Assembly (NCBI RefSeq): GCF_058153355.1
Contig: NZ_CM177019.1
Direction: 5' to 3' (one strand)
DNA length: 64,000 bases
The notes below the pieces were generated by a model that was given only the letters and a program-made list of their open reading frames with translations, had not been told where the DNA came from and did not search any database. The position numbers were made by a program, and so were the translations under genes. Of this stretch, positions 1 to 64,000 are shown in pieces (positions within the stretch are counted from its first letter, which is position 1; each line of letters starts with the position of its first letter).

Positions 1-116
1 ATAATTGCCATCAATATTTTATCGCGCTGCGTTTGATCTTCGGGTAGATGTTCCGCTAACAGGAACGCGCCCCTCGAGGTTCCACCTCGCATCATCACGC
101 AGGGTATTTTTTTCAT
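1..116 (-). CDS. ybhH: PrpF-family isomerase-like protein YbhH, N-terminal 38 codons only (gene runs off window start)
   Basis: Reverse complement of 1-116 translates from ATG (complement of 114-116) as MKKIPCVMMRGGTSRGAFLLAEHLPEDQTQRDKILMAI; RGGTS motif; divergent from ybhD as in recalled K-12 order. Confidence 0.6.
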   Translation of the reverse strand, partial: MKKIPCVMMRGGTSRGAFLLAEHLPEDQTQRDKILMAI

Positions 117-299
117 AATAATGCCCTCAATTTAAAAACATAACTTATTGCGATATGGTTACATTAAGGGCAAAGCATCTCTAATGACTTTAGCTCAACG
201 ATTAATAACATTTTTTCATTAATTTAAGTTGGCTAAATGCAGTTAAAATTTTTAACGGCCTGTCATCCAAAATCGTCGCATCCATTTTTCGGAGTAATA

Positions 300-1252
300 A
301 TGAAGCATGAATTATCAAGTATGAAGGCATTTGTCATACTGGCAGAGTCCAGTTCATTTAACAATGCTGCTAAATTACTCAATATTACGCAACCTGCATT
401 AACGCGAAGAATAAAAAAATGGAAGAGGATTTACATATTCAACTATTTGAGCGTACAACTCGCAAGGTTATGTTAACAAAAGCAGGAAAAAGGTTGCTCC
501 CGGAGGCGCGGGAATTAATAAAGAAATTCGATGAAACGCTTTTTAATATTCGCGATATGAATGCTTATCATCGTGGTATGGTGACGTTAGCGTGTATTCC
601 GACCGCAGTATTTTATTTTTTACCACTGGCAATCGGTAAATTTAATGAGCTGTATCCCAATATTAAAGTGCGGATTCTGGAACAAGGCACGAATAATTGC
701 ATGGAATCGGTGCTGTGTAACGAATCAGACTTTGGCATAAACATGAACAACGTCACAAATTCATCCATTGATTTTACCCCACTGGTCAACGAGCCGTTCG
801 TGCTGGCCTGTCGGCGTGACCATCCATTGGCCAAAAAGCAGCTTGTAGAATGGCAGGAGTTAGTGGGTTACAAAATGATTGGCGTACGCTCCTCCAGCGG
901 CAACCGACTTTTGATAGAACAACAGCTGGCCGACAAGCCCTGGAAGCTGGACTGGTTTTACGAAGTGCGTCATCTTTCGACGTCATTAGGACTGGTGGAG
1001 GCGGGACTGGGGATTTCGGCGCTTCCTGGTCTGGCAATGCCCCATGCACCCTATTCTTCGATTATTGGTATCCCGCTGGTGGAACCGGTTATACGTCGGA
1101 CATTGGGGATTATTCGCCGCAAAGATGCCGTGCTTTCTCCGGCTGCAGAACGCTTTTTTGCCTTGCTGATTAATTTATGGACCGACGATAAAGACAACTT
1201 GTGGACCAATATCGTCGAACGCCAGAGACATGCGTTACAGGAAATGGGGTAA
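300..1252 (+). pseudogene. ybhD: LysR-family transcriptional regulator YbhD, apparently frameshifted at an A7 homopolymer (413-419)
   Basis: HTH segment MKHELSSMKAFVILAESSSFNNAAKLLNITQPALTRRIKK from ATG 300 is in a different frame from the 277-aa substrate-domain ORF 419..1252 (MEEDLHIQLFERTTRK...); one extra A in the run would give a contiguous ~317-aa LysR protein. Confidence 0.7.
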
Positions 1253-1292
1253 TACACCGGCGCAGGAGAGACTGCGCCGGGTAAATCAGCGG

Positions 1293-2324
<1,032 letters not shown>

Positions 2325-2442
2325 CTAAAATTAGTCGCTTTTGGCGGTGAATGCTGAATTAAAACGCAGAATTTTGTCCGATAGTGGTATCGGTGTACCA
2401 TTCGCGCAGACGAAAATTCTTAACCTTAATCTGGAATACGCC

Positions 2443-3261
2443 ATGACCACACGCGTGATTGCACTCGACTTAGACGGCACCTTATTGACCCCGAAAAAAA
2501 CCTTGCTTCCTTCATCGATAGAAGCCCTGGCCCGCGCTCGCGAAGCAGGCTATCAATTAATCATCGTCACGGGCCGCCATCACGTCGCTATTCATCCTTT
2601 TTATCAGGCGCTGGCGCTGGATACACCTGCTATTTGCTGTAATGGCACCTATTTGTATGATTATCATGCAAAAACAGTACTTGAAGCCGATCCAATGCCC
2701 GTTAATAAAGCCCTGCAACTCATTGAGATGCTGAATGAACACCACATTCACGGTCTGATGTATGTGGATGATGCAATGGTCTATGAGCACCCGACCGGGC
2801 ATGTCATTCGCACGTCTAACTGGGCGCAAACCCTGCCGCCGGAACAGCGTCCGACCTTTACCCAGGTTGCTTCACTGGCCGAGACAGCGCAGGAAGTTAA
2901 CGCAGTATGGAAGTTCGCCCTGACACACGATGACCTGCCGCAATTGCAGCATTTTGGTAAGCATGTTGAACATGAATTGGGACTGGAGTGTGAATGGTCC
3001 TGGCACGATCAGGTTGATATTGCCCGCGGTGGTAACAGCAAAGGTAAACGCCTGACGAAATGGGTTGAGGCGCAAGGCTGGTCGATGGAAAACGTCGTCG
3101 CATTCGGCGATAATTTTAATGATATCAGTATGCTGGAAGCCGCTGGTACAGGCGTGGCGATGGGCAACGCTGATGACGCAGTAAAAGCGCGTGCCAACAT
3201 TGTGATTGGTGATAACACCACCGACAGCATTGCCCGGTTCATTTATAACCACCTGATTTAA
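2443..3261 (+). CDS. ybhA: HAD-superfamily (Cof-type) phosphatase, pyridoxal phosphate phosphatase YbhA
   Basis: ORF track frame 2341..3261; start set at internal ATG 2443 (MTTRVIALDLDGTLL..., HAD DxDGT motif) giving 272 aa. Confidence 0.85.
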   Translation: MTTRVIALDLDGTLLTPKKTLLPSSIEALARAREAGYQLIIVTGRHHVAIHPFYQALALDTPAICCNGTYLYDYHAKTVLEADPMPVNKALQLIEMLNEHHIHGLMYVDDAMVYEHPTGHVIRTSNWAQTLPPEQRPTFTQVASLAETAQEVNAVWKFALTHDDLPQLQHFGKHVEHELGLECEWSWHDQVDIARGGNSKGKRLTKWVEAQGWSMENVVAFGDNFNDISMLEAAGTGVAMGNADDAVKARANIVIGDNTTDSIARFIYNHLI

Positions 3262-4320
3262 TCAGGCGGTTATCGAGACACTTTTAATTTGCGCGTATAG
3301 CCATAGGCCAGGTTTGATCGCCAGTTCATCCCTGGCCCACGGGCTTATTCGCGCCCACAGCGTTTTACCGCCGACTTCCAATTCCACTTCCACCTGACCG
3401 TTGTCGTCATAGCTATTGACGACTTTGGCGCGCAGCACATTGCGGATGCTGGTTTGTTGCGGCGGTTGTAAAACCAGAGAAACATCGGAAGCCTGGATGC
3501 GGATGCGTAGCGCGGCTTGCAGCGGTTCATCCAGCTTATTAACCCACAAATGCTGATCGCCCAGCGCCAGCGCGGTCATCGCGTAACGCGGATGATGTTC
3601 CAGTACCGTTACTTTCAGAATGCTGCTTTGTTGCTCTTTCGGCAGCCATGGATTCATCACGCTACTGCCCCAGACTTCTTCCAGCGCACCGAACGCTTTC
3701 ACCTGGCCGTTTTCCAGTACCATCACTCGGTCTGCCAGATGGAGGATCTCATCCAGCGAATGGCTGACATAGAGCATCGGAATGTTGATTTCCCGCGTCA
3801 ACCGTTGCAGATAAGGCAATAGCTCGCGTTTTCGCGGAAGATCCAGCGAGGCCAGTGGTTCATCCAGCAATAATAATTCCGGTGCCGTCAGCAATGCCCG
3901 GCCAATTGCCACACGCTGTTTTTCGCCTCCGGACAGGCTGCCCGGTAAACGGTCAAGCAACGGTTCAATGCCTAAAAGCGCCACCAGCTTATCGAACTGA
4001 TCGACCATGCTTTTCGCCATGCCGTAGCGCAGATTTCCACGTACTTTGTAATGCGGAAACAGCCGCGCATCCTGAAACACATAACCAACGCGACGCTTTT
4101 CTGGCGAAAGGCAGATCCCTTTTTCGGCGTCATTTAGTACCCGACCATTGAGGACAATCCGCCCTTTTTGCGGACGTGTCAGCCCACTGATGGCATTAAT
4201 CAGCGAGGTTTTTCCAGCTCCGGAGACACCAAAGATAGCGGTGATACCATTGGCGGGCAGCGTTTCATTAATGGCCAGGCAATGATTGCCCAACGTCTGG
4301 GAAAAATTCAGTTCCAGCAT
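3262..4320 (-). CDS. modC: molybdate ABC transporter ATP-binding protein
   Basis: 352-aa ORF with Walker [13 protein letters not shown] signature LSGGEKQR and C-terminal TOBE-like domain; follows modB. Confidence 0.9.
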
Positions 4321-4322
4321 GA

Positions 4323-5012
4323 TTAGCGCCCCGCCCGTTCACGGCTGATTCTGGCCAGCCATTCAGAAATCAACAGGGAGATCATCGCCAGCGCAATAGA
4401 GATAATGCACAGTCTCGCCGCACCACTTTCCCCGCCGGGGGTCTGGATCAGGGTATACATGGCTGAAGGAATGGTTCGCGTTTCGCCAGGAATGTTAGAA
4501 ACAAAGGTGATCGTTGCCCCAAACTCACCAAGCGAACGAGCGAATGCCAGTACCGTACCGACGATAATTCCCGGTAAGGTCAGCGGTAACGTGATAGTAA
4601 AGAACACGCGCCAGCGCCCCGCCCCCAATGTTCTTGCGGCCTGTTCCAGTTTGACATCAACCCCTTCCAGCGCCAGACGAATTGCCCGCACCATCAACGG
4701 AAACGACATCACGGCGGCAGCGAGAACCGCGCCACGCCAGCTAAAGGCGAAGGTAATGCCAAACCAGTCATACAGACGTTCACCGATAAATCCGCGCCGT
4801 CCCATCGAAACTAATAACAAGTAACCGACGACCACGGGCGGTAACACCAGCGGTAGATGCAGTACGCTGTCGAGCAGAGCTTTGCCCGGAAATGTGCAAC
4901 GCACCAGTAACCAGGCAAAAAAGATCCCAAACGGCAGGCTAAACAGCACAGCCAGGGAAGAAACTTTCAGGCTTAATAAAACCGCCTGCCATTCTGGATC
5001 GGTCAGTATCAT
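4323..5012 (-). CDS. modB: molybdate ABC transporter permease
   Basis: 229-aa hydrophobic ORF with ABC permease signature region; between modA and modC. Confidence 0.9.
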
Positions 5013-5785
5013 TACTTGGTTGTAAATCCGTAGCGTTTAAAAATTTCCGCAGACTGCGGTCCCTTCAGATAATCATAAAATGCTTTTACTGTCGCATTGT
5101 TATGTCCTTCCACAACAGCAACCGGATATTCCACTTTTTTATGTGAATCTTCCGGGAAGGTGGCAACCACTTTTACCCCTTTGCTGGCAACTGCGTCAGA
5201 ACCGTAAACAATACCCAGCGGTGCTTCGTTACGTTCGACCAGCGCCAGCGCGCCACGCACATCTTCCGCCGGAGCCAGTTTCGGGGAGAGCGTATCCCAT
5301 GCGCCCAGTTTTTGCAGTGCTTCTTTTGCATAAATGCCAGCGGGAACATGTTCCGGATCACCAACCGCCAGGCGACCGCCATTCAGCAGCGAAGTCCAGT
5401 TGGTTTTGCTGTCAATGGAGAAATCTTTCTGCTCGCTGGCTTTCGGTGCTACAACAACCAGGCTATTACCGAGTAGAGTCTGACGCGAGGCCGTATCGAT
5501 CGCTTTTTTATCAACCGCATAATCCATCCATTTCTGATCGGCAGAAATAAACAGATCCGCAGGCGCACCCGCTTCAATCTGACGGGCCAGGGTAGAAGAC
5601 GAGGCGAAAGAAGAGACGACATCTACGCCTTTCTCTTTTTTATACTGCGTAGCGATGTCCTGCATTGCGTTAGTCAGTGATGCGGCGGCGAACACCGTGA
5701 TTTTTCCTTCATCTGCCAGTACATTGCCAGCAACAGCGAAAGAGAATGCCGCCCCGGCAAACAAGTTCAACCATTTACGAGCCAT
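5012..5785 (-). CDS. modA: molybdate-binding periplasmic protein
   Basis: 257-aa ORF MARKWLNLFAGAAFSFAVAGNVLA... with signal peptide; first gene of modABC. Confidence 0.9.
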   Translation of the reverse strand: MARKWLNLFAGAAFSFAVAGNVLADEGKITVFAAASLTNAMQDIATQYKKEKGVDVVSSFASSSTLARQIEAGAPADLFISADQKWMDYAVDKKAIDTASRQTLLGNSLVVVAPKASEQKDFSIDSKTNWTSLLNGGRLAVGDPEHVPAGIYAKEALQKLGAWDTLSPKLAPAEDVRGALALVERNEAPLGIVYGSDAVASKGVKVVATFPEDSHKKVEYPVAVVEGHNNATVKAFYDYLKGPQSAEIFKRYGFTTK

Positions 5786-5804
5786 TGGTAACCCCTTAAT
5801 GTGA

Positions 5805-5828
5805 CGTTATGTAGGCGACAATATAACG
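5805..5828 (-). promoter_or_regulatory. candidate ModE operator in modA promoter
   Basis: Near-palindrome CGTTATGTAGGCGACAATATAACG about 20 nt upstream of modA ATG; matches my recollection of the modA operator (CGTTATATTGTCGCCTACATAACG on the coding strand). Confidence 0.55.
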
Positions 5829-5950
5829 GCAAGTTCAGAATTTTCCCAGCAGTTATTGCTAACCTTTGTGAGGTTGATGAAAAAAATATCGGCAGGAAAA
5901 GCAGGAAGTTGAGAAAAAGAAAATGCCCGACTAAGCGGGCATTCATAGAA

Positions 5951-6118
<168 letters not shown>

Positions 6119-6228
6119 TCATGAGACTATTCTAACCGCTAAGCACAGAAAAGCACTCCCCTTTTGTGCGGTCAGCTTTGCGTGGCGTTCGTTTTCCGTC
6201 ACAATAAGACTTTTGCCAGGACATTGTT

Positions 6229-7017
6229 ATGCAGGCCGAAATCCTTCTCACCCTTAAGCTCCAACAAAAATTATTCGCCGACCCGCGCCGCATTTCGTTA
6301 CTAAAACACATTGCGCTTTCCGGTTCCATTAGCCAGGGAGCGAAAGATGCCGGTATCAGCTATAAAAGCGCCTGGGATGCCATTAACGAGATGAATCAGT
6401 TAAGTGAGCATATTCTGGTTGAGCGCGCAACAGGCGGTAAAGGTGGCGGCGGCGCAGTACTGACCCGCTATGGTCAGCGACTGATTCAGCTCTATGATTT
6501 ACTGGCGCAAATCCAGCAAAAAGCCTTTGATGTGTTAAGTGACGATGACGCCTTGCCGCTGAACAGCCTGCTGGCCGCGATCTCACGTTTTTCACTGCAG
6601 ACCAGTGCCCGTAACCAGTGGTTTGGCACCATCACCGCCCGCGATCATGATGACATTCAACAACATGTTGATGTCTTACTGGCCGATGGCAAAACACGCC
6701 TTAAAGTCGCGATTACCGCACAAAGTGGCGCACGTCTGGGACTGGATGAAGGCAAAGAAGTGTTGATTCTGCTGAAAGCGCCGTGGGTGAACATTACTCA
6801 GGATGACACTGTCGCCCAGGGGGCCGACAACCAATTGCCGGGCATTATTCGTCATATAGAGCGCGGTGCAGAACAGTGCGAAGTATTAATGGCGCTACCT
6901 GACGGGCAAACTCTGTGCGCCACGGTGCCGATAAATGAAGCAGCTTCTCTTGAACAAGGGCAGAATGCCACGGCTTACTTTAACGCCGACAGCGTGATTA
7001 TCGCTACGCTTTGCTAA
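6229..7017 (+). CDS. modE: molybdate-responsive transcriptional regulator
   Basis: 262-aa ORF MQAEILLTLKLQQKLFADPRRISLLKHIALSGSISQGAKDAGISYKSAWD... (HTH plus two Mop domains). Confidence 0.9.
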   Translation: MQAEILLTLKLQQKLFADPRRISLLKHIALSGSISQGAKDAGISYKSAWDAINEMNQLSEHILVERATGGKGGGGAVLTRYGQRLIQLYDLLAQIQQKAFDVLSDDDALPLNSLLAAISRFSLQTSARNQWFGTITARDHDDIQQHVDVLLADGKTRLKVAITAQSGARLGLDEGKEVLILLKAPWVNITQDDTVAQGADNQLPGIIRHIERGAEQCEVLMALPDGQTLCATVPINEAASLEQGQNATAYFNADSVIIATLC

Positions 7018-7084
7018 GCGTGTTGACAATTTGTTATGAAACACGTATCCCTGTCAGTAATCGCTGCAAAAAATGGGATATAAA

Positions 7085-8557
7085 ATGTCATCATTGCAAA
7101 TTTTGCAAGGCACTTTTCGTCTTGGCGACACAAAAACGCTGCAATTGCCTCAGCTAACGTTAAACGCGGGTGATAGTTGGGCGTTTGTCGGTTCTAATGG
7201 CAGCGGGAAATCGGCGCTGGCCCGCGCGCTGGCGGGGGAACTTCCGCTTTTGAAAGGTGAACGGCAAAGTCAGTTTTCCCATATTACTCGTCTCTCCTTC
7301 GAGCAATTGCAAAAGCTCGTCAGCGACGAATGGCTGCGGAATAACACCGATATGCTCGCCCCTGGCGAAGATGACACCGGACGCACTACGGCTGAAATCA
7401 TTCAGGATGAAGTAAAGGATGCACCGCGTTGCATACAACTGGCGCAGCAGTTCGGTATTACCGCCCTCCTCGACCGACGCTTTAAATACCTTTCCACTGG
7501 CGAGACGCGAAAAACCCTGCTCTGTCAGGCGCTGATGTCGGAGCCAGACTTGTTGATTCTTGATGAGCCGTTCGATGGCCTTGATGTTGCCTCACGTCAG
7601 CAGCTGGCTGAGCGACTCGCCTCGTTACATCAGTCCGGTATTACCCTGGTACTGGTGCTCAATCGCTTCGATGAGATCCCGGAATTTGTCCAGTTTGCTG
7701 GTGTGCTGGCGGATTGCACGTTAGCGGAAACTGGTGCTAAAGAGGAACTGCTGCAGCAGGCACTTGTCGCGCAACTGGCGCATAGCGAGCGGCTTGAAGA
7801 TGTACAACTGCCAGAGCCGGATGTGCCTTCAGCACGTCACGCCTTACCCACCAACGAACCGCGCATTGTGCTGAAAAATGGCGTGGTTTCTTATAACGAT
7901 CGCCCCATTCTTAATAACCTTAGCTGGCAGGTGAATCCAGGCGAGCACTGGCAAATTGTCGGGCCAAATGGCGCGGGAAAATCGACGCTATTAAGCCTGA
8001 TTACAGGCGATCATCCGCAAGGTTACAGCAACGATTTGACGCTTTTTGGACGACGTCGCGGCAGCGGCGAAACCATCTGGGACATCAAAAAGCATATCGG
8101 TTACGTCAGCAGTAGTTTGCATCTGGATTACCGGGTCAGCACTACCGTGCGTAATGTGATCCTTTCTGGCTATTTTGATTCGATTGGCATTTATCAGGCC
8201 GTTTCAGATCGCCAGCAAAAACTGGTGCAGCAGTGGCTGGATATTCTCGGCATTGATAAACGCACGGCTGACGCGCCTTACCATAGTCTTTCCTGGGGAC
8301 AGCAACGTCTGGCGCTGATCGTTCGCGCACTGGTGAAGCATCCGACGTTGCTTATTCTTGATGAACCACTACAGGGGCTTGATCCGCTCAATCGCCAGCT
8401 TATCCGCCGTTTTGTTGATGTGCTGATTAGCGAAGGTGAAACGCAATTATTGTTTGTTTCACACCACGCCGAAGATGCGCCCGCCTGTATTTCCCATCGT
8501 CTTGAGTTCGTGCCGGACGGTGAACTCTATCGCTATGTGCTGACAAAAATAAACTGA
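7085..8557 (+). CDS. modF: ABC-type ATPase ModF (two ATP-binding cassettes)
   Basis: ORF 7073..8557; start set at ATG 7085 (MSSLQILQGTFRL...); two Walker A motifs (GSNGSGKS, GPNGAGKS). Confidence 0.85.
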   Translation: MSSLQILQGTFRLGDTKTLQLPQLTLNAGDSWAFVGSNGSGKSALARALAGELPLLKGERQSQFSHITRLSFEQLQKLVSDEWLRNNTDMLAPGEDDTGRTTAEIIQDEVKDAPRCIQLAQQFGITALLDRRFKYLSTGETRKTLLCQALMSEPDLLILDEPFDGLDVASRQQLAERLASLHQSGITLVLVLNRFDEIPEFVQFAGVLADCTLAETGAKEELLQQALVAQLAHSERLEDVQLPEPDVPSARHALPTNEPRIVLKNGVVSYNDRPILNNLSWQVNPGEHWQIVGPNGAGKSTLLSLITGDHPQGYSNDLTLFGRRRGSGETIWDIKKHIGYVSSSLHLDYRVSTTVRNVILSGYFDSIGIYQAVSDRQQKLVQQWLDILGIDKRTADAPYHSLSWGQQRLALIVRALVKHPTLLILDEPLQGLDPLNRQLIRRFVDVLISEGETQLLFVSHHAEDAPACISHRLEFVPDGELYRYVLTKIN

Positions 8558-8725
8558 GTCGGTAATGCTGACTGTACCGGAGGCGGCCTAAGCGCCCTCT
8601 CCGGCCTACAGTTCGACGCATCCAGGCATGAAACCGCGTCTTTTTTTTCAGATAAAAAGCGCAATCATTCATAAAGCCGCTGTTTTATAATCACTTAATC
8701 GCGCATAAAAAACGGCTAAATTCCT

Positions 8726-8741
8726 GTGTAAACGATTCCAC
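8726..8741 (+). promoter_or_regulatory. gal external operator OE (GalR/GalS site)
   Basis: Exact GTGTAAACGATTCCAC upstream of galE, followed by the ttatgctatggtta P1/P2 -10 region. Confidence 0.8.
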
Positions 8742-8819
8742 TAATTTATTCCATGTCACACTTTTCGCATCTTTGTTATGCTATGGTTATTTCATACCAT
8801 AAGCCTAATGGAGCGAATT

Positions 8820-9836
8820 ATGAGAGTTCTGGTTACCGGTGGTAGCGGTTACATTGGAAGTCATACCTGTGTGCAATTACTGCAAAACGGTCATGATGTC
8901 ATCATTCTTGATAACCTCTGTAACAGTAAGCGCAGCGTACTGCCTGTTATCGAGTGTTTAGGCGGCAAACATCCAGCGTTTGTTGAAGGCGATATCCGTA
9001 ACGAAGCGTTGATGACTGAGATCCTGCACGATCACGCTATCGACACCGTGATCCACTTCGCCGGGCTGAAAGCCGTTGGCGAATCGGTACAAAAACCGCT
9101 GGAATATTACGACAACAATGTCAACGGCACCCTGCGCCTGATTAGCGCCATGCGCGCCGCTAACGTCAAAAACTTTATCTTCAGCTCCTCCGCCACCGTT
9201 TATGGCGATCAGCCCAAAATTCCATACGTTGAAAGCTTCCCGACCGGCACGCCACAAAGTCCTTACGGCAAAAGCAAGCTGATGGTGGAACAGATCCTCA
9301 CCGATCTGCAAAAAGCCCAGCCGGACTGGAGCATTGCCCTGCTGCGCTATTTCAACCCGGTTGGCGCGCATCCGTCGGGTGATATGGGCGAAGATCCGCA
9401 AGGTATTCCGAATAACCTGATGCCATACATCGCCCAGGTTGCTGTAGGCCGTCGCGACTCGCTGGCGATTTTTGGTAACGATTATCCGACCGAAGACGGT
9501 ACTGGCGTGCGCGATTACATCCACGTAATGGATCTGGCGGACGGTCACGTCGTGGCGATGGAAAAACTGGCGAACAAGCCAGGCGTACACATCTACAACC
9601 TCGGCGCTGGCATGGGCAGCAGCGTGCTGGACGTGGTTAATGCCTTCAGCAAAGCCTGCGGCAAACCGGTTAATTATCATTTTGCACCGCGTCGCGAGGG
9701 CGACCTTCCGGCCTACTGGGCGGACGCCAGCAAAGCCGACCGTGAACTGAACTGGCGCGTAACGCGCACACTCGATGAAATGGCGCAGGACACCTGGCAC
9801 TGGCAGTCACGCCATCCACAGGGATATCCCGATTAA
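8820..9836 (+). CDS. galE: UDP-glucose 4-epimerase
   Basis: ORF 8778..9836; start at ATG 8820 (MRVLVTGGSGYIGSHT..., Rossmann GxxGxxG) giving 338 aa. Confidence 0.95.
   Translation: MRVLVTGGSGYIGSHTCVQLLQNGHDVIILDNLCNSKRSVLPVIECLGGKHPAFVEGDIRNEALMTEILHDHAIDTVIHFAGLKAVGESVQKPLEYYDNNVNGTLRLISAMRAANVKNFIFSSSATVYGDQPKIPYVESFPTGTPQSPYGKSKLMVEQILTDLQKAQPDWSIALLRYFNPVGAHPSGDMGEDPQGIPNNLMPYIAQVAVGRRDSLAIFGNDYPTEDGTGVRDYIHVMDLADGHVVAMEKLANKPGVHIYNLGAGMGSSVLDVVNAFSKACGKPVNYHFAPRREGDLPAYWADASKADRELNWRVTRTLDEMAQDTWHWQSRHPQGYPD
8839..8854 (+). promoter_or_regulatory. gal internal operator OI inside galE
   Basis: Exact GTGGTAGCGGTTACAT about 113 bp downstream of OE. Confidence 0.8.
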
Positions 9837-9845
9837 GGAACGACC

Positions 9846-10892
9846 ATGACGCAATTTAATCCCGTTGATCATCCACATCGCCGCTACAACCCGCTCACCG
9901 GGCAATGGATTCTGGTTTCACCGCACCGCGCTAAGCGCCCCTGGCAGGGGGCGCAGGAAACGCCAGCCAAACAGGTGTTACCTGCGCACGATCCAGATTG
10001 CTTCCTCTGCGCAGGTAATGTGCGGGTGACAGGCGATAAAAACCCCGATTACACCGGGACTTACGTTTTCACTAATGACTTTGCGGCCTTGATGTCTGAC
10101 ACGCCAGATGCGCCAGAAAGCAACGATCCTTTGATGCGTTGTCAGAGCGCGCGCGGTACCAGCCGGGTGATCTGCTTTTCACCGGATCACAGTAAAACGC
10201 TGCCAGAACTGAGCGTTGCGGCATTGACGGAAATCGTCAAAACCTGGCAGGAGCAAACCGCAGAACTGGGGAAAACATACCCGTGGGTGCAGGTCTTTGA
10301 AAACAAAGGCGCGGCGATGGGCTGCTCTAACCCGCATCCGCACGGACAGATTTGGGCAAATAGCTTCCTGCCTAACGAAGCTGAGCGCGAAGACCGCCTG
10401 CAAAAAGAATATTTCGCCGGGCAGAAATCACCAATGCTGGTGGATTATGTTCAGCGCGAGCTGGCAGACGGTAGCCGTACCGTTGTCGAAACCGAACACT
10501 GGTTAGCCGTTGTACCTTACTGGGCTGCCTGGCCGTTCGAAACGCTACTGCTGCCCAAAGCCCACGTTTTGCGGATCACCGATTTGACCGACGCCCAGCG
10601 CAGCGATTTGGCGCTGGCGTTGAAAAAGCTGACCAGTCGTTATGACAACCTCTTCCAGTGCTCCTTCCCCTACTCTATGGGCTGGCACGGCGCGCCATTT
10701 AATGACGAAGAGAATCAACACTGGCAGCTGCACGCGCACTTTTATCCGCCTCTGTTGCGCTCCGCCACCGTACGTAAATTTATGGTTGGTTATGAAATGC
10801 TGGCAGAGACCCAGCGAGACCTGACCGCAGAACAGGCAGCAGAGCGTTTGCGCGCAGTCAGCGATATCCATTTTCGCGAATCCGGAGTGTAA
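9846..10892 (+). CDS. galT: galactose-1-phosphate uridylyltransferase
   Basis: 348-aa ORF with HPH-type active-site region ([12 protein letters not shown]). Confidence 0.95.
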
Positions 10893-10895
10893 GTA

Positions 10896-12044
10896 ATGAG
10901 TCTGAAAGAAAAAACACAATCTCTGTTTGCCAATGCATTTGGCTACCCTGCCACTCATACCATTCAGGCGCCTGGCCGCGTGAATCTTATTGGCGAACAC
11001 ACCGACTACAACGACGGTTTCGTTCTGCCCTGCGCAATTGATTATCAAACCGTCATTAGCTGTGCGCCACGTGATGACCGTAACGTTCGCGTGATGGCAG
11101 CCGATTATGAAAATCAGCTTGACGAGTTTTCCCTTGATGCGCCCATTGTCGCTCATGAAAACTATCAATGGGCTAACTACGTCCGTGGCGTGGTGAAACA
11201 TCTGCAACTGCGTAACAACAGCTTCGGCGGCGTGGACATGGTGATCAGCGGCAATGTGCCGCAGGGTGCCGGGTTAAGTTCTTCCGCTTCACTGGAAGTC
11301 GCGGTTGGAACCGTATTGCAGCAGCTTTATCATCTGCCGCTGGACGGCGCACAAATCGCACTTAACGGCCAGGAAGCAGAAAACCAGTTTGTTGGCTGTA
11401 ACTGTGGGATCATGGATCAGCTAATTTCCGCGCTCGGCAAGAAAGATCATGCCTTGCTGATCGATTGCCGCTCACTGGGCGCCAAAGCGGTTTCTATGCC
11501 GAAAGGTGTGGCTGTCGTCATCATCAACAGTAACTTCAAACGTACCCTGGTCGGCAGCGAATACAACACCCGTCGTGAACAGTGCGAAACCGGTGCGCGT
11601 TTCTTCCAGCAGCCGGCCCTGCGCGATGTCACCATTGAAGAGTTCAACGCTGTTGCGCATGAACTGGACCCGATCGTGGCGAAACGCGTGCGTCATATCC
11701 TGACTGAAAACGCCCGTACCGTTGAAGCAGCCAGCGCACTGGAGCAAGGCGACCTGAAACGTATGGGCGAGTTGATGGCGGAGTCTCATGCTTCTATGCG
11801 CGATGATTTCGAAATCACCGTGCCGCAAATTGACACTCTGGTAGAAATCGTCAAAGCTGTGATTGGCGACAAAGGTGGCGTACGCATGACCGGCGGCGGA
11901 TTTGGCGGCTGTATCGTCGCACTGATCCCGGAAGAGCTGGTGCCTGCCGTACAGCAGGCTGTCGCTGAACAATATGAAGCAAAAACAGGTATTAAAGAGA
12001 CTTTTTACGTTTGTAAACCATCACAAGGAGCAGGACAGTGCTGA
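10896..12044 (+). CDS. galK: galactokinase
   Basis: 382-aa ORF with GHMP kinase motifs ([23 protein letters not shown]). Confidence 0.95.
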
Positions 12045-13078
12045 ACGAAACTCCCGCACTGGCACCCGATGGTCAGCCGTACCGACTGTTAACTTTGCGT
12101 AACAACGCAGGGATGGTAGTCACGCTGATGGACTGGGGTGCGACTTTACTTTCCGCCCGTATTCCGCTTTCCGATGGCAGCGTCCGCGAGGCGCTGCTCG
12201 GCTGCGCCAGCCCGGAATGCTATCAGGATCAGGCCGCGTTTCTGGGGGCCTCTATTGGTCGTTATGCCAACCGCATCGCCAATAGCCGTTATACCTTTGA
12301 CGGTGAAACCGTGACGCTTTCGCCAAGTCAGGGCGTTAACCAGCTGCACGGCGGCCCGGAAGGGTTCGACAAACGTCGCTGGCAGATTGTGAATCAGAAC
12401 GATCGTCAGGTGCTATTTGCCCTGAGTTCAGAAGATGGCGATCAGGGCTTTCCGGGGAATCTCGGCGCGACAGTGCAGTATCGTCTGACCGACGATAACC
12501 GTATCTCCATTACTTATCGCGCCACGGTTGATAAACCTTGCCCGGTGAATATGACTAACCACGTCTATTTCAACCTCGACTGCGAGCAGTCTGACGTACG
12601 CAATCACAAGCTGCAGATTCTGGCAGACGAATATCTGCCGGTTGATGAAGGCGGCATTCCGCACGACGGCCTGAAATCTGTCGCCGGAACGTCTTTTGAT
12701 TTCCGCAGCGCCAAAATCATCGCCAGTGAATTTCTTGCCGACGATGATCAGCGCAAAGTGAAAGGTTACGATCATGCGTTCTTGTTACAGGCTAAAGGTG
12801 ATGGCAAGAAAGTGGCGGCGCATGTCTGGTCAGCAGATGAAAAATTGCAACTGAAGGTCTACACCACCGCTCCGGCTCTGCAATTTTACTCCGGCAACTT
12901 CCTTGGTGGCACGCCGTCACGGGGAACCGAACCTTACGCTGACTGGCAGGGACTGGCTCTGGAAAGCGAGTTTCTGCCGGACAGCCCAAACCACCCTGAA
13001 TGGCCGCAACCGGACTGCTTCCTGCGCCCTGGCGAAGAGTATTCCAGCCTGACTGAATATCAGTTTATTGCTGAATAA
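12038..13078 (+). CDS. galM: aldose 1-epimerase (galactose mutarotase)
   Basis: 346-aa ORF overlapping galK end by 7 nt; last gene of gal operon. Confidence 0.9.
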
Positions 13079-13236
13079 CTTTAAGCCCTCGTCATGAGGG
13101 CTTTATCCTTATATTGCTCAAATCACCAGCAAACACCGACATATTTGCAACTCAATATTCACAACAACCTTACACTGCGACACTATTTTCGCTATGGTTA
13201 TGCGTAAGCATTGCCGTTGCTTCGTCACGGCAATAT

Positions 13237-13255
13237 AATGAGAATTATTATCATT
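13237..13255 (+). promoter_or_regulatory. candidate Fur box upstream of gpmA
   Basis: aatgagaattattatcatt resembles the GATAATGATAATCATTATC consensus; about 25 nt upstream of gpmA ATG. Confidence 0.4.
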
Positions 13256-13280
13256 AAAAGATGGTTTGAGGAGTAAGTAT

Positions 13281-14033
13281 ATGGCTGTAACTAAGCTGGT
13301 TCTGGTTCGTCATGGCGAAAGTCAGTGGAACAAAGAAAACCGTTTTACCGGTTGGTACGACGTGGATCTGTCTGAGAAAGGCGTAAGCGAAGCAAAAGCA
13401 GCTGGTAAGCTGCTGAAAGAGGAAGGTTACAGCTTTGATTTTGCTTACACCTCTGTGCTGAAACGCGCTATCCATACCCTGTGGAATGTGCTGGACGAAC
13501 TGGATCAGGCATGGCTGCCCGTTGAGAAATCCTGGAAACTGAACGAACGTCACTACGGTGCGTTGCAGGGTCTGAATAAAGCGGAAACCGCTGAAAAGTA
13601 TGGCGACGAGCAGGTGAAACAGTGGCGTCGTGGTTTTGCAGTGACTCCGCCGGAACTGACTAAAGATGATGAGCGTTATCCGGGTCACGATCCACGTTAC
13701 GCGAAGCTGAGCGAGAAAGAACTGCCACTGACGGAAAGCCTGGCGCTGACCATTGACCGCGTGATCCCTTACTGGAATGAAACCATTCTGCCGCGTATGA
13801 AGAGCGGTGAGCGCGTAATCATCGCCGCACACGGTAACTCGTTACGTGCGCTGGTGAAATATCTCGATAACATGAGCGAAGAAGAGATTCTTGAGCTGAA
13901 TATCCCGACTGGCGTGCCACTGGTTTATGAATTCGACGAGAATTTCAAACCGCTGAAACGCTATTATCTGGGTAATGCTGACGAGATCGCGGCGAAAGCA
14001 GCGGCCGTTGCTAACCAGGGTAAAGCGAAGTAA
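13281..14033 (+). CDS. gpmA: 2,3-bisphosphoglycerate-dependent phosphoglycerate mutase
   Basis: ORF 13266..14033; start at ATG 13281 ([20 protein letters not shown] catalytic motif) giving 250 aa. Confidence 0.9.
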
Positions 14034-14056
14034 ACGTCATTCGCTTAAAAATGAGA

Positions 14057-14086
14057 AAGCCGACTGCAAGTGAGTCGGCTTTTTTG
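14057..14086 (+). terminator. rho-independent terminator after gpmA
   Basis: Hairpin agccgact-gcaagtg-agtcggct followed by a T5 run. Confidence 0.6.
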
Positions 14087-14099
14087 TTGCTAACAATGG

Positions 14100-14190
14100 A
14101 GCACATTGCCTGATGCGACGCTGCGCGTCTTATCAGGCCTACGGTGATTCATCGGATAACCACTGTGACGGCGCATCCGACAATTAAACT
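14100..14190. repeat. REP-type extragenic palindromic element(s) between gpmA and aroG
   Basis: gcctgatgcgacgctgcgcgtcttatcaggcctac REP-like palindrome plus a second GC-rich palindrome. Confidence 0.5.
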
Positions 14191-15243
14191 TTACCCGCGA
14201 CGCGCTTTTACTGCATTCGCCAGTTGACGTAACAGAGCATCGGTATCTTCCCAGCCAATGCAGGCATCGGTGATGCTCTTGCCATAGGCCAGCGGTTCCC
14301 CACTCTCGAGGCTCTGATTGCCTTCCACCAGATGGCTTTCCACCATCACGCCAATAATGGCCTTTTCGCCACCGGCAATCTGCTGGCAAACGTCAGCACA
14401 AACATCCATCTGCTTTTTGAATTGTTTCGACGAGTTAGCATGGCTGAAATCGATCATCACCTGTGCTGGCAGGCCTGCCTTGTTCAGCCCTTCTTTCACT
14501 TCAGCAACGTGCTTCGCGCTGTAGTTAGGCTCTTTACCGCCGCGCAGAATGATATGGCAATCGCCGTTACCGCTGGTATTCACAATCGCCGAATGCCCCC
14601 ATTTCGTTACGGACAGGAAGCAGTGCGGCGCACCGGCGGCATTAATAGCATCGATAGCCACTTTAATCGTACCGTCGGTGCCATTTTTGAAGCCGACCGG
14701 ACAAGAAAGCCCTGATGCCAGTTCGCGGTGCACCTGCGATTCCGTGGTACGTGCGCCAATTGCGCCCCAGCTCATCAGGTCAGCGAGATATTGTGGGGTG
14801 ATCATATCCAGGAATTCACCCGCCGCTGGCAGACCGCTGTCGTTAATATCGAGCAGCAATTTGCGGGCAATACGCAGACCGTCGTTGATCTGGAAGCTGT
14901 TATCCATATGCGGATCGTTAATCAGCCCTTTCCAGCCCACCGTGGTACGCGGCTTTTCAAAATAGACGCGCATCACGATCTCCAGCTCATCTTGCAGCTC
15001 TTCACGCAGCGCCAGCAAGCGAGTGGCATACTCTTTAGCCGCGACGGGATCATGAATAGAACACGGACCAATCACCACCAACAGGCGATCATCATTACCT
15101 TTCAGGATCTTATGGATCGCTTTTCGGGCATGGGCAACCGTATTCGCGGCATTTTCAGTAGCAGGGAATTTTTCCAGCAATGCGACAGGAGGAAGTAACT
15201 CTTTGATTTCTTTGATGCGTAAATCGTCGTTCTGATAATTCAT
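14191..15243 (-). CDS. aroG: DAHP synthase, Phe-sensitive
   Basis: 350-aa ORF MNYQNDDLRIKEIKELLPPVALLEKFPATENAANTVAHARKAIHKILKGNDDRLLVVIGPCSIHD... Confidence 0.9.
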   Translation of the reverse strand: MNYQNDDLRIKEIKELLPPVALLEKFPATENAANTVAHARKAIHKILKGNDDRLLVVIGPCSIHDPVAAKEYATRLLALREELQDELEIVMRVYFEKPRTTVGWKGLINDPHMDNSFQINDGLRIARKLLLDINDSGLPAAGEFLDMITPQYLADLMSWGAIGARTTESQVHRELASGLSCPVGFKNGTDGTIKVAIDAINAAGAPHCFLSVTKWGHSAIVNTSGNGDCHIILRGGKEPNYSAKHVAEVKEGLNKAGLPAQVMIDFSHANSSKQFKKQMDVCADVCQQIAGGEKAIIGVMVESHLVEGNQSLESGEPLAYGKSITDACIGWEDTDALLRQLANAVKARRG

Positions 15244-15313
15244 GTCTGTTCCAGTGTTGCCATACTTATCTTAGTGAATGCAATACTTCCAATCTATATC
15301 TTCCGTCAGAATG

Positions 15314-15331
15314 TGTAAACGGGGTTTTACA
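15314..15331. promoter_or_regulatory. TyrR box upstream of aroG
   Basis: Perfect TGTAAA-N6-TTTACA (tgtaaacggggttttaca) about 70 bp upstream of aroG start. Confidence 0.65.
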
Positions 15332-15558
15332 CTATGAACGGATTAATCCTGGAATTAGCAAGAAAAACGCCAGATTGTCGCGAAAAACGAGATCTCTCCT
15401 ACAATTTCTAACTGTAACTCCTTTGTTTGTTAATTATTTCAAGATTCTCTGCTGCGTTTTATAACCTGGCTGAAATCTTAAACCATTGCCTTATATTCAC
15501 CTGCAAATGCACTGTTGGAAGAGGTTATCCGACATAACGACCATAACAGGAGCATCCT

Positions 15559-15939
15559 ATGAAAATGACAAAACTGGCCACACTATTTCTGACTGCCACT
15601 CTAAGCCTTGCCAGCGGAGCCGCACTGGCTGACGATAGCGGAGCGCAAAGCAATAACGGCCAGGCAAACGCCGCAGCTGATGCGGGCCAGGTAGCCCCTG
15701 ATGCCCGTGAAAATGTCGCGCCAAATAACGTCGACAATAACGGGGTAAATACCGGTTCTGGCGGCACAATGCTGCATCCGGATGGTTCTTCAATGAACAA
15801 TGACGGCATGACCAAAGATGAAGAGCACAAGAACACCATGTGCAAAGATGGTCGCTGCCCGGATATCAATAAAAAAGTCCAAACCGGTGATGGCATCAAC
15901 AATGATGTCGATACCAAAACCGACGGTACCACGCAGTAA
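15559..15939 (+). CDS. ybgS: secreted Gly/Asn/Asp-rich protein YbgS
   Basis: 126-aa ORF with signal peptide [24 protein letters not shown] and low-complexity N/D/G-rich body. Confidence 0.8.
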
Positions 15940-16052
15940 CCCTGCGAAATAGCCAATAATGGGAGAGCGGAGTCTCTCCCTTTTAATTTTTCCCTTCTAA
16001 AAGCAGTATGATGTCATAAAGTTAAGTGAGAATAATTAAGGGATGACTCGTC

Positions 16053-16994
16053 ATGGCGCACTCACACTCACACACTTCCTCACACCTGCCAGAAGATAAT
16101 AATGCTCGTCGCTTGTTGTATGCTTTCGGCGTGACTGCCGGGTTTATGCTCGTAGAAGTCATTGGTGGTTTTCTTTCCGGTTCTCTGGCATTGCTGGCCG
16201 ATGCGGGTCATATGTTGACCGATACTGCCGCCCTGCTTTTCGCCCTACTCGCAGTGCAATTTTCCCGTCGTCCTCCCACCATTCGCCACACTTTCGGTTG
16301 GCTAAGATTGACCACGCTCGCGGCGTTTGTGAATGCTATTGCTCTGGTGGTGATTACCATTTTGATTGTCTGGGAGGCGATAGAACGCTTCCGCACGCCG
16401 CGTCCGGTCGAGGGTGGCATGATGATGGCTATTGCCGTGGCTGGGCTGCTGGCAAATATACTTTCTTTCTGGTTACTTCATCACGGCAGCGAAGAGAAAA
16501 ACCTCAACGTGCGCGCAGCGGCACTGCATGTGCTCGGAGACCTGCTGGGTTCGGTTGGGGCTATTATTGCCGCGTTGATTATTATCTGGACCGGCTGGAC
16601 ACCTGCTGACCCCATTCTCTCAATACTGGTATCGCTTCTGGTTCTGCGTAGCGCCTGGCGGCTATTGAAAGACAGCGTGAATGAATTACTTGAAGGTGCG
16701 CCAGTTTCGCTGGATATCGCTGAAATGAAACGTCGTATGTGCCGGGAAATTCCGGAAGTCCGTAATGTACACCATGTACATGTATGGATGGTAGGCGAGA
16801 AGCCAGTGATGACACTACATGTACAGGTGATCCCGCCACACGATCACGACGCGTTGTTGGATCAGATCCAACATTATCTGATGGATCACTATCAGATTGC
16901 ACACGCCACTATTCAGATGGAATATCAACCTTGTCATGGGCCAGACTGCCACCTGAATGAAGGGGTGTCTGGCCATTCACATCATCATCATTAA
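16053..16994 (+). CDS. zitB: cation-diffusion-facilitator Zn(II) efflux transporter
   Basis: 313-aa ORF with His-rich N and C termini and six TM segments. Confidence 0.9.
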
Positions 16995-17710
16995 TGGGAC
17001 AGCGCGCGTGAACCTCTTTCGCGTGCGCTGTTGATCCACATCCGGCTGCCGTTGAGGGCAATAAAGGTCAGGATGATGTACTCCAGAGACATGGCGTAAA
17101 CGCCCTGAAGTGCAAAAATAACGACGCTAATCACGTTAATAATCACCCACAATAGCCAGTTTTCCACATACTTACGCGTCATCAGAATCATTGCCACGAT
17201 AGATAACACCATCATGCATGAATCCCAGAACGGGAAAGCGTCCGGCTGTAGTTCAGGCATCGCAACCTGTAATCCTAATGCTTGCATGATCATGACTGCC
17301 ACGCGGGTCAAAAATGCAAACACCGGATTGATAAATACCGTCATCAGACCAATCGAAACAACGCAAACCGCCAACCAGCTGAGCGCCTTCGGCAATGGCA
17401 ACCAGCGAATTTTTAACTCAGCCTCGTTCTGACTGGTTTGTCGCGACCACGCATACCAGCCGTAAATATTCGCGGCAAAGAAAAACACCTGTAGTAGCAG
17501 GCTGGCATACAGCTGAATCTGAAAGAAAATAATGCCAAACAAGGTGACGTTGATCAGGCCAAAGAAGTAGTTGCTGATCTTCTCCAGACTGGCAAGGCCA
17601 ATACACAGCAACCCGGCGATCGTGCCTACCGCTTCGATCCATGAGAGATCATAACCGCCTGCTCCTATTGGTATATGTACCAGGATATTCTGCACACTAA
17701 AAAAATCCAT
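16991..17710 (-). CDS. pnuC: nicotinamide riboside transporter
   Basis: 239-aa hydrophobic ORF; convergent with zitB (4-nt overlap); adjacent to nadA. Confidence 0.9.
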
Positions 17711-17747
17711 CTTTCCCCCAAAGCGTAACGTGACGCCTTATTATTAG

Positions 17748-18791
17748 TTATCCACGTAGTGTAGCCGCAAAATCCAGCATACGATTGAGCGGCACCAGCG
17801 CCTTCTCTCGCAGCTTTTCCTCAACATGAACCTCGTGATTGCTTCCTTCCTGTTCTAATGCCTCTGCGATGGCCTGAAGGCCATTCATGGCCATCCACGG
17901 ACAATGCGCGCAGCTGCGGCAGGTTGCGCCCTCACCCGCGGTTGGTGCTTCCAGTAACTCTTTATCTGGCACCGCCTGCTGCATTTTGTAGAAAATACCC
18001 CGATCGGTTGCCACGATAAGTCGCTGATGTGGCAATGTTTTCGCAGCAGCGATCAGTTGACTGGTGGAACCGACCGCATCCGCCATATCTACAATAGCTT
18101 GCGGTGATTCTGGATGCACCAGTATGGCAGCATCCGGGTATTCTTCTTGCAAGCGGGTTAACGCCTGAGTCTTAAACTCATCATGCACAATGCAGGCACC
18201 CTGCCAGCATAAAATGTCTGCGCCCGTCTGTTTTTGCACGTAACGCCCCAGATGTTTGTCGGGTGCCCAGATGATTTTTTCACCCAAACTATCCAGATGA
18301 TCAATAAGTTCGACGGCAATGCTTGAAGTTACCACCCAATCTGCGCGCGCTTTTACCGCAGCAGAAGTGTTGGCGTAGACGACGACAGTACGATCGGGAT
18401 GGGCATCGCAAAATGCGTTAAATTCTTCAACAGGGCAGCCGAGATCCAGTGAACATTCAGCCTGAAGTGTCGGCATCAGAATTGTTTTTTCCGGACTGAG
18501 AATTTTGGCGGTTTCTCCCATAAATCTCACCCCAGCGACTAACAACGTAGAAGCGGGATGCTTTGCACCGAAGCGCGCCATTTCCAGAGAATCAGAAATA
18601 CAGCCACCGGTTTCTTCTGCCAGTTGTTGAATTTCGGGATCGGTATAGTAGTGGGCAACCATCACCGCATTACGTTCTTTTAGCAGACGTTTTATCTTCT
18701 CGCGGTAATACGCTTTTTCATCAATGCTTAACAGCGTCGGCTTCGGGGGGAAAGGATAAATCGCCGCTTCAGGATCAAACATCACGCTCAT
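17748..18791 (-). CDS. nadA: quinolinate synthase
   Basis: 347-aa [21 protein letters not shown]... Confidence 0.9.
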
Positions 18792-18863
18792 CTTACCATC
18801 TCGTTTTACAGGCTTAACATTAAAACCGACATAAGCGTGATATTCGCTATTATCGGCATGATT

Positions 18864-18881
18864 TGTTTTATATGCTAAACA
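18864..18881. promoter_or_regulatory. candidate NadR operator upstream of nadA
   Basis: tgttttatatgctaaaca matches TGTTTA-N6-TAAACA with one mismatch, about 75 bp upstream of nadA. Confidence 0.5.
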
Positions 18882-19037
18882 AGATAGTCGAATGGTGGGG
18901 AAAAGTCACTCGAAATACGTATGAGATGACGAATGCCACACTTTGCGTCTTATTCCTCCGACGTAGAGTCGTTTACGCAGCAAGCGCGGAGTATGTCATC
19001 AGGGTCAAGAATTGAAATTGAGAGATGCCTGAATAGC

Positions 19038-19064
19038 AAAAAAGCGCCTTTAGGGCGCTTTTTT
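19038..19064 (-). terminator. bidirectional rho-independent terminator at end of tRNA array
   Basis: A6-GCGCC-tttag-GGCGC-T6 hairpin. Confidence 0.7.
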
Positions 19065-19068
19065 ACAT

Positions 19069-19190
19069 TGGTGGGTCGTGCAGGATGACTCACTTCGCTC
19101 GCCCTTCGGGCCGTCGCCGCAAGCGGCTCCGTTGTTTCGCTGCGCTCTACTCGAACCTGCAGCAGGTTCGAATCTTTGAATATCGCAGAT
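19069..19190 (-). other. decayed tRNA-Lys remnant (3'-terminal 17 nt plus degenerate T-arm-like fragment)
   Basis: tggtgggtcgtgcagga (complement of tRNA-Lys 3' end incl. CCA) followed by non-tRNA sequence containing ctcgaacctgcagcaggttcgaatc; flanked on both sides by identical terminator hairpins. Confidence 0.5.
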
Positions 19191-19193
19191 AGC

Positions 19194-19220
19194 AAAAAAG
19201 CGCCTTTAGGGCGCTTTTTT
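19194..19220 (-). terminator. second copy of the same terminator hairpin immediately 3' of tRNA-Lys 19225-19300
   Basis: Identical A6-GCGCC-tttag-GGCGC-T6. Confidence 0.65.
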
Positions 19221-19224
19221 ACAT

Positions 19225-19300
19225 TGGTGGGTCGTGCAGGATTCGAACCTGCGACCAATTGATTAAAAGTCAACTGCTCTACCAACTGAGCTAACGACCC
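19225..19300 (-). tRNA. tRNA-Lys (anticodon UUU)
   Basis: 76-nt exact reverse-complement match to the E. coli tRNA-Lys sequence as recalled, CCA encoded. Confidence 0.9.
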
Positions 19301-19348
19301 ATACGGGTGTTACCTGAATGATTTCTACTCGGGACCAATCTTTAATAT

Positions 19349-19419
19349 TGGTGGATCGTGCAGGATGACTCGCTTCGCTCGCCCTACGGGCCGTTGCTGG
19401 CGCAACGTTATCCTTCACG
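19349..19419 (-). repeat. spacer repeat unit beginning with a tRNA-Lys 3'-end mimic (one mismatch)
   Basis: tggtggatcgtgcagga + tgactcgcttcgctcgccctacgggccgttgctggcgcaacgttatccttcacg; near-identical to the copy at 19841-19913. Confidence 0.7.
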
Positions 19420-19446
19420 CTTAACATCTGAGTTTGATGTTAAAAC

Positions 19447-19522
19447 TGGTGGGTCGTGCAGGATTCGAACCTGCGACCAATTGATTAAAAGTCAACTGCT
19501 CTACCAACTGAGCTAACGACCC
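19447..19522 (-). tRNA. tRNA-Lys (anticodon UUU)
   Basis: 76-nt exact match to the tRNA-Lys copy at 19225-19300. Confidence 0.9.
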
Positions 19523-19525
19523 GAG

Positions 19526-19601
19526 TGGTGGGTGATGACGGGATCGAACCGCCGACCCCCTCCTTGTAAGGGAGGTGCTCTCCCAGCTGAGCTAATCACC
19601 C
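19526..19601 (-). tRNA. tRNA-Val (anticodon UAC)
   Basis: 76-nt reverse-complement match to E. coli tRNA-Val(UAC) as recalled; 3-nt spacer to the adjacent tRNA-Lys. Confidence 0.9.
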
Positions 19602-19651
19602 GATACTGCGCTGGATACTACAAACTACTTCCACCGAACCCACCGCATTAG

Positions 19652-19727
19652 TGGTGGGTCGTGCAGGATTCGAACCTGCGACCAATTGATTAAAAGTCAA
19701 CTGCTCTACCAACTGAGCTAACGACCC
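19652..19727 (-). tRNA. tRNA-Lys (anticodon UUU)
   Basis: 76-nt exact match to the other tRNA-Lys copies. Confidence 0.9.
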
Positions 19728-19729
19728 GG

Positions 19730-19805
19730 TGGTGGGTGATGACGGGATCGAACCGCCGACCCCCTCCTTGTAAGGGAGGTGCTCTCCCAGCTGAGCTAAT
19801 CACCC
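19730..19805 (-). tRNA. tRNA-Val (anticodon UAC)
   Basis: 76-nt match identical to copy at 19526-19601; 2-nt spacer to tRNA-Lys. Confidence 0.9.
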
Positions 19806-19840
19806 GATACTACGCTGGATACTACAACTAACTAGGTTAG

Positions 19841-19913
19841 TGGTGGGTCGTGCAGGATGACTCGACTTCGTCTCGCCCTTCGGGCCGTTGCTGACGCAAC
19901 GTTATCCTTCACG
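19841..19913 (-). repeat. spacer repeat unit beginning with an exact tRNA-Lys 3'-end mimic
   Basis: tggtgggtcgtgcagga + tgactcgacttcgtctcgcccttcgggccgttgctgacgcaacgttatccttcacg. Confidence 0.7.
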
Positions 19914-19940
19914 TTTTACTACCGCTTCCACCTTAGCGAT

Positions 19941-20016
19941 TGGTGGGTCGTGCAGGATTCGAACCTGCGACCAATTGATTAAAAGTCAACTGCTCTACCA
20001 ACTGAGCTAACGACCC
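19941..20016 (-). tRNA. lysT: tRNA-Lys (anticodon UUU), first gene of the array
   Basis: 76-nt exact match; promoter-proximal position. Confidence 0.85.
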
Positions 20017-20180
20017 ACTTTTTCGTTGCTTTCGGTTTGTTTGATATCCCGTGGCAACGGCGGCATATATTACTGATTTCAGACTTGAGCGCAACAAAAA
20101 TTTCGATGTAGATCACTCAACTGCTTATGATTCGCACGACACGACCAGAAATAATGCGACTTCTGGTCGTGTGTTATGCA

Positions 20181-20972
20181 TTACATCGCGTTCAGACGTT
20201 TTTGCGCCTGTTTTGCGCCATCAGTCCCAGGGTATTTACTGATAACCTGCTGATATACAGCTTTCGCTTTTGCGGTGTCACCTTTGTCCTGCATGATGAC
20301 GCCGACTTTAAACATCGCATCTGCAGCCTTCGGTGACTTCGGATAGTTTTTCACTACCGAAGCAAAATAGTACGCCGCATCATCTTTTTTACCCTTGTTG
20401 TAGTTTAACTGACCCAGCCAATAATTGGCGTTTGGCAGATAAGTTGAATCAGGGTAATTTTTGATGAAATTCTGAAATGCCACCATTGCGTCATCCTGGC
20501 GGGATTTATCCTGCACCAGCGCAATAGCTGCATTGTAATCCGTGTTTGCATCACCGCTTTTCACCGGCGCGCCAGCATTCGCAGTACCAGCATCAGCTGT
20601 CGGCGTCGTTGATGCCGCCGCACCGCTTTGATCGCCGCTGGTTGATTGCGCCGCTGCACCACCGCTGCTGAGGCTATCGATCTGCAACAGGATCTGCTTT
20701 TGCCGCTCCACGACCTGATTCAGTTGATACTGATTTTCCTGAATCTGACCACGCAGGGAATCAATATCGGATTGATTATCAGAGAGTTGTTGCTGGAGTT
20801 GGGTTAAAAGCTGGCTGTGAGCATTAGAAATACGCTCAAGTTGAGTGACGCGGTCTTCGACCGAGCCTGAGCCGACACTACTGATTGGTGCCTGAGCAAA
20901 AGCGGCCCAGGGGGCCGCTATACCAACCAGTAACGACAGACTCAATAGTTGATGTCTGAAGTTACTGCTCAT
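20181..20972 (-). CDS. cpoB: cell-division coordinator CpoB (YbgF), TPR protein
   Basis: 263-aa ORF with signal peptide, coiled-coil and TPR-like repeats; downstream of pal. Confidence 0.9.
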   Translation of the reverse strand: MSSNFRHQLLSLSLLVGIAAPWAAFAQAPISSVGSGSVEDRVTQLERISNAHSQLLTQLQQQLSDNQSDIDSLRGQIQENQYQLNQVVERQKQILLQIDSLSSGGAAAQSTSGDQSGAAASTTPTADAGTANAGAPVKSGDANTDYNAAIALVQDKSRQDDAMVAFQNFIKNYPDSTYLPNANYWLGQLNYNKGKKDDAAYYFASVVKNYPKSPKAADAMFKVGVIMQDKGDTAKAKAVYQQVISKYPGTDGAKQAQKRLNAM

Positions 20973-20981
20973 GCAATTCTC

Positions 20982-21527
<546 letters not shown>

Positions 21528-21537
21528 TTAATTATTA

Positions 21538-22830
21538 TCACAGATACGGCGACCAGGCAGGGAATTTGACCTGTCCATCAGTTGCCGGAAGACGCGCTTT
21601 GAAACGCCCATCTGTAGAAACCAAATTCAGCACAGATCCCATCCCCTGAGAAGAGCTGTAGATTACCATAGTGCCGTTAGGTGCCAGACTTGGCGTTTCA
21701 TCCAGGAACGTGGACGACAGAACTTGTACGCCTCCCGTTGCCAGATCTTGTTTGGCAATGTGCTGCTGCCCACCATTGGAGCTGACCATTACCATAAATT
21801 TACCGTCGCTGCTGACATCCGCATCCTGGTTCTGCGAACCTTCCCAGGTAATACGTTGTGGCGCACCGCCGTTGATATTCACTTTATAAACCTGCGGACG
21901 ACCGGCCTGGTCAGAAGAAAATGCCAGGTTCTGGCTGTCCGGGAACCAGGTCGGTTCGGTATTGTTACTGCGACCATCAGTCACCTGGCGGATCTGACCA
22001 GAAGCCAAATCCATTACGTACAGGTTCAGGCTACCGGTTTTCGACAAGGCGAATGCCAGTTTGCTGCCGTCTGGCGAGAATGCAGGGGCACCGTTGTGAC
22101 GCGGGAATGAAGCCACCTGACGTACAGCACCATTTGCCAGCGTTTGGATGACCAGCGCTGAACGACCGCTCTCGAAAGTCACATAGGCCAGTTTAGAACC
22201 ATCCGGTGACCATGCCGGAGACATCAGCGGCTGCGGAGAACGGTGAACGACAAACTGGTTGTAACCGTCATAGTCAGATACGCGCAGTTCATACGGGAAC
22301 TGACCGCCGTTGGTCTGAACAACGTAGGCAATACGAGTACGGAACGCACCTTTAATGCCGGTCAGTTTTTCAAACACTTCATCACTGGCGGTATGACCAG
22401 CATAACGCAGCCACTGCTTGTTCACTTTGTACGAATTCTGAGCAAGTACAGTACCCGGTGCGCCGCCAGTGTCAACCAGCTGATAGGCAACATTGTAAGA
22501 GCCGTCCGGATTCGGAGTGACCTGGCCGACAACCACAGCGTCAATACCCAGCGCAGACCATGCTGCTGGTTGTACTTCCTGTGCACTACCCGGCTGCTGT
22601 GGCAAACGAGCACGATCTAAGGGATTAAATTTACCGCTGTTACGCAAGTCAGCAGCAACGATGCCGCCAATATCTTCAGGTGCAGCACCAGGACCCGCCC
22701 ACTGGAAAGGAACTACGCCAATAGGACGACCGGAATCTACACCGCTGTCGATCACAATGCGGACTTCAGCGTGCAGAACTGATGCCCACAGTATGAGAAA
22801 ACCAAATGCTACTCGTAATGCCTGCTTCAT
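21538..22830 (-). CDS. tolB: Tol-Pal system periplasmic beta-propeller protein
   Basis: ORF 21538..22833; start at second Met ([21 protein letters not shown]...) giving 430 aa. Confidence 0.95.
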
Positions 22831-22962
22831 CATATCTCCCTTATCTGGACCGATGGCCCACGATAATTTAGCAGAATGTTAACAAACTAAAATACACAAA
22901 ACTACCAGAACCCCGTGTCAACCGGTGCCTGATGTTGACCGTTGGAACAATCAACATCGTGA

Positions 22963-24228
22963 TTACGGTTTGAAGTCCAATGGCGCATTTTTGAACACTT
23001 CATATACTGCCTGGCTTGGTGGTTTCGGGATCTTCGCAAGTTTAGCTGCTGCCAACGCAGCCTGACAAAGTGCGGGATCGCCACCTTCAGGTTTGATATC
23101 CAGTAACATACCATCGGGTGCCAGTTTTATGCGCAGCGTACAGGTCTTGCCTGCATAGGACGATGCGTCATAGAACTTACTTTCGATAGCAGATTTAATC
23201 TGCCCGGCATAGTTATTGATATCGGCCCCTGATGCGCCATTGTTTTTAGTATTACCACTCCCGGCAGGCGAAGCATTGTTCCCTTTCGCCCCTCCCCCCG
23301 TTTTCGGTGCATTCTTACCAGAGCTTAGCTCACCGAAAATATCATCTGCCTCTGCGGCCGCTTTTGCTGCAGCGGCTTTTTCAGCTGCAGCTTTTGCCGC
23401 TGCCGCTTTTTTGTCTGCGGCGGCTTTTTCTGCCGCTGCTTTCTTATCAGCTGCTGCCTTTTCAGCAGCCGCTTTTTCTGCTGCTTTTTTGTCGGCTGCA
23501 GCTTTCTCTGCCGCTGCTTTCTTATCAGCTGCAGCCTTTTCAGCAGCCGCTTTCTTCTCAGCTTCTGCCTTGGCTTTTTCAGCAGCTTCAGTTGCCGCTT
23601 TCTTTCTTGCTTCAGCTGCAGCTGCTTCTGCCGCTTCCGCTTTCTTCTTCAGCGCCGCAGCGGCTGCTTCGGCTTTTTTCTGCGCTTCGGCTGCGGCTTT
23701 GGCGGCTTCTGCTTCTGCTTTTTTCTTCGCGTCTGCAGCCGCTTTCTTCGCTGCTTCTTCCGCAGCTTTTGCATCCGCTTCAGCCTTCGCTTTAGCATCT
23801 GCCGCCGCTTTCGCTGCCGCCTCTTCCGCTTGCTTCTGCTTTAACTCGGCCTGTTTTGCGGCTTCTTCAGCCTGCTTTTTCTGCTCCTGAGCCGCTAACC
23901 GCTCTTTCTCAAGTTGCTTCAGGCGTTCCTGTTCAGCCGCTTGTTTCTCACGCAGTTCTTCCGCAGCCTGCTGTTCCTTCATCTTGCGCTGCTCATCAGA
24001 ACGCTTAGCGCTTGATTCCTGGTTTTGCATGCGTTTGTACTGCTCAACTACCGCACCTGAATCAACCATTACAGCGTCGATGGACGAACCACCGCCGCCT
24101 CCGGCTGAAGCTTCTATATTCTCATCGAACGAACTCCAGATCAGCGCCACAAATAAGATGACATGCAGCACTGCTGAAATAATTATCGCCCGCTTGAGCT
24201 TGTCGTTTTGTTCGGTTGCCTTTGACAC
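22963..24228 (-). CDS. tolA: Tol-Pal system protein TolA
   Basis: 421-aa ORF: N-terminal TM anchor, long Ala/Lys/Glu-rich helical domain, C-terminal globular domain. Confidence 0.9.
   Translation of the reverse strand: MSKATEQNDKLKRAIIISAVLHVILFVALIWSSFDENIEASAGGGGGSSIDAVMVDSGAVVEQYKRMQNQESSAKRSDEQRKMKEQQAAEELREKQAAEQERLKQLEKERLAAQEQKKQAEEAAKQAELKQKQAEEAAAKAAADAKAKAEADAKAAEEAAKKAAADAKKKAEAEAAKAAAEAQKKAEAAAAALKKKAEAAEAAAAEARKKAATEAAEKAKAEAEKKAAAEKAAADKKAAAEKAAADKKAAEKAAAEKAAADKKAAAEKAAADKKAAAAKAAAEKAAAAKAAAEADDIFGELSSGKNAPKTGGGAKGNNASPAGSGNTKNNGASGADINNYAGQIKSAIESKFYDASSYAGKTCTLRIKLAPDGMLLDIKPEGGDPALCQAALAAAKLAKIPKPPSQAVYEVFKNAPLDFKP
23300..23900 (-). repeat. imperfect tandem repeats encoding the TolA Ala/Lys/Glu-rich helical domain
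   Basis: Repeated gctgc/ttt-rich units; translated AAEKAAADKKAAAEKAAADKKAA... Confidence 0.6.
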
Positions 24229-24292
24229 TCTCGGTTTCCAAAAACTGTTCGCCTGTTACCCGCTCTCTTTCAAGCAAGGGAAACGCAGATGT

Positions 24293-24721
24293 TTAGATAG
24301 GCTGCGTCATTAAACCAACCGATTTCACACCCGCACTATGTAACAAGTTCAGTGCTTTAATTATTTCATCGTAAGGCACATCTTTTGCGCCACCGATCAG
24401 AAAGACCGTTTTCGGGTTGGCCTTGAAACGGCTGGACACTTCCGCCACCACCTGCTCTGGTGGTAAACGCTCCAGGCGATCTTTCTCAACCACCACGGTG
24501 TACTGACCAATACCAGACACTTCAACAATCACTGGCGGATTATCGTTACTGCTCACCGCCTGTGATTCAGTAGCGTCTGGCAGATCGACCTCCACGCTCT
24601 GGGTGATGATGGGCGCTGTCGCCATAAAGATCAGCAACAGCACCAGCAGTACGTCCAGCAACGGTACAATGTTGATTTCGGACTTGAGATCGCGACGACC
24701 TCGTCCACGCGCTCTGGCCAT
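24293..24721 (-). CDS. tolR: Tol-Pal system protein TolR
   Basis: 142-aa ORF MARARGRGRRDLKSEINIVPLLDVLLVLLLIFM... Confidence 0.95.
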   Translation of the reverse strand: MARARGRGRRDLKSEINIVPLLDVLLVLLLIFMATAPIITQSVEVDLPDATESQAVSSNDNPPVIVEVSGIGQYTVVVEKDRLERLPPEQVVAEVSSRFKANPKTVFLIGGAKDVPYDEIIKALNLLHSAGVKSVGLMTQPI

Positions 24722-24724
24722 GGC

Positions 24725-25818
<1,094 letters not shown>

Positions 25819-25967
25819 TTTACATCCCGGTAATGCAACAAAAGTTAGAGCTTTTAAACGCTGCTACTATACGCGCGCGATTGAGGTTTGGGAATGAGGG
25901 CAAGTTAAGGGAGCGTAAAAATTTATGGGCCTGAAGCGGCCCATAAATTTTTAAAGAGAATTCTGAT

Positions 25968-26261
25968 TTAAAAGAAGAAGAAAATCAGCCCGACAATGAG
26001 AACAATATCGGCAAGCAAAGGGCAAAAAATCCCTTGCCAGAGAACCTTCTGCGGACGAAAGCCCACGCCGTGAATAACACCAGCACAGACGGCCCACATC
26101 AGCAATAAACCATGCCAGATTTCCAGTTCACTGGTCTTCGCGGCGAAACGTGACGGGTCCCAAAACATACATCCTGCTAACAGAAGCGCCATCACGAAGG
26201 AAAGCGCCCGCAGGGGGCGCTTGTCCATTACCGCATACAAGGTTGCGATAATCTTACTCAT
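25968..26261 (-). CDS. ybgE: small membrane protein YbgE
   Basis: 97-aa hydrophobic ORF immediately downstream of cydX. Confidence 0.8.
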   Translation of the reverse strand: MSKIIATLYAVMDKRPLRALSFVMALLLAGCMFWDPSRFAAKTSELEIWHGLLLMWAVCAGVIHGVGFRPQKVLWQGIFCPLLADIVLIVGLIFFFF

Positions 26262-26374
26262 CAGATGTCTTCTTGACCGGCTTTGCCTGATTCGACGTGC
26301 TCAAGCGCCAGCGCGGTGATTACCCCAAACGAACAGGCAAGAAGCGTTCCCAGAATCCATGCGAAATACCACAT
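26261..26374 (-). CDS. cydX: cytochrome bd-I small subunit CydX (YbgT), 37 aa
   Basis: Not in ORF track; reverse complement translates MWYFAWILGTLLACSFGVITALALEHVESGKAGQEDI; its TGA shares one nucleotide with the ybgE ATG (TGATG on the coding strand). Confidence 0.8.
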   Translation of the reverse strand: MWYFAWILGTLLACSFGVITALALEHVESGKAGQEDI

Positions 26375-26388
26375 TTTTAGCTCCTTAC

Positions 26389-27528
26389 TTAGTACAGAGA
26401 GTGGGTGTTACGTTCAATATCTTCTTTGGTGATACGACCGAACATTTTCCAGTAACACCAGGCGGTGTAGAGCAGAATGATCGGTACCAGAACCACCGCA
26501 ACCCAGGTCATGACGTTAAGTGTCAGCTGGCTGGAAGTTGCATCCCACATTGTCAGACTTGCGTTCATCATGGTGCTGGACGGCATCACAAACGGGAACA
26601 TTGCGATACCGGCAGTCAGGATGATGCAGGCCAGCGTCAGGGAGGAGAACACAAACGCCCACGCGGCTTTATCCATACGTGCAGTCAGAATGGTCAGCAG
26701 AGGCAGAACCACACCCAGTGCCGGAATAGCCCACAGAATTGGCGTGTTGTTGAAGTTAACCAGCCATGCGCCAGCTTCACGAACCACTTCTTTATTCAGC
26801 GGGTTAGAGGCTGCGTAATGGTCCATTGTCGATTTCACGACATAACCATCGATACCGTACATCACCCATACGCCAGCCAGTGCGAAACAGATCAGTGTCA
26901 CCAGTGCCGCCACCTGAGCCGTTGCACGGGTACGCAGGTGCAGTTCGCCCACGGTACGCATTTGCAGATAGGTTGCGCCCTGAGTAATGATCATCCCTAC
27001 GCTCACCACGCCTGCCAGCAGGCCGAACGGGTTAAGCAGCTGGAAGAAGTTACCGGTGTAGTACAGACGCAGATATTCATCAACGTTGAACGGTACGCCC
27101 TGCAACAGGTTACCGAACGCTACACCAATCACCAGCGGCGGAACGAAGCTACCAATGAAGATGCCCCAGTCCCACATGTTACGCCAGCGGGTTTCTTCAA
27201 TCTTGGAGCGGTAGTCAAAACCGACCGGACGGAAGAACAAAGACGCCAGCACGAGGATCATCGCCACATAGAAGCCGGAGAACGCAGCGGCATAGACCAT
27301 CGGCCAGGCAGCAAACAGTGCGCCGCCTGCGGTGATCAGCCAAACCTGGTTACCGTCCCAGTGTGGTGCGATGGAGTTAATCATAATTCGACGCTCGGTG
27401 TCGTTACGACCGAGGAAACGGGTGAGCATGCCCACCCCCATGTCGAAACCGTCAGTGACTGCAAAACCAATCAGCAGAACGCCAACCAGCAGCCACCAGA
27501 TAAAACGCAATACTTCATAATCGATCAT
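26389..27528 (-). CDS. cydB: cytochrome bd-I ubiquinol oxidase subunit II
   Basis: 379-aa polytopic membrane ORF MIDYEVLRFIWWLLVGVLLIGFAVTDGFDMGVG... Confidence 0.95.
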   Translation of the reverse strand: MIDYEVLRFIWWLLVGVLLIGFAVTDGFDMGVGMLTRFLGRNDTERRIMINSIAPHWDGNQVWLITAGGALFAAWPMVYAAAFSGFYVAMILVLASLFFRPVGFDYRSKIEETRWRNMWDWGIFIGSFVPPLVIGVAFGNLLQGVPFNVDEYLRLYYTGNFFQLLNPFGLLAGVVSVGMIITQGATYLQMRTVGELHLRTRATAQVAALVTLICFALAGVWVMYGIDGYVVKSTMDHYAASNPLNKEVVREAGAWLVNFNNTPILWAIPALGVVLPLLTILTARMDKAAWAFVFSSLTLACIILTAGIAMFPFVMPSSTMMNASLTMWDATSSQLTLNVMTWVAVVLVPIILLYTAWCYWKMFGRITKEDIERNTHSLY

Positions 27529-27543
27529 TTGACGACTCCTGTC

Positions 27544-29112
27544 TTAGCGTGCCGGCTGAGTAGTCGTGGAAGACTGCTCAAAGTGATAGCGACCGGTTTT
27601 CAGGCTGCTTGGGCCGAGGCGTGCAAACTTGAACATTAAGAACAATTCTGCCACCAGGAACAGGGTATACAGGCCGCAAATCAGCACCATCGAGAAGATG
27701 AGATCGCCTGCGGTCAGTGACGAGTTCGCTACAGCTGTCGGCAGCACTTCACCGATAGCCCAAGGCTGGCGACCATATTCAGCCACGAACCAGCCCGCTT
27801 CTACAGCAATCCACGGCAACGGAATACCGTACAATGCGGCGCGCAGCAGCCATTTTTTCTCGCCAATACGGTTGCGGATGACACTCCAGAAAGAGAGCGC
27901 GATGATTGCCAGCAGCAGGAAGCCACACGCCACCATGATACGGAACGCGAAGTACAGCGGCGCTACACGTGGAATGGAGTCTTTGGTTGCCTGTTGAATC
28001 TGCGCTTCAGTCGCATCCGCCACGTTTGGCGTATAGCGTTTCAGCAGCAGACCGTAACCGAGGTCTTTCTTCATGCTATTGAACTGGTCACGAACCGCCT
28101 GGTCGGTAGAACCAGAACGCAGTTGCTCGAGCAGAGAGTACGCCTTCATCCCGTTACGGATGCGTTCTTCATGCTGCACCATCAGCTCTTTCAGGCCGAT
28201 AACCGGAGTATCCACGGAACGCGTGGCGATAATGCCCAGTGCGTAAGGGATTTGGATCGCAAATTTGTTCGTCTGCTCATCCTGATCAGGAATACCGAAC
28301 AGAGTAAAGGCAGCAGGCGCAGGTTGCGTTTCCCACTCGGCTTCAATAGCAGCCAGTTTGGTTTTCTGCACGTCGCCCATTTCATAACCAGATTCATCAC
28401 CCAGAACAATAACAGACAGAACGGCAGCCATACCGAAGCTGGCAGCGATAGCAAAGGAGCGTTTAGCGAAGGCGAAGTCACGACCTTTCAGCATATACCA
28501 TGCGCTGATACCGAGGATGAACATCGCGCCAGTCACATAACCAGACGCTACCGTGTGAACGAATTTCACCTGAGCAACCGGGTTAAGCACCAGCTCGGAG
28601 AAGCTCACCATCTCCATACGCATAGTTTCAAAGTTGAAATCGGATGCGATTGGGTTTTGCATCCAGCCGTTCGCAACCAGAATCCACAGTGCGGACAGGT
28701 TTGAACCAAGCGCCACCAGCCAGGTGACACACATATGCTGAACTTTACCCAGACGATCCCAACCGAAGAAGAACAGACCTACAAAGGTGGATTCGAGGAA
28801 GAAGGCCATCAGACCTTCGATTGCCAGCGGCGCACCGAAGATATCCCCTACATAGTGGGAATAGTAAGACCAGTTAGTCCCGAACTGGAACTCCATGGTC
28901 AGACCGGTTGCCACACCCAGAGCGAAGTTGATACCAAACAACTTGCCCCAGAACTTGGTCATATCTTTATAAATCTGTTTGCCGGAAAGGACGTAGACCG
29001 TTTCCATAATGGCCAGCAGGAACGCCATACCGAGCGTCAGTGGCACAAAAAGGAAGTGGTACATCGCGGTCAAGGCAAACTGTAAGCGCGACAGTTCGAC
29101 TATATCTAACAT
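27544..29112 (-). CDS. cydA: cytochrome bd-I ubiquinol oxidase subunit I
   Basis: ORF 27544..29115; second Met ([28 protein letters not shown]...) gives 522 aa. Confidence 0.95.
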
Positions 29113-29115
29113 CAT

Positions 29116-29916
29116 GACTCCTTGCTCATCGCATGAAGACTCCGAGAGTGAACCCCGTTAGAAAGGGTCACACGCATGCCCCAATACAAAATTATTTGCT
29201 CGCCTCTATCGTTGCCATTTCATCAAAAGAGGAAAAGACAATGATAAAAAAGTTACAAACATGTTAATGAATAAACCAAATTGATCCCGTAATTATATTA
29301 CGCCGCAAAATCCTTACAATAAACAGGTTTTTATTGAGCAAATTTGCATTTTTCGACAGTGATCAATTTATAGCGAAATTGTCACGATCTCACCAATTTG
29401 ATCTACGACAATTTATCGTGTTTTGCAGATTTTTTTCAAGAATTAAAAATTGATTTATATCAAAACCAACCAAATGTGTTAATTATGTATAAACCATAGA
29501 TCATTGGTGATTTTATTGTTAATTTATTGTGAAATGTTTATGCAACACAATTATTACAATGAAAAGGTATAGATAAAAAACCAGTGTTTTATTTAACAGA
29601 ACCGCCTTATCCACTTTTTATAATACCAATTGATTAGAGTAGCCAATTTGTTGCTATTTTACATAACATATTTTTATCAAAGTTAATTGATTGTTGCCTT
29701 TATGAGCATCGCCGTAAGACCGCCATGTTATTGTTTCATTTGTAATAATCACCAATAAGTATCGATGAGAGAGATATCGCTTAACAGAGGCGACTATGTC
29801 TGCATGAACACAGGCAACTTTCGCCTGATAAACGAAAAATGAGCGATTTTTGCAAGTTAGTTTTTCTATAGCCGGGTACGCTGAGCGCCTCGCTTGATTA
29901 CAATGAGGTTGCTGCC
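29116..29916. promoter_or_regulatory. long AT-rich cydAB control region
   Basis: 801-bp AT-rich non-coding region upstream of cydA with multiple TTGAT-type half-sites. Confidence 0.6.
29450..29463. promoter_or_regulatory. FNR-type binding site
   Basis: Perfect TTGAT-TTAT-ATCAA palindrome about 340 bp upstream of cydA start. Confidence 0.6.
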
Positions 29917-30861
29917 ATGGGTCTTGATAATATAGGTTCTGTTGTCAATCGCTTCTCTGGTTGGCCATCAAATGATCCTCTAAAAACAGATAACGAATCA
30001 ATGACATCACCCGTGACTGTGCAGGTAATAAAGTTGATTGCCGCCATCCTTGACCCACATCGGATAGTCGTTGGTATCGATACACTTTACACAACGCAGC
30101 GCAAAACATTTACCTCAGAGGGTCAACAGCTCATTGAATCAGCATTGCAAACACTTCATGTGATGAATTTAAATAACCTGGAAACAAATCTCGATGAGGA
30201 AGGTCACTATCTGGCTTTTGGATATAACGTTGACACTCCTGACAGAATAACCGTTTCTGCTTATAATGAAAAAAAACCTTTCTGTTATGGCCAATGTCTT
30301 TTAATACAGGATGAAGAACCAGATTTATTTAACCTGGTAAAAATTAAAACCTTTGAAGCCAGGCATAATTATGTTTCTAAATTGATGAGCGATCCGGAAT
30401 TTATGTTTAAATTCAGTTATAGCGCCCAACAAAATAGATTAGAACCTCATCTTCTGGTTCCCACTTATTTCCCTCTGAAAACAAACCAACCGGTTACGCT
30501 AGAGGATGTACTGATACTTTATCGTTTCTTTAAAATGAATGGCGATTTTAATATATTAACATCAGATGAATACATGAGTATCATGACACCTCTGATGAAG
30601 TGTGAGCGTAGTGTCCACGACCATAACAGGTATGTGACGGGCAAAGATGCTCTTCTTCTGGACAATCCTCCGTCTGGTAACCAGATATATTTCCATATTT
30701 CCCCTGACGAATCAGCAACACTTGTCCTTTATTTTTCAGACAATAACCTTGAATCCTTCGTCTTTGAAAATGATATTCCGAGCCAGTATCGACATTTCAA
30801 AATGTTTACCAATTTAGCACTAGTTATTGATCAGTTAACCGACGCCAATCAAATACTTTAA
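29917..30861 (+). CDS. hypothetical protein, 314 aa, no family recognised
   Basis: Long ORF in AT-rich DNA with GAGG 9 nt upstream of ATG; no signal peptide, no TM segment and no motif I recognise; true start may be an internal Met. Confidence 0.5.
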   Translation: MGLDNIGSVVNRFSGWPSNDPLKTDNESMTSPVTVQVIKLIAAILDPHRIVVGIDTLYTTQRKTFTSEGQQLIESALQTLHVMNLNNLETNLDEEGHYLAFGYNVDTPDRITVSAYNEKKPFCYGQCLLIQDEEPDLFNLVKIKTFEARHNYVSKLMSDPEFMFKFSYSAQQNRLEPHLLVPTYFPLKTNQPVTLEDVLILYRFFKMNGDFNILTSDEYMSIMTPLMKCERSVHDHNRYVTGKDALLLDNPPSGNQIYFHISPDESATLVLYFSDNNLESFVFENDIPSQYRHFKMFTNLALVIDQLTDANQIL

Positions 30862-30942
30862 TTTTCTATATATCCCCTATGGTAAATATTACTAAACAAT
30901 ACCTGGGGATTAATTTTTATTACTCACGGAAAGATTTAAATA

Positions 30943-31365
30943 ATGATACCATCTCAGATTTCTTTCAATACTCTTCCTGTCAATGCAACATACGCTTCAG
31001 AGACAACAGTTGACACACAAAAATTCTCTGACATCCTCTACTCTGCGGGGTGTTCCCTAAAGGATCTGGCTTATCTGAGCAGATGTCTGGCATCAATACA
31101 TCCGACTATCGCCAAAAACATTTATGAAACAGAAAATCTCAGCGTTCAAAAATTACTGCATATTGATTGCCGTAGTACAAATGAAATCAAGATAAATATC
31201 TTTTTTGGTCAGCAACGAGAAGGATTAATTGAAATTAGTTCTGACACAGTCATTTTTTCGATACTGTCTTCATTGATTGACTCAGCTATTTCTGAACATC
31301 GACATCAAATCACCGTTAACGATTCAAATAATTCTGAACTATTTTATGAGGATTATACTGATTAA
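30943..31365 (+). CDS. hypothetical protein, 140 aa, acidic C-terminus
   Basis: ORF 81 bp downstream of the 314-aa ORF, same strand and same AT-rich composition; ends ...ELFYEDYTD. Confidence 0.45.
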   Translation: MIPSQISFNTLPVNATYASETTVDTQKFSDILYSAGCSLKDLAYLSRCLASIHPTIAKNIYETENLSVQKLLHIDCRSTNEIKINIFFGQQREGLIEISSDTVIFSILSSLIDSAISEHRHQITVNDSNNSELFYEDYTD

Positions 31366-31908
31366 ATCCACTCTGTGCGAACCTGTCCTGCATTTATGCC
31401 AGAAGTATTAGAATCTTTGCTTAACGTTACTCATACAGTAGCACCTTCATGTACTTCTCTTTTTTACGAAAAATCAAAAGAGCTAACAAAGGTCATTCTT
31501 CGCATGGATCATTAATTATTTGTTATTTTCAACATTATTTTTACATTAAGCATATATGAATTGCAGTGAAATTCGACTTAACTTTTATGAAATGCATTTA
31601 CTCATGGCTAAAAAATCTCCCCAAAATGCAAATTAGAAGTTGATCACAATTATCTCAATACATCAAATCAAGTTAATTTTAAAAATTTAACATTCATGAC
31701 ATTAGTTGACGTAACACGCTGAATTAAAATGAGAATTTAAAAACACACTTTAAACAATCATTTCCCGAAAGACATTTTGAAAATAGATCAATTGCAACAT
31801 TACGGTCAGATAAAGACACTCCTCTGATATTAAACCTGTGCCGTTATGAACGGCCATAAATACGACGTGTGTAACTTAATTTACTCTCTGTCTTACAAAG
31901 GATTACCC

Positions 31909-32358
31909 ATGAAGAAAGCAACACTTGTGATTGGCGTTATTGGCGCGGACTGCCATGCAGTAGGCAATAAAGTTCTGGACCGCGTTTTTAGCAACCATGA
32001 CTTCAGAGTCATTAATCTGGGCGTAATGGTCAGCCAGGACGAATATATTGATGCTGCCATTGAAACTGGCGCTGACGCGATTGTCGTCTCCTCTATCTAT
32101 GGGCATGGCGATATCGATTGTCTGGGCATGCGCGAACGCTGCATCGAGCGTGGGCTGGGTAACATCATGCTCTATGTGGGCGGTAACCTGGTGGTCGGAA
32201 AACATGACTTCGCTGACGTGGAAACCAAGTTCAAAGAGATGGGATTTGATCGCGTCTTTTCCCCAAGTCATGACTTAGAAGATGTTTGTCAGCTGATGGC
32301 CCACGATATCACCCAACGTCATGACGTTGATACTCGCATTCTTGAAGAGGCAATCTGA
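31909..32358 (+). CDS. glutamate mutase sigma (S) subunit, B12-binding
   Basis: ORF 31846..32358; start at ATG 31909 (AAGGA 8 nt upstream); [24 protein letters not shown]... with the DxHxxG cobalamin-binding motif (DCHAVG). Confidence 0.85.
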
Positions 32359-33746
32359 TGCAAATCGTCTCTGTCGATATTGGATCGACGTGGACCAAAG
32401 CAGCCCTCTTCACCCGGGAGGGGGACGCGTTAACGTTGGTTAACCACGTTCTGACCCCAACCACCACCCATCATCTGGCGAAAGGGTTTTTCTCCAGCCT
32501 GGACCAGGTGTTAAACGTAGATGATGCCCTCCCCCTGTTAAACAGTGGTGAGGTTGCATTGAAGTATTCCTCCTCTGCCGAAGGTGGGCTGGCGGTTGCC
32601 GCAATGGGATTGGTGCCTTCTATCACCCTGGAAACCGCGAAAGTAACCGCTCACTCTGCGGGTGCTAAAATTGCGCAATATTACGCCTACAAGCTGAACC
32701 GCCGTGATATCCAGGCACTGGAAGAAACGCAGCCCGATATTCTCTTGTTCACCGGCGGCACCGACGGCGGAGAAGAAAGCTACGGACTGAATAACGCCCG
32801 TGTGCTGGCAGAATCCAAACTCGACTGCGCCATTATTTATGCCGGAAACCGGGATATTCAGGATAAGGTGCAGGAGATCCTCGGGCATAAAGACCTGACC
32901 ATCGTCGACAACGTTCTGCCCGATCTTGACCATCCGAACCCTTTAGCTGCACGCCAGGCTATCTGCGACATATTCCTTAAACGCATCGTTAAAGGGAAAG
33001 GGCTGGATGTCATTGTTGATAAAACAGGCGAAGAACCAATGCCGACACCATGGACGGTCTTTGAACTGGTTAAGGCAATCAGTAACGTCGATCACAGCTG
33101 GAAAGAGTTCATGCTGATCGACATGGGCGGCGCAACCACCGATGTCTATTCCGCCTGTGCCAACACGCTCTCGCCCGACACTGTTTTACATGGCGTACCG
33201 GAACCCTTCGTAAAACGGACGGTGGAAGGCGATCTGGGAATGCGCGTCTCGGCAATGGTTGTTGGTGAAAGTGCGAAAGAGTTAGTCAGTGTGAATTTTG
33301 CTCAGCAACCCGCACAGTTGGACGCTTTTTATCATTACCTCCGTCATCTAGTCGCTCATCCCGACTACTTACCCGCGAATGCAGATGAAAAATATTTCGA
33401 TACCGTCCTGGCCGGACTGTGTGTGGGTTATGCCACCGAAAGACATGCGGGCACCAAAAAAGAGGTCTGCACCTGCGTCGGCAATGTCGATTTACAGATG
33501 GGACGTGATCTGACAACCGTGCGTAAAGTCGTGGGTTCCGGCGGATGGCTCTCACGTGCCAGTCAGTTCGATATGCATCACTGGTTGAAATACCGCGAGT
33601 TAAACGACGACGGTAAACGCATTCTCTTACCGACCGAATTTGAATATTACCGCGATTACCGGGGGCTATTACCACTGCTGGCAAACGTCGCCAGAGTCGA
33701 TCCGCTGGCCGCCGCGCGCACCAGTATTCAATGCTTAACCCTATAA
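32358..33746 (+). CDS. glutamate mutase L component (ASKHA-fold putative reactivase/chaperone)
   Basis: 462-aa ORF with TGATG overlap to the S-subunit gene; N-terminal [18 protein letters not shown] actin-like ATPase motif; sits between S and E genes. Confidence 0.75.
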   Translation: MQIVSVDIGSTWTKAALFTREGDALTLVNHVLTPTTTHHLAKGFFSSLDQVLNVDDALPLLNSGEVALKYSSSAEGGLAVAAMGLVPSITLETAKVTAHSAGAKIAQYYAYKLNRRDIQALEETQPDILLFTGGTDGGEESYGLNNARVLAESKLDCAIIYAGNRDIQDKVQEILGHKDLTIVDNVLPDLDHPNPLAARQAICDIFLKRIVKGKGLDVIVDKTGEEPMPTPWTVFELVKAISNVDHSWKEFMLIDMGGATTDVYSACANTLSPDTVLHGVPEPFVKRTVEGDLGMRVSAMVVGESAKELVSVNFAQQPAQLDAFYHYLRHLVAHPDYLPANADEKYFDTVLAGLCVGYATERHAGTKKEVCTCVGNVDLQMGRDLTTVRKVVGSGGWLSRASQFDMHHWLKYRELNDDGKRILLPTEFEYYRDYRGLLPLLANVARVDPLAAARTSIQCLTL

Positions 33747-33764
33747 CAATTAAGGCTGCAATCA

Positions 33765-35210
33765 ATGGAACTTCGAAATAAGAAATTAACCCATGACGAA
33801 TTCATGACCGAGCGGCAACAGGTATTGAAAACCTGGGAAACCGGCAAGGATGTTGAAAACTTTGAAGATGGCGTTAAATACCAACAAACCATTCCTGAGC
33901 ATAAACGCTTCTCTCATGCCCTGCTGAAAGCAGACAAGGAAGGTAAAACCCTTAGCCAACCGCGCGCAGGCGTGGCGCTGATGGACGAACACATCGAACT
34001 ACTGAAAACACTACAAGAAGAGTGCGATCTGCTGCCGAGCACTATCGATGCATATACCCGTCTGAATCGGTACGAAGAAGCGGCTGTAGGGATTAAAAAA
34101 TCCATCGAAGCCAGAACCTCTAAACTGAACGGTTTACCGGTAGTTAACCACGGCGTCGCAGCTTGCCGTCGCCTCACCGAAACTCTGCAAAAACCGCTAC
34201 AGATCCGCCACGGCACGCCAGATGCGCGTCTGCTGGCTGAAATCTCGATGGCCAGCGGCTTTACCAGTTATGAAGGCGGCGGCATTTCCTACAATATTCC
34301 GTATGCCAAGCGCGTAACGCTGGAAAAATCGATCCGCGACTGGCAGTACTGCGACCGTTTAATGGGGATGTATGAAGAACACGGGATCCGCATCAACCGC
34401 GAACCGTTTGGCCCACTAACGGGTACGCTGATCCCGCCGTTTATCTCGCACTCTATCGCGATAATCGAAGGCTTGCTGGCACTGGAACAGGGTGTGAAAT
34501 CTATTACCGTTGGTTATGGACAGGTCGGCAGCCTGACGCAGGATGTCGCGGCGATCCAGTCTCTGCGTGAACTTGCACACGAATACTTTCAGAGCTATGG
34601 CTATACCGACTATGAATTAAGTACCGTATTTCACCAGTGGATGGGCGGCTTTCCGGAGGACGAATCGAAAGCGTTCGCCATTATCTCCTGGGGTGCTGCC
34701 GTCGCGGGGATGTCTGGTGCTACCAAAGTCATCACCAAAAGTCCGCACGAAGCCTGGGGCATCCCGACTGCTGCTGCCAACATTCAGGGGCTAAAAGCCT
34801 CCCGCCAGATGCTCAACATGGTCAACGAGCAGAAATTCCCGCCGTGCCCGGCGGTTGAACTGGAAATTGAACTGATTAAGAGCGAGGTTCGCGCTGTACT
34901 GAACAAAGTGTTCGAACTGGGTAATGGTGATATTGCGCGCGGTACGGTGCTGGCATTTGAAGCGGGCGTACTGGATGTACCGTTTGCCCCAGCCGCCTGC
35001 AACGCAGGCAAAATTCTTCCGGTCCGTGACAACACCGGCGCGATACGCGTACTGGAAGCCGGAGCCGTTCCATTGCCAAAAGATATTCTCGACCTCCACC
35101 ACGATTACGTTGCTGAACGCGCACGCTTTGAAGGACGCCAACCGACATTCCAGATGGTTGTAGATGACATCAATGCTGTATCCCACAGTAAATTAATAGG
35201 AAGACCATAA
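33765..35210 (+). CDS. glutamate mutase epsilon (E) catalytic subunit
   Basis: 481-aa ORF; size and position (S-L-E-methylaspartase order) match the clostridial glutamate mutase operon as recalled. Confidence 0.8.
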   Translation: MELRNKKLTHDEFMTERQQVLKTWETGKDVENFEDGVKYQQTIPEHKRFSHALLKADKEGKTLSQPRAGVALMDEHIELLKTLQEECDLLPSTIDAYTRLNRYEEAAVGIKKSIEARTSKLNGLPVVNHGVAACRRLTETLQKPLQIRHGTPDARLLAEISMASGFTSYEGGGISYNIPYAKRVTLEKSIRDWQYCDRLMGMYEEHGIRINREPFGPLTGTLIPPFISHSIAIIEGLLALEQGVKSITVGYGQVGSLTQDVAAIQSLRELAHEYFQSYGYTDYELSTVFHQWMGGFPEDESKAFAIISWGAAVAGMSGATKVITKSPHEAWGIPTAAANIQGLKASRQMLNMVNEQKFPPCPAVELEIELIKSEVRAVLNKVFELGNGDIARGTVLAFEAGVLDVPFAPAACNAGKILPVRDNTGAIRVLEAGAVPLPKDILDLHHDYVAERARFEGRQPTFQMVVDDINAVSHSKLIGRP

Positions 35211-36451
35211 TGAAAATAAAACAGGCCCTTTTCACCGCTGGCTACTCTTCATTCTATTTCGATGACCAGCAGGCGATAAAAAACGGAGCGGGTCACGACG
35301 GCTTTTTTTATACCGGAGAGCCGGTAACACAGGGGTTTAACGCCGTACGTCAGGCCGGGGAGTGCGTTTCGGTTCAGTTGATTCTGGAAAACGGTGCGGT
35401 CGCCGTAGGCGACTGTGCTGCCGTACAGTATTCCGGGGCAGGCGGTCGCGATCCACTGTTCCTCGCAGAGCACTTTATTCCGTTCCTCAACGACCATATC
35501 AAGCCATTACTGGTAGGCCGCGATGTGGATGCTTTCCTGCCGAATGCCCGTTTCTTCGACAAATTGCGTATTGACGGAAACTTGCTGCATACCGCCGTAC
35601 GTTACGGATTATCACAGGCGCTGCTTGATGCTACCGCGCTGGCAACCGGCCGTCTAAAAACTGAAGTGGTCTGTGATGAATGGCAGTTGCCACGCGTGGC
35701 GGAATCCATTCCATTATTTGGTCAGAGCGGCGACGATCGATATATCGCTGTCGATAAGATGATCCTTAAGGGCATCGACGTGCTACCTCATGCGCTGATT
35801 AATAACGTCGAAGAGAAACTGGGCTTTAAAGGAGAAAAACTGCGCGAATATGTCCGTTGGCTATCCGATCGGATTCTAAGCAAACGCACCAGCGCACGCT
35901 ACCACCCTACCCTGCACATCGATGTATACGGCACTATTGGTCTGATCTTCGATATGGATCCGCTTCGCTGTGCGCAATACATCGCCAGTCTGGAAAAAGA
36001 GGCGCAAGGCCTGCCGCTCTACATTGAGGGGCCGGTCGATGCCGGTAACAAGCCCGATCAAATTCGCCTGCTGACCGCGATTACCAAAGAGCTGACGCGC
36101 CTCGGTTCCGGCGTGAAAATTGTGGCCGATGAATGGTGTAACACCTACCAGGATATTGTTGATTTCACTGATGCCGCCAGTTGCCACATGGTGCAAATCA
36201 AAACCCCGGATCTGGGCAGTATTCACAACATCGTCGATGCAGTTCTTTATTGCAACAGCCACAGCATGGAAGCGTACCAGGGCGGCACCTGCAATGAAAC
36301 CGATGTCAGCGCCCGCACGTGTGTCCACGTCGCCCTTGCCGCTCGCCCTATGCGTATGCTGGTAAAACCGGGGATGGGCTTTGACGAAGGCCTCGATATC
36401 GTCTTCAACGAAATGAATCGTACTATCGCGCTGTTGCAGGCTAAGGATTAA
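35210..36451 (+). CDS. mal: 3-methylaspartate ammonia-lyase (methylaspartase)
   Basis: 413-aa ORF MKIKQALFTAGYSSFYFDDQQAIKNGAGHDGFFYTGEPVT...; strong resemblance to recalled clostridial/Citrobacter methylaspartase (same length; conserved HMVQIKTPDLG, NETN and KPGMG blocks); TAATG overlap with E subunit. Confidence 0.9.
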   Translation: MKIKQALFTAGYSSFYFDDQQAIKNGAGHDGFFYTGEPVTQGFNAVRQAGECVSVQLILENGAVAVGDCAAVQYSGAGGRDPLFLAEHFIPFLNDHIKPLLVGRDVDAFLPNARFFDKLRIDGNLLHTAVRYGLSQALLDATALATGRLKTEVVCDEWQLPRVAESIPLFGQSGDDRYIAVDKMILKGIDVLPHALINNVEEKLGFKGEKLREYVRWLSDRILSKRTSARYHPTLHIDVYGTIGLIFDMDPLRCAQYIASLEKEAQGLPLYIEGPVDAGNKPDQIRLLTAITKELTRLGSGVKIVADEWCNTYQDIVDFTDAASCHMVQIKTPDLGSIHNIVDAVLYCNSHSMEAYQGGTCNETDVSARTCVHVALAARPMRMLVKPGMGFDEGLDIVFNEMNRTIALLQAKD

Positions 36452-36454
36452 CAA

Positions 36455-37825
36455 ATGGCTCGTTCTTTTAAAGTCTTATCGCCAACGGCAATCCTCGGGT
36501 ATGGATTCCCGGAAGAGAGCTTCCGCAAAGCGATGGCAGAATCGCCCGATCTGATCGCCGTTGATGCAGGCTCTTCCGATCCTGGCCCCCACTACCTCGG
36601 GGCGGGCAAACCGTTTACCGATCGCGCAGGGGTCAAACGCGATCTACGCTATATGATCACCGCAGGCGTGCAAAATAATATACCGGTGGTGATCGGAACG
36701 GCCGGCGGTTCTGGTGCAGCTCCACACCTGGAGTGGTGCCGAGAAATAATTCATGAGATTGCCCGGGAAGAGCACCTCGCGTTCTCGATGGCGCTGATCC
36801 CGGCAGACGTTGACAAAGCCATCGTCCACCAGGCGCTGGATAACGGCAAAATCACGGCGCTGGATTTTGTCCCGCCGTTAACCCACGACGCGATTGACGA
36901 AAGTACGTATATCGTCGCGCAAATGGGCGTCGAACCCTTCCAGCAGGCGCTGAAAGAAGGCGCGCAAGTGGTGCTGGGCGGGCGCGCTTACGACCCGGCC
37001 TGCTTTGCTGCGCTACCGATCATGCAAGGCTTTGATGAAGGTCTGGCGCTGCATTGTGGGAAAATCCTTGAATGCGCGGCAATCGCCGCAACGCCCGGCT
37101 CAGGCTCTGACTGTGCGATGGGCATCATTGATGACAACGGCTTTACGCTGAAGACATTTAATCCGAAGCGTAAATTTACCGAAACGTCAGCGGCTGCACA
37201 CACACTGTATGAGAAATCCGATCCCTACTTCCTGCCAGGACCTGGCGGCGTGTTGAACCTGAAAGGTTGCACATTTAAAGCGATCAATGATGGCGAAGTT
37301 TACGTCAGCGGTTCTAAGCATGAAGAAACGCCCTATGCCCTGAAACTGGAAGGTGCGCGGCGGGTGGGTTTCCGCTGTTTGACCATCGCCGGAACGCGCG
37401 ACCCGATCATGATCGCCGGGATCGATAACATCATCGATGAAGTCAAAACCAGCGTTTCGCGTAATCTGTCCTTAGACGATGACAGCATTCGCATCAATTT
37501 CCACCTGTACGGCAAAAACGGGGTGATGGGTAACCATGAACCGATGCAAACTGCCGGGCATGAGCTGGGGATTGTCCTTGATGTAGTTGCACCGACCCAG
37601 GAAATTGCCAACAGCGTTTGCTCGCTGGTGCGCTCTACCATGCTGCACTACGGCTATGAAAACCGCATCGCTACCGCAGGCAACCTGGCGTTCCCGTTCT
37701 CCCCTTCTGATATCCAGGGCGGGCCGGTATACGAATTTTCCATATATCACCTGATTGAAGCCAACGACGCTCTGCGTTTTGATTTCCATATTGAACAGGT
37801 GACGCCAGAAGGAGTTCAGGCATGA
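36455..37825 (+). CDS. conserved protein of unknown function, DUF1446 (AtuA-like), 456 aa
   Basis: ORF starts 4 nt after methylaspartase stop; family assignment from memory of AtuA-like proteins, not from a search. Confidence 0.6.
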   Translation: MARSFKVLSPTAILGYGFPEESFRKAMAESPDLIAVDAGSSDPGPHYLGAGKPFTDRAGVKRDLRYMITAGVQNNIPVVIGTAGGSGAAPHLEWCREIIHEIAREEHLAFSMALIPADVDKAIVHQALDNGKITALDFVPPLTHDAIDESTYIVAQMGVEPFQQALKEGAQVVLGGRAYDPACFAALPIMQGFDEGLALHCGKILECAAIAATPGSGSDCAMGIIDDNGFTLKTFNPKRKFTETSAAAHTLYEKSDPYFLPGPGGVLNLKGCTFKAINDGEVYVSGSKHEETPYALKLEGARRVGFRCLTIAGTRDPIMIAGIDNIIDEVKTSVSRNLSLDDDSIRINFHLYGKNGVMGNHEPMQTAGHELGIVLDVVAPTQEIANSVCSLVRSTMLHYGYENRIATAGNLAFPFSPSDIQGGPVYEFSIYHLIEANDALRFDFHIEQVTPEGVQA

Positions 37826-38139
37826 AACAGTCAATTGTCTCACTGGCGCAAGTCATTCGTTCGAAAAATGCCGGACCTTACGAACTGGTTTTAGATATTT
37901 TATTTAAAACGAAAGAAAACTATGAGCGAGTAAAATCATCAGGGCAATTAACCCCAGAACTGATTGCGCGCTTATATCATGTTGAACCTGACTTTATTCA
38001 TCGTATTGTCTGGTTTGATCCTTCTAACGCAGTAAAAATTGTCATGCCACGAGATATTATCTCCGGGAATGTAGGTGACAATGATGTCTATGGCGCACAG
38101 CAACATGCACCTTTATTAAATATGAGTTTCGATTTGTAA
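37822..38139 (+). CDS. small conserved protein, DUF4387-like partner, 105 aa
   Basis: ATGA overlap with the preceding ORF; AT-rich; DUF1446/DUF4387 pairing is from memory. Confidence 0.5.
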   Translation: MKQSIVSLAQVIRSKNAGPYELVLDILFKTKENYERVKSSGQLTPELIARLYHVEPDFIHRIVWFDPSNAVKIVMPRDIISGNVGDNDVYGAQQHAPLLNMSFDL

Positions 38140-38225
38140 AAATCCGAACACTTTTAGCCAACTGACATCCCGTCACTTATTGCAGCTCAACACTTCAGCT
38201 ATTTGTAAGGTTGTTATAGCAGGTA

Positions 38226-38251
38226 GATGCCTGAATCTCTATTCAGGCATC
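38226..38251 (+). other. perfect 11-bp-stem hairpin between the DUF4387-like gene and the transporter
   Basis: gatgcctgaat-ctct-attcaggcatc; followed by pyrimidine-rich sequence but no clean T-run. Confidence 0.4.
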
Positions 38252-38299
38252 CACTTCTCCTGATTCTGATTTATCGCCGTGCACCTGATGGAGGAAAAA

Positions 38300-39580
38300 A
38301 TGAAGAAAATAAGTTTAACCACGATGATTCTTTTGGCGCTGGTACTTGGAATGATTATCGGCGTAGTGCTCAATAACACTGCTTCACCGGAAACAGCAAA
38401 ACTCTATGCGCAAGAAATATCGATATTCACGACGATTTTCTTACGACTGATAAAAATGATTATCGCTCCGTTAGTGGTCTCTACCCTGGTGGTAGGTATT
38501 GCTAAAATGGGCGATGCCAAAGCCCTTGGTCGTATTTTTTCTAAAACACTCTTTTTATTTATTTGCGCCTCATTGCTGTCAATTGCCTTAGGCTTGATAA
38601 CGGTAAATTTCTTCATGCCAGGCACAGGAATTAATTTTGTTGCACACGGTGCCGAAACCACCGGAGTGGTCGCGTCAGAACCCTTTACACTAAAAGTATT
38701 TATTTCGCATGCTTTCCCCACCAGCATTGTCGATGCCATGGCGCACAATGAAATTTTGCAAATCGTGGTGTTCTCAATTTTCCTCGGCTGTAGCCTGACG
38801 GCGATTGGTGAGAAAGGCAGCGCCATCGTTCACGCCTTAGATTCGCTGGCACATGCCATGTTAAAGCTCACTGGCTACGTCATGCTCTTCGCTCCCCTGA
38901 CCGTATTCGCCGCTATTTCAGCATTGATTGCTGAACGAGGACTGGCAGTTATGGTGAGCGCCGGGATCTTTATGGGTGAATTTTATTTCACCATGTTATT
39001 ACTTTGGGTGCTGCTTATCGGTCTGGCCATCGTTTATGTCGGCCCCTGCATCAGACGCCTGACCCGCGCCCTTTCAGAACCCGCCCTGCTGGCATTTACC
39101 ACATCCAGTTCTGAAGCTGCTTTTCCGGGAACGCTTGAAAAACTGGAGCAATTTGGCGTTTCCCCCAAAATTGCCAGCTTTGTCTTACCCATTGGCTACT
39201 CATTTAATCTCGTTGGATCAATGGCCTACTGCTCCTTCGCCACAGTTTTCATCGCCCAGGCCTGCAATATCCATTTATCCATCGGTGAGCAAATCACCAT
39301 GCTGTTGATCCTGATGTTGACCTCGAAAGGAATGGCTGGCGTACCACGCGCCTCAATGGTGGTTATCGCCGCCACGCTCAACCAGTTCAATATTCCGGAA
39401 GCGGGGCTGATCTTGCTGATGGGCGTTGATCCGTTCCTTGATATGGGGCGTTCCGCGACAAACGTCATGAGCAACGCAATGGGCGCTGCGATGGTGAGTC
39501 GGTGGGAAGGCGAACATTTCGGCGAGGGTTGTCGGGGTAAAGCATTAAAACCCAATGAATCGAACGTTGCTCTGCCCTGA
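38300..39580 (+). CDS. dicarboxylate/amino acid:cation symporter (DAACS)-family transporter
   Basis: ORF 38279..39580; start at ATG 38300 (GGAGG 5 nt upstream); polytopic membrane protein resembling GltP/DctA-type symporters. Confidence 0.7.
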   Translation: MKKISLTTMILLALVLGMIIGVVLNNTASPETAKLYAQEISIFTTIFLRLIKMIIAPLVVSTLVVGIAKMGDAKALGRIFSKTLFLFICASLLSIALGLITVNFFMPGTGINFVAHGAETTGVVASEPFTLKVFISHAFPTSIVDAMAHNEILQIVVFSIFLGCSLTAIGEKGSAIVHALDSLAHAMLKLTGYVMLFAPLTVFAAISALIAERGLAVMVSAGIFMGEFYFTMLLLWVLLIGLAIVYVGPCIRRLTRALSEPALLAFTTSSSEAAFPGTLEKLEQFGVSPKIASFVLPIGYSFNLVGSMAYCSFATVFIAQACNIHLSIGEQITMLLILMLTSKGMAGVPRASMVVIAATLNQFNIPEAGLILLMGVDPFLDMGRSATNVMSNAMGAAMVSRWEGEHFGEGCRGKALKPNESNVALP

Positions 39581-39687
39581 GGGAGATCTTAAGCAATCAG
39601 AAGCCAATGACTACGCATTTTTATAAGCCGGATCATGAAGTTAGACGGCAATTAAGTAACACTAACGTTTAAGGTGAAAAGTGAAAT

Positions 39688-41340
39688 ATGTCCAAACCAT
39701 TTATCTGGCAAGAACCGTTTCTACAAAATAAAGACGGTACAGAATATACATTAATTAGCGATCAACATATTACAGTAACGGAATTAGACGGCGAAGAAGT
39801 AATAAAAATCGCTCCTGAAGCATTAACGCTGCTTGCCCGGCAGGCATTTTATGAAGCCTCTTTTTTCTTACGTTCCGCTCATTTGCAACAGGTCGCCAGC
39901 ATTCTTAACGATCCGCAGGCCAGCAGTAATGATAAATACGTTGCGTTGCAGTTATTACGTAATGCTGAAGTCTCAGCAAAAGGGGTATTACCCAACTGTC
40001 AGGATACCGGCACCGCAACTATTGTTGCCAGTAAAGGGCAACAGATATGGACCGGAGGCAACGACGCCGAAGCCTTAAGCAAAGGCATTTACACCACTTT
40101 TCAGGAAAATAATTTGCGCTTTTCACAAAATGCGCCGCTGGATATGTATACCGAAGTCAATACGTACACCAATCTACCGGCGCAGATTGATATCAGCGCC
40201 GTCGCTGGTGATGAGTACCATTTTCTCTGTATTAATAAAGGGGGCGGCTCCGCCAATAAAGCCGCACTTTATCAGGAAACCAAATCCTTATTGCAACCAG
40301 AAAAACTGACCGCATTTTTAATCGAAAAAATGAAATCGCTGGGCACCGCTGCCTGCCCGCCTTACCACATCGCCTTTGTCGTCGGAGGGCTTTCAGCCGA
40401 TCAAACCTTAAAAGTTGCCAAGCTGGCCTCTACGAAATATTACGACAATTTGCCCACCAGCGGAAACGAGCAGGGACAAGCATTCCGTGATATTGAGCTG
40501 GAAAAAGCGTTGCTCGAAGCCAGTCAGCAATTTGGTATTGGTGCGCAATTTGGGGGTAAATATTTCGCTCATGATATTCGCGTCATTCGTCTGCCGCGTC
40601 ACGGTGGCTCCTGCCCGATAGCTATGGCGCTCTCCTGTTCTGCCGATCGCAATATCAAAGCAAAAATTAACAAGCATGGTATCTGGCTGGAAAAACTCGA
40701 ACACAATCCGGGGCAATATATTCCAGCCTCACTGCGGGAAGAAAATCACGCGCAACATGTACAGCTGGATCTAAACCGTCCGTTGCGTGACGTGATGCAG
40801 GATCTCGCCAGATTACCGGTAGGCACCCGCGTGTCGTTAAGTGGTCCCATCGTAGTGGCGCGCGATATCGCCCACGCCAAAATAAAAGCGCGGCTGGATA
40901 GCGGCGAATCGATGCCGGATTATCTGAAGCATCATATTGTCTATTACGCTGGCCCGGCGAAAACACCGGAGAACATGGCCTGCGGTTCACTGGGTCCAAC
41001 CACGGGCGGTCGAATGGACGGTTATGTCGAAACCTTCCAGGCGGCTGGCGGCAGTCTGGTAATGTTATCGAAAGGTAACCGCAGCCAGCAGGTCACCGAT
41101 GCCTGTCACAAACATGGCGGCTTCAATCTGGGAAGTATTGGCGGTGCAGCTGCGTTACTGGCGCAAGAATATGTCAAAAGTCTGCGTTGCCTGGAATACC
41201 CGGAGCTGGGTATGGAAGCGGTGTGGATGATGGAAGTGGAAAATCTGCCCGCATTCATCCTGGTCGATGATAAAGGCAATAATTTCTTTAGTCAGTTTGA
41301 GCAGCAACACCGCTGCGCCAGTTGCCCTGCGGGACATTAA
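39688..41340 (+). CDS. fumD: class I (Fe-S) fumarate hydratase paralog, probable mesaconase/fumarase
   Basis: 550-aa ORF colinear with E. coli FumA/FumB as recalled ([70 protein letters not shown]); symbol fumD is from memory of the O157:H7 mesaconase. Confidence 0.8.
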
Positions 41341-41349
41341 GGAAAATGA

Positions 41350-41952
41350 ATGGAAGCGCGAATTTCAACTGAACGGCATGTGCAGCGCCAGCAGAAATTG
41401 AAGGAACAGGTCGATACGCGCGTCGCGGCGGCGATAGAGAAAAAAGGGATCTTGATTGTTTTCACCGGCAACGGCAAAGGGAAATCCACTGCCGCGTTTG
41501 GTACTGTGACGCGCGCGGTGGGTCATGGCAAAACGGTGGGGGTTGCGCAGTACATCAAGGGGCAATGGGACAACGGCGAATACAACCTTCTCCAGCCGCT
41601 GGGGGTTGAGTTTCATATTATGGGAACCGGTTTTACCTGGGAGACTCAGAACCGGCAAGCGGATATCGACGCGGCGAAAGAGGTCTGGTCGGAAAGCAAA
41701 CGGATGCTGGCTGACAAGCGTTACGACTTAGTGGTGCTTGATGAGCTGACCTATATGCTGGCTTACCATTATCTGGACACCGAAGAAGTGATCACTTCTC
41801 TGCAAAACCGCCCGGCACAACAAAGTGTCATTGTCACCGGACGCAGTTGCCACAGTCAGATATTAAAAATGGCGGATACGGTCAGCGAAATCCGCCCCGT
41901 CAAACATGCTTTTGATAACGGCATTCAGGCGCAGCCGGGTATCGACTGGTAA
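41350..41952 (+). CDS. cob(I)alamin adenosyltransferase (CobA/BtuR family)
   Basis: 200-aa ORF with P-loop GNGKGKST and close resemblance to E. coli BtuR as recalled (VFTGNGKGK.TAAFGT.TRAVGHGK, LDELTYM, ELRPVKHAF). Confidence 0.85.
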   Translation: MEARISTERHVQRQQKLKEQVDTRVAAAIEKKGILIVFTGNGKGKSTAAFGTVTRAVGHGKTVGVAQYIKGQWDNGEYNLLQPLGVEFHIMGTGFTWETQNRQADIDAAKEVWSESKRMLADKRYDLVVLDELTYMLAYHYLDTEEVITSLQNRPAQQSVIVTGRSCHSQILKMADTVSEIRPVKHAFDNGIQAQPGIDW

Positions 41953-41985
41953 TAACTGCGCCTGGCATCCCGCCAGGCGCAGGTT

Positions 41986-42891
41986 TTACATCTCCTGCGG
42001 TACGACCGATTTCGCCAGCAACCATTCACGAAATTGCTGCAAGTGCGGCGAGTCAGACTTCTCTTCCTGCCACGTCATAATAAAACGATTACCGGTACGA
42101 ATAGGCACATCACAGGGAATCACCATATCGCCACTATCCAAATCATGTTGAATAGCGAACCGTGGTAACAGCGCCACGCCGAGATTAGAGCGCACGGCGG
42201 CAATCAGCATTGAAAGCAAATCGAAACGTGGTCCGTTATTGACCAGCGGACTGCTAACGCCAGATAAAGCAAACCACTCTTCCCAGCCAGTAATACGGGT
42301 GCTTTGATGCAGAAGTGGTAACTCAGTAAGCAGTTCTGCCACTGAAAGTTTTTGATCGGACATTGCAAGCAAACTGCCGCTGCATACCGGCAAAATCTCC
42401 TCTTCAAAGAGATATTCTACTTCCGCCCAGGGCGCGCAAAAATTTTCGCGCATAATGACAGCATCGTACTCCCGATTAAGAAAATCGCCGTTATTAGCTA
42501 AAGAATGAATATTAACAATAATATCGGGATGTAACTTTGTGAATTCATGTAAATTTGGGATTAACCAGTGGGTACTAAACGTAGGATTAACGGCAAGTTC
42601 AATAACCTGAACCGTAGGCTGCCAGGTCATAATCGTATTGGTATCGCGTTCCAGCTTATTTAATGTTTCTTTTACTATCCCCAGGTAATACTTCCCTGCA
42701 TCATTAAGAAAAATGCGTTTTTTAGAGTGTGAAAATAGCGGAGTATGTAAAAATTCCTCCAGCGCACTTACTTGTCTGAATACAGCACTTTGGGTTAACG
42801 CTAACTCCTCTGCCGCTCTGGTATAGCTTTCATGACGTGCGACGACCTCAAAAGTCACCAGCAGCTCCGTTTTAGGTATTTTTCCTCGCAT
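41986..42891 (-). CDS. LysR-family transcriptional regulator
   Basis: ORF 41986..42921; start set at internal Met (MRGKIPKTELLVTFEVVARHESYTRAAEELALTQSAVFRQVSALEE, LysR HTH); 42921 is an alternative start; convergent with the adenosyltransferase gene, divergent from the RtcB-like gene. Confidence 0.8.
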   Translation of the reverse strand: MRGKIPKTELLVTFEVVARHESYTRAAEELALTQSAVFRQVSALEEFLHTPLFSHSKKRIFLNDAGKYYLGIVKETLNKLERDTNTIMTWQPTVQVIELAVNPTFSTHWLIPNLHEFTKLHPDIIVNIHSLANNGDFLNREYDAVIMRENFCAPWAEVEYLFEEEILPVCSGSLLAMSDQKLSVAELLTELPLLHQSTRITGWEEWFALSGVSSPLVNNGPRFDLLSMLIAAVRSNLGVALLPRFAIQHDLDSGDMVIPCDVPIRTGNRFIMTWQEEKSDSPHLQQFREWLLAKSVVPQEM

Positions 42892-43480
42892 AATGCCGTC
42901 CGTGAAAAAATAACAATTCAAAAATTATTTTATAAAAAACAGTAGCACTAATGAATATCATAATTCAAATAAACAAACCAGTCAGCTATATGTCTAACCA
43001 GGAAAATAAAGTGACAATAATCCTAAAACAGGAATTTCACCTCAGTTATCCGCATGCAATACTTTAAAGCTATTATTGCAAGAATATTATTCATATACAT
43101 GAATATACTCTAAATAAGTCAAGTTGCAGGAAGGGAACAAATAATGAATTTCCAGAAGCTTACATAAGTAAGTGACCTGGGTGAGCGAACATCGATGCAG
43201 CACATGCAACTTGAATTATGACAAGTATACAATGATAAATTTATATACCCTATGTTATATATTATCTATGTCCGGTTAGATTGAATGAGTCATAGCCTTA
43301 AAAGACTTCACAAAAGATAATTCCTCTTTAACAATAAGCCAGATTTACCACTTGTAAAACTTGCTATCGCCACATACACTACGCGCGTTTTCTTTCCCTT
43401 TTGCTGGCTGCTGACCGGAAAGACAAAATTACCCTCGCAATACAGGGGGTTGATTAACGTCTATATTTCAGGACAGCGTT

Positions 43481-44878
43481 ATGCATCATCTTTCAAGGCT
43501 TGATAAAGCCTTTCTGCGCAAAGGGATCCAACTTTCCCGCGCCAACAATATTGTTTCATTATGTCGTCCATCAGGAGCCAGTGCCCGCGTACTGCTGCCG
43601 GACGAACTGCCGCTGGAAGAAAAAGCAGTAACACAACTGCTTGATTTTGCAGAAGTGAAGCTACCAGACCACCCAGGTTATGTGCGCCAGACGTGCGCGA
43701 CGCCAGATTTTCATCCCGGCAATGGCGTCCCCGTTGGCGCGGTGGTGGCCTCAACGCCGGATTTAGTCATTCCCGCCGCCATCGGCACCGATATTTCTTG
43801 TGGCATGCGGCTGCTGACGACCGGATTAACACTTGAGCAAGCCGAAGCGCATAAAGACGTCATCGCTCAGCGGTTAACGCAAGTGCTACTGCAAAATGAG
43901 CGCGATGTTCCGTTATCCGCACAGGCGTTCACCGCGCTTTTTGATGGCGGACCGGCAGATTGCGTGTCGACCTTGCCATCAGCAGGTCTCTGGACACGCA
44001 CGAATATCCCCCGAATGGTACAAGAGATTGACCGCTGCATTGGGCTTAACGAGCATAACAGTCATTCGCGTTATGCCCCACCCGCCCTGCTGGCAACGGA
44101 CCGCGCATTACTCCGCGATCCTTGTCTTGGTACGCCGGGTTCAGGTAATCATTTTATTGAACTTCAGGTCGTTGATAGCGTGGTTGATCGCCATGTAGCC
44201 TGGCAACAAGGGCTGAAAACAGGCGATATTGTGGTGATGATCCACAGTGGATCGCGAGATGTTGGCTTTTACGTCGGAAGACGCTGGATGGATCGCGCCC
44301 GTGCTGAATGGCCCACCGGACATAAACATCCACAAAGCGGGTTATATGGTCTGGCAGGCGGACTGGCGGAGGAATATCTACAAGCGATAGGAATGGCGGC
44401 GCGTTACGCGTGGTTAAATCGCGTGACAATTGCCGAAATGGTGCGCGTATGTCTTGCCAATCTCTTTCATCAGGACAATTCGCATCTGGTGGTGGATGTG
44501 CCACATAACATCATCCTTCGCGAGCATGAAATGAATATTCATCGCAAAGGCGCAACACCGGCACGAGTGGGCAATCTGGCGTTAATCCCCGGTTCAATGG
44601 GCGATTATTCGTGGCTTGCGGTAGGTTGCGGCAACCCGGAGTGGCTGTGGTCTTGCAGTCACGGAGCAGGACGCAGCCAGCGTCGGCAGGCCATGCGCTC
44701 ACGCGCGACTGAAGAGTCAACGTTGCCGTGGCAATGCGTCACATTGCGCGAAGAACGGCGTATTGAAGAAGCGCCAGCTGCTTATAAAGATATTGGTCCG
44801 GTTATCGAAGCCCAACAAGAGGCCGGATTAATTCATCCAGCGGTTAGATTCCGACCGTGGTTAACGTTTAAAGCATAA
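43481..44878 (+). CDS. RtcB-family RNA ligase paralog, 465 aa
   Basis: Conserved RtcB blocks aligned by eye to E. coli RtcB: IPAAIGTDISCGM, GSGNHFIE, MIHSGSRDVG, IPGSMGDYS, CSHGAGR, AAYKDI. Confidence 0.8.
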   Translation: MHHLSRLDKAFLRKGIQLSRANNIVSLCRPSGASARVLLPDELPLEEKAVTQLLDFAEVKLPDHPGYVRQTCATPDFHPGNGVPVGAVVASTPDLVIPAAIGTDISCGMRLLTTGLTLEQAEAHKDVIAQRLTQVLLQNERDVPLSAQAFTALFDGGPADCVSTLPSAGLWTRTNIPRMVQEIDRCIGLNEHNSHSRYAPPALLATDRALLRDPCLGTPGSGNHFIELQVVDSVVDRHVAWQQGLKTGDIVVMIHSGSRDVGFYVGRRWMDRARAEWPTGHKHPQSGLYGLAGGLAEEYLQAIGMAARYAWLNRVTIAEMVRVCLANLFHQDNSHLVVDVPHNIILREHEMNIHRKGATPARVGNLALIPGSMGDYSWLAVGCGNPEWLWSCSHGAGRSQRRQAMRSRATEESTLPWQCVTLREERRIEEAPAAYKDIGPVIEAQQEAGLIHPAVRFRPWLTFKA

Positions 44879-44975
44879 AAAAGGCCATCATACGATGGCC
44901 AACCATGTCGAAACCGACAGCCCTTCGCCATTCCTGTAGAGGGAAGCGGCGAGGGCTATTTCTTATTACAGATAT
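44877..44975 (-). ncRNA. sdhX: sucD 3'-UTR-derived small RNA (SdhX-like) ending at an intrinsic terminator
   Basis: Minus-strand region after sucD stop ends ggccatcgtatgatggcc + U6; assignment rests on recalled position of SdhX. Confidence 0.45.
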
Positions 44976-45845
44976 TTATTTCAGAACAGTTTTCAGTGCT
45001 TCACCGATATCCGCCAGGCTGCGAACGGTTTTCACGCCTGCGGCTTCCAGAGCAGCAAATTTCTCATCCGCAGTCCCTTTCCCACCGGCAATGATGGCAC
45101 CCGCGTGGCCCATACGTTTGCCTTTCGGCGCAGTTACACCAGCGATGTAACCTACAACTGGCTTGGTAACGTGCTCTTTGATGTACGCAGCCGCTTCTTC
45201 TTCAGCGCTACCGCCGATCTCACCGATCATCACGATCGCTTCGGTCTGCGGATCTTTTTCGAACATTTCGAGGATGTCGATAAAGTTAGAGCCTGGGATC
45301 GGGTCGCCGCCGATACCGACACAGGTCGACTGACCGAAACCGTAATCCGTGGTCTGTTTAACCGCTTCATAGGTCAGTGTACCGGAACGGGAAACGATAC
45401 CCACTTTACCCGGTTTGTGAATGTGACCAGGCTGGATGCCGATTTTACATTCACCCGGAGTGATAACGCCTGGGCAGTTCGGGCCGATCATGCGTACGCC
45501 AGCTTCGTCCAGTTTCACTTTCACCGTCAGCATATCCAGCGTCGGGATGCCTTCAGTGATGGTGATAATCAGTTTGATACCTGCGTCGATGGCTTCCAGA
45601 ATGGAGTCTTTGCAGAACGGAGCCGGTACGTAGATAACAGAAGCGGTAGCGCCAGTGGCAGCAACGGCTTCACGCACAGTGTTGAACACCGGCAGACCGA
45701 GGTGGGTAGTACCGCCTTTACCAGGGGTTACGCCGCCAACCATTTTAGTGCCGTATGCAATGGCCTGTTCAGAGTGGAAAGTCCCCTGGCTACCAGTAAA
45801 GCCCTGGCAGATAACCTTGGTGTTTTTATCAATTAAAATGGACAT
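44976..45845 (-). CDS. sucD: succinyl-CoA synthetase alpha subunit
   Basis: 289-aa [48 protein letters not shown]... Confidence 0.95.
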
Positions 45846-47011
45846 TATTTCCCCTCCACTGCGGCAACAACCTGCTGAGCTGCATCCGTCAGACCTTTTG
45901 CTGCAATAATATTCAGGCCGCTGTCAGCCAGTTTCTTCGCGCCGAGTTCGGCGTTGTTACCTTCCAGACGTACCACGACCGGTACGTTAACACCCACTTC
46001 CGCTACCGCGCCGATGATACCGTCAGCGATCAGGTCGCAACGAACGATACCGCCGAAGATGTTAACCAGAACGGCTTTCACTTTGTCGTCAGAGAGGATG
46101 ATTTTGAATGCTTCGGTTACACGTTCTTTGGTTGCGCCACCGCCAACGTCCAGGAAGTTAGCCGGTTCGCCGCCGTGCAGTTTAACGATGTCCATGGTGC
46201 CCATCGCCAGACCTGCGCCGTTAACCATACAACCGATGTTACCGTCCAGCGCAACGTAGTTCAGTTCCCACTGTGCAGCCTGTGCTTCACGTGGATCTTC
46301 CTGCGACTGGTCGCGCATTTCACGCAGATCAGGCTGGCGGAACAGTGCGTTGCCATCAGCACCCAGTTTACCGTCGAGGCAGATCAGATCGCCCTGTTTG
46401 GTAATAACCAGCGGGTTAATTTCGATAAGAGCAAGGTCGCGCTCAAGGAAAATGGTCGCCAGACCCATGAAAATTTTGGTGAACTGTTGAACCAGTTTAC
46501 CTTCCAGGCCCAGTTTGAACGCCAGCTCACGCCCCTGATACGGCATCGGGCCAGTCAGCGGATCAAGCGCAACTTTGTGGATCAGGTGCGGAGTTTCTTC
46601 CGCCACTTTTTCGATTTCCACGCCGCCTTCAGTGGAGGCCATAAAGACCACGCGACGGGAACTACGGTCTACAACGGCACCAAGATACAGCTCTTTAGCG
46701 ATATCGGTCGCTGCTTCAACCAGAATCTGGTTAACCGGTTGGCCATTAGCATCTGTTTGATACGTTACCAGACGCTTGCCCAGCCAGTTTTCTGCAAAAG
46801 CACGGATGTCTTCTTTGCTGTTTACAACTTTCACACCGCCCGCTTTACCGCGGCCACCAGCGTGAACCTGACATTTCACTACCCACGGACCGGCACCGAT
46901 TTTTGAAGCGGCTTCTTCTGCTTCGCGTGGAGTAGTACAGGCATAACCCACCGGTGCTGGTAAGCCATAGCGGGCAAAAAGTTGTTTTGCCTGATATTCA
47001 TGTAAGTTCAT
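45845..47011 (-). CDS. sucC: succinyl-CoA synthetase beta subunit
   Basis: 388-aa [23 protein letters not shown]... (ATP-grasp). Confidence 0.95.
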
Positions 47012-47084
47012 GTGTTCTGTCCATCCTTCAGTAATCGTTATCTTTTAAACCGTAGACCGAATATTTCGTATCGCTTCCGGGTAT

Positions 47085-47255
47085 TGTCGGTCACCCGTAG
47101 GCCTGATAAGACGCGCAAGCGTCGCATCAGGCATCGCGTGTCGGATGCGGCGCGAGCGCCTTATCCGACCTACATTGATGGTCCCCGTAGGCCTGATAAG
47201 ACGCGTCAGCGTCGCATCAGGCTTCAATTGCCGGAGAAAGCGATAATGCCTCATC
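47085..47255. repeat. REP/BIME cluster between sucB and sucC
   Basis: Alternating GC-rich palindromes cgtaggcctgataagacgcg...cgtcgcatcaggc and gtcggatgcggcgcgagcgccttatccgacctaca. Confidence 0.6.
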
Positions 47256-47285
47256 CGGTCTACAGTGCAGGTGAAACTTAAACTA

Positions 47286-48503
47286 CTACACGTCCAGCAG
47301 CAGACGCGTCGGATCTTCCAGCAACTCTTTGATCGTTACCAGGAAGCCCACGGACTCGCGACCATCGATCAGACGGTGATCGTAGGACAGCGCCAGGTAC
47401 ATCATCGGCAGGATCTCAACCTGACCATTCACTGCCATCGGACGATCTTTGATAGCGTGCATACCCAGAATTGCGCTCTGCGGCGGGTTGATGATAGGCG
47501 TAGACATCAGGGAACCGAACACACCACCGTTGGTGATGGTGAAGTTACCACCGGTCAGATCCTCAACCGTCAGCTTGCCGTCACGGCCTTTAACTGCCAG
47601 CTCTTTAATTTTCTTCTCGATGTCTGCCATGCCGAGGGTATCGACATCACGCAGAACCGGCGTCACCAGGCCGCGCGGGGTCGATACCGCCATGCTGACG
47701 TCGAAATAGTTGTGGTAAACCACATCATCGCCGTCGATAGAAGCATTCACTTCCGGGTAACGTTTCAGGGCTTCAACCACCGCTTTCACGTAGAAGGACA
47801 TAAAGCCCAGACGGATGCCGTGACGTTTTTCAAACGCTTCACCATACTGCTTACGCAGATCCATAATCGGCTTCATGTTGACTTCGTTGAACGTGGTCAG
47901 CATGGCAGTAGAGTTTTTCGCTTCCAGCAGACGCTCTGCCACACGCTTACGCAGGCGAGTCATCGGAACACGTTTTTCGCTACGTGCAGCCAGAGCCGGT
48001 TGCGCCGCCGTAGTAGCTGCTGCCGGTGCAGACTCTTTCGCCGGGGCTTTCGCCAGATGTTTTTCCACATCTTCACGGGTCAGACGACCACCTACACCGG
48101 TGCCTTTAATGGCGCTGGCATCAAGATTGTGTTCAGCCAGCAGGCGACGGATCGCCGGGCTTAAGGCATCGTTGTTTTGCTCTTCCAGAGACGCCTGTTG
48201 GCGTTGTGCCGGAGTGGACGCTTTCTCTTCAGATTTGGCGCTGGTTTCTTTACCGGCGCTGTTGCCTTCACGCAGGCGACCAAGGATCTGACGAGACGTT
48301 ACGGTTGTACCTTCATCTTCCAGAACCGCATCCAGAATGCCGTCTGCTGATGCCGGTACTTCCAGTACCACTTTGTCAGTTTCGATTTCTACCAGCACTT
48401 CATCACGTACGACTGCGTCGCCGGGTTTTTTATGCCAGGTTGCGACGGTGGCATCGGCTACGGATTCAGGCAGGTCAGGGACCAGAATATCTACGCTACT
48501 CAT
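47286..48503 (-). CDS. sucB: 2-oxoglutarate dehydrogenase E2 (dihydrolipoyl succinyltransferase)
   Basis: 405-aa ORF with N-terminal lipoyl domain and Ala/Pro-rich linker. Confidence 0.95.
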
Positions 48504-48517
48504 TGTGTATCCTTTAT

Positions 48518-51319
48518 TTATTCGACGTTCAGCGCGTCATTAACCAGATCTTGTTGCTGTTTCTGGTGAACGGACATATACCCTACCGCCGGAGAGGCGG
48601 AGGCCGGGCGGCCTGCATAACGCAGAGAAGCCCCAAACGGAATCACTTCACGGAAATGATGCTGGCTGCAGTACCATGCGCCCTGGTTGAGCGGCTCTTC
48701 CTGGCACCAGACAAAATCCTTGACGTGAGCAAACTGCTGCAACACTTCCTGCATCGCTTTATGCGGGAACGGGTAGAGTTGCTCGATACGCACAATGGCG
48801 ACATCGTGTTGATTGTTCTTACGACGTTGTTCCAGCAGGTCGTAATAAACCTTACCAGAACACATCACTACACGCTTAACGCCCTTCGGATCAAGCTCGT
48901 CGATTTCACCGATGGCTGGCAGGAAGGTGCCGTTCGCCAGTTCTTCGAGGCTGGAAACCGCCAGCGGATGACGCAGCAGGGATTTCGGCGACATCACGAC
49001 CAGCGGACGACGCATCCCGCGCAGCGCCTGACGACGCAGCATGTGGTAAACCTGTGCCGGGGTAGACGGTACGCACACCTGCATGTTTTGCTCAGCGCAA
49101 AGTTGCAGATAACGTTCCAGACGCGCGGAGGAGTGCTCCGGCCCCTGCCCTTCATACCCGTGCGGCAGCAGCATTACCAGACCACACATCCGGCCCCATT
49201 TCTGTTCGCCAGAGGAGATGAACTGGTCGATAACCACCTGCGCACCGTTGGCAAAGTCACCAAACTGCGCTTCCCAGATGGTCAGCGTGCGCGGCTCTGC
49301 GGTGGCATAACCGTATTCAAACGCCAGCACTGCTTCTTCAGACAGTACGGAGTCCCAGACGCGGAACGCGCCCTGACCATTATGGATATGTTGCAGGGGC
49401 GTGTAAGTGGAACCGTTGGACTGGTTGTGGATCACCGCATGGCGATGGAAGAAGGTACCGCGACCGGAGTCTTCACCCGACAGGCGGACCGGAATGCCTT
49501 CATCAACCAGCGTGGCGTAAGCGAGGTTTTCCGCGCCGCCCCAGTCGAACAGTTTCTCACCGGCAGCCATTGCCTGGCGATCGCCATAAATTTTGGCAAC
49601 GCGAGACTGCATTTCAACCGCTTCCGGCACCGTACTGATACGTTTAGCCAGTTCCTGCAGGCGCTTCATCTCAACTTTGTTCGGGTACTCTTCGTCCCAT
49701 TCGTGGTTGAGGTACGGCGACCAGGTGAAAGAGTGCATGTTCATCGGACGCCACTCTGCTACCACGCAATCGCCAGCATCCAGCGCATCACGGTACAGGT
49801 TAACCATCTCGGTGGCATCTTCCAGCGTCACGACTTTTTCCTGCTCCAGCTTGTCAGCGTAGATTTTGCGCGGCGTCGGATGTTTTTTGATTTTCTGATA
49901 CATCAGCGGCTGAGTTGCACTCGGCTCGTCGGCTTCGTTGTGGCCGTGACGGCGGTAGCACACCAGGTCGATGAAGACATCACGTTTAAAGGTGTTACGG
50001 AAATCGAGCGCCAGACGGGTCACAAAGGCAACGGCTTCCGGATCATCCGCATTAACGTGGAAAATCGGTGCCTGTACCATCTTGCCGATATCAGTACAGT
50101 ACGGCGTAGAACGGGCATCCAGCGGGTTAGAGGTAGTGAAACCAACCTGGTTGTTGATAACGATACGTACCGTACCGCCAACTTCATAACCACGCGCTTT
50201 CGACATGTTCAGGGTTTCCTGAACCACGCCCTGCCCGGTCACTGCGGCATCACCGTGGATGGTGATTGGCAGCACTTTGTTGCTGCTCGGCTCATCGAGT
50301 CTGTCCAGACGGGCGCGAACAGAACCGATAACTACCGGGCTTACAATCTCAAGGTGAGACGGGTTAAACGCCAGCGCCAGGTGAACCAGGCCGCCATCGG
50401 TCTGGAAGTCAGACGAGAAGCCCATGTGGTATTTCACGTCGCCCGTGCCGAGGTGTTCTTTATGTTTACCGGCAAACTCGTCGAACAAGTCTTGCGGTTT
50501 TTTACCCAGCACGTTAACCAGCACGTTCAGACGACCACGGTGCGCCATCCCGAGAACCACTTCACGGGTGCCGCTATTGCCAGCATGGCGGATCATCTCT
50601 TTAAGCATCGGGATTAACGCGTCACCGCCTTCCAGCGAGAAGCGTTTTGCGCCAGGGAATTTTGCGCCGAGGTAACGTTCAAGGCCTTCAGCGGCGGTCA
50701 GTTCGCTTAAGAAGCGTTTTTTCTCTTCGCTATTGAAAGTCGCGCGACCAGACTCGATACGCTGTTGGATCCAGCGTTTTTCTTCGGTGCTGGTAATGTG
50801 CATGTACTCGGCACCAATCGGGCCGCAGTAGGTTTGCTTGAGGGCTTCCAGCAGCTCGCCGAGTTTCATGGTTTCTTTGCCGCTGGCAAATGAACCGACG
50901 TTGAAGGTCTCCTGGAAGTCTGCTTCGGTCAGATCGTGGAAAGACGGATCCAGATCGGCCACTTTATCTTGCTGCCACAGTCCCAGCGGATCGAGATTCG
51001 CATGCTGGTGACCGCGGAAGCGGTATGCGTTAATGAGCTGCAGGACTTTAACCTGCTTCACATTGGTGTCAGGGTCGGAGATCGTTGAAGAGTAACGTGA
51101 AGCGTCTTTCGCCAGGCGGCGGAAATATTCACGCGTTTGAGAGTGGAATTGATCCGGTTTGACTCCCGTACCAGGTAACTGCTGGAACGTCGAACGCCAG
51201 TTAGCGTCAACCGAGTCAGGATCGGTTAAGAAGTCTTCATAGAGCTGTTCTATCCAGCTCTGGTTTGCGCCAGAGAGGTAAGAAGAGTCCAACCAGGCTT
51301 TCAAAGCGCTGTTCTGCAT
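48518..51319 (-). CDS. sucA: 2-oxoglutarate dehydrogenase E1
   Basis: 933-aa [41 protein letters not shown]... Confidence 0.95.
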
Positions 51320-51475
51320 CGTGATCCCTTAAGCATCTTTTTTATGCTTACTTCGCCGTGGATACTACCACGCACAGTGATGTGCGTGCCGGGGTTCACT
51401 TGCGAGCTCTTGTCTACGTAGTGGCTCGCGAAGGAACCTTTAAAAACTGTCTTAGTGTCAGGGGCAGTTTTTAAA

Positions 51476-51760
51476 GATTTCCTGCATTTCTTTTGTAGGC
51501 CGGATAAGGCGTTCACGCCGCATCCGGCGCTGTTTGCCTGATGCGACGCTTGCGCGTCTTATCAGGCCTACGATTCCTGCATTTCTTTTGTAGGCCGGAT
51601 AACGCATTCACGCCGCATCCGGCACTGGTTGCCTGATGCGACGCTTGCGCGTCTTATCAGGCCTACGATTTCTGCATTTCTTTTGTAGGCCGGATAAGGC
51701 GTTCACGCCGCATCCGGCACTGGTTGCCTGATGCGACGCTTGTGCGTCTTATCAGGCCTG
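51476..51760. repeat. three tandem ~95-bp REP/BIME units between sdhB and sucA
   Basis: Unit gatttctgcatttcttttgtaggccggataaggcgttcacgccgcatccggcactggttgcctgatgcgacgcttgcgcgtcttatcaggcctac repeated three times with a few substitutions. Confidence 0.7.
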
Positions 51761-51763
51761 GGT

Positions 51764-52480
51764 TTACGCATTACGCTGCAACAACATCGACTTGATATGG
51801 CCGATGGCGCGCGTCGGGTTCAGCCCCTTCGGACATACACTGACGCAGTTCATGATGCTGTGACAGCGGAATACGCTGAATGCATCGCTCAAACCGTCGA
51901 GGCGGCTGTCAGTCTCGGTATCACGGCTATCGATCAGGAAACGATATGCCGCTAACAAGCCTGCCGGGCCGATAAACTTATCGGGATTCCACCAGAAAGA
52001 CGGACAAGAGGTTGAACAACATGCGCAGAGAATACATTCATACAGCCCGTCGATTTTTTCGCGCTGCTCTGGCATCTGTAAATGCTCGCGAGCTGGCGGA
52101 TTTTGTCCATTATTCAACAGGTAAGGCTTAATTTTCTCATATTGCGCATAGAATTGTCCCATGTCTACCACCAAATCGCGGATCACCGGTAAACCTGGCA
52201 GCGGGCGAATCACAATCTTCTTGCCCGGCTGGTTGAGTGCCGAAATCGGGGTAATACAGGCCAGACCATTCTTACCGTTCATGTTCAGACCGTCGGAACC
52301 GCACACACCTTCACGGCAGGAGCGGCGGAACGACAGGCTGGGATCTTTCTCTTTCAACTGGATAAGCGCATCCAGCAGCATCATGTCGCGACCTTCTTCC
52401 GCTTCCAGGGTGTAATCCTGCATACGCGGAGCATCATCAACATCCGGGTTATAGCGATAAATTGAAAACTCGAGTCTCAT
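51764..52480 (-). CDS. sdhB: succinate dehydrogenase iron-sulfur subunit
   Basis: 238-aa ORF with Cys clusters (CREGVCGSDG, CILCACCSTSCP, CHSIMNCVSVCP). Confidence 0.95.
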   Translation of the reverse strand: MRLEFSIYRYNPDVDDAPRMQDYTLEAEEGRDMMLLDALIQLKEKDPSLSFRRSCREGVCGSDGLNMNGKNGLACITPISALNQPGKKIVIRPLPGLPVIRDLVVDMGQFYAQYEKIKPYLLNNGQNPPAREHLQMPEQREKIDGLYECILCACCSTSCPSFWWNPDKFIGPAGLLAAYRFLIDSRDTETDSRLDGLSDAFSVFRCHSIMNCVSVCPKGLNPTRAIGHIKSMLLQRNA

Positions 52481-52495
52481 TTTCCTGTCTCCGCA

Positions 52496-54262
52496 TTAGT
52501 AAGTACGAATCTTCGGCGGGAATGCCGGGCGCAGTTTCGGTTCCATGTTGACGCTTCGGCGCGTCATGGATTCCGACTCTGGCAGATACAGGGAGTGGCA
52601 CAGCCAGTTTTCATCATCACGATCCGGGAAGTCGAAGCGGCTATGCGCGCCACGGCTTTCGGTACGGAAGTTGGCAGAAACAGCCGTTGCATACGCCGTT
52701 TCCATCAGGTTATCCAGTTCCAGGCATTCAACGCGCTGGGTGTTGAACTCGCTGGAAGTGTCATCCAGACGGGCATTTTTCAAACGCTCGCGGATCACTT
52801 TCAACTGCTCAAGCCCTTTTGCCATCGCATCACCTTCACGGAAGACCGAGAAGTTATGCTGCATACATTCTTGCAGTGCTTTACGAATCGCCACCGGATC
52901 TTCACCATTACGGTTGTTGTTCCAGCGATTCAGACGCTCCAGAGACGCTTCAACATCAGACTCGCTGGCATCGCGCAGTGCACCCTGCTCGGCAATAGAC
53001 TCTTGCAGATGCAGGCCCGCTGCGCGACCAAAGACCACCAGATCCAGCAGCGAGTTGCCGCCAAGACGGTTAGCGCCGTGTACCGATACACAAGCGATTT
53101 CACCTACCGCGAACAGCCCCGGAACAACCACATCTTCGCCTTTCTCGTTCACCGTCAGCGCCTGACCGGTCACTTTGGTCGGAATACCGCCCATCATGTA
53201 GTGACAGGTTGGGATAACCGGAATCGGCTCTTTCACCGGATCGACGTGTGCGAAGGTACGGGAGAGTTCAAGGATACCCGGCAGACGGGATTCGAGAACT
53301 TCTTTACCCAGGTGGTCGAGTTTCAGTTTTGCATGTGGCCCCCACGGACCATCACAGCCGCGACCTTCACGGATTTCGATCATGATGGAACGCGCCACCA
53401 CGTCACGGCCCGCCAGGTCTTTGGCGTTCGGCGCATAACGCTCCATAAAGCGTTCGCCATGTTTGTTCAGCAGGTAACCGCCTTCACCACGGCAACCTTC
53501 GGTGACCAGTACGCCCGCACCTGCTATACCGGTCGGGTGGAACTGCCACATTTCCATATCCTGCACAGGTACACCTGCACGGATAGCCATGCCGACGCCA
53601 TCGCCGGTGTTAATGTGCGCGTTGGTGGTGGACTGATAAATACGCCCTGCCCCGCCGGTTGCCAGCACAGTCGCACGGGCTTTGAAGTAAACCACTTCAC
53701 CGGTTTCGATGCACAGTGCGGTACAACCAACTACCGCGCCATCCTGGTTCTTCACCAGATCCAGCGCATACCACTCGGAGAAAATGGTGGTGTGGTTTTT
53801 CAGGTTCTGCTGATAAAGCGTGTGCAACAGTGCGTGACCAGTACGGTCAGCTGCCGCCGCAGTACGTGCCGCCTGCTCGCCACCGAAGTTTTTCGACTGG
53901 CCGCCAAACGGACGTTGATAGATACGACCATCATCAAGACGCGAGAACGGTAGCCCCATGTGTTCCAGTTCCAGAATCGCTTCCGGCCCGGTTTTACACA
54001 TATATTCAATCGCGTCCTGGTCACCGATATAGTCCGACCCTTTTACGGTGTCGTACATATGCCATTCCCAGTTATCTTCATGGGTATTACCCAGCGCAAC
54101 AGTAATGCCGCCTTGCGCAGAAACGGTATGGGAACGGGTCGGGAAGACTTTGGAGAGCAGCGCACAGGTTTGGCCGCTCTGGGAAATTTGCAGCGCCGCG
54201 CGCATACCTGCGCCACCGGCACCAATCACAACTGCATCAAATTCTCTGACTGGCAATTTCAT
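52496..54262 (-). CDS. sdhA: succinate dehydrogenase flavoprotein subunit
   Basis: ORF 52496..54274; start at internal Met ([27 protein letters not shown]-binding GxGxxG) giving 588 aa; overlaps sdhD stop. Confidence 0.95.
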
Positions 54263-54609
54263 CACACACCCCACACCACAACGAATCCATAAATCACGTA
54301 AACCACCAGTGCAACGACAATCACCAGTTGCAGCATCAGGCGCAAGGCCAGCGGTTTAACGTAGTCGGTCAACACCTGCCACATGCCGATCCAGGCATGG
54401 ATCAAGATAGAAAACAGCGCCAGCAGGGTGAACACTTTGGTGAACGCAGAGGCGAAGAAACCAATCCAGACTTCATATGTCAGCTCGCCACTGGTAGCGA
54501 AAAAACCGACCATATAAATGATGTAAAGCGTCAGGACGATAGCGGTAGCGCGAACGAGGATGAAATCATGTACGCCATTGCGTCCTAATGCGGAGGCGTT
54601 GCTTACCAT
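54262..54609 (-). CDS. sdhD: succinate dehydrogenase membrane anchor subunit
   Basis: 115-aa hydrophobic ORF between sdhC and sdhA. Confidence 0.9.
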
Positions 54610-54992
54610 ACGAGGACTCCTGCGAGAAGTGAAAGCACGACAGTAATAACAAAGGAGATTTTGGCGGAGCGTTTACCCGCTTCGAATGTTTCTTCCAGAT
54701 AGCCAAAATCCATCATCATGTGGCGAATACCTACGACGACGTGATATGCCAGAGCGGTAAGAATGCCCCACATGATAAATTTGACGAAGAAGCTGCCCAT
54801 AATCGCGGAAGCTTGCTCGAAACCTTCAGGGGAAGAGAGGCTGGTACCCAGAAGCCACAGCAGGATGCCCACTGCAACAAAGGTGATCACACCGGAAACG
54901 CGATGGAGAATGGACGCTATCGCCGTGACGGGGAACCGGATGGTCTGTAGGTCCAGATTAACAGGTCTTTGTTTTTTCACATTTCTTATCAT
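54603..54992 (-). CDS. sdhC: succinate dehydrogenase cytochrome b556 subunit
   Basis: ORF 54603..55007; start at internal Met ([15 protein letters not shown]...) giving 129 aa. Confidence 0.9.
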
Positions 54993-55701
54993 GAATAACG
55001 CCCACATGCTGTTCTTATTATTCCCTTTGGACTACAGGCACAGATGTTAATGTTCTGTTACCAGGAGACATTGGGATTTCCTTTCTCCGGTCTGCTTGCG
55101 GGTCAGACAGCGTCCTTATCTATAACCACGAGTCATATAAAACACTGCTTCCAGATGTTAAAACGACACGCCAAAACGCTGGGTGGCTCGGGATTGCAGG
55201 GGATTCCGAAGACCTGGCGGCAGTATAGGCTGTTCACAAAATCATTACAATTAACCTACATATAGTTTGTCGGGTTTTATCCCGAACAGTGATCTGGGTC
55301 ACGATAACAACATTTATTTAATTTTTAATCATCTAATTTGACAATCATTCAACAAAGTTGTTACAAACATCACTAGGAAAAGCATATAATGCGTAAAAGT
55401 TATGAAGTCAGTATTTCACCTAAGATTAACTTATGTAACAGTGTGGAAGTATTGACCAATTCATTCGGGACAGTTATTAGTGGTAGACAAGTTTAATAAT
55501 TCGGATTGCTAAGTACTTGATTCGCCATTTATTCGTCATCAATGGATCCTTTACCTGCAAGCGCCCAGAGCTCTGTACCCAGGTTTTCCCCTCTTTCACA
55601 GAGCGGCGAGCCAAATAACAAACGGGTAAAGCCAGGTTGATGTGCGAAGGCAAATTTAAGTTCCGGCAGTCTTACGCAATAAGGCGCTAAGGAGACCTTA
55701 A

Positions 55702-56985
55702 ATGGCTGATACAAAAGCAAAACTCACCCTCAACGGGGATACAGCTGTTGAACTGGATGTGCTGAAAGGCACGCTGGGTCAAGACGTTATTGATATCCGT
55801 ACTCTCGGTTCAAAAGGTGTGTTCACCTTTGACCCAGGCTTCACTTCAACCGCATCCTGCGAATCTAAAATTACTTTTATTGATGGTGATGAAGGTATTT
55901 TGCTGCACCGCGGTTTCCCGATCGATCAGCTGGCGACCGATTCTAACTACCTGGAAGTTTGTTACATCCTGCTGAATGGTGAAAAACCAACTCAGGAACA
56001 GTATGACGAATTTAAAACGACGGTGACCCGTCATACCATGATCCACGAGCAGATTACCCGTCTGTTCCATGCTTTCCGTCGTGACTCGCACCCTATGGCA
56101 GTCATGTGTGGTATTACCGGCGCGCTGGCGGCGTTCTATCACGACTCGCTGGATGTTAACAATCCTCGTCATCGTGAAATTGCCGCGTTCCGCCTGCTGT
56201 CAAAAATGCCGACCATGGCCGCGATGTGTTACAAGTATTCCATTGGTCAGCCATTCGTTTACCCGCGCAACGATCTCTCCTATGCCGGTAACTTCCTGAA
56301 TATGATGTTCTCCACGCCGTGCGAACCGTATGAAGTCAACCCGATTCTGGAACGTGCTATGGACCGTATTCTGATCCTGCACGCTGACCATGAACAGAAC
56401 GCCTCTACCTCCACCGTGCGTACCGCTGGCTCTTCGGGGGCGAACCCGTTTGCCTGTATCGCAGCAGGTATTGCTTCACTGTGGGGACCTGCGCACGGTG
56501 GTGCTAACGAAGCAGCGCTGAAAATGCTGGAAGAAATCAGCTCCGTTAAACACATTCCGGAATTTGTTCGTCGTGCGAAAGACAAGAATGACTCTTTCCG
56601 CCTGATGGGCTTCGGTCACCGCGTGTACAAAAACTACGACCCGCGCGCCACCGTCATGCGTGAAACCTGCCACGAAGTCCTGAAAGAGCTGGGCACGAAG
56701 GATGACCTGCTGGAAGTAGCTATGGAGCTGGAAAATATCGCGCTGAACGATCCGTACTTTATTGAGAAAAAACTGTACCCTAACGTCGATTTCTACTCTG
56801 GTATCATCCTGAAAGCGATGGGTATTCCGTCTTCCATGTTCACCGTCATATTCGCTATGGCACGTACAGTTGGCTGGATCGCCCACTGGAGCGAAATGCA
56901 CAGTGACGGCATGAAGATTGCCCGTCCACGTCAGCTGTATACCGGCTATGAAAAACGCGATTTTAAAAGCGACATCAAACGTTAA
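55702..56985 (+). CDS. gltA: citrate synthase
   Basis: 427-aa [38 protein letters not shown]...; divergent from sdhC across a ~700-bp control region. Confidence 0.95.
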
Positions 56986-57014
56986 CTGCTGATTCCTAAG
57001 CAGTAAATTCTGTT

Positions 57015-57045
57015 AACCCGCCTTTAAAAGGCGGGTTAATTTTTA
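57015..57045 (+). terminator. rho-independent terminator after gltA
   Basis: aacccgcc-tttaaaag-gcgggtt hairpin followed by aattttta. Confidence 0.65.
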
Positions 57046-57376
57046 TCTACCTGAACACAAAAAAATGTAAAAATAAAATTAATTAACCGGCTGACATTAA
57101 TATTGCAAAATAATAGAATTGTTCATTTTATCGGCAAAATAATAAGTTTTAATTAAGGTATCTGCTTTTAGTTACATTTATAACCTCATGAAAATGAGGT
57201 ATATCTCTCTCATTCCCCCGATAACATTCATTAAATTATTAATTCATCACATCAATTAGTTAACCTTGCATTTAATATAATTAATAATATTTTTAAGTAA
57301 AACTAAAAACATTCGACAATCAAATAAGATATTCTGATATCGCTATACTTTTTCTATTTCTGTAAAGGACTCAGTT

Positions 57377-57943
57377 ATGTTTAAAGGACAAAAAACATTG
57401 GCCGCATTGGCCGTATCTCTGTTATTCACTGCACCGGTTTATGCAGCTGATGAAGGTTCTGGTGAAATTCACTTTAAAGGTGAGGTTATAGAAGCACCAT
57501 GTGAAATACATCATGATGATATTGATAAAGAAATTGAGCTAGGTCAGGTGACCACCAGCCACATTAATCAGTCTCATCACAGCGATGCGGTTGCTGTCGA
57601 CCTGCGTTTAATCAACTGCGACCTGGAAAACTCTAATAACGGTTCCGGTGGCAAGATTTCTAAAGTCGCGGTCACCTTCGATAGCTCAGCGAAAACCACT
57701 GGCGCAGATCCGATACTCAACAATACCAGCACTGGCGAAGCCACCGGTGTCGGCGTGCGTTTAATGAATAAGGATCAAAGCAATATCATTTTAGGCACTG
57801 CTTCTCCGGATATCGACCTCGCACCAACGTCCAGTGAACAAACACTGAACTTCTTTGCCTGGATGGAACAAATTGATCAAGCGACACCAGTAACGGCAGG
57901 GGCTGTTACAGCGAATGCAACCTACGTACTGGATTATAAATAA
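57377..57943 (+). CDS. ybgD: fimbrial major subunit-like protein
   Basis: 188-aa ORF with signal peptide (MFKGQKTLAALAVSLLFTAPVYA) and type 1 pilin-like features; first gene of a chaperone-usher operon. Confidence 0.8.
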   Translation: MFKGQKTLAALAVSLLFTAPVYAADEGSGEIHFKGEVIEAPCEIHHDDIDKEIELGQVTTSHINQSHHSDAVAVDLRLINCDLENSNNGSGGKISKVAVTFDSSAKTTGADPILNNTSTGEATGVGVRLMNKDQSNIILGTASPDIDLAPTSSEQTLNFFAWMEQIDQATPVTAGAVTANATYVLDYK

Positions 57944-57992
57944 GCGTTATTGGGCGGCATCACTGCCGCCTTTCTTAAAATATTTATCTGGT

Positions 57993-60452
57993 ATGGACAC
58001 CGTGAATATTTATCGACTCTCTTTTGTATCCTGCCTGGTCATGGCGATGCCTTCCGCCATGGCGGTTGAATTCAACCTGAATGTCCTCGACAAATCGATG
58101 CGTGAGCGCATTGATATTTCATTATTAAAGGAAAAAGGTGTCATTGCTCCCGGTGAATATTTTGTCAGCATTGCGGTAAATAATAACCAAATCAGTAATG
58201 GGCAAAAAATTAACTGGCAAAAAAAGGGTGACAATACCATTCCGTGCATCAATGATTTATTGGTCGATAAATTTGGCTTAAAACCTGAAGTCCGTCAGTC
58301 GTTACCCCTGATTAATCAGTGCGTCGATTTTAGCTCCCGACCAGAAATGCTCTTCAATTTTGATCAGGCCAGTCAGCAACTGAATATCACCATCCCACAG
58401 GCCTGGCTGGCGTGGCACTCAGATAACTGGACTCCACCCTCCACATGGAAAGAAGGTGTCCCCGGTGTCCTGATGGATTACAACTTGTTTGCCAGCAGCT
58501 ACCGCCCACAGGATGGCAGCAGCAGCACTAATCTTAACGCCTACGGAACAGCCGGAATTAACGCGGGGGCATGGCGCTTACGCAGTGACTATCAGTTGAA
58601 TCAAAATGATGGCGATGATAACCATGAGCAGTCAGGCGAAATATCACGTACCTATCTTTTTCGCCCGCTACCGCAATTAGGTTCAAAATTAACCCTCGGC
58701 GAAACGGATTTTAGTTCCAATATTTTCGACGGTTTTTCTTATACCGGCGCGGCACTGGCGAGTGACGACCGGATGTTACCGTGGGAACTGCGCGGCTACG
58801 CTCCACAAATTAGCGGTATTGCACAAACCAATGCCACGGTGACGATCAGTCAATCAGGCCGCGTCATCTACCAGAAAAAAGTCCCGCCAGGCCCGTTTAT
58901 CATTGATGATCTGAATCAGTCCGTCCAGGGGACGCTGGATGTCAAAGTGACGGAAGAAGATGGTCGGGTGAACAATTTCCAGGTTTCGGCAGCATCGACG
59001 CCTTTCCTTACGCGCCAGGGGCAGGTTCGCTATAAACTTGCTGCCGGTCAGCCGCGAACATCTATGTCTCATCAAACTGAAAATGAAACCTTTTTTAGCA
59101 ATGAAGTTTCCTGGGGGATGCTGTCAAATACCTCGCTGTACGGCGGCCTGCTGATTTCGGGTGACGACTACCATTCTGCCGCAATGGGTATCGGGCAAAA
59201 TATGCTCTGGCTTGGTGCATTGTCGTTTGATGTCACCTGGGCCAGTAGTCAGTTTGATACTCAGCAGGACGAGCGGGGCTTAAGTTACCGCTTTAATTAC
59301 AGCAAACAAGTGGATGCCACTAACAGCACGATTTCGCTCGCCGCTTATCGCTTCTCAGATCGTCATTTTCACAGCTACGCCAACTATCTGGATCACAAAT
59401 ACAACGACAACGATGCGCAGGACGAAAAACAGACGATCAGCTTATCCGTGGGGCAACCGATTACCCCACTGAACCTCAATCTGTACGCCAACCTGCTGCA
59501 TCAAACCTGGTGGAATGCAGACGCCTCCACGACCGCCAACATCACGGCGGGTTTTAATGTTGATATTGGTAACTGGAGAGATATCTCGATCTCGACGTCA
59601 TTCAATACAACCCATTACGAAGATAAAGATCGCGACAACCAGATTTACCTGTCGATTTCGCTTCCCTTCGGTAACGGTGGTCGGGTCGGTTATGACATGC
59701 AAAACAGTAGCCACAGCACCACACACCGCATGTCGTGGAACGATACGCTGGATGAACGAAATAGCTGGGGGATGTCTGCTGGACTACAATCCGACCGTCC
59801 GGACAATGGAGCCCAGGTGAGCGGTAACTATCAGCACCTGAGTACAGCGGGTGAGTGGGATCTTTCTGGTACTTATGCTGCCAATGACTACAGTTCTGTT
59901 AGCAGCAGCTGGAGTGGTTCTTTCACGGCGACGCAATATGGTGCAGCCTTCCATCGCCGCAGCTCCACCAATGAACCACGCCTGATGGTCAGCACCGATG
60001 GCGTGGCAGATATTCCGGTTCAGGGCAATCTCGACTACACCAACCATTTTGGCATTGCAGTGGTACCGCTGGTTTCCAGTTATCAACCTTCCACCGTGGC
60101 CGTGAACATGAACGACTTACCCGACGGCGTGACGGTGACAGAAAACGTCATCAAAGAAACGTGGATTGAAGGCGCAATAGGTTACAAATCACTGGCATCC
60201 CGTTCCGGTAAAGACATTAACGTCATCATTCGCAACGCCAGCGGTCAGTTCCCTCCCCTCGGTGCGGATATCCGTCAGGATGGCAGCAGCATTAGCGTGG
60301 GGATGGTTGGCGAGGAAGGACACGCCTGGTTAAGCGGAGTCGCTGAAAATCAAAAGTTTACCGTGATCTGGGGTGATAGTCAGCGTTGCTCGATCCATCT
60401 TCCTGAACATATGGAAGACACCGCAAATCGCCTGATTTTACCTTGTCATTAA
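57993..60452 (+). CDS. ybgQ: fimbrial outer-membrane usher
   Basis: ORF 57915..60452; start placed at ATG 57993 (MDTVNIYRLSFVSCLVMAMPSAMA signal peptide); start is uncertain. Confidence 0.8.
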   Translation: MDTVNIYRLSFVSCLVMAMPSAMAVEFNLNVLDKSMRERIDISLLKEKGVIAPGEYFVSIAVNNNQISNGQKINWQKKGDNTIPCINDLLVDKFGLKPEVRQSLPLINQCVDFSSRPEMLFNFDQASQQLNITIPQAWLAWHSDNWTPPSTWKEGVPGVLMDYNLFASSYRPQDGSSSTNLNAYGTAGINAGAWRLRSDYQLNQNDGDDNHEQSGEISRTYLFRPLPQLGSKLTLGETDFSSNIFDGFSYTGAALASDDRMLPWELRGYAPQISGIAQTNATVTISQSGRVIYQKKVPPGPFIIDDLNQSVQGTLDVKVTEEDGRVNNFQVSAASTPFLTRQGQVRYKLAAGQPRTSMSHQTENETFFSNEVSWGMLSNTSLYGGLLISGDDYHSAAMGIGQNMLWLGALSFDVTWASSQFDTQQDERGLSYRFNYSKQVDATNSTISLAAYRFSDRHFHSYANYLDHKYNDNDAQDEKQTISLSVGQPITPLNLNLYANLLHQTWWNADASTTANITAGFNVDIGNWRDISISTSFNTTHYEDKDRDNQIYLSISLPFGNGGRVGYDMQNSSHSTTHRMSWNDTLDERNSWGMSAGLQSDRPDNGAQVSGNYQHLSTAGEWDLSGTYAANDYSSVSSSWSGSFTATQYGAAFHRRSSTNEPRLMVSTDGVADIPVQGNLDYTNHFGIAVVPLVSSYQPSTVAVNMNDLPDGVTVTENVIKETWIEGAIGYKSLASRSGKDINVIIRNASGQFPPLGADIRQDGSSISVGMVGEEGHAWLSGVAENQKFTVIWGDSQRCSIHLPEHMEDTANRLILPCH

Positions 60453-60466
60453 TTAAGGAAATGAAA

Positions 60467-61198
60467 ATGACATTTATGAAAGGACTTCCCCTTTTGTTGT
60501 TGGTTACCAGTCTGTGTAGCCACGCTGCACTACAACCCGACCGCACTCGCATTGTGTTTAACGCTAATGATAAAGCTACCAGTCTGCGAGTAGATAATCG
60601 TAGCGATAAACTCCCCTACCTCGCTTATTCCTGGCTCGAAAATGAAAAAGGGGAGAAAAGCGACGATCTTCTGGTCGCCCTGCCACCGATACAACGTCTG
60701 GAACCGAAAGCAACAACGCAGGTGCGGATAGTCAAGCAAGCCTCGACCGCGAAATTACCGGGCGATCGCGAAACGCTATTTTTCTACAATATGCGTGAAA
60801 TTCCTCCCGCCCCGGAAAAAAACAGCGACCATGCCGTTCTGCAAGTCGCCATCCAGAGCCGTATCAAGGTGTTCTGGCGACCGTCTGCATTACGCAAGAA
60901 AACAGGAGAAAAGGTCGAACTGCAGTTACAGGTCAGCCAGCAGGGCAATCAGCTTAGCTTAAAAAACCCTACTGGCTATTATCTGACCATCGCGTATCTT
61001 GGGCGAAATGAGCAAAGCGTTCTCCCGGGCTTCAAAACTGTGATGATTGCGCCTTTTAGTACAGTAAGCACAACCACTGGAAATTATAGTGGCAGCCAGT
61101 TTTATCTCGGTTATATGGATGATTATGGCGCATTACGCATGACAACGCTCAACTGTAACGGGCAATGCCGTTTACAGGCTGTGGAGGCGAAGAAATGA
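60467..61198 (+). CDS. ybgP: fimbrial periplasmic chaperone (PapD-like)
   Basis: ORF 60443..61198; start at ATG 60467 (AAGGA 7 nt upstream; [20 protein letters not shown] signal peptide). Confidence 0.8.
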
Positions 61199-62256
61199 GT
61201 GCTGGCAAGGGATTGTTGCTCATCATCTGTCTGTTATTTCTACCGTTAAAATCTGCGCTTGCCCTGAACTGTTACTTTGGTTCATCCGGTGGTTCGGTAG
61301 AAAAATCGGAATCTATTCAACCATTTGCTGTACCAGGGAATGCCAAACCCGGCGATAAGATCTGGGAGTCTGACGATATTAAAATTCCCGTCTATTGTGA
61401 CAACAATACCAACGGCAACTTTGAGAGCGAGCATGTCTACGCCTGGGTAAACCCGTACCCGGGAATTCAGGATCGCTATTATCAACTCGGCGTAACTTAC
61501 AATGGTGTTGATTATGATGCTAACCAGGGAAAAAGCCGCATCGACACTAACCAGTGCATCGACAGCAAAAACATTAATATTTATACCCCTGAGCAGATCA
61601 TCGCGATGGGATGGCAGAACAAAATTTGCTCTGGTGATCCCAATAATATTCATATGTCGCGTACGTTTCTCGCTCGCATGCGGTTATACGTCAAGATACG
61701 AGAGATACCGCCGCATGATTATCAAAGCACGCTCAGCGATTACATTGTGGTGCAATTTGATGGCGAAGGAAGCGTTAATGAGGACCCAACCGCCCAAAAC
61801 CTGAAATATCATATTACCGGTCTGGAAAACATTCGGGTATTGGATTGCAGCGTCAATTTTTCTATTACCCCAGCCAACCAGGTCATTGATTTTGGTAAAT
61901 TTAATGTACTGGATATCCGGCGACACAACATGACAAAAACATTCGGTATTAAAACGACAAAATCACAAAACGATCAATGTACCGACGGATTCAAAGTCAG
62001 CTCCTCGTTTTATACCGAAGAAACGTTGGTTGAAGAAGATAAAGCATTGCTGATTGGTAATGGTCTGAAGCTACGTTTACTGGATGAAAACGCCTCGCCC
62101 TATACCTTCAACAAATACAGCGAATATGCCGACTTCACCAGTGACATGCTGATCTACGAAAAAACCTATACGGCTGAACTTTCGTCTATTCCCGGCACTC
62201 CCATTGAGGCTGGCTCCTTCGATACCGTGGTGCTTTTTAAGATTAACTATAACTAA
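61195..62256 (+). CDS. ybgO: fimbrial adhesin/minor subunit-like protein
   Basis: ORF 61165..62256; start at ATG 61195 (GGAGG 7 nt upstream; [23 protein letters not shown]) giving 353 aa. Confidence 0.75.
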
Positions 62257-62406
62257 TTTCCCATGATGCCCTTTGCAACCGAAAGGGCATCTCTTTCAGA
62301 AAATTGCTGATTTTCCCCTTTTCCTTGATTGCTGTTATTTTTTCCTGGCCCGGCTTTCTTTATGCTGTATCGATACACCAAAGAGAAAATAATGAGGAAG
62401 CGAAGG

Positions 62407-63453
62407 ATGCCAGTTTTGCAGTGGGGAATGTTATGTGTGCTTTCACTTCTCCTTTCTATTGGCTTCCTCGCGGTACATCTTCCGGCGGCACTATTACTTG
62501 GGCCAATGATCGCCGGAATCATCTTTAGTATGCGCGGAATTACTCTGCAACTTCCCCGATCCGCTTTTCTCGCCGCGCAGGCCATTCTTGGCTGCATGAT
62601 TGCGCAAAACCTGACCGGTTCGATCCTGACCACGCTAGCGGTGAACTGGCCGATTGTGTTAGCTATTTTACTGGTGACGTTACTTTCCAGCGCCGTCGTG
62701 GGTTGGTTATTGGTGCGCTATAGCTCACTGCCTGGAAATACCGGTGCCTGGGGTTCTTCTCCTGGCGGCGCGGCGGCAATGGTCGCTATGGCGCAAGATT
62801 ACGGCGCAGATATTCGCCTGGTGGCATTTATGCAATATCTGCGAGTGCTGTTCGTCGCGGGGGCCGCTGTTCTGGTCACCCGCATGATGCTGGGCGATAA
62901 CGCTGAAGCGGTTAACCAGCAGATCGTCTGGTTCCCGCCAGTGAGCATTAATCTCCTGCTTACGATTTTGCTCGCGGTCGCTGCCGGTACGGCGGGATGC
63001 TTGCTACGTCTTCCTTCCGGCACGATGCTCATCCCGATGCTGGCGGGCGCGCTGCTCCAGTCTGGTGAGTACATAACCATCGAACTACCGGAATGGCTTC
63101 TGGCGATAGCCTATATGGCAATTGGCTGGCGGATTGGTCTTGGTTTCGATAAACAAATATTACTGCGAGCATTGCGTCCACTGCCACAAATCCTGCTGTC
63201 GATTTTTGCTCTGCTGGCTATTTGTGCGGGTATGGCGTGGGGGCTGACCCGGTTTATGCATATTGATTTTATGACTGCCTACCTCGCCACCAGTCCCGGC
63301 GGGCTTGATACCGTGGCGGTCATCGCCGCAGGGAGCAATGCCGATATGGCGCTTATTATGGCGATGCAAACCCTACGCCTGTTCAGTATTTTGCTGACGG
63401 GGCCAGCCATTGCGCGGTTTATTTCAACCTATGCGCCGAAGCGGTCGGCCTAG
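62407..63453 (+). CDS. abrB: AbrB-family (AbrB duplication) membrane protein
   Basis: ORF 62329..63453 begins at TTG; start set at ATG 62407 ([16 protein letters not shown]...) giving 348 aa. Confidence 0.8.
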
Positions 63454-64000
63454 TGCTGGCAGCCTGGACACCAGTAAAACGGGCGCGAGGACAACGTGGT
63501 TTTCTCAATGATGCTGCCACAACGTTCGCACGGTTCGCCATCACGATGAAAAACCTTAAAGCGAAACAGCGCCCCATGATGTTTATTCTCATCCACCTGC
63601 CCCCGCGTAGCGTAAGAAAGTCGAGGAATCTCCAGTAACGCGTGTGCGAGTGCATCCAGTTGCGCCGCATTGAGATCTTTCGCTTTATGATTGCCGGTTA
63701 ACCCCACCTGCCAGAGGATCTCCACCCGCAAATAATTGCCAAGCCCAGCCAGAAACGCCTGATCGAGTAGTAATCCAGCAAACTGACGGTTACGAAAGCG
63801 CGGCGACAATAACCGTTCTTTCACCATTTCCGGCGTCAGATTCGGGTCGAGTACATCGGGGCCAACGCGTTGTAAAAACGGATGCGTGGTCAGTTGTTCC
63901 GGAGTCAACATCTCAATATCCGAGGCGCTATAAAGTAGAATGGTTTTGTCGACAGTTTGCAGTTTTACCCGCAATACTCGCGTGGTCTGCGGCTCTTCGC
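63450..64000 (-). CDS. nei: endonuclease VIII, C-terminal part (gene continues past window end)
   Basis: Minus-strand ORF ending ...[11 protein letters not shown] (zinc finger) with the H2TH region; reading frame stays open to the window edge. Confidence 0.85.

Follow-up and report, generated by a model that had tools for sequence, protein, structure and literature searches.

A gene pair of the AtuA and DUF4387 families behind methylaspartase in an Escherichia genome is very probably the citramalate lyase CmlAB

Introduction

The cluster studied here was described earlier in E. coli O157:H7 by Kronen and Berg (2015; PMC4682846). They characterized FumD biochemically as a mesaconase but found no enzyme for the cleavage of citramalate, which they reported as a missing step; no activity was obtained with citrate lyase, isocitrate lyase, or methylisocitrate lyase. 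They also noted a DUF1446 gene downstream of mal that is often mis-annotated as methylaspartase, and that the clostridial glm-mal cluster contains CitDEF-type genes. More recently, a preprint of January 2026 (bioRxiv 10.64898/2026.01.16.699985) used cmlAB of Raoultella planticola, which the Berg laboratory had provided, and the enzyme cleaved citramalate to pyruvate and acetate in vivo. To grow on mesaconate, the evolved strain required Cml together with a mesaconase, and isotope labelling confirmed that acetyl-CoA was made from mesaconate carbon. Acs was up-regulated in the evolved host, and the Raoultella enzyme was functional in E. coli hosts lacking glutamate mutase.

We analyzed a stretch of 64,000 nucleotides of contig NZ_CM177019.1 (assembly GCF_058153355.1), hereafter the window, from an Escherichia genome. 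Two ORFs of 456 and 105 aa follow mal in this window, and we refer to them as cmlA and cmlB. We assessed their junctions, their family membership, their neighbours in the window and in 80 related loci, and the reaction that they may catalyze.

Results

Layout of the two ORFs

The mal ORF (35210..36451) ends with a TAA stop at 36449-36451. Because a 3-nt spacer (CAA) separates this stop from the ATG at 36455, the 456-aa ORF begins at the fourth base past it. The 456-aa ORF extends from 36455 to 37825, with a TGA stop at 37823-37825, and the 105-aa ORF starts with the ATG at 37822, so that the two overlap in ATGA. An AAGGA motif resembling a Shine-Dalgarno sequence (36443..36447, + strand) was read within the 3' end of mal, 7 nt upstream of the ATG of cmlA, and an AGGAG ribosome-binding motif for cmlB (37810..37814, + strand) was read within the 3' end of cmlA. 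That is, mal, cmlA, and cmlB have the same orientation and near-zero spacing, and each ribosome-binding motif lies within the preceding gene. A terminator scan gave nothing of note upstream of 41956-41982. In the spacer between cmlB and the transporter gene, the hairpin at 38226-38251 is locally perfect; the whole spacer, compared with shuffles, folded no better (z -1.2). The original prediction had placed the 456-aa ORF 4 nt past the methylaspartase stop, with an ATGA overlap to the 105-aa ORF, and had described the pair as tightly coupled to mal. Our coordinates agree with this layout, and the 3-nt spacer and the ATGA junction bear out the tight coupling; co-translation, also proposed there, is a prediction from it.

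Identity of the pair

The 456-aa protein matched Pfam AtuA (PF07287, formerly DUF1446) over residues 63-394 with an E-value of 7.4e-19. This match is weak (68 bits), so that the protein represents a divergent branch of the AtuA family. The 105-aa protein matched Pfam DUF4387 (PF14330) over residues 6-101 with an E-value of 2.9e-39; the DUF1446/DUF4387 membership proposed earlier was thus borne out for both ORFs. NCBIfam contained no family for either ORF.

A sequence search of the PDB was far more informative. The 456-aa protein aligned to 9erq_A and 9evf_A from residues 1-456 to residues 1-456 (E 6.6e-293), and the 105-aa protein aligned to 9erq_B over its full length (E 5.2e-57). The depositors named the chains of 9ERQ and 9EVF "Citramalate lyase, subunit A (cmlA)" and "subunit B (cmlB)", and the titles read "Citramalate lyase - ADP - pyruvate complex" for the entry released on 2025-10-08 and "Citramalate lyase - AMPPNP - citramalate complex" for that released on 2025-10-22. 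CmlA and CmlB were co-deposited within single PDB entries. CmlA of the window is identical to the PDB chain at 419 of 456 positions (91.9%; 37 substitutions) and CmlB at 88 of 104 (84.6%; 16 substitutions). The 37 differences in CmlA all lie outside the positions that are invariant in the alignment of the orthologous clade. The AF2 model of CmlA (pLDDT 96) superimposed on 9evf_A with a TM score of 0.98, and the fold had no further solved relative.

We examined conservation over 63 family members, down to 30% identity. It was densest in the N-terminal alpha/beta half, and the most strongly conserved positions lay in motifs around D37-x-G-S-x-D42-x-G-P, G81-T-A-G-G-S-G87, G176-R-x-x-D180, H200-x-G-K-I-L-E-C207, and H249-x-x-Y-E253.

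Surrounding operon

The two genes are part of a ten-gene unit on the + strand that includes glmS, glmL, glmE, mal, a transporter gene, fumD, and cobA. The gene glmS (31909..32358, +) encodes the B12-binding subunit S of methylaspartate (glutamate) mutase (NF002612, E 6e-75; RefSeq annotation of an E. coli locus of 98.9% identity). Its mechanical ORF begins at 31846 (170 aa); we placed the start at the Met at 31909, in agreement with the NF002612 match, which begins at residue 22, and with the RefSeq start. The next genes are glmL (32358..33746, +), for the accessory (reactivating) protein of the mutase (TIGR01319, E 1.6e-265; NF040745, E 9.7e-152), glmE (33765..35210, +), for its subunit E (TIGR01503, E 2e-260), and mal (+), for methylaspartate ammonia-lyase (TIGR01502, E 2.4e-163). 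These are followed by cmlA (36455..37825, +), encoding the large, AtuA/DUF1446-family subunit of citramalate lyase, and cmlB (37822..38139, +), encoding the small DUF4387 subunit, both as named from the Pfam and PDB matches given above.

Downstream of cmlB lies a gene for a dicarboxylate/amino acid:cation symporter of the DAACS type, similar to GltP and DctA (38300..39580, +; mechanical ORF from the GTG at 38279), assigned by RefSeq annotation and by NF002461 and NF008440, both below the curated cut-off. This symporter, named GltP in PMC4682846, is a probable glutamate importer. The gene fumD (39688..41340, +) encodes a class I fumarase/mesaconase that forms (S)-citramalate from mesaconate (NF011921, score 1276 against a cut-off of 1060). 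The last gene encodes a CobA/CobO-type cob(I)yrinic acid a,c-diamide adenosyltransferase (41350..41952, +; NF004637, E 2.2e-88; TIGR00708, E 2.7e-73), which serves adenosylcobalamin supply. A terminator-like hairpin of 11 pairs, 9 of them G-C (41956..41982, +), was the top site of the scan and marks the operon end. A convergent gene for a LysR-family regulator follows (41986..42921, - strand; GcvA-like, NF008352, E 1.4e-65, below the cut-off), and a regulator of this family beside the cluster is conserved in the Enterobacterales loci. An Rfam scan of 29000-44000 gave no family match and no cobalamin riboswitch. Upstream of glmS, a segment of 35% GC with two orphan ORFs flanks the cluster. E. 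coli strain R32_14_1F has, immediately beside the cluster, a histidine-utilisation (hut) operon as a source of glutamate; this operon is absent from the window.

Comparison of 80 loci

We scanned genomes with an alignment of CmlA and obtained 80 loci (56-98% identity), in which neighbours were identified by tblastn with the proteins of the window. The loci come from about ten phyla and include Enterobacterales, Rhodocyclales, Riflebacteria, Spirochaetes, Aminicenantes, Holophagae, Lentisphaerae, Desulfobacterota, and Firmicutes. They are the best matches to CmlA, and about 30 of them are closely related enterics; therefore, the linkage described here applies to the orthologous clade rather than to the AtuA family at large. 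Since full-length homologues of 56-98% identity occur in conserved order in 80 genomes of many phyla, the two ORFs are real genes rather than chance ORFs.

Mal was encoded immediately upstream of CmlA in 69 of the 74 loci with sufficient DNA, and CmlB immediately downstream in 78 of 78 loci. GlmS, GlmE, and Mal were present together in 55 of 59 loci and a class I fumarase in 43 of 67. The -4 (ATGA) overlap of cmlA and cmlB was the most frequent junction class (39/78 loci). A recurrent linkage to methylaspartase and glutamate mutase genes, put forward as a check in the original prediction, was therefore recovered. The statement that DUF1446 and DUF4387 occur as a pair held in the 78 loci, in paralogues, and in fused forms. 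In paralogues of 44-50% identity, the DUF4387 partner is kept and mal is not; these lie in unrelated contexts on short contigs with no informative neighbours. In fused members of the family, CmlB aligns to residues 503-604 of a 608-aa protein (P0148, E 3e-25). At 50% identity, the AtuA/DUF4387 superfamily falls into 2,388 clusters; among its members are single-chain fusions and a form with a fused CoA-transferase-like domain.

In four to five of the 80 loci, including L033, L045, L067, and L079, cmlAB occurred without mal, indicating that the enzyme is not strictly tied to the methylaspartate pathway. L033, L067, and L079 have genes for helicase, protease, efflux, and glucanotransferase proteins as neighbours, and these are uninformative on function. 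Beside cmlAB in non-enteric clusters, a P-loop/AlaX-like gene is conserved. A classical citrate-type lyase encoded nearby was considered and rejected: tblastn with six E. coli K-12 queries (CitC, CitD, CitE, CitF, CitX, and CitG; E 1e-3) matched nothing in the window and nothing in the 80 loci.

The window matches E. coli chromosomes at about 99% identity; there, the cluster forms an island between cydA and sucD. Of 5426 complete E. coli genomes, 1135 (about one fifth) have the cluster, as do many strains of Citrobacter, Salmonella, Klebsiella, Morganella, Hafnia, and Yersinia. A metagenome-assembled genome of Raoultella sp. (L009) and other enterics carry glm-mal-cmlAB-fumD clusters in the same order.

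Discussion

Assignment of the pair and the predicted pathway

These comparisons make it highly probable that 36455-37825 codes for the large subunit CmlA and 37822-38139 for the small subunit CmlB of a citramalate lyase that works without CoA and without an acyl-carrier protein. Every feature of CmlAB that could be tested was found: both subunits have homologous counterparts, the clade-invariant residues are kept, and a context that supplies (S)-citramalate is present. Catalysis of (S)-citramalate cleavage to pyruvate and acetate, together with adenine nucleotide binding, is predicted for the pair of the window from its solved homologue. The function of the pair has already been assigned by others. 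The linkage to mal has likewise been in print since 2015 (PMC4682846), and CmlAB is the missing last enzyme of the pathway described there. The original prediction had started from the premise that the two families have no assigned biochemical function. Near-identical proteins have been deposited as CmlA and CmlB (9ERQ/9EVF) and the enzyme was used in the 2026 preprint; therefore, this premise is out of date. Among the example functions that it offered, the citramalate step stands; steps on methylaspartate or mesaconate and a role in enzyme maturation found no support. Our literature search found one preprint using the enzyme and no primary biochemical paper on CmlAB; the lyase reaction is accordingly taken from the names of the PDB entries and from that preprint's use.

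On this assignment, the operon can be read as follows. The DAACS transporter would import glutamate, which the B12-dependent GlmSE would convert to methylaspartate, with GlmL as the accessory protein and CobA as the supplier of adenosylcobalamin. Mal would deaminate methylaspartate to mesaconate, FumD would hydrate mesaconate to (S)-citramalate, and cleavage of citramalate between C2 and C3 by CmlAB would yield pyruvate and acetate. The two-subunit enzyme would then stand in for the six-gene clostridial citramalate lyase of the CitDEF/CitCXG type. With this last gap filled, the operon would cover the whole conversion of glutamate to pyruvate, acetate, and ammonia.

Possible role of the nucleotide

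Cleavage of the C2-C3 bond of citramalate needs a carbanion beside a free carboxylate, which classical lyases avoid by means of a thioester. As AMPPNP was used to trap the substrate complex, ATP may react; judging from the ligands in the entry titles, we consider its chemical involvement in the cleavage an evenly balanced question, and the nucleotide in the crystals could alternatively be structural or allosteric. The depositors of 9ERQ and 9EVF probably already know the role of ATP. If ATP reacts, it would most plausibly phosphorylate the C4 carboxylate of citramalate transiently, and in the retro-aldol cleavage the leaving C3 carbanion would be stabilised as the enolate of the resulting acyl phosphate. 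The phosphoryl group would then return to ADP, with net formation of acetate, or leave as acetyl phosphate. We propose only tentatively, and with more doubt than confidence, that C4 phosphorylation and cleavage of an acyl phosphate take place and that ATP-assisted cleavage of tertiary alcohols is shared by the whole AtuA/DUF4387 superfamily. If true, such superfamily-wide chemistry would assign the AtuA step of terpene catabolism.

Other readings of the locus

A variant of the best explanation is that CmlAB consumes ATP, i.e., that citramalate and ATP yield pyruvate, acetyl phosphate, and ADP, and that acetate kinase recovers the ATP. The substrate complex with non-hydrolysable AMPPNP and the product complex with ADP and pyruvate are consistent with this variant, and acetate and acetyl phosphate are both unnamed in the entry titles. 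However, the preprint gives pyruvate and acetate as the products, and free acetate is implied because Acs was up-regulated in its evolved host. In addition, no acetate kinase linked to cmlAB was found among the annotated genes of the 80 loci. We regard this ATP-consuming variant as rather unlikely.

Intact genes may also belong to a cryptic cluster, that is, a horizontally acquired island without a working pathway in this Escherichia lineage. E. coli lacks de novo B12 synthesis, no inducing condition is known, and E. coli ATCC 700728 showed neither expression of the cluster nor glutamate-dependent anaerobic growth under the conditions tried (PMC4682846). The restriction of the cluster to 1135 of 5426 complete genomes and the flanking 35% GC segment point in the same direction. 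In contrast, each of the ten genes has its full length and the junctions are conserved, every clade-invariant residue is kept in CmlA, and the cluster brings along an adenosyltransferase and a transporter, which speaks for functional selection. Such a silent cluster appears distinctly improbable to us.

The name "citramalate lyase" could also be a mis-assignment, with the pair acting on mesaconate or methylaspartate instead. Gene context alone cannot separate the steps after Mal, and many database records label homologues of CmlA as "3-methylaspartate ammonia-lyase". This label, however, was flagged as a mis-annotation in 2015 (PMC4682846). Moreover, the crystal complexes contain citramalate and pyruvate, Cml-dependent growth on mesaconate occurred only in the presence of mesaconase, and the two remaining steps are already served by Mal and FumD, so that we give this reading very little credence. 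We also tried and rejected the pair as a GlmL/MutL-type factor for maturation or reactivation of glutamate mutase or methylaspartase, a role to which we assign next to no probability: nucleotide binding and the position tightly behind mal would fit a chaperone, but the reactivase role is already held by GlmL, encoded by a separate gene (TIGR01319), cmlAB shows no strict co-occurrence with the mutase (neither glm nor mal accompanies it in L033, L045, L067, and L079), paralogues of 44-50% identity lie in unrelated contexts, and the Raoultella enzyme is active in E. coli hosts that have no glutamate mutase. Citramalate cleavage by CmlAB is the reading that we retain.

Significance

The practical value of the assignment today is re-annotation. 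RefSeq/PGAP, Pfam, and NCBIfam keep the old names "acyclic terpene utilization AtuA family protein" and "DUF4387 domain-containing protein"; because these are outdated and some records call CmlA a methylaspartase, re-annotation would be useful. CmlAB is, in addition, a compact two-gene tool for synthetic pathways and the first structure-backed entry into the large AtuA/DUF4387 family, and further value remains in the mechanistic role of the nucleotide.

Comparison with known systems

Two well-known enzymes are mechanistic analogues of the predicted reaction. Isocitrate lyase demonstrates that retro-aldol cleavage can release a carbanion in the alpha position of a free carboxylate, and in ATP-citrate lyase a carboxylate is activated as an acyl phosphate ahead of C-C cleavage. 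AtuA of the acyclic terpene utilisation pathway of Pseudomonas, the namesake of PF07287, belongs to the same Pfam family as CmlA. In the Atu pathway, acetate is released from the tertiary alcohol 3-hydroxy-3-isohexenylglutaryl-CoA, which is formally the same bond cleavage as that by CmlAB; to our knowledge, AtuA itself has no established function. The substrates differ in that CmlAB acts on a free C5 dicarboxylate, whereas the Atu intermediate is a CoA ester. The pair does not lie in an atu-type cluster, in which geranyl-CoA carboxylase subunits, an acyl-CoA dehydrogenase, and a hydratase would be encoded: it is surrounded by glm, mal, fumD, cobA, and the transporter gene, with no atu, carboxylase, or acyl-CoA genes nearby.

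A second AtuA-like pair, ThnQ/ThnS of anaerobic naphthalene degradation, is described in a 2025 review (PMC12016498) as acting in C-C cleavage at a tertiary hydroxylated carbon whose adjacent carbon bears a free carboxylate. By this description, it resembles CmlAB as a two-gene pair with a retro-aldol type of reaction, and this chemistry within the family supports the assignment of CmlAB. Its substrate, in contrast, is the CoA ester of a cyclohexane derivative, and its operon is beta-oxidation-like and contains a CoA-transferase.

The classical CitDEF lyase of Clostridium tetanomorphum (EC 4.1.3.22) has the same overall reaction and the same place in the pathway (PMC4682846, PMC8473912). It requires six genes, for the acyl-carrier protein CitD, the lyase CitE, the acyl-transferase CitF, and the activation proteins CitC, CitX, and CitG. 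CmlAB is unrelated to it in sequence, is encoded by two genes, has no carrier-protein thioester cycle, and binds a nucleotide. The nearest system by far is CmlAB of Raoultella planticola (9ERQ, 9EVF), which has the same two-subunit architecture and, with a TM score of 0.98, the fold predicted for the protein of the window. The two differ by 37 substitutions in CmlA and 16 in CmlB and in the host, which is Escherichia for the orthologue described here, itself known from its sequence.

A P-loop protein gene beside cmlAB

In 40 non-enterobacterial loci, we found that the citramalate lyase subunit genes cmlA and cmlB were adjoined by a gene for a conserved protein of ~317 aa, usually flanked by cmlB on one side and the class I fumarase gene on the other. 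The gene lies, for example, at positions 11694-12647 of L036, 11700-12647 of L057, 8907-9863 of L046 and 9001-9972 of L087. In L088 (9001-9987) and L089, the gene stood alone, ahead of a class I fumarase gene. The gene was present in no Enterobacterales locus and was not found in the window. The protein contains a Walker A motif (GAEGSGKST) as well as conserved His and Cys residues, and matched no Pfam family and no NCBIfam family. Its AF2 model resembles a fusion of two domains, a TsaE-like P-loop domain and a ThrRS/AlaX editing-like domain.

Fused members, database names and a probably mislabeled contig

Several members of the CmlA family carry the AtuA-like and DUF4387 parts in a single chain, namely P0152 (1096 aa), P0123 (735 aa) and P0148/P0167 (~610 aa). 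The extra C-terminal part of P0152 resembles a family III CoA-transferase, as judged from its sequence, and in P0123 a portion of the C-terminal half of CmlA appears to be repeated ahead of the DUF4387 segment. Several public records of CmlA homologues (P0002, P0060 and P0071) bear the name '3-methylaspartate ammonia-lyase'; this name had been flagged as an error by 2015 (PMC4682846), and the misnaming is spreading in public records to date.

A 7.3-kb contig labeled 'Collinsella sp. MAG' (JAIJJM010000101.1; L001) carries genes for Mal, CmlA, CmlB, the transporter, FumD and CobA, the products of which show 98-100% protein identity to those of the window. We consider it almost certain that this contig comes from Escherichia and was wrongly binned into an actinobacterial MAG.

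Sequences flanking and within the operon

Immediately 5' of glmS, the segment at 29000-31900 is AT-rich, at 34-37% GC versus ~52% in its surroundings, and is probably the edge of the acquired island. It contains ORFs of 314 aa (29917-30861) and 140 aa (30943-31365), each annotated in RefSeq as 'hypothetical protein' and neither matched in NCBIfam. A search of 29000-44000 against Rfam returned nothing at the gathering score, and no cobalamin riboswitch was found ahead of the B12-dependent operon.

Within the 160-nt spacer that separates cmlB from the transporter gene, there is a perfect 11-bp inverted repeat, GATGCCTGAAT-CTCT-ATTCAGGCATC, at 38226-38251. The repeat is not followed by a T-run, and the spacer as a whole folded no better than shuffles (z -1.2).

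On the far side of the operon, the window has a mere 560-nt spacer (42921-43481) at the place where E. coli R32_14_1F carries a histidine-utilization operon. In that strain, the operon (L081, 30863-38604) lies between the LysR regulator and RtcB-family genes and comprises hutU, hutI, hutG, a HutD-family gene, a HAL-family lyase gene and a permease gene. Glutamate is the end point of the histidine-utilization pathway.

Follow-up and report, generated by a model that had tools for sequence, protein, structure and literature searches.

The DNA analysed here, referred to as the window, is a stretch of 64,000 nucleotides from contig NZ_CM177019.1 of NCBI RefSeq assembly GCF_058153355.1. It is E. 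coli DNA, with 100% identity over 601 nt to strain EC42405. Pfam matches, together with the RefSeq annotation of the identical strain, identify the locus as the methylaspartate (mesaconate) cluster of glutamate fermentation, which is found in about 1,124 of 5,426 complete E. coli genomes. The genes are arranged in the order glmS-glmL-glmE (glutamate mutase), methylaspartate ammonia-lyase (mal), an AtuA-like gene (atuA) and a DUF4387 gene, followed by a spacer and then by a transporter gene, fumD and cobO, with a convergent LysR-family gene at the end of the cluster. The features around the spacer, and the distal end of the operon, are as follows:

37822-38139, plus strand: DUF4387 gene, the last of the tightly packed enzyme block glmS-glmL-glmE-mal-atuA-DUF4387 (Pfam E=2.6e-39; RefSeq)
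38290-38294, plus strand: Shine-Dalgarno (SD) sequence GGAGG of the transporter gene (direct reading)
38300-39580, plus strand: gene for an SDF-family (GltP-like) dicarboxylate/amino acid:cation symporter (Pfam E=2.2e-102; RefSeq)
39688-41340, plus strand: fumD, class I fumarase (mesaconase)
41350-41952, plus strand: cobO, B12 adenosyltransferase
41956-41982, plus strand: terminator-like hairpin (11 pairs, 9 of them G-C, then a T-run) with GTTTTAC, the true end of the operon

The genes of the enzyme block overlap or lie no more than 19 nt apart, making the spacer the main discontinuity of the operon. A first-pass annotation of this DNA had reported a 160-bp gap between a DUF4387-like gene and a transporter gene, and both gene assignments are upheld by the Pfam matches listed above; the gap is exactly 160 nt, from the DUF4387 stop codon at 38137-38139 to the transporter ATG at 38300. 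A scan for sigma-70 promoters found no plus-strand site in either the E. coli or the Citrobacter spacer. Because the spacer has no promoter-like site and the genes on both sides are tightly packed, expression of the transporter, fumD and cobO needs read-through from upstream.

The methylaspartate-pathway cluster was described by Kronen & Berg 2015 (PMC4682846), who detected no pathway enzyme activity in a cultured O157:H7 strain, and left open the regulation and physiological role of the cluster. A literature search found no paper on the flanking genes of the spacer (ECs0755/0756) or on the spacer itself. In E. coli Z0117EC0051 (locus L065), the annotation gives the transporter gene a frameshift and lists it as a pseudogene. 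On an IncFIB plasmid of Salmonella Macclesfield (L006:7893-8882) the whole cluster is present, with a glutaminase gene (glsA) between the transporter gene and fumD; thus, the cluster is plasmid-borne in at least one lineage.

Within the spacer lies a hairpin, termed P2, with the following parts and surroundings:

38201-38223, plus strand: ATTTGTAAGGTTGTTATAGCAGG, the diverged E. coli counterpart of the TTCATGCGGTTGGTCACAAC block of other genera (alignment A2, described below)
38222-38255, plus strand: extended stem, GGTAG...CCACT, with an A·C mismatch (38225/38252) in the window allele
38226-38251, plus strand: core hairpin P2, an 11-bp perfect stem of arms GATGCCTGAAT/ATTCAGGCATC with the loop CTCT (direct reading)
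38252-38280, plus strand: pyrimidine-rich tail 3' of the stem, without a U-tract, CACTTCTCCTGATTCTGATTTATCGCCGT (direct reading)

The perfect 11-bp stem and its 4-nt loop had been described in the first-pass annotation, and every detail of that description is correct when read directly from the sequence. The pyrimidine-rich 3' flank without a clean U-tract, also reported there, is likewise confirmed, the sequence directly 3' of the stem being CACTTCTCCTGATTCTGATTT/CACUUCUCCUG. The 5' end of P2 is positioned 87 nt downstream of the DUF4387 stop codon, and 49 nt separate P2 from the transporter start. The 26-nt core has a predicted free energy of -15.3 kcal/mol and is retained by the centroid fold of the whole spacer. 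The window contains seven perfect hairpins with stems of 11 bp or more (loop 3-12), as compared with 0.18 on average, and never more than 1, in dinucleotide shuffles (n=60), and the P2 stem is far above chance expectation. Other perfect palindromes in the window are found at 25916-25953, with 16-bp arms TAAAAATTTATGGGCC/GGCCCATAAATTTTTA, and at 57013-57039, with 13-bp arms; in addition, two identical terminator-like hairpins (AAAAAAGCGCC...GGCGCTTTTTT) are situated 156 nt apart at 19038-19064 and 19194-19220, in an apparent tRNA gene region.

The CCAC that directly follows the stem in the window is a minority allele. Most E. coli have CTAC at this position, as do seven of the seven other E. 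coli alleles that were examined, and the CTAC allele forms a 15-bp stem of -22.5 kcal/mol, as compared with -17.9 kcal/mol over 38222-38255 for the window allele. The window allele is carried by about 16 genomes, with some 1,070 of the 1,124 differing from it at 1-2 of 47 nt. Two E. coli alleles, that of the window included, each disrupt one pair of the stem, and two independent A-to-G changes found among E. coli polymorphisms create wobble pairs in P2. A search with a 47-nt query (E<=10) placed P2 at one locus per genome, confined to about 1,123 cluster-bearing genomes; a second 'place' per genome returned by this search was presumed to arise because the palindrome also matches its own reverse strand. 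In E. coli strain 100416 (L002:2249-3010), an IS1B element has replaced DUF4387 together with the 5' portion of the spacer, such that the IS1 end adjoins CCTGAATCTCT... and the junction falls inside the 5' arm of the hairpin. A 7.3-kb contig of a 'Collinsella sp.' metagenome-assembled genome (L007) is E. coli-like in this region, with a 100% identical DUF4387 and the common E. coli spacer allele, and has probably been mis-binned.

To place the hairpin in a wider context, the DUF4387 protein was searched against species-representative genomes, yielding 58 loci. Folding of single sequences revealed a stem-loop approximately 86-96 nt past the DUF4387 stop codon in many genera, namely Citrobacter, Klebsiella, Enterobacter, Salmonella, Buttiauxella, Lelliottia, Pluralibacter, Raoultella and the cryptic Escherichia. 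The homologous stems are 13-17 bp long and often rich in G+C (-34 kcal/mol for that of C. braakii), with arms that differ in sequence and loops of 4-11 nt. Thirty-six orthologous spacers, from Escherichia, Citrobacter, Klebsiella, Enterobacter, Salmonella and Buttiauxella, were aligned with MAFFT on sequence only (alignment A2). In A2, the E. coli P2 shares columns 90-104/116-130 with the 13-17 bp stems of 33 other species, and P2 is recovered when RNAalifold is run on this alignment.

Across the 36 spacers, which include 34 different stem haplotypes, 93.2% of P2 cells are paired, and both sides have changed in 13 of the 15 pairs. By comparison, both-side changes number 7.4±1.6 in shuffled alignments, none of 500 shuffles attaining the observed value, and controls in which the helix was slid along the alignment give only 20-48% pairing. 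For instance, seven of the 15 pairs have changed on both sides between the common E. coli allele and C. braakii, yet each of the two stems is fully paired. The aligned sequences thus indicate that the base pairs of P2 are kept by compensatory substitutions across species, beyond the level of the controls. Identity is 0.73-0.77 in the P2 arms and 0.63 in the loop, close to the level at third codon positions of the flanking genes (0.66-0.675), and selection has therefore acted on pairing rather than on sequence. P2 is very probably a selected RNA stem-loop.

The substitutions also carry a strand signature. In P2, G·U pairs outnumber A·C mismatches by 56:15, and in a second hairpin of the spacer, P1, by 36:4. 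That G·U is tolerated so much more readily than A·C argues for an RNA structure of the sense strand, and against a symmetric DNA operator. On these comparative grounds, P2 is the E. coli form of a conserved sense-strand mRNA stem-loop in the untranslated spacer between the enzyme block and the transporter-fumD-cobO block. The first-pass annotation had treated the hairpin alone, overlooking both its conservation across genera and the conserved block that adjoins it in genera other than Escherichia. Its suggestion of an RNase processing or stabilising stem gains a firmer footing as regards a selected sense-strand RNA stem, given the 13 of 15 covarying pairs, the excess of G·U over A·C and the folds of individual species; a stabilising or processing role is the best fit.

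In every enterobacterial lineage carrying the cluster, a stable local hairpin occurs 20-130 nt past the DUF4387 stop codon, and the sequences of these hairpins are unrelated between lineages. Relative to shuffled sequences, z-scores range from -2.5 to -9.7 in 18 of 20 loci, the other two being Pseudescherichia-group loci at about -1.2 to -1.3. The Pseudescherichia group has only a P1-like hairpin, with the P3 helix described below retained and P2 absent, and P2 is thus dispensable there. In Morganella, a long stem whose interior differs between strains, and yet is paired in each, is followed by a small hairpin with a T-run. A hairpin with a T-run also occupies the corresponding region of Yersinia alsatica, and in both Morganella and Y. 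alsatica the region scans as terminator-like. In E. whittamii and Escherichia sp. E1V33 (L009 and L010, 4316-4600), the cluster has no transporter gene; DUF4387 is followed by a spacer of 262-284 nt, with a different, 13-bp hairpin at +33, and then by fumD. Outside this gene context, the DUF4387 genes of Shewanella and of Bacillota and proteobacterial metagenome-assembled genomes have no comparable hairpin. This pattern across lineages, including the loci that lack a transporter, suggests that the need for a hairpin is tied to the 3' side of the enzyme block, and not to the start of the transporter gene.

Such an arrangement is suggestive of a nuclease-resistant stem that protects the 3' end of the enzyme mRNA and uncouples it from the transporter mRNA, in the manner of malE-malF. 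This is the reading that we tentatively prefer, at somewhat less than an even chance. Under this model, a 3' end would be made by endonucleolytic cleavage, or by Rho-dependent or leaky termination, downstream of P2, and the 3'-to-5' exonucleases PNPase and RNase II would stall at the P2 stem. The enzyme-coding segment would then be longer-lived than the transporter segment, comparable to the differential decay of malE-malF, and from a single promoter the cell would obtain more of the soluble enzymes than of the membrane transporter. Where the 15-bp stem is followed by UUCU, as in the common E. coli allele, slight intrinsic termination may be added to this effect.

Protective 3' structures have been found to mark most of the boundaries within differentially decaying E. 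coli operons (Dar & Sorek 2018, PMC5927463). They are conserved in Salmonella and Enterobacter, and typically stabilise soluble components over membrane components (PMC5927463). Stability, a position at the boundary of two operon segments and conservation in relatives, which are expected of a protective structure, are found in P2. As with the malE-malF type, P2 is a stable stem-loop without a U-tract, at a boundary between soluble proteins and a membrane transporter in one transcription unit, and is conserved across enterobacterial genera. Whereas the malE-malF element consists of dispersed REP copies, P2 is confined to a single copy at this locus. It also stands apart by its position in a 160-nt spacer, since the majority of newly mapped protective structures fall within the coding sequence downstream (PMC5927463). 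At 87 nt past the stop codon, P2 is out of reach of ribosomes that terminate there, which favours the protective model. Against this model, the conserved context in genera other than Escherichia (the 21-nt block at 92-99% identity, a possible P3 and the CCCTAC motif, all discussed below) would be needless for a simple exonuclease barrier, the Pseudescherichia group does without P2, and two E. coli alleles have each lost one pair.

A second possibility is that P2 acts as a leaky intrinsic terminator or attenuator, at which some RNA polymerases would stop, resulting in less transcription of transporter-fumD-cobO relative to the enzyme genes. Intrinsic terminators and attenuators likewise have a hairpin with G+C pairs and a short loop beyond the end of a gene, and the stable stem that the first-pass annotation had in mind when it proposed a partial terminator or attenuator is indeed present (11-15 bp, a 4-nt loop, -15.3 to -22.5 kcal/mol). 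The stem of the common E. coli allele, moreover, is followed by UUCUCCUGAUUCUGAUUU. What is missing is the U-tract, in E. coli, in the cryptic Escherichia and in the Citrobacter-type lineages, and thus P2 is not a canonical terminator. A terminator scan that demands at least five T in eight positions did not call P2 in the window, and the same scan made no call in the Citrobacter spacer, where the tail 3' of the stem is ACCCUACAC; in C. braakii the tail, ACCCTACACAAT, is almost free of U. Furthermore, the same-strand genes continue past P2, and the operon has its own terminator-like site elsewhere, at 41956-41982.

Terminator-style scores, calculated with a formula in the style of d'Aubenton-Carafa 1990, agree with this picture. 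The window allele scores -50.7, C. braakii -35.4 and the common E. coli allele -10.2, the last being the least negative of the scored E. coli and Citrobacter stems, whereas positive values are obtained for the Y. alsatica hairpin (+10.3) and for a control terminator within the window (+15.7). These scores, together with the nearly U-free tail of C. braakii, imply that termination is not the property conserved alongside the stem. The T-runs that follow the hairpins of Y. alsatica and Morganella in the equivalent spacer lend the idea some credit. On balance, the suggestion of a partial terminator or attenuator stands as to the stem, fails as to the U-tract and survives as a weak option, and leaky termination as the main role of P2 is, in our estimation, unlikely.

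Exonuclease protection, as noted above, does not call for the sequence conservation seen around P2 in other genera, and this conservation raises an alternative: a larger leader RNA might regulate the transporter gene in cis, with P2 as its variable arm. Directly 5' of the stem is a 21-nt block, TTCATGCGGTTGGTCACAAC, with 92-99% identity across 33 non-Escherichia species (L042:4381-4402 and homologues). The motif CCCTAC is found 0-5 nt 3' of the stem in 38 of 51 spacers, including those of Yersinia (about positions 4447-4452 in L042), and is kept even where the stem itself is not conserved. At the ribosome-binding site, CCGATGGAG is 100% conserved in the non-Escherichia genera. Conservation over the whole spacer is 0.79, as compared with 0.66-0.675 for synonymous sites. 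The P1 hairpin covaries in five of its seven pairs, and RNAalifold proposes two further elements, an enclosing helix P3, which is kept in the Pseudescherichia group, and a helix P4 that covers the SD sequence. The leader would thus comprise P1, the 21-nt block, P3, P2, CCCTAC and the SD region, with a protein, small RNA (sRNA) or metabolite as its putative reader, and with translation or read-through as the step controlled. A Citrobacter-type leader was found nowhere else in 5,426 E. coli genomes, and among 72,556 plasmids only at the orthologous Salmonella plasmid locus.

Among sRNAs, Spot 42 is kept as no more than a lead, since ACCCUAC is the exact complement of nucleotides 1-7 of Spot 42 (its 5' seed, in a verified sequence). 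The duplex energies of this 7-nt seed match are marginal, being equalled in 5-20% of shuffles, and the site is absent in E. coli. GcvB was also considered, the C/A-rich stretches of the spacer resembling its targets, and rejected: with a verified GcvB sequence, the duplex energies of the R1 region equal those of shuffles (z from -0.7 to +1.6). Three further candidates were set aside. Sequestration of the SD by P4 finds no support in the predicted unpaired probability of the SD, which is no lower than with shuffled upstream sequence; the conserved block misfits the GG-N10-GC spacing of a sigma-54 promoter, as judged by eye; and a small ORF that would begin with the conserved ATG of TTCATGCGG lacks an SD and is contradicted by loop indels whose lengths are not divisible by three.

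Insertions of approximately 110-200 nt, which look ERIC/IRU-like from their resemblance to the consensus, occur in two spacers (approximately L029:4320-4515 and L018:4440-4560). In K. oxytoca, the insertion is upstream of P1 and leaves P1, P2 and the SD contiguous with the transporter gene, as would be expected if these parts formed a leader. In one C. amalonaticus strain, the insertion separates P2 from the 3' strand of P3, and the P2 of that strain is degenerate.

Several observations weigh against a leader RNA. Neither the E. coli nor the C. braakii spacer has a relevant family match in Rfam, even at E<=10, and the changes in P3 and P4 are one-sided only. A long perfect stem that is free in sequence is atypical of a ligand-binding core, and the lineages without a transporter retain a hairpin past DUF4387. 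In E. coli, moreover, P1, P3, P4 and CCCTAC are degenerate and P2 alone is recognisable. We therefore regard a leader RNA in this general sense as unlikely, if worth keeping in view. Its most elaborate form is doubtful: a locus-specific cis-regulatory RNA of about 110-150 nt, composed of P1, UUCAUGCGGUUGGUCACAAC, P3, P2, CCCUAC and CCGAUGGAG, through which a trans-acting factor (a Spot 42-like sRNA, a protein or a metabolite) would gate the transporter, mesaconase and B12 adenosyltransferase, the E. coli form being reduced.

Stabilisation could also operate in the opposite direction, with RNase E cutting upstream and the stem shielding the 5' end of the transporter-fumD-cobO transcript. Such 5'-protective hairpins, of the papBA type, account for about 30% of decay-regulated operons (PMC5927463), and, like them, P2 stands a few tens of nucleotides (49 nt) upstream of a downstream cistron on a polycistronic mRNA. 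Unlike them, a hairpin past DUF4387 persists in lineages lacking the downstream gene, and in those with a terminator past DUF4387, and so is tied to the upstream gene; in addition, no obvious RN|WUU site is seen by eye just 5' of the stem. A role in 5' protection is accordingly improbable.

The resemblance of P2 to REP elements raises the further question of whether it is a decayed REP-like relic that is functionless today. REPs typically sit in intra-operon spacers of this kind, and P2 has TGCCTGA, TCAGGC and CTAC (GTAG in the other arm) in common with the Z2-type REPs of the window, the CTAC being replaced by CCAC in the window allele. The likeness is limited to the outer stem: P2 is 32 nt rather than about 35-40 nt long, its stem is perfect, and it lacks the central GCG-rich mismatched stem of a REP. 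Rather than dispersed copies, as expected of a REP or BIME, there is one locus in each cluster-bearing genome, and the Citrobacter-type homologues of P2 have no REP resemblance; membership of the REP family was rejected on the copy-number test. Genuine REP/BIME copies (Z2 and Y types) are present in the window at 14108-14143, 47097-47222 and 51495-51760, where they flank neighbouring operons. The many compensatory changes that have kept P2 paired across genera are not expected of a functionless relic, making this origin very improbable as an explanation of what P2 is now.

Least credible of all is a DNA palindrome bound by a dimeric regulator such as the adjacent LysR-type protein, since, for all the perfection of the inverted repeat and the presence of a LysR-family gene at the cluster end, the protein-binding palindrome of the first-pass annotation founders on arms that, in place of conserved half-sites at fixed spacing, stand 4-11 nt apart and are nearly free in sequence (0.73-0.77 identity, about neutral) if complementary, on a strand bias (G·U far above A·C) that makes sense for one RNA strand only, and on scans of the E. 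coli and Citrobacter spacers in which no promoter-like site was found close by.

Most plausibly, then, P2 is an intra-operon stability or boundary element of an ordinary kind, for which the protective stem remains our preferred mechanism. The methylaspartate cluster is an accessory locus of EHEC and of many opportunistic enterobacteria, and an RNA element conserved within the operon's single large spacer would mark the point at which the enzymes are uncoupled from the genes for the transporter, mesaconase and B12 adenosyltransferase. P2 offers a precise target for mutagenesis, and the conserved block that adjoins the stem in other genera is the part most deserving of experiment. As an element that is locus-specific, not a REP, and maintained purely by compensatory evolution, P2 represents a clean case of an intra-operon stem-loop, and supports the view that structures governing differential decay are widespread, including in operons that have been acquired horizontally.

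Follow-up and report, generated by a model that had tools for sequence, protein, structure and literature searches.

The window analysed here, a 64,000-nucleotide stretch of DNA, carries the E. coli island for glutamate fermentation by the methylaspartate pathway, and we consider it very probable (roughly 0.85) that this island encodes every step of the pathway, with CmlAB as the lyase. Judged by sequence, the pair of DUF-family genes at 36455-38139 is CmlAB; the assignment draws on the titles of two PDB entries, a preprint in which the enzyme was put to use, and identities of 92% and about 85%. The island is already known in E. coli, and its missing-lyase question, once open, has since been answered; Kronen & Berg 2015 had left the fate of citramalate open (PMC4682846).

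The island is inserted between cydAB and sucABCD, and its plus-strand genes run in the order glmS-glmL-glmE-mal-DUF1446-DUF4387-symporter-fumD-cobA, with 38300-41952 forming the end of the row. Its features are:

31909..32358, plus strand: glmS, glutamate (methylaspartate) mutase B12-binding subunit S (equivalogs NF002612, 250 bits, and TIGR01501, 242 bits, above cut-offs)
32358..33746, plus strand: glmL, mutase accessory (reactivating) protein (PF13941 MutL, E 2e-138; NF040745, 506 bits, cut-off 475)
33765..35210, plus strand: glmE, glutamate mutase catalytic subunit E (equivalog TIGR01503, 864 bits, cut-off 390)
35210..36451, plus strand: mal, 3-methylaspartate ammonia-lyase (equivalog TIGR01502, 544 bits, cut-off 286; PF05034 and PF07476)
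36455..37825, plus strand: cmlA, predicted citramalate lyase large subunit (AtuA/DUF1446 family, PF07287)
37822..38139, plus strand: cmlB, predicted citramalate lyase small subunit (DUF4387, PF14330; 9ERQ chain B, E 5e-57, ~85% identity)
38300..39580, plus strand: SDF/DAACS-family dicarboxylate/amino acid:cation symporter (PF00375 over its full length, E 2e-102)
39688..41340, plus strand: fumD, class I fumarase with mesaconase activity (PF05681 and PF05683; NF011921, 1276 bits, cut-off 1060)
41350..41952, plus strand: cobA/cobO-type ATP:cob(I)alamin adenosyltransferase (TIGR00708, 245 bits, cut-off 168; NF004637, 295 bits, cut-off 185)
41956..41982, no strand assigned: GC-rich hairpin with a T run, shared terminator of cobA (plus) and the LysR gene (minus)
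41986..42891, minus strand: LysR-family regulator, convergent with the operon (GcvA-like subfamily, 221 bits, below cut-off)

Overlaps or short gaps join the genes of the row throughout, and the sole strong plus-strand terminator lies 3' of cobA; with 11 pairs, 9 of them GC, this hairpin is the strongest terminator-like plus-strand site within 29000-45000. glmS starts at ATG 31909 behind the ribosome-binding site AAGGA, and its product is identical to Sakai ECs_0764 at 145 of 149 residues. The LysR regulator matches ECs_0755 at 299/301 residues and is co-located in 23 related loci. The whole 64 kb is colinear with E. coli N96.

The initial annotation had seen no recognisable citramalate lyase here, while allowing that the DUF pair might supply the missing activity. 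The first of these statements does not survive a PDB sequence search, which identifies the neighbouring pair as CmlAB (9erq_A, E 6.6e-293; 9erq_B, E 5.2e-57) and places a probable citramalate lyase, cmlA/cmlB, inside the island; the second is favored by the close similarity of the pair to the crystallised enzyme. Window CmlA is identical to chain A of PDB 9ERQ/9EVF at 419 of 456 residues (92%, residues 1-456), and window CmlB is ~85% identical to chain B over residues 1-104, leaving 37/456 and ~16/104 substitutions, respectively. In a fold test, the pair shares its fold with CmlAB (PDB 9ERQ/9EVF), and the columns that are invariant over 35 homologues, several Gly-rich loops included, are kept in the window protein. 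These entries, released in October 2025, label their chains “Citramalate lyase, subunit A (cmlA)” and “subunit B (cmlB)”; their ligand sets are AMPPNP/citramalate and ADP/pyruvate, and the crystallised sequence is identical to that of Klebsiella michiganensis DSM 25444. The cmlAB genes of Raoultella planticola have been used in vivo to turn citramalate into pyruvate and acetate: growth on mesaconate required a cmlAB plasmid, carbon from unlabelled mesaconate reached acetyl-CoA against 13C-labelled co-substrates, and CmlAB was independent of CoA and ACP (bioRxiv 10.64898/2026.01.16.699985). This 2026 user preprint was all that a literature search for a primary description of CmlAB, or for an assay of E. 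coli CmlAB, returned. Pfam, NCBIfam and PGAP still give the pair no lyase name (“AtuA family”, “DUF4387”), and older records call its members “3-methylaspartate ammonia-lyase” and “acyl-CoA synthetase”, so automated pathway calls keep reporting a false gap.

Gene neighborhoods point the same way. We surveyed the context of 86 cmlA-anchored loci from Proteobacteria, Riflebacteria, Aminicenantes, Spirochaetes, Firmicutes and others, and we observe an adjacent cmlB in 85/86, mal in 79/86, glmE in 71/86 and a class I fumarase in 46/86; CitCDEFXG genes stand next to cmlA in none of the 86. The mal-cmlA-cmlB linkage is kept across distant phyla. A stand-alone cmlAB pair in Shewanella has an HrpA helicase, an M4 peptidase and an acyl-CoA dehydrogenase as neighbors, which are uninformative. 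In most non-enterobacterial clusters, the gene 3' of cmlB encodes a P-loop protein of ~310 aa that is conserved but belongs to no assigned family. This protein has no counterpart in the 64-kb window; the 314-aa hypothetical protein at the island's left edge was considered as a candidate and rejected (BLASTP E 2.2).

The three genes that close the row are those the initial annotation had named, a symporter, a class I fumarase and a CobA-type adenosyltransferase (matches to PF00375, NF011921 and TIGR00708), and the last two do lie 9 bp apart, with the fumD stop TAA at 41338-41340 and the cobA ATG at 41350. The symporter gene starts at ATG 38300 behind the ribosome-binding site GGAGG, and its product is identical to Sakai ECs_0758 at 425 of 426 residues. 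Since it scores below the cut-offs for both DctA (314 bits, cut-off 513) and GltP (304 bits, cut-off 638), its substrate is not assignable by homology; the symporter of the Sakai-type cluster is labelled GltP in Fig 5 of PMC4682846, and context makes a glutamate importer probable. The fumarase falls short of the FumA model cut-off (NF011919) and is 98.2% identical (540/550) to the assayed FumD of E. coli O157:H7, ECs_0757, for which mesaconase activity was shown, with a kcat/Km of 2e6 on mesaconate against 7.5e5 on fumarate (Kronen & Berg 2015, PMC4682846); the earlier label of mesaconase-type fumarase is thereby supported. The adenosyltransferase, 198/200 identical to ECs_0756, carries a P-loop, GNGKGKST, encoded at ~41470-41493.

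Taken together, these genes suggest the following route. The SDF symporter would import the substrate, most likely glutamate, and the mutase GlmSE, which depends on AdoCbl and is assisted by the accessory protein GlmL, would rearrange it to 3-methylaspartate, the adenosylcobalamin being made from salvaged corrinoid by the island's own CobA-type enzyme. Mal would then remove ammonia to give mesaconate, and FumD would add water to give (S)-citramalate, as was shown for the 98% identical protein. Finally, CmlAB would split citramalate into pyruvate and acetate, a step suggested by the depositors' name and ligands and by the Raoultella enzyme's behavior in vivo. CmlAB would in this way be a non-homologous replacement for the clostridial ACP-dependent CitDEF-type citramalate lyase, dispensing with CoA and with the CitC/X/G prosthetic-group machinery. 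With CmlAB encoded just upstream of the symporter, the pathway is complete on paper.

Two other fates for citramalate had been proposed, and both fit the data poorly. In principle, the citramalate could be cleaved by a host citrate lyase, CitDEF aided by CitC/X/G, whose genes lie at another chromosomal site: the citramalate lyase of clostridia and citrate lyase are homologous (PMC4682846), and the closest complete genome, E. coli N96, has citCDEFXG-citT ~105 kb from the island. The island itself lacks CitD/E/F-like subunits, as the initial annotation stated (E. coli queries, tblastn against six frames of the 64-kb window, best E 0.69); the full E. coli CitC/D/E/F/X/G set searched in the same way gave nothing better than E 0.11, as expected by chance, and the annotation of the colinear N96 stretch contains no cit genes. 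Against such substitution, citrate lyase activity reached 0.48 U/mg in extracts of citrate-grown O157:H7, yet citramalate lyase activity stayed below the detection limit of 1 mU/mg, and extracts with isocitrate lyase or methylisocitrate lyase were likewise negative (PMC4682846). As the operon encodes a dedicated lyase of its own, we regard a role for the host enzyme as extremely improbable. Only slightly less improbable is a pathway that halts at mesaconate or (S)-citramalate, with the product excreted or used otherwise and the DUF pair unrelated to it in E. coli. O157:H7 showed neither growth on glutamate nor expression of the cluster (PMC4682846), and we found no report in the literature of citramalate lyase activity for the E. 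coli proteins themselves. However, cmlA begins 3 bp after mal and cmlB overlaps it by 4 bp in the same gene row, the pair closely resembles an enzyme crystallised both with citramalate and with pyruvate, and its linkage to mal spans distant phyla. Such a truncated pathway becomes unnecessary once CmlAB is assigned.

A different question is whether the island is used. Kronen & Berg found no conditions under which the cluster was expressed in O157:H7, and no anaerobic growth on glutamate (PMC4682846), and thus the pathway may be silent in E. coli or may serve another purpose there. It is a live possibility, if somewhat short of even odds, that the island is a horizontally acquired cassette, complete on paper and silenced, that is used only in specific gut conditions such as corrinoid supply or the presence of a LysR inducer, in which case its completeness would be of little laboratory consequence. 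The failed attempts to detect expression are consistent with this, as are the AT-rich 540 bp 5' of glmS, which match no riboswitch or other Rfam family, and the drop in GC to 0.36 at the island's left edge; across 29000-45000, no cobalamin or other riboswitch matched Rfam at E <= 1. The island is present in only 1138/5426 complete E. coli genomes (about a fifth), and is reported from most O157:H7 strains and many opportunistic enterobacteria (Kronen & Berg, PMC4682846). On the other side, every gene of the island is intact and shares 98-100% identity with its Sakai counterpart, a pattern that speaks for purifying selection. Silencing is in any case a matter of regulation, and is compatible with the enzymatic assignment. 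With CmlAB assigned, the island would by itself suffice, given B12, to take glutamate all the way to pyruvate, acetate and ammonia, and its role in gut colonisation becomes testable.

ATP may take part in the CmlAB reaction as a co-substrate, perhaps by way of an acyl phosphate, or may act only as a bound effector. Crystals with AMPPNP and citramalate, and with ADP and pyruvate, place the nucleotide at or near the active site, and this pairing makes ATP possible as a co-substrate. We tentatively raise, as a rather unlikely option, that the C4 carboxylate is converted to an acyl phosphate and that C-C cleavage then yields pyruvate and acetyl phosphate, not free acetate. If ATP does serve as co-substrate, it would be recoverable via acetate kinase, and the large, poorly understood AtuA/DUF1446 family, AtuA of terpene degradation included, would consist of nucleotide-dependent acetate-eliminating lyases. 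The ~310-aa P-loop protein encoded 3' of cmlB may be part of the same machinery. The depositors of 9ERQ/9EVF almost certainly already know the answer.

Among known systems, AtuA of acyclic terpene utilisation in Pseudomonas and Thauera belongs to the same Pfam family as CmlA (PF07287; a weak match of 72 bits). AtuA proteins are ~600 aa long and have the DUF4387 part fused. Their putatively assigned step, in which a tertiary 3-hydroxy acid loses acetate, is chemically analogous to citramalate cleavage, and has also been attributed to LiuE (PMC4097962). The CoA route of Burkholderia mesaconate utilisation and itaconate degradation (succinyl-CoA:citramalate CoA-transferase and (S)-citramalyl-CoA lyase) likewise takes (S)-citramalate to pyruvate and a C2 unit, and also follows a class I fumarase/mesaconase step (PMC4682846); unlike that route, the window has neither a CoA-transferase nor a CitE-like lyase, and citramalyl-CoA lyase genes are absent from most enterobacteria (PMC4682846). 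The CitDEF-type citramalate lyase of Clostridium tetanomorphum and its relatives (EC 4.1.3.22) catalyses the same overall reaction at the same place in the methylaspartate pathway, and the clostridial genes are clustered with glm, mal and mesaconase genes (PMC4682846). CmlAB, by contrast, has no sequence relationship to it, works without CoA or ACP according to the preprint, and has an adenine nucleotide bound; the window contains no CitD ACP, CitE/CitF or CitC/X/G.

The window also has counterparts in two enterobacterial loci. The E. coli O157:H7 cluster ECs_0755-0764 (PMC4682846) has the same sucD/cydA insertion site and gene order, and its proteins are 98-100% identical to those of the window (FumD 540/550, CmlB 105/105). 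Unlike Sakai, the window and N96 have an additional gene of the RtcB family, located between sucD and the LysR gene, and two left-edge hypothetical genes are only 87% and 91% identical; none of these three genes gave a match in a PADLOC scan. The Klebsiella locus differs in that ~1.1 kb of additional sequence separates the symporter gene from fumD. In other respects the window resembles the CmlAB system of Klebsiella/Raoultella (9ERQ/9EVF): the same AtuA/DUF1446 and DUF4387 pair, with subunits of 456 and 105 aa, follows directly after mal in a glmS-L-E-mal operon that is accompanied by the symporter, fumD, cobA and a LysR gene.

The citramalate lyase sought at this locus is the pair of DUF genes upstream of the symporter, which encode a predicted citramalate lyase, CmlAB; this assignment draws on PDB sequence matches, on the names and ligands of the deposited structures, and on the behavior of a homologue in vivo. 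The symporter, fumD and cobA are the final three genes of a single + strand row that starts at glmS.

Genes of the row, in window coordinates
31909-32358, + strand: glmS, equivalog-level NCBIfam cut-off passed
32358-33746, + strand: glmL, equivalog-level NCBIfam cut-off passed
33765-35210, + strand: glmE, equivalog-level NCBIfam cut-off passed
35210-36451, + strand: mal (ammonia-lyase), equivalog-level NCBIfam cut-off passed
36455-37825, + strand: cmlA, AtuA/DUF1446 family, 456 aa
37822-38139, + strand: cmlB, DUF4387, 105 aa
38300-39580, + strand: symporter, full-length match to PF00375, the sodium:dicarboxylate symporter family (E 2e-102)
39688-41340, + strand: fumD, single-chain class I fumarase, PF05681 and PF05683, NF011921 (1276 bits)
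41350-41952, + strand: cobA, CobA-type cob(I)alamin adenosyltransferase, TIGR00708 (245 bits, cut-off 168)

In a comparison of both DUF proteins with PDB sequences, the larger (456 aa) hit 9erq_A (E 6.6e-293; 419/456 identical), which its depositors call "Citramalate lyase, subunit A (cmlA)"; the smaller (105 aa) hit 9erq_B (E 5.2e-57; ~85% identical), called "subunit B (cmlB)". Klebsiella michiganensis DSM 25444 has a locus whose CmlA is identical (456/456) to the crystallised A chain. The 456-aa window protein, modelled with AlphaFold2 (pLDDT 85.6), superposes with a TM of 0.94 on 9evf_A, from an entry released on 2025-10-08 and titled "Citramalate lyase - ADP - pyruvate complex". Our literature search found no primary paper describing CmlAB, and a preprint using cmlAB from Raoultella planticola reports that mesaconate-supported growth required the cmlAB plasmid, that unlabelled mesaconate supplied with 13C-labelled co-substrates delivers its carbon to acetyl-CoA, and that up-regulation of acetyl-CoA synthetase was beneficial (bioRxiv 10.64898/2026.01.16.699985), the last being consistent with acetate as the released product. 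The headline of the initial annotation, "no recognisable citramalate lyase", has been overtaken by the 2025 PDB entries, and its third alternative, that the DUF pair supplies the missing activity, holds.

Its first alternative, substitution by the host citrate lyase, had already been disproved by experiment. Kronen & Berg 2015, whose study of E. coli O157:H7 described the cluster and gave FumD its name, detected no citramalate lyase activity where extracts showed citrate lyase at 0.48 U/mg, nor where isocitrate lyase or methylisocitrate lyase was abundant; in their conclusion, "the fate of (S)-citramalate ... is still unclear". They noted a neighboring DUF1446 gene of then-unknown function, often misannotated as methylaspartate ammonia-lyase, and found no conditions for expression of the cluster (PMC4682846). 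The island itself encodes no CitD/E/F-like subunit, as had been claimed: with the cit operon of E. coli N96, ~105 kb outside the window, as the source of the CitC, D, E, F, X and G queries, tblastn over the six reading frames of the whole window gave a best E of 0.11, which is chance level, and no cit gene is annotated in the part of N96 colinear with the window.

We surveyed 86 loci with close CmlA relatives (56-92% identity; 6 retrieved by exact protein match, 80 drawn from species-representative genomes) in Enterobacterales, Betaproteobacteria, Riflebacteria, Aminicenantes, Spirochaetes, Lentisphaerae, Planctomycetes and Firmicutes, scoring each by tblastn for the window proteins and CitCDEFXG. 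The survey is anchored on cmlA, and its counts describe cmlA-bearing loci rather than mal-bearing genomes at large. Within ~10 kb of cmlA lay cmlB at 85/86 loci (the one without it being a short contig), mal at 79/86, glmE at 71/86, glmL at 64/86, glmS at 62/86, a class I fumarase at 46/86 and any Cit protein at 0/86, and the usual order was glmS-glmL-glmE-mal-cmlA-cmlB. In clostridial clusters, CitDEF genes hold the place taken here by cmlAB (PMC4682846). Linkage of mal, cmlA and cmlB without Cit is as expected if CmlAB is the pathway lyase, a non-homologous replacement for CitDEF.

Stand-alone cmlAB pairs, whose surroundings out to 10 kb contain neither mal nor glmE, occur in Shewanella (L070:9992-11664, L081 and L084), Accumulibacter (L039) and Desulfospira (L072); their CmlA is 57-68% identical to that of the window, and the Shewanella neighbors are an HrpA helicase, an M4 peptidase and an acyl-CoA dehydrogenase. 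Most non-enterobacterial glm-mal-cmlAB clusters carry, directly after cmlB, a ~310-aa protein with a Walker A motif (GAEGxGKST), found at 49/86 related loci (e.g. L007:11677-12618, L008:11712-12665, L005:11698-12654, L009:11706-12629) and absent from the window. Two distant copies share 62% identity, and matches in Pfam, NCBIfam and PDB are confined to the P-loop. It is absent from enterobacterial clusters, which have the symporter, fumD and cobA instead; a few Firmicutes loci combine it with a CobA-like gene.

The symporter, class I fumarase and CobA-type adenosyltransferase reported at 38300-41952 are confirmed by PF00375, NF011921 and TIGR00708, as is the 9-bp spacing of the last two (fumarase stop ending at 41340, cobA ATG at 41350). 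A GGAGG ribosome-binding site precedes the symporter ATG at 38300, and a longer GTG-started ORF from 38279 probably does not mark the true start; NCBIfam scores fall below cut-off for both DctA (314 vs 513 bits) and GltP (304 vs 638 bits). The 160 bp that separate cmlB from the symporter gene hold a perfect 8-bp inverted repeat at 38229-38250, GCCTGAAT CTCT ATTCAGGC, with no T run after it. The fumarase passes the NF011921 equivalog cut-off (1060 bits) and not that of the FumA model, and its proposed mesaconase activity is upheld by the 540/550 residues it shares with the assayed ECs_0757.

The window is colinear with N96 across all 64 kb (97.7-98.8% identity), and its island sits between cydAB and sucABCD, with a 12-kb core present in 1138/5426 complete E. 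coli genomes; the exact CmlA-like and fumarase sequences are in NCBI under E. coli. A LysR-family gene on the opposite strand converges with the row, and the strongest + strand terminator-like site within 29000-45000 lies at 41956-41982 and consists of a GC-rich hairpin and a T run. The 540-bp stretch upstream of glmS (31366-31908) is strongly AT-rich and has no Rfam match, including to a cobalamin riboswitch, although the operon is B12-dependent; it could be a silenced promoter region, which might tie in with the reported non-expression. At the island's left edge (GC 0.36), two hypothetical + strand genes (29917-30861, 314 aa; 30943-31365, 140 aa) have no match in Pfam, NCBIfam or PADLOC, occur at 0/86 related loci, and share only 87% and 91% identity with the corresponding Sakai genes, against 98-100% for the pathway genes. 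Between the LysR gene and sucD, an RtcB-family gene (43481-44878, +) matches RtcB models over residues 213-464 only, below cut-off, leaving a ~210-aa N-terminal remainder without assignment; it is shared with N96 and missing at the same site in Sakai. At ~19200-19550, in the tRNA-Lys/tRNA-Val array beside nadA-pnuC, the N96 alignment breaks and overlaps, and an apparent ~220 bp surplus in the window suggests that the two differ by one tRNA unit in copy number.

Curated homology predicts the functions of GlmSE/GlmL, Mal and CobA, and FumD is a mesaconase, as measured on a 98% identical protein. CmlAB, judged by deposit names and ligands, would bind citramalate and pyruvate, and would cleave mesaconate-derived citramalate to pyruvate and acetate, as the homologue in vivo supports; from context, the symporter may import glutamate and the LysR protein may regulate the operon. 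That the substrate complex contains a non-hydrolysable ATP analogue and the product complex ADP suggests a possible role for ATP in catalysis. If each citramalate cost one ATP net, we reason, the sole ATP gained from pyruvate in this fermentation would be offset; either energy would be conserved (e.g. as acetyl phosphate) or the nucleotide would not be consumed; the preprint treats the product as acetate (bioRxiv 10.64898/2026.01.16.699985). Candidate ligand loops are the invariant Gly-rich loops of a 35-sequence alignment (e.g. D42-P-G-P...G49-x-G-K52 and P214-G-S-G), which are low-confidence in the AlphaFold2 model.

The locus and lyase assignment being already known, the remaining value lies in the nucleotide role, in expression in E. 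coli, and in an annotation gap that exists because Pfam, NCBIfam and PGAP still give the lyase no name. Public records also retain misleading names. In the Sakai locus (L091:31934-33618, taken from NC_002695.2), cmlA (ECs_0760) is named '3-methylaspartate ammonia-lyase' and cmlB (ECs_0759) 'acyl-CoA synthetase'; Salmonella, Riflebacteria and Lentisphaerae records also give cmlA the former name.

Among known systems, the window lyase resembles CitDEF in none of the respects checked. The locus is an O157:H7-type glutamate fermentation cluster, sharing site and gene order with Sakai ECs_0755-0767 and encoding proteins 98-100% identical (CmlB 105/105, CmlA 449/456, symporter 425/426, CobA 198/200, Mal 412/413). 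CmlA is a weak member of the Pfam AtuA family (72 bits), and the chemistry of the two would be analogous, with acetate freed from a tertiary hydroxy acid. In sequence, fold and context alike, the window lyase agrees with the CmlAB of 9ERQ/9EVF.

Follow-up and report, generated by a model that had tools for sequence, protein, structure and literature searches.

In the 64-kb stretch of DNA analysed here (the window), a gene for an RtcB-family RNA ligase paralogue and sucD, the last gene of sdhCDAB-sucABCD, converge on a single hairpin, and the stop codon of the RtcB gene reaches into the run of six adenines (A6) that flanks this hairpin. This raises the question of whether the hairpin is a terminator shared by two convergent genes, or a terminator of the sucD transcript against which the neighbouring gene happens to end. 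The features on which the answer depends are the following.

43481–44878, plus strand: RtcB-family RNA ligase paralogue of 465 aa (ORF list), convergent with sucD, with the C-terminus ...RPWLTFKA*
44871–44875, no strand: recombination joint, 2–6 nt outside A6 (BLAST maps and junction table)
44876–44878, plus strand: TAA stop codon of the RtcB gene; its T flanks A6 and its two A's are the first two bases of A6
44877–44882, minus strand: U6 tail of the sdh-suc/SdhX terminator (A6 on the plus strand); predicted SdhX 3′ end at 44877
44883–44900, minus strand: terminator stem-loop GGCCAUC-GUAU-GAUGGCC with a 7-bp stem (terminator scan and fold)
44902–44912, minus strand: SdhX seed UUCGACAUGGU, directly 5′ of the stem, which starts at 44900; plus-strand complement AACCAUGUCGAA
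44919–44957, minus strand: SdhX 5′ stem-loop (SL1), folding at −24.4 kcal/mol (z = −5.5); its plus-strand complement folds at −24.2 kcal/mol (z = −4.3)
44958–44967, plus strand: AUUUCUUAUU, a U-rich tail after the plus-strand version of SL1; presumably the sole terminator-like site for RtcB read-through
44976–45845, minus strand: sucD, 289 aa, with its stop codon at 44976–44978 (named in RefSeq in matching genomes)

The hairpin downstream of sucD

The plus strand of the window reads ...CGTTTAAAGCA-TAA-AAAA-GGCCATC-ATAC-GATGGCC-AACCATGTCGAAACC... and contains the inverted repeat GGCCATC/GATGGCC, with the loop ATAC, at 44883–44900. On the minus strand, GGCCAUCGUAUGAUGGCC is followed by UUUUUUAUGC, 76 nt past the sucD stop codon, and the terminator scan finds here a G+C-rich hairpin of seven pairs (five of them G-C) with a loop of four, followed by U6. 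The sucD 3′ UTR thus delimited runs from 44975 to 44877, on the same strand as sucD and immediately past its stop codon, and this is the location of SdhX. The hairpin folds at −11.5 kcal/mol (shuffled sequences, −2.7 ± 1.8 kcal/mol; z = −5.0), and GGCCATCNNNNGATGGCC occurs once in the 64-kb window and in none of 100 shuffles. By itself, the terminator scan performed no better than chance in the window (four matches, with 4.0 ± 2.2 expected from the shuffled window), and the generic terminator and promoter scan was dropped as a test of significance because its match counts were not above those of shuffles. Since the generic scan alone is not significant, support for the terminator comes from conservation, folding and published 3′-end mapping. 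A block around the hairpin is matched in 5,425 of 5,426 complete E. coli genomes, and the stem does not vary among the 11 locus contexts sampled, in which the loop alone differs (ATAC or ATAA). The 14-mer GGTTTCGACATGGT gave at least 120 matches across 298 Gb of contigs, most of them due to chance, as the pattern is too short; among the matches listed, the informative one is from E. albertii (contig L066), and a match in Citrobacter (L052) lies in coding sequence.

In E. coli and Salmonella, RNase E cleavage of the sdhCDAB-sucABCD mRNA releases from its 3′ end the Hfq-dependent sRNA SdhX (RybD), which has this same hairpin as its Rho-independent terminator, preceded by the published seed, UUCGACAUGGU (Miyakoshi et al. 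2019, PMC6393394). In a pairwise comparison, positions 44877–44990 of the window, from U6 to past the sucD stop codon, are identical to BL21(DE3), and up to the end of U6 the window also agrees base for base with the K-12 Term-seq string. The position after sucD, the seed 5′ of the stem and the 7-bp G+C-rich stem with U6 are all shared with SdhX of K-12 and BL21; the difference from K-12 lies only beyond U6, where the first base is G in K-12 and A in the window. De Mets and colleagues reportedly also described SdhX in 2019 as an sRNA derived from the sucD 3′ UTR. A search of Rfam 15, at the gathering threshold and at E ≤ 10, returned no match to an SdhX family; the sole match was isrD, which covers the terminator only and is weak (E = 0.45; 17 bits with a cut-off of 37). 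The assignment to SdhX therefore rests on the identity with K-12 and BL21 and on the literature.

Term-seq of K-12 places a 3′ end at 765148 (+), the sixth U at the boundary between ...GGCCUUUUUU and GUGCUUAUCG (PMC7815308, supplementary file 1). This end is strong, with 19,842 and 34,704 mean reads in two conditions, and is the sole curated 3′ end that the table gives between 764,900 and 765,199 (PMC7815308). The strings in the table include 50 nt upstream, as checked on its SgrS entry. K-12 765148 corresponds in the window to 44877, the central position of the RtcB TAA, and by analogy we infer that SdhX ends at approximately 44877 in the window strain as well. Judged by its sequence and the K-12 data, the hairpin with U6 is the intrinsic terminator of sdhCDAB-sucABCD and of SdhX, an element already known. 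Much of the original prediction is borne out here: the TAA at 44876–44878 does lie within the T+A6 flank of the hairpin, all coordinates agree with the sequence, and the proposal that the hairpin is the U-tailed intrinsic terminator of the sucD 3′ UTR agrees with the BL21 identity, the seed 5′ of the stem and the K-12 Term-seq end at the sixth U.

Elsewhere in the same operon, the sucB-sucC and sdhB-sucA spacers carry four REP/BIME-type repeats (Rfam naRNA4, 75–87 bits), at 47100–47170 on the minus strand and at 51498–51568, 51593–51663 and 51688–51758 on the plus strand.

The RtcB-family gene

The protein encoded at 43481–44878 is matched by PF01139 along the full length of the domain (residues 63–464; model positions 7–425 of 426; E = 8.6e-95). 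An alignment to PDB 2epg recovers PDFHxGxG, DIxCG, GSGNHF, HSGSR, HRKGA and HGAGR, so that the metal-binding and His-GMP motifs of the RtcB family (PF01139) are present, and the ORF also matches structures 1uc2 and 4dwq. RefSeq labels the matching position in matching genomes 'RtcB family protein'. The protein belongs to a subgroup of approximately 465 aa that is common in Pseudomonas and Betaproteobacteria; proteins from Pseudomonas, Burkholderia, Variovorax and Chitinivorax share 60–67% identity with it and likewise end in ...TFKA, a C-terminus that is the same in 114 of 120 homologues. The canonical RtcB of the E. coli rtcBA operon is a different protein, and in an NCBIfam search the window protein scores under the cut-offs of both the PrfH-associated and the canonical equivalog models. 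The argument for a foreign origin of the gene is that its closest relatives outside Escherichia come from Pseudomonas and Betaproteobacteria. Base composition was dropped as a sign of such an origin, the GC content of 0.46–0.53 being unremarkable.

The gene is an orphan beside a divergent LysR regulator gene, and the spacer upstream of it is AT-rich, with weak promoter-like matches in a promoter scan. Within this LysR-RtcB intergenic region, at approximately 43150–43215, lies a putative ERIC/IRU-like repeat fragment (...GCTTACATAAGTAAGTGACCTGGGTGAGCG...), which resembles the ERIC consensus. In 2020CK-00188, a histidine-utilisation cluster of approximately 8.6 kb (L001, 3331–11973), with genes for an ammonia-lyase, hutG, hutI, HutD, a permease and hutU, stands in place of the AT-rich part of this region (window 42910–43372), and the linkage of hut genes to RtcB recurs in the diverged contig L126.

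Convergent neighbours and the recombination joint

In BLAST comparisons, the homologous DNA starts at 44871 against mngR-type genomes and at 44875 against both E. albertii and E. coli of the TPR type. The position of the joint coincides with the last codon of RtcB, 3–4 nt from A6, and with breakpoints spread over 2–6 nt from A6 the original prediction that variable and conserved DNA meet at the terminator holds to within a few nucleotides. The variable segment between cydA (27544–29115) and sucD extends from approximately 29752–30969 to 44870 and comprises a methylaspartate/glutamate-mutase cluster, a dicarboxylate symporter, a class I fumarase, cobO, the LysR regulator and RtcB. The methylaspartate-pathway set in this segment (32358–41952) is absent from K-12; besides the symporter, fumarase and cobO genes it includes two mutase-like ORFs, a methylaspartate ammonia-lyase (35210–36451) and genes for AtuA and DUF4387 proteins.

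Different genes occupy the position opposite sucD in different strains. In K-12 and BL21, the convergent gene at this terminator is mngR, whose stop codon lies 4 nt before A6 (GAT-AAG-CAC-AAAAAA-GGCC), and a junction of this kind is found in 3,884 of the 5,426 complete genomes (approximately 72%). An intact RtcB gene fused to the terminator as in the window is annotated in RefSeq in 156 genomes (approximately 3%), in 137 of which LysR also adjoins RtcB as it does in the window, and the order RtcB-[mngB-mngA-mngR]-terminator, seen in elppa5, occurs in 134. The LysR-RtcB-sucD order is found in 2013C-4282, N96 and WL297, with 98.9% identity to the window over 41300–45000. Degraded RtcB remnants at the same joint are present in about 820–960 genomes and mngR without RtcB in about 3,750, both counts being estimates obtained from evenly spaced rows and by subtraction. 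The remaining several hundred genomes have a TPR-type or other arrangement.

A T precedes A6, making TAA, in nine of the 11 sampled locus contexts; BL21 (K-12-type flank) and 2014C-3655 have C. The T+A6 flank is carried by E. coli of the RtcB type, the RtcB-remnant type (SCU-313, O157:H7), the mngR type (ST131, elppa5) and the TPR type, and also by the Logan contig L126, whose DNA is approximately 20% diverged, and by E. albertii, in which an unrelated, unannotated ORF of 114 aa without a Pfam match stops at the same TAA. Going by these sequences, the conserved flank already contained the TAA. The mngR-sucD junction of K-12 and BL21 shares with the window the terminator, a convergent ORF ending at or just outside A6 and the flank GCA[T/C]AAAAAAGG. 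It differs in having C in place of T (K-12, BL21, 2014C-3655) and in its partner, a GntR/UTRA-type repressor rather than an RNA ligase; the stop codon of mngR lies 4 nt off in K-12, whereas that of the RtcB paralogue overlaps the last two U's of the SdhX tail. A convergent gene at the SdhX terminator is thus an ordinary arrangement and not peculiar to the acquired gene. To present the convergence as a peculiarity of that gene, as had been done, is misleading, because mngR converges likewise in approximately 72% of genomes and the K-12 SdhX end is still strong; by this precedent, a convergent neighbour is compatible with robust formation of the SdhX 3′ end.

Two other arrangements bear on how the joint may have arisen. 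In elppa5, TTTAAGG and CATAAAAAAGG exactly flank a 5.6-kb mng cassette, and RtcB there has a stop codon of its own and ends in TFKG*. In L126, RtcB (TFKG*, TGA) is followed by 190 nt, a TPR gene and then ...GACGCATAATAAAAAAGGCC. RtcB accordingly ends in TFKA* if directly fused to the flank and in TFKG* with its own stop if a cassette intervenes, and the GCATAA flank outside the terminator is common to three left neighbours, namely RtcB, mngR and the TPR gene of L126 (window 44871–44878; L005 9466–9480 and 15078–15093; L126 7385–7400 and 8900–8915). The occurrence of TFKA* in 114 of 120 homologues would suggest that direct fusion of RtcB to the terminator is the native state. Together with the exact cassette edges in elppa5, it suggested that the last RtcB codon might survive as a relic in K-12, in the GCAC that separates mngR from A6, an idea that we downgraded after L126. 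Because RtcB has its own stop codon in L126 and is followed there by the TPR gene and then by the GCATAA flank, two histories would account about equally well for the joint: either the last codon of RtcB became joined to the core flank by a deletion, or a spacer of zero length received cassettes while selection preserved RtcB as well as the terminator. No homology is detectable between the sequences 3′ of RtcB in L126 and in elppa5 (local score 10; shuffles 9.8 ± 1.7). That the RtcB ORF ends exactly at the family-consensus C-terminus could mean that the joint is under selection, beyond a neutral packing accident.

In elppa5, a second hairpin, GGCCATC-CGAA-GATGGCC (L005 9565–9582), exactly repeats the 7-bp stem that the SdhX terminator has at window 44883–44900; its loop differs, its flanks are unrelated and its tails are weakly U-rich on both strands. 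It sits in the RtcB-mngB spacer in the 134 genomes with both genes. The mngRAB genes of elppa5 (L005 9621–15081) are 95% identical to those of BL21 (L002 541–6002) overall and 82–89% identical in the 3′ third of mngB, which suggests a mosaic allele.

Termination on the two strands

Bidirectional terminators between convergent E. coli genes are said to have been found by SEnd-seq in the work of Ju and colleagues of 2019, and the hairpin had been predicted to be such an element. A shared terminator of this kind, whether weakly intrinsic or driven by collision, would end the RtcB and sucD transcripts within one 18-bp element. The layout is compatible with it, as the convergent genes, RtcB (+) ending at 44878 and sucD (−) at 44976, stand either side of a single hairpin with zero spacer, and the folding energy of the hairpin, −11.5 kcal/mol, does not differ between the strands. 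A single stable hairpin in which the A-run of one strand is the U-run of the other is also what the window shares with the bidirectional terminators of convergent E. coli genes (ynaJ-uspE model, bioRxiv 10.1101/2022.10.23.513370), and those of the collision type are hairpin pause sites that do not need canonical U tracts (bioRxiv 10.1101/2022.10.23.513370). The window differs from them in that the second side of its hairpin lacks a T-run and that its K-12 equivalent lacks listed 3′ ends on the second strand.

This asymmetry is pronounced. The sequence that follows the hairpin on the plus strand, AACCAUGUCG, has no U tract; the tail there is AACCAUGU, with two U's in eight, and that on the minus strand is UUUUUUAU. 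The simple terminator scan reports no plus-strand terminator at the hairpin. The T-run is missing on this side because the sequence there is a functional sRNA seed, and its complementarity to the SdhX seed leaves the plus-strand tail no freedom to turn into a U-tract. A ribosome terminating at 44876–44878 would moreover cover the 5′ arm of the hairpin, which begins 4 nt downstream, and oppose its folding in coupled transcription. At the mngR/sucD equivalent in K-12, the Term-seq table (PMC7815308) gives the sucD-strand 3′ end only and lists none on the convergent (mngR) strand, which low mngR expression may explain. Taken together, the absence of a plus-strand U tract, of a plus-strand scan match and of a listed convergent-strand end in K-12 speaks against the original prediction on this point: the hairpin is not supported as a sequence-defined bidirectional terminator, and we regard a truly shared terminator, including one driven by collision, as unlikely. 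It is possible, by analogy with such elements, that the hairpin acts as a pause or roadblock for polymerases on the RtcB strand.

The U-rich tail at 44958–44967 was missed by the simple scan because its rule bars a bulged stem or a long loop. Beyond the junction in K-12, a Rho-dependent region is reported at 765604 (+), antisense in mngR, in a table that does not give transcript starts (PMC7815308, supplementary file 2); read-through of the SdhX terminator is one possible source of these transcripts.

Discussion

We consider it probable that the hairpin is a unidirectional sdh-suc/SdhX terminator, and that the stop codon came to be embedded in it as a side effect of a recombination joint next to a conserved sRNA terminator that has a TAA in its flank. 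We propose that (i) the element serves as the Rho-independent terminator of sdhCDAB-sucABCD and, as hairpin plus U6, provides the 3′ Hfq-binding module of RNase E-processed SdhX; (ii) termination would take place on the minus strand alone, yielding an RNA that ends at approximately 44877; (iii) at the joint, variable DNA would meet the conserved terminator, and the GCA TAA of RtcB would run into the T+A6 flank; and (iv) RtcB transcripts would meet a stable hairpin without a U-tract and would probably for the most part read on, antisense to SdhX, to 44958–44967 or into sucD. The RtcB gene ends with zero spacer because the joint lies 2–6 nt outside the U-tract, and as its last codon and stop run into the T+A6 flank, 2 nt would be common to the RtcB ORF and mature SdhX, an overlap that would be a consequence of packing, not a dedicated shared terminator.

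As no U-tract stops the RtcB strand, an RtcB mRNA passing the hairpin (in K-12, an mngR mRNA) would be a perfect antisense of the whole of SdhX. The junction could on this basis be a cis-antisense device, in which RtcB read-through RNA, perhaps under control of the divergent LysR gene, acts on SdhX by titration, by RNase III cleavage or by lowering sdh-suc termination through polymerase collision. Such a device would fit the absence of a plus-strand terminator before the SdhX antisense region and the position of the earliest U-rich tail, which comes only past the SL1 complement, and any read-through RNA would contain the seed complement (CCAUGUCGAA). Against it, the same geometry with mngR coexists in K-12 with a very abundant SdhX 3′ end; the RtcB partner is dispensable, since roughly 800–950 genomes have no more than a degraded remnant of it at the same joint; and the AT-rich region upstream of RtcB offers only weak promoter-like matches. 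We therefore hold an antisense function of this kind to be highly improbable. We would give just as little credence to the related notion, read from the sequence, that the zero-spacer joint ties the amount of SdhX, and hence acetate/TCA control, to the expression of an accessory RNA-repair ligase linked to LysR, through RNase III or polymerase collision. An ORF of 81 aa at 44905–45150 on the plus strand, probably spurious, has its ATG in the seed complement (CCATGTCGAA) and extends into sucD in antisense orientation.

With the unidirectional terminator as the preferred reading, the finding matters little beyond annotation, as the element is the characterised SdhX terminator. Modulation of SdhX by transcription of a neighbour would, if real, give acetate/TCA regulation an input that varies between strains; nothing in our analysis points to it, and strains of the window type, approximately 3% of complete E. 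coli genomes, should make normal SdhX ending at approximately 44877. The edge of the highly variable cydA-sucD segment is marked, give or take a few nucleotides, by the conserved sRNA terminator. Accessory genes found at this edge, RtcB and mngR among them, have their ends at the T+A6 flank or a few nucleotides away from it, and the TAA of this flank serves as the stop codon both for RtcB and for the unannotated ORF of E. albertii.
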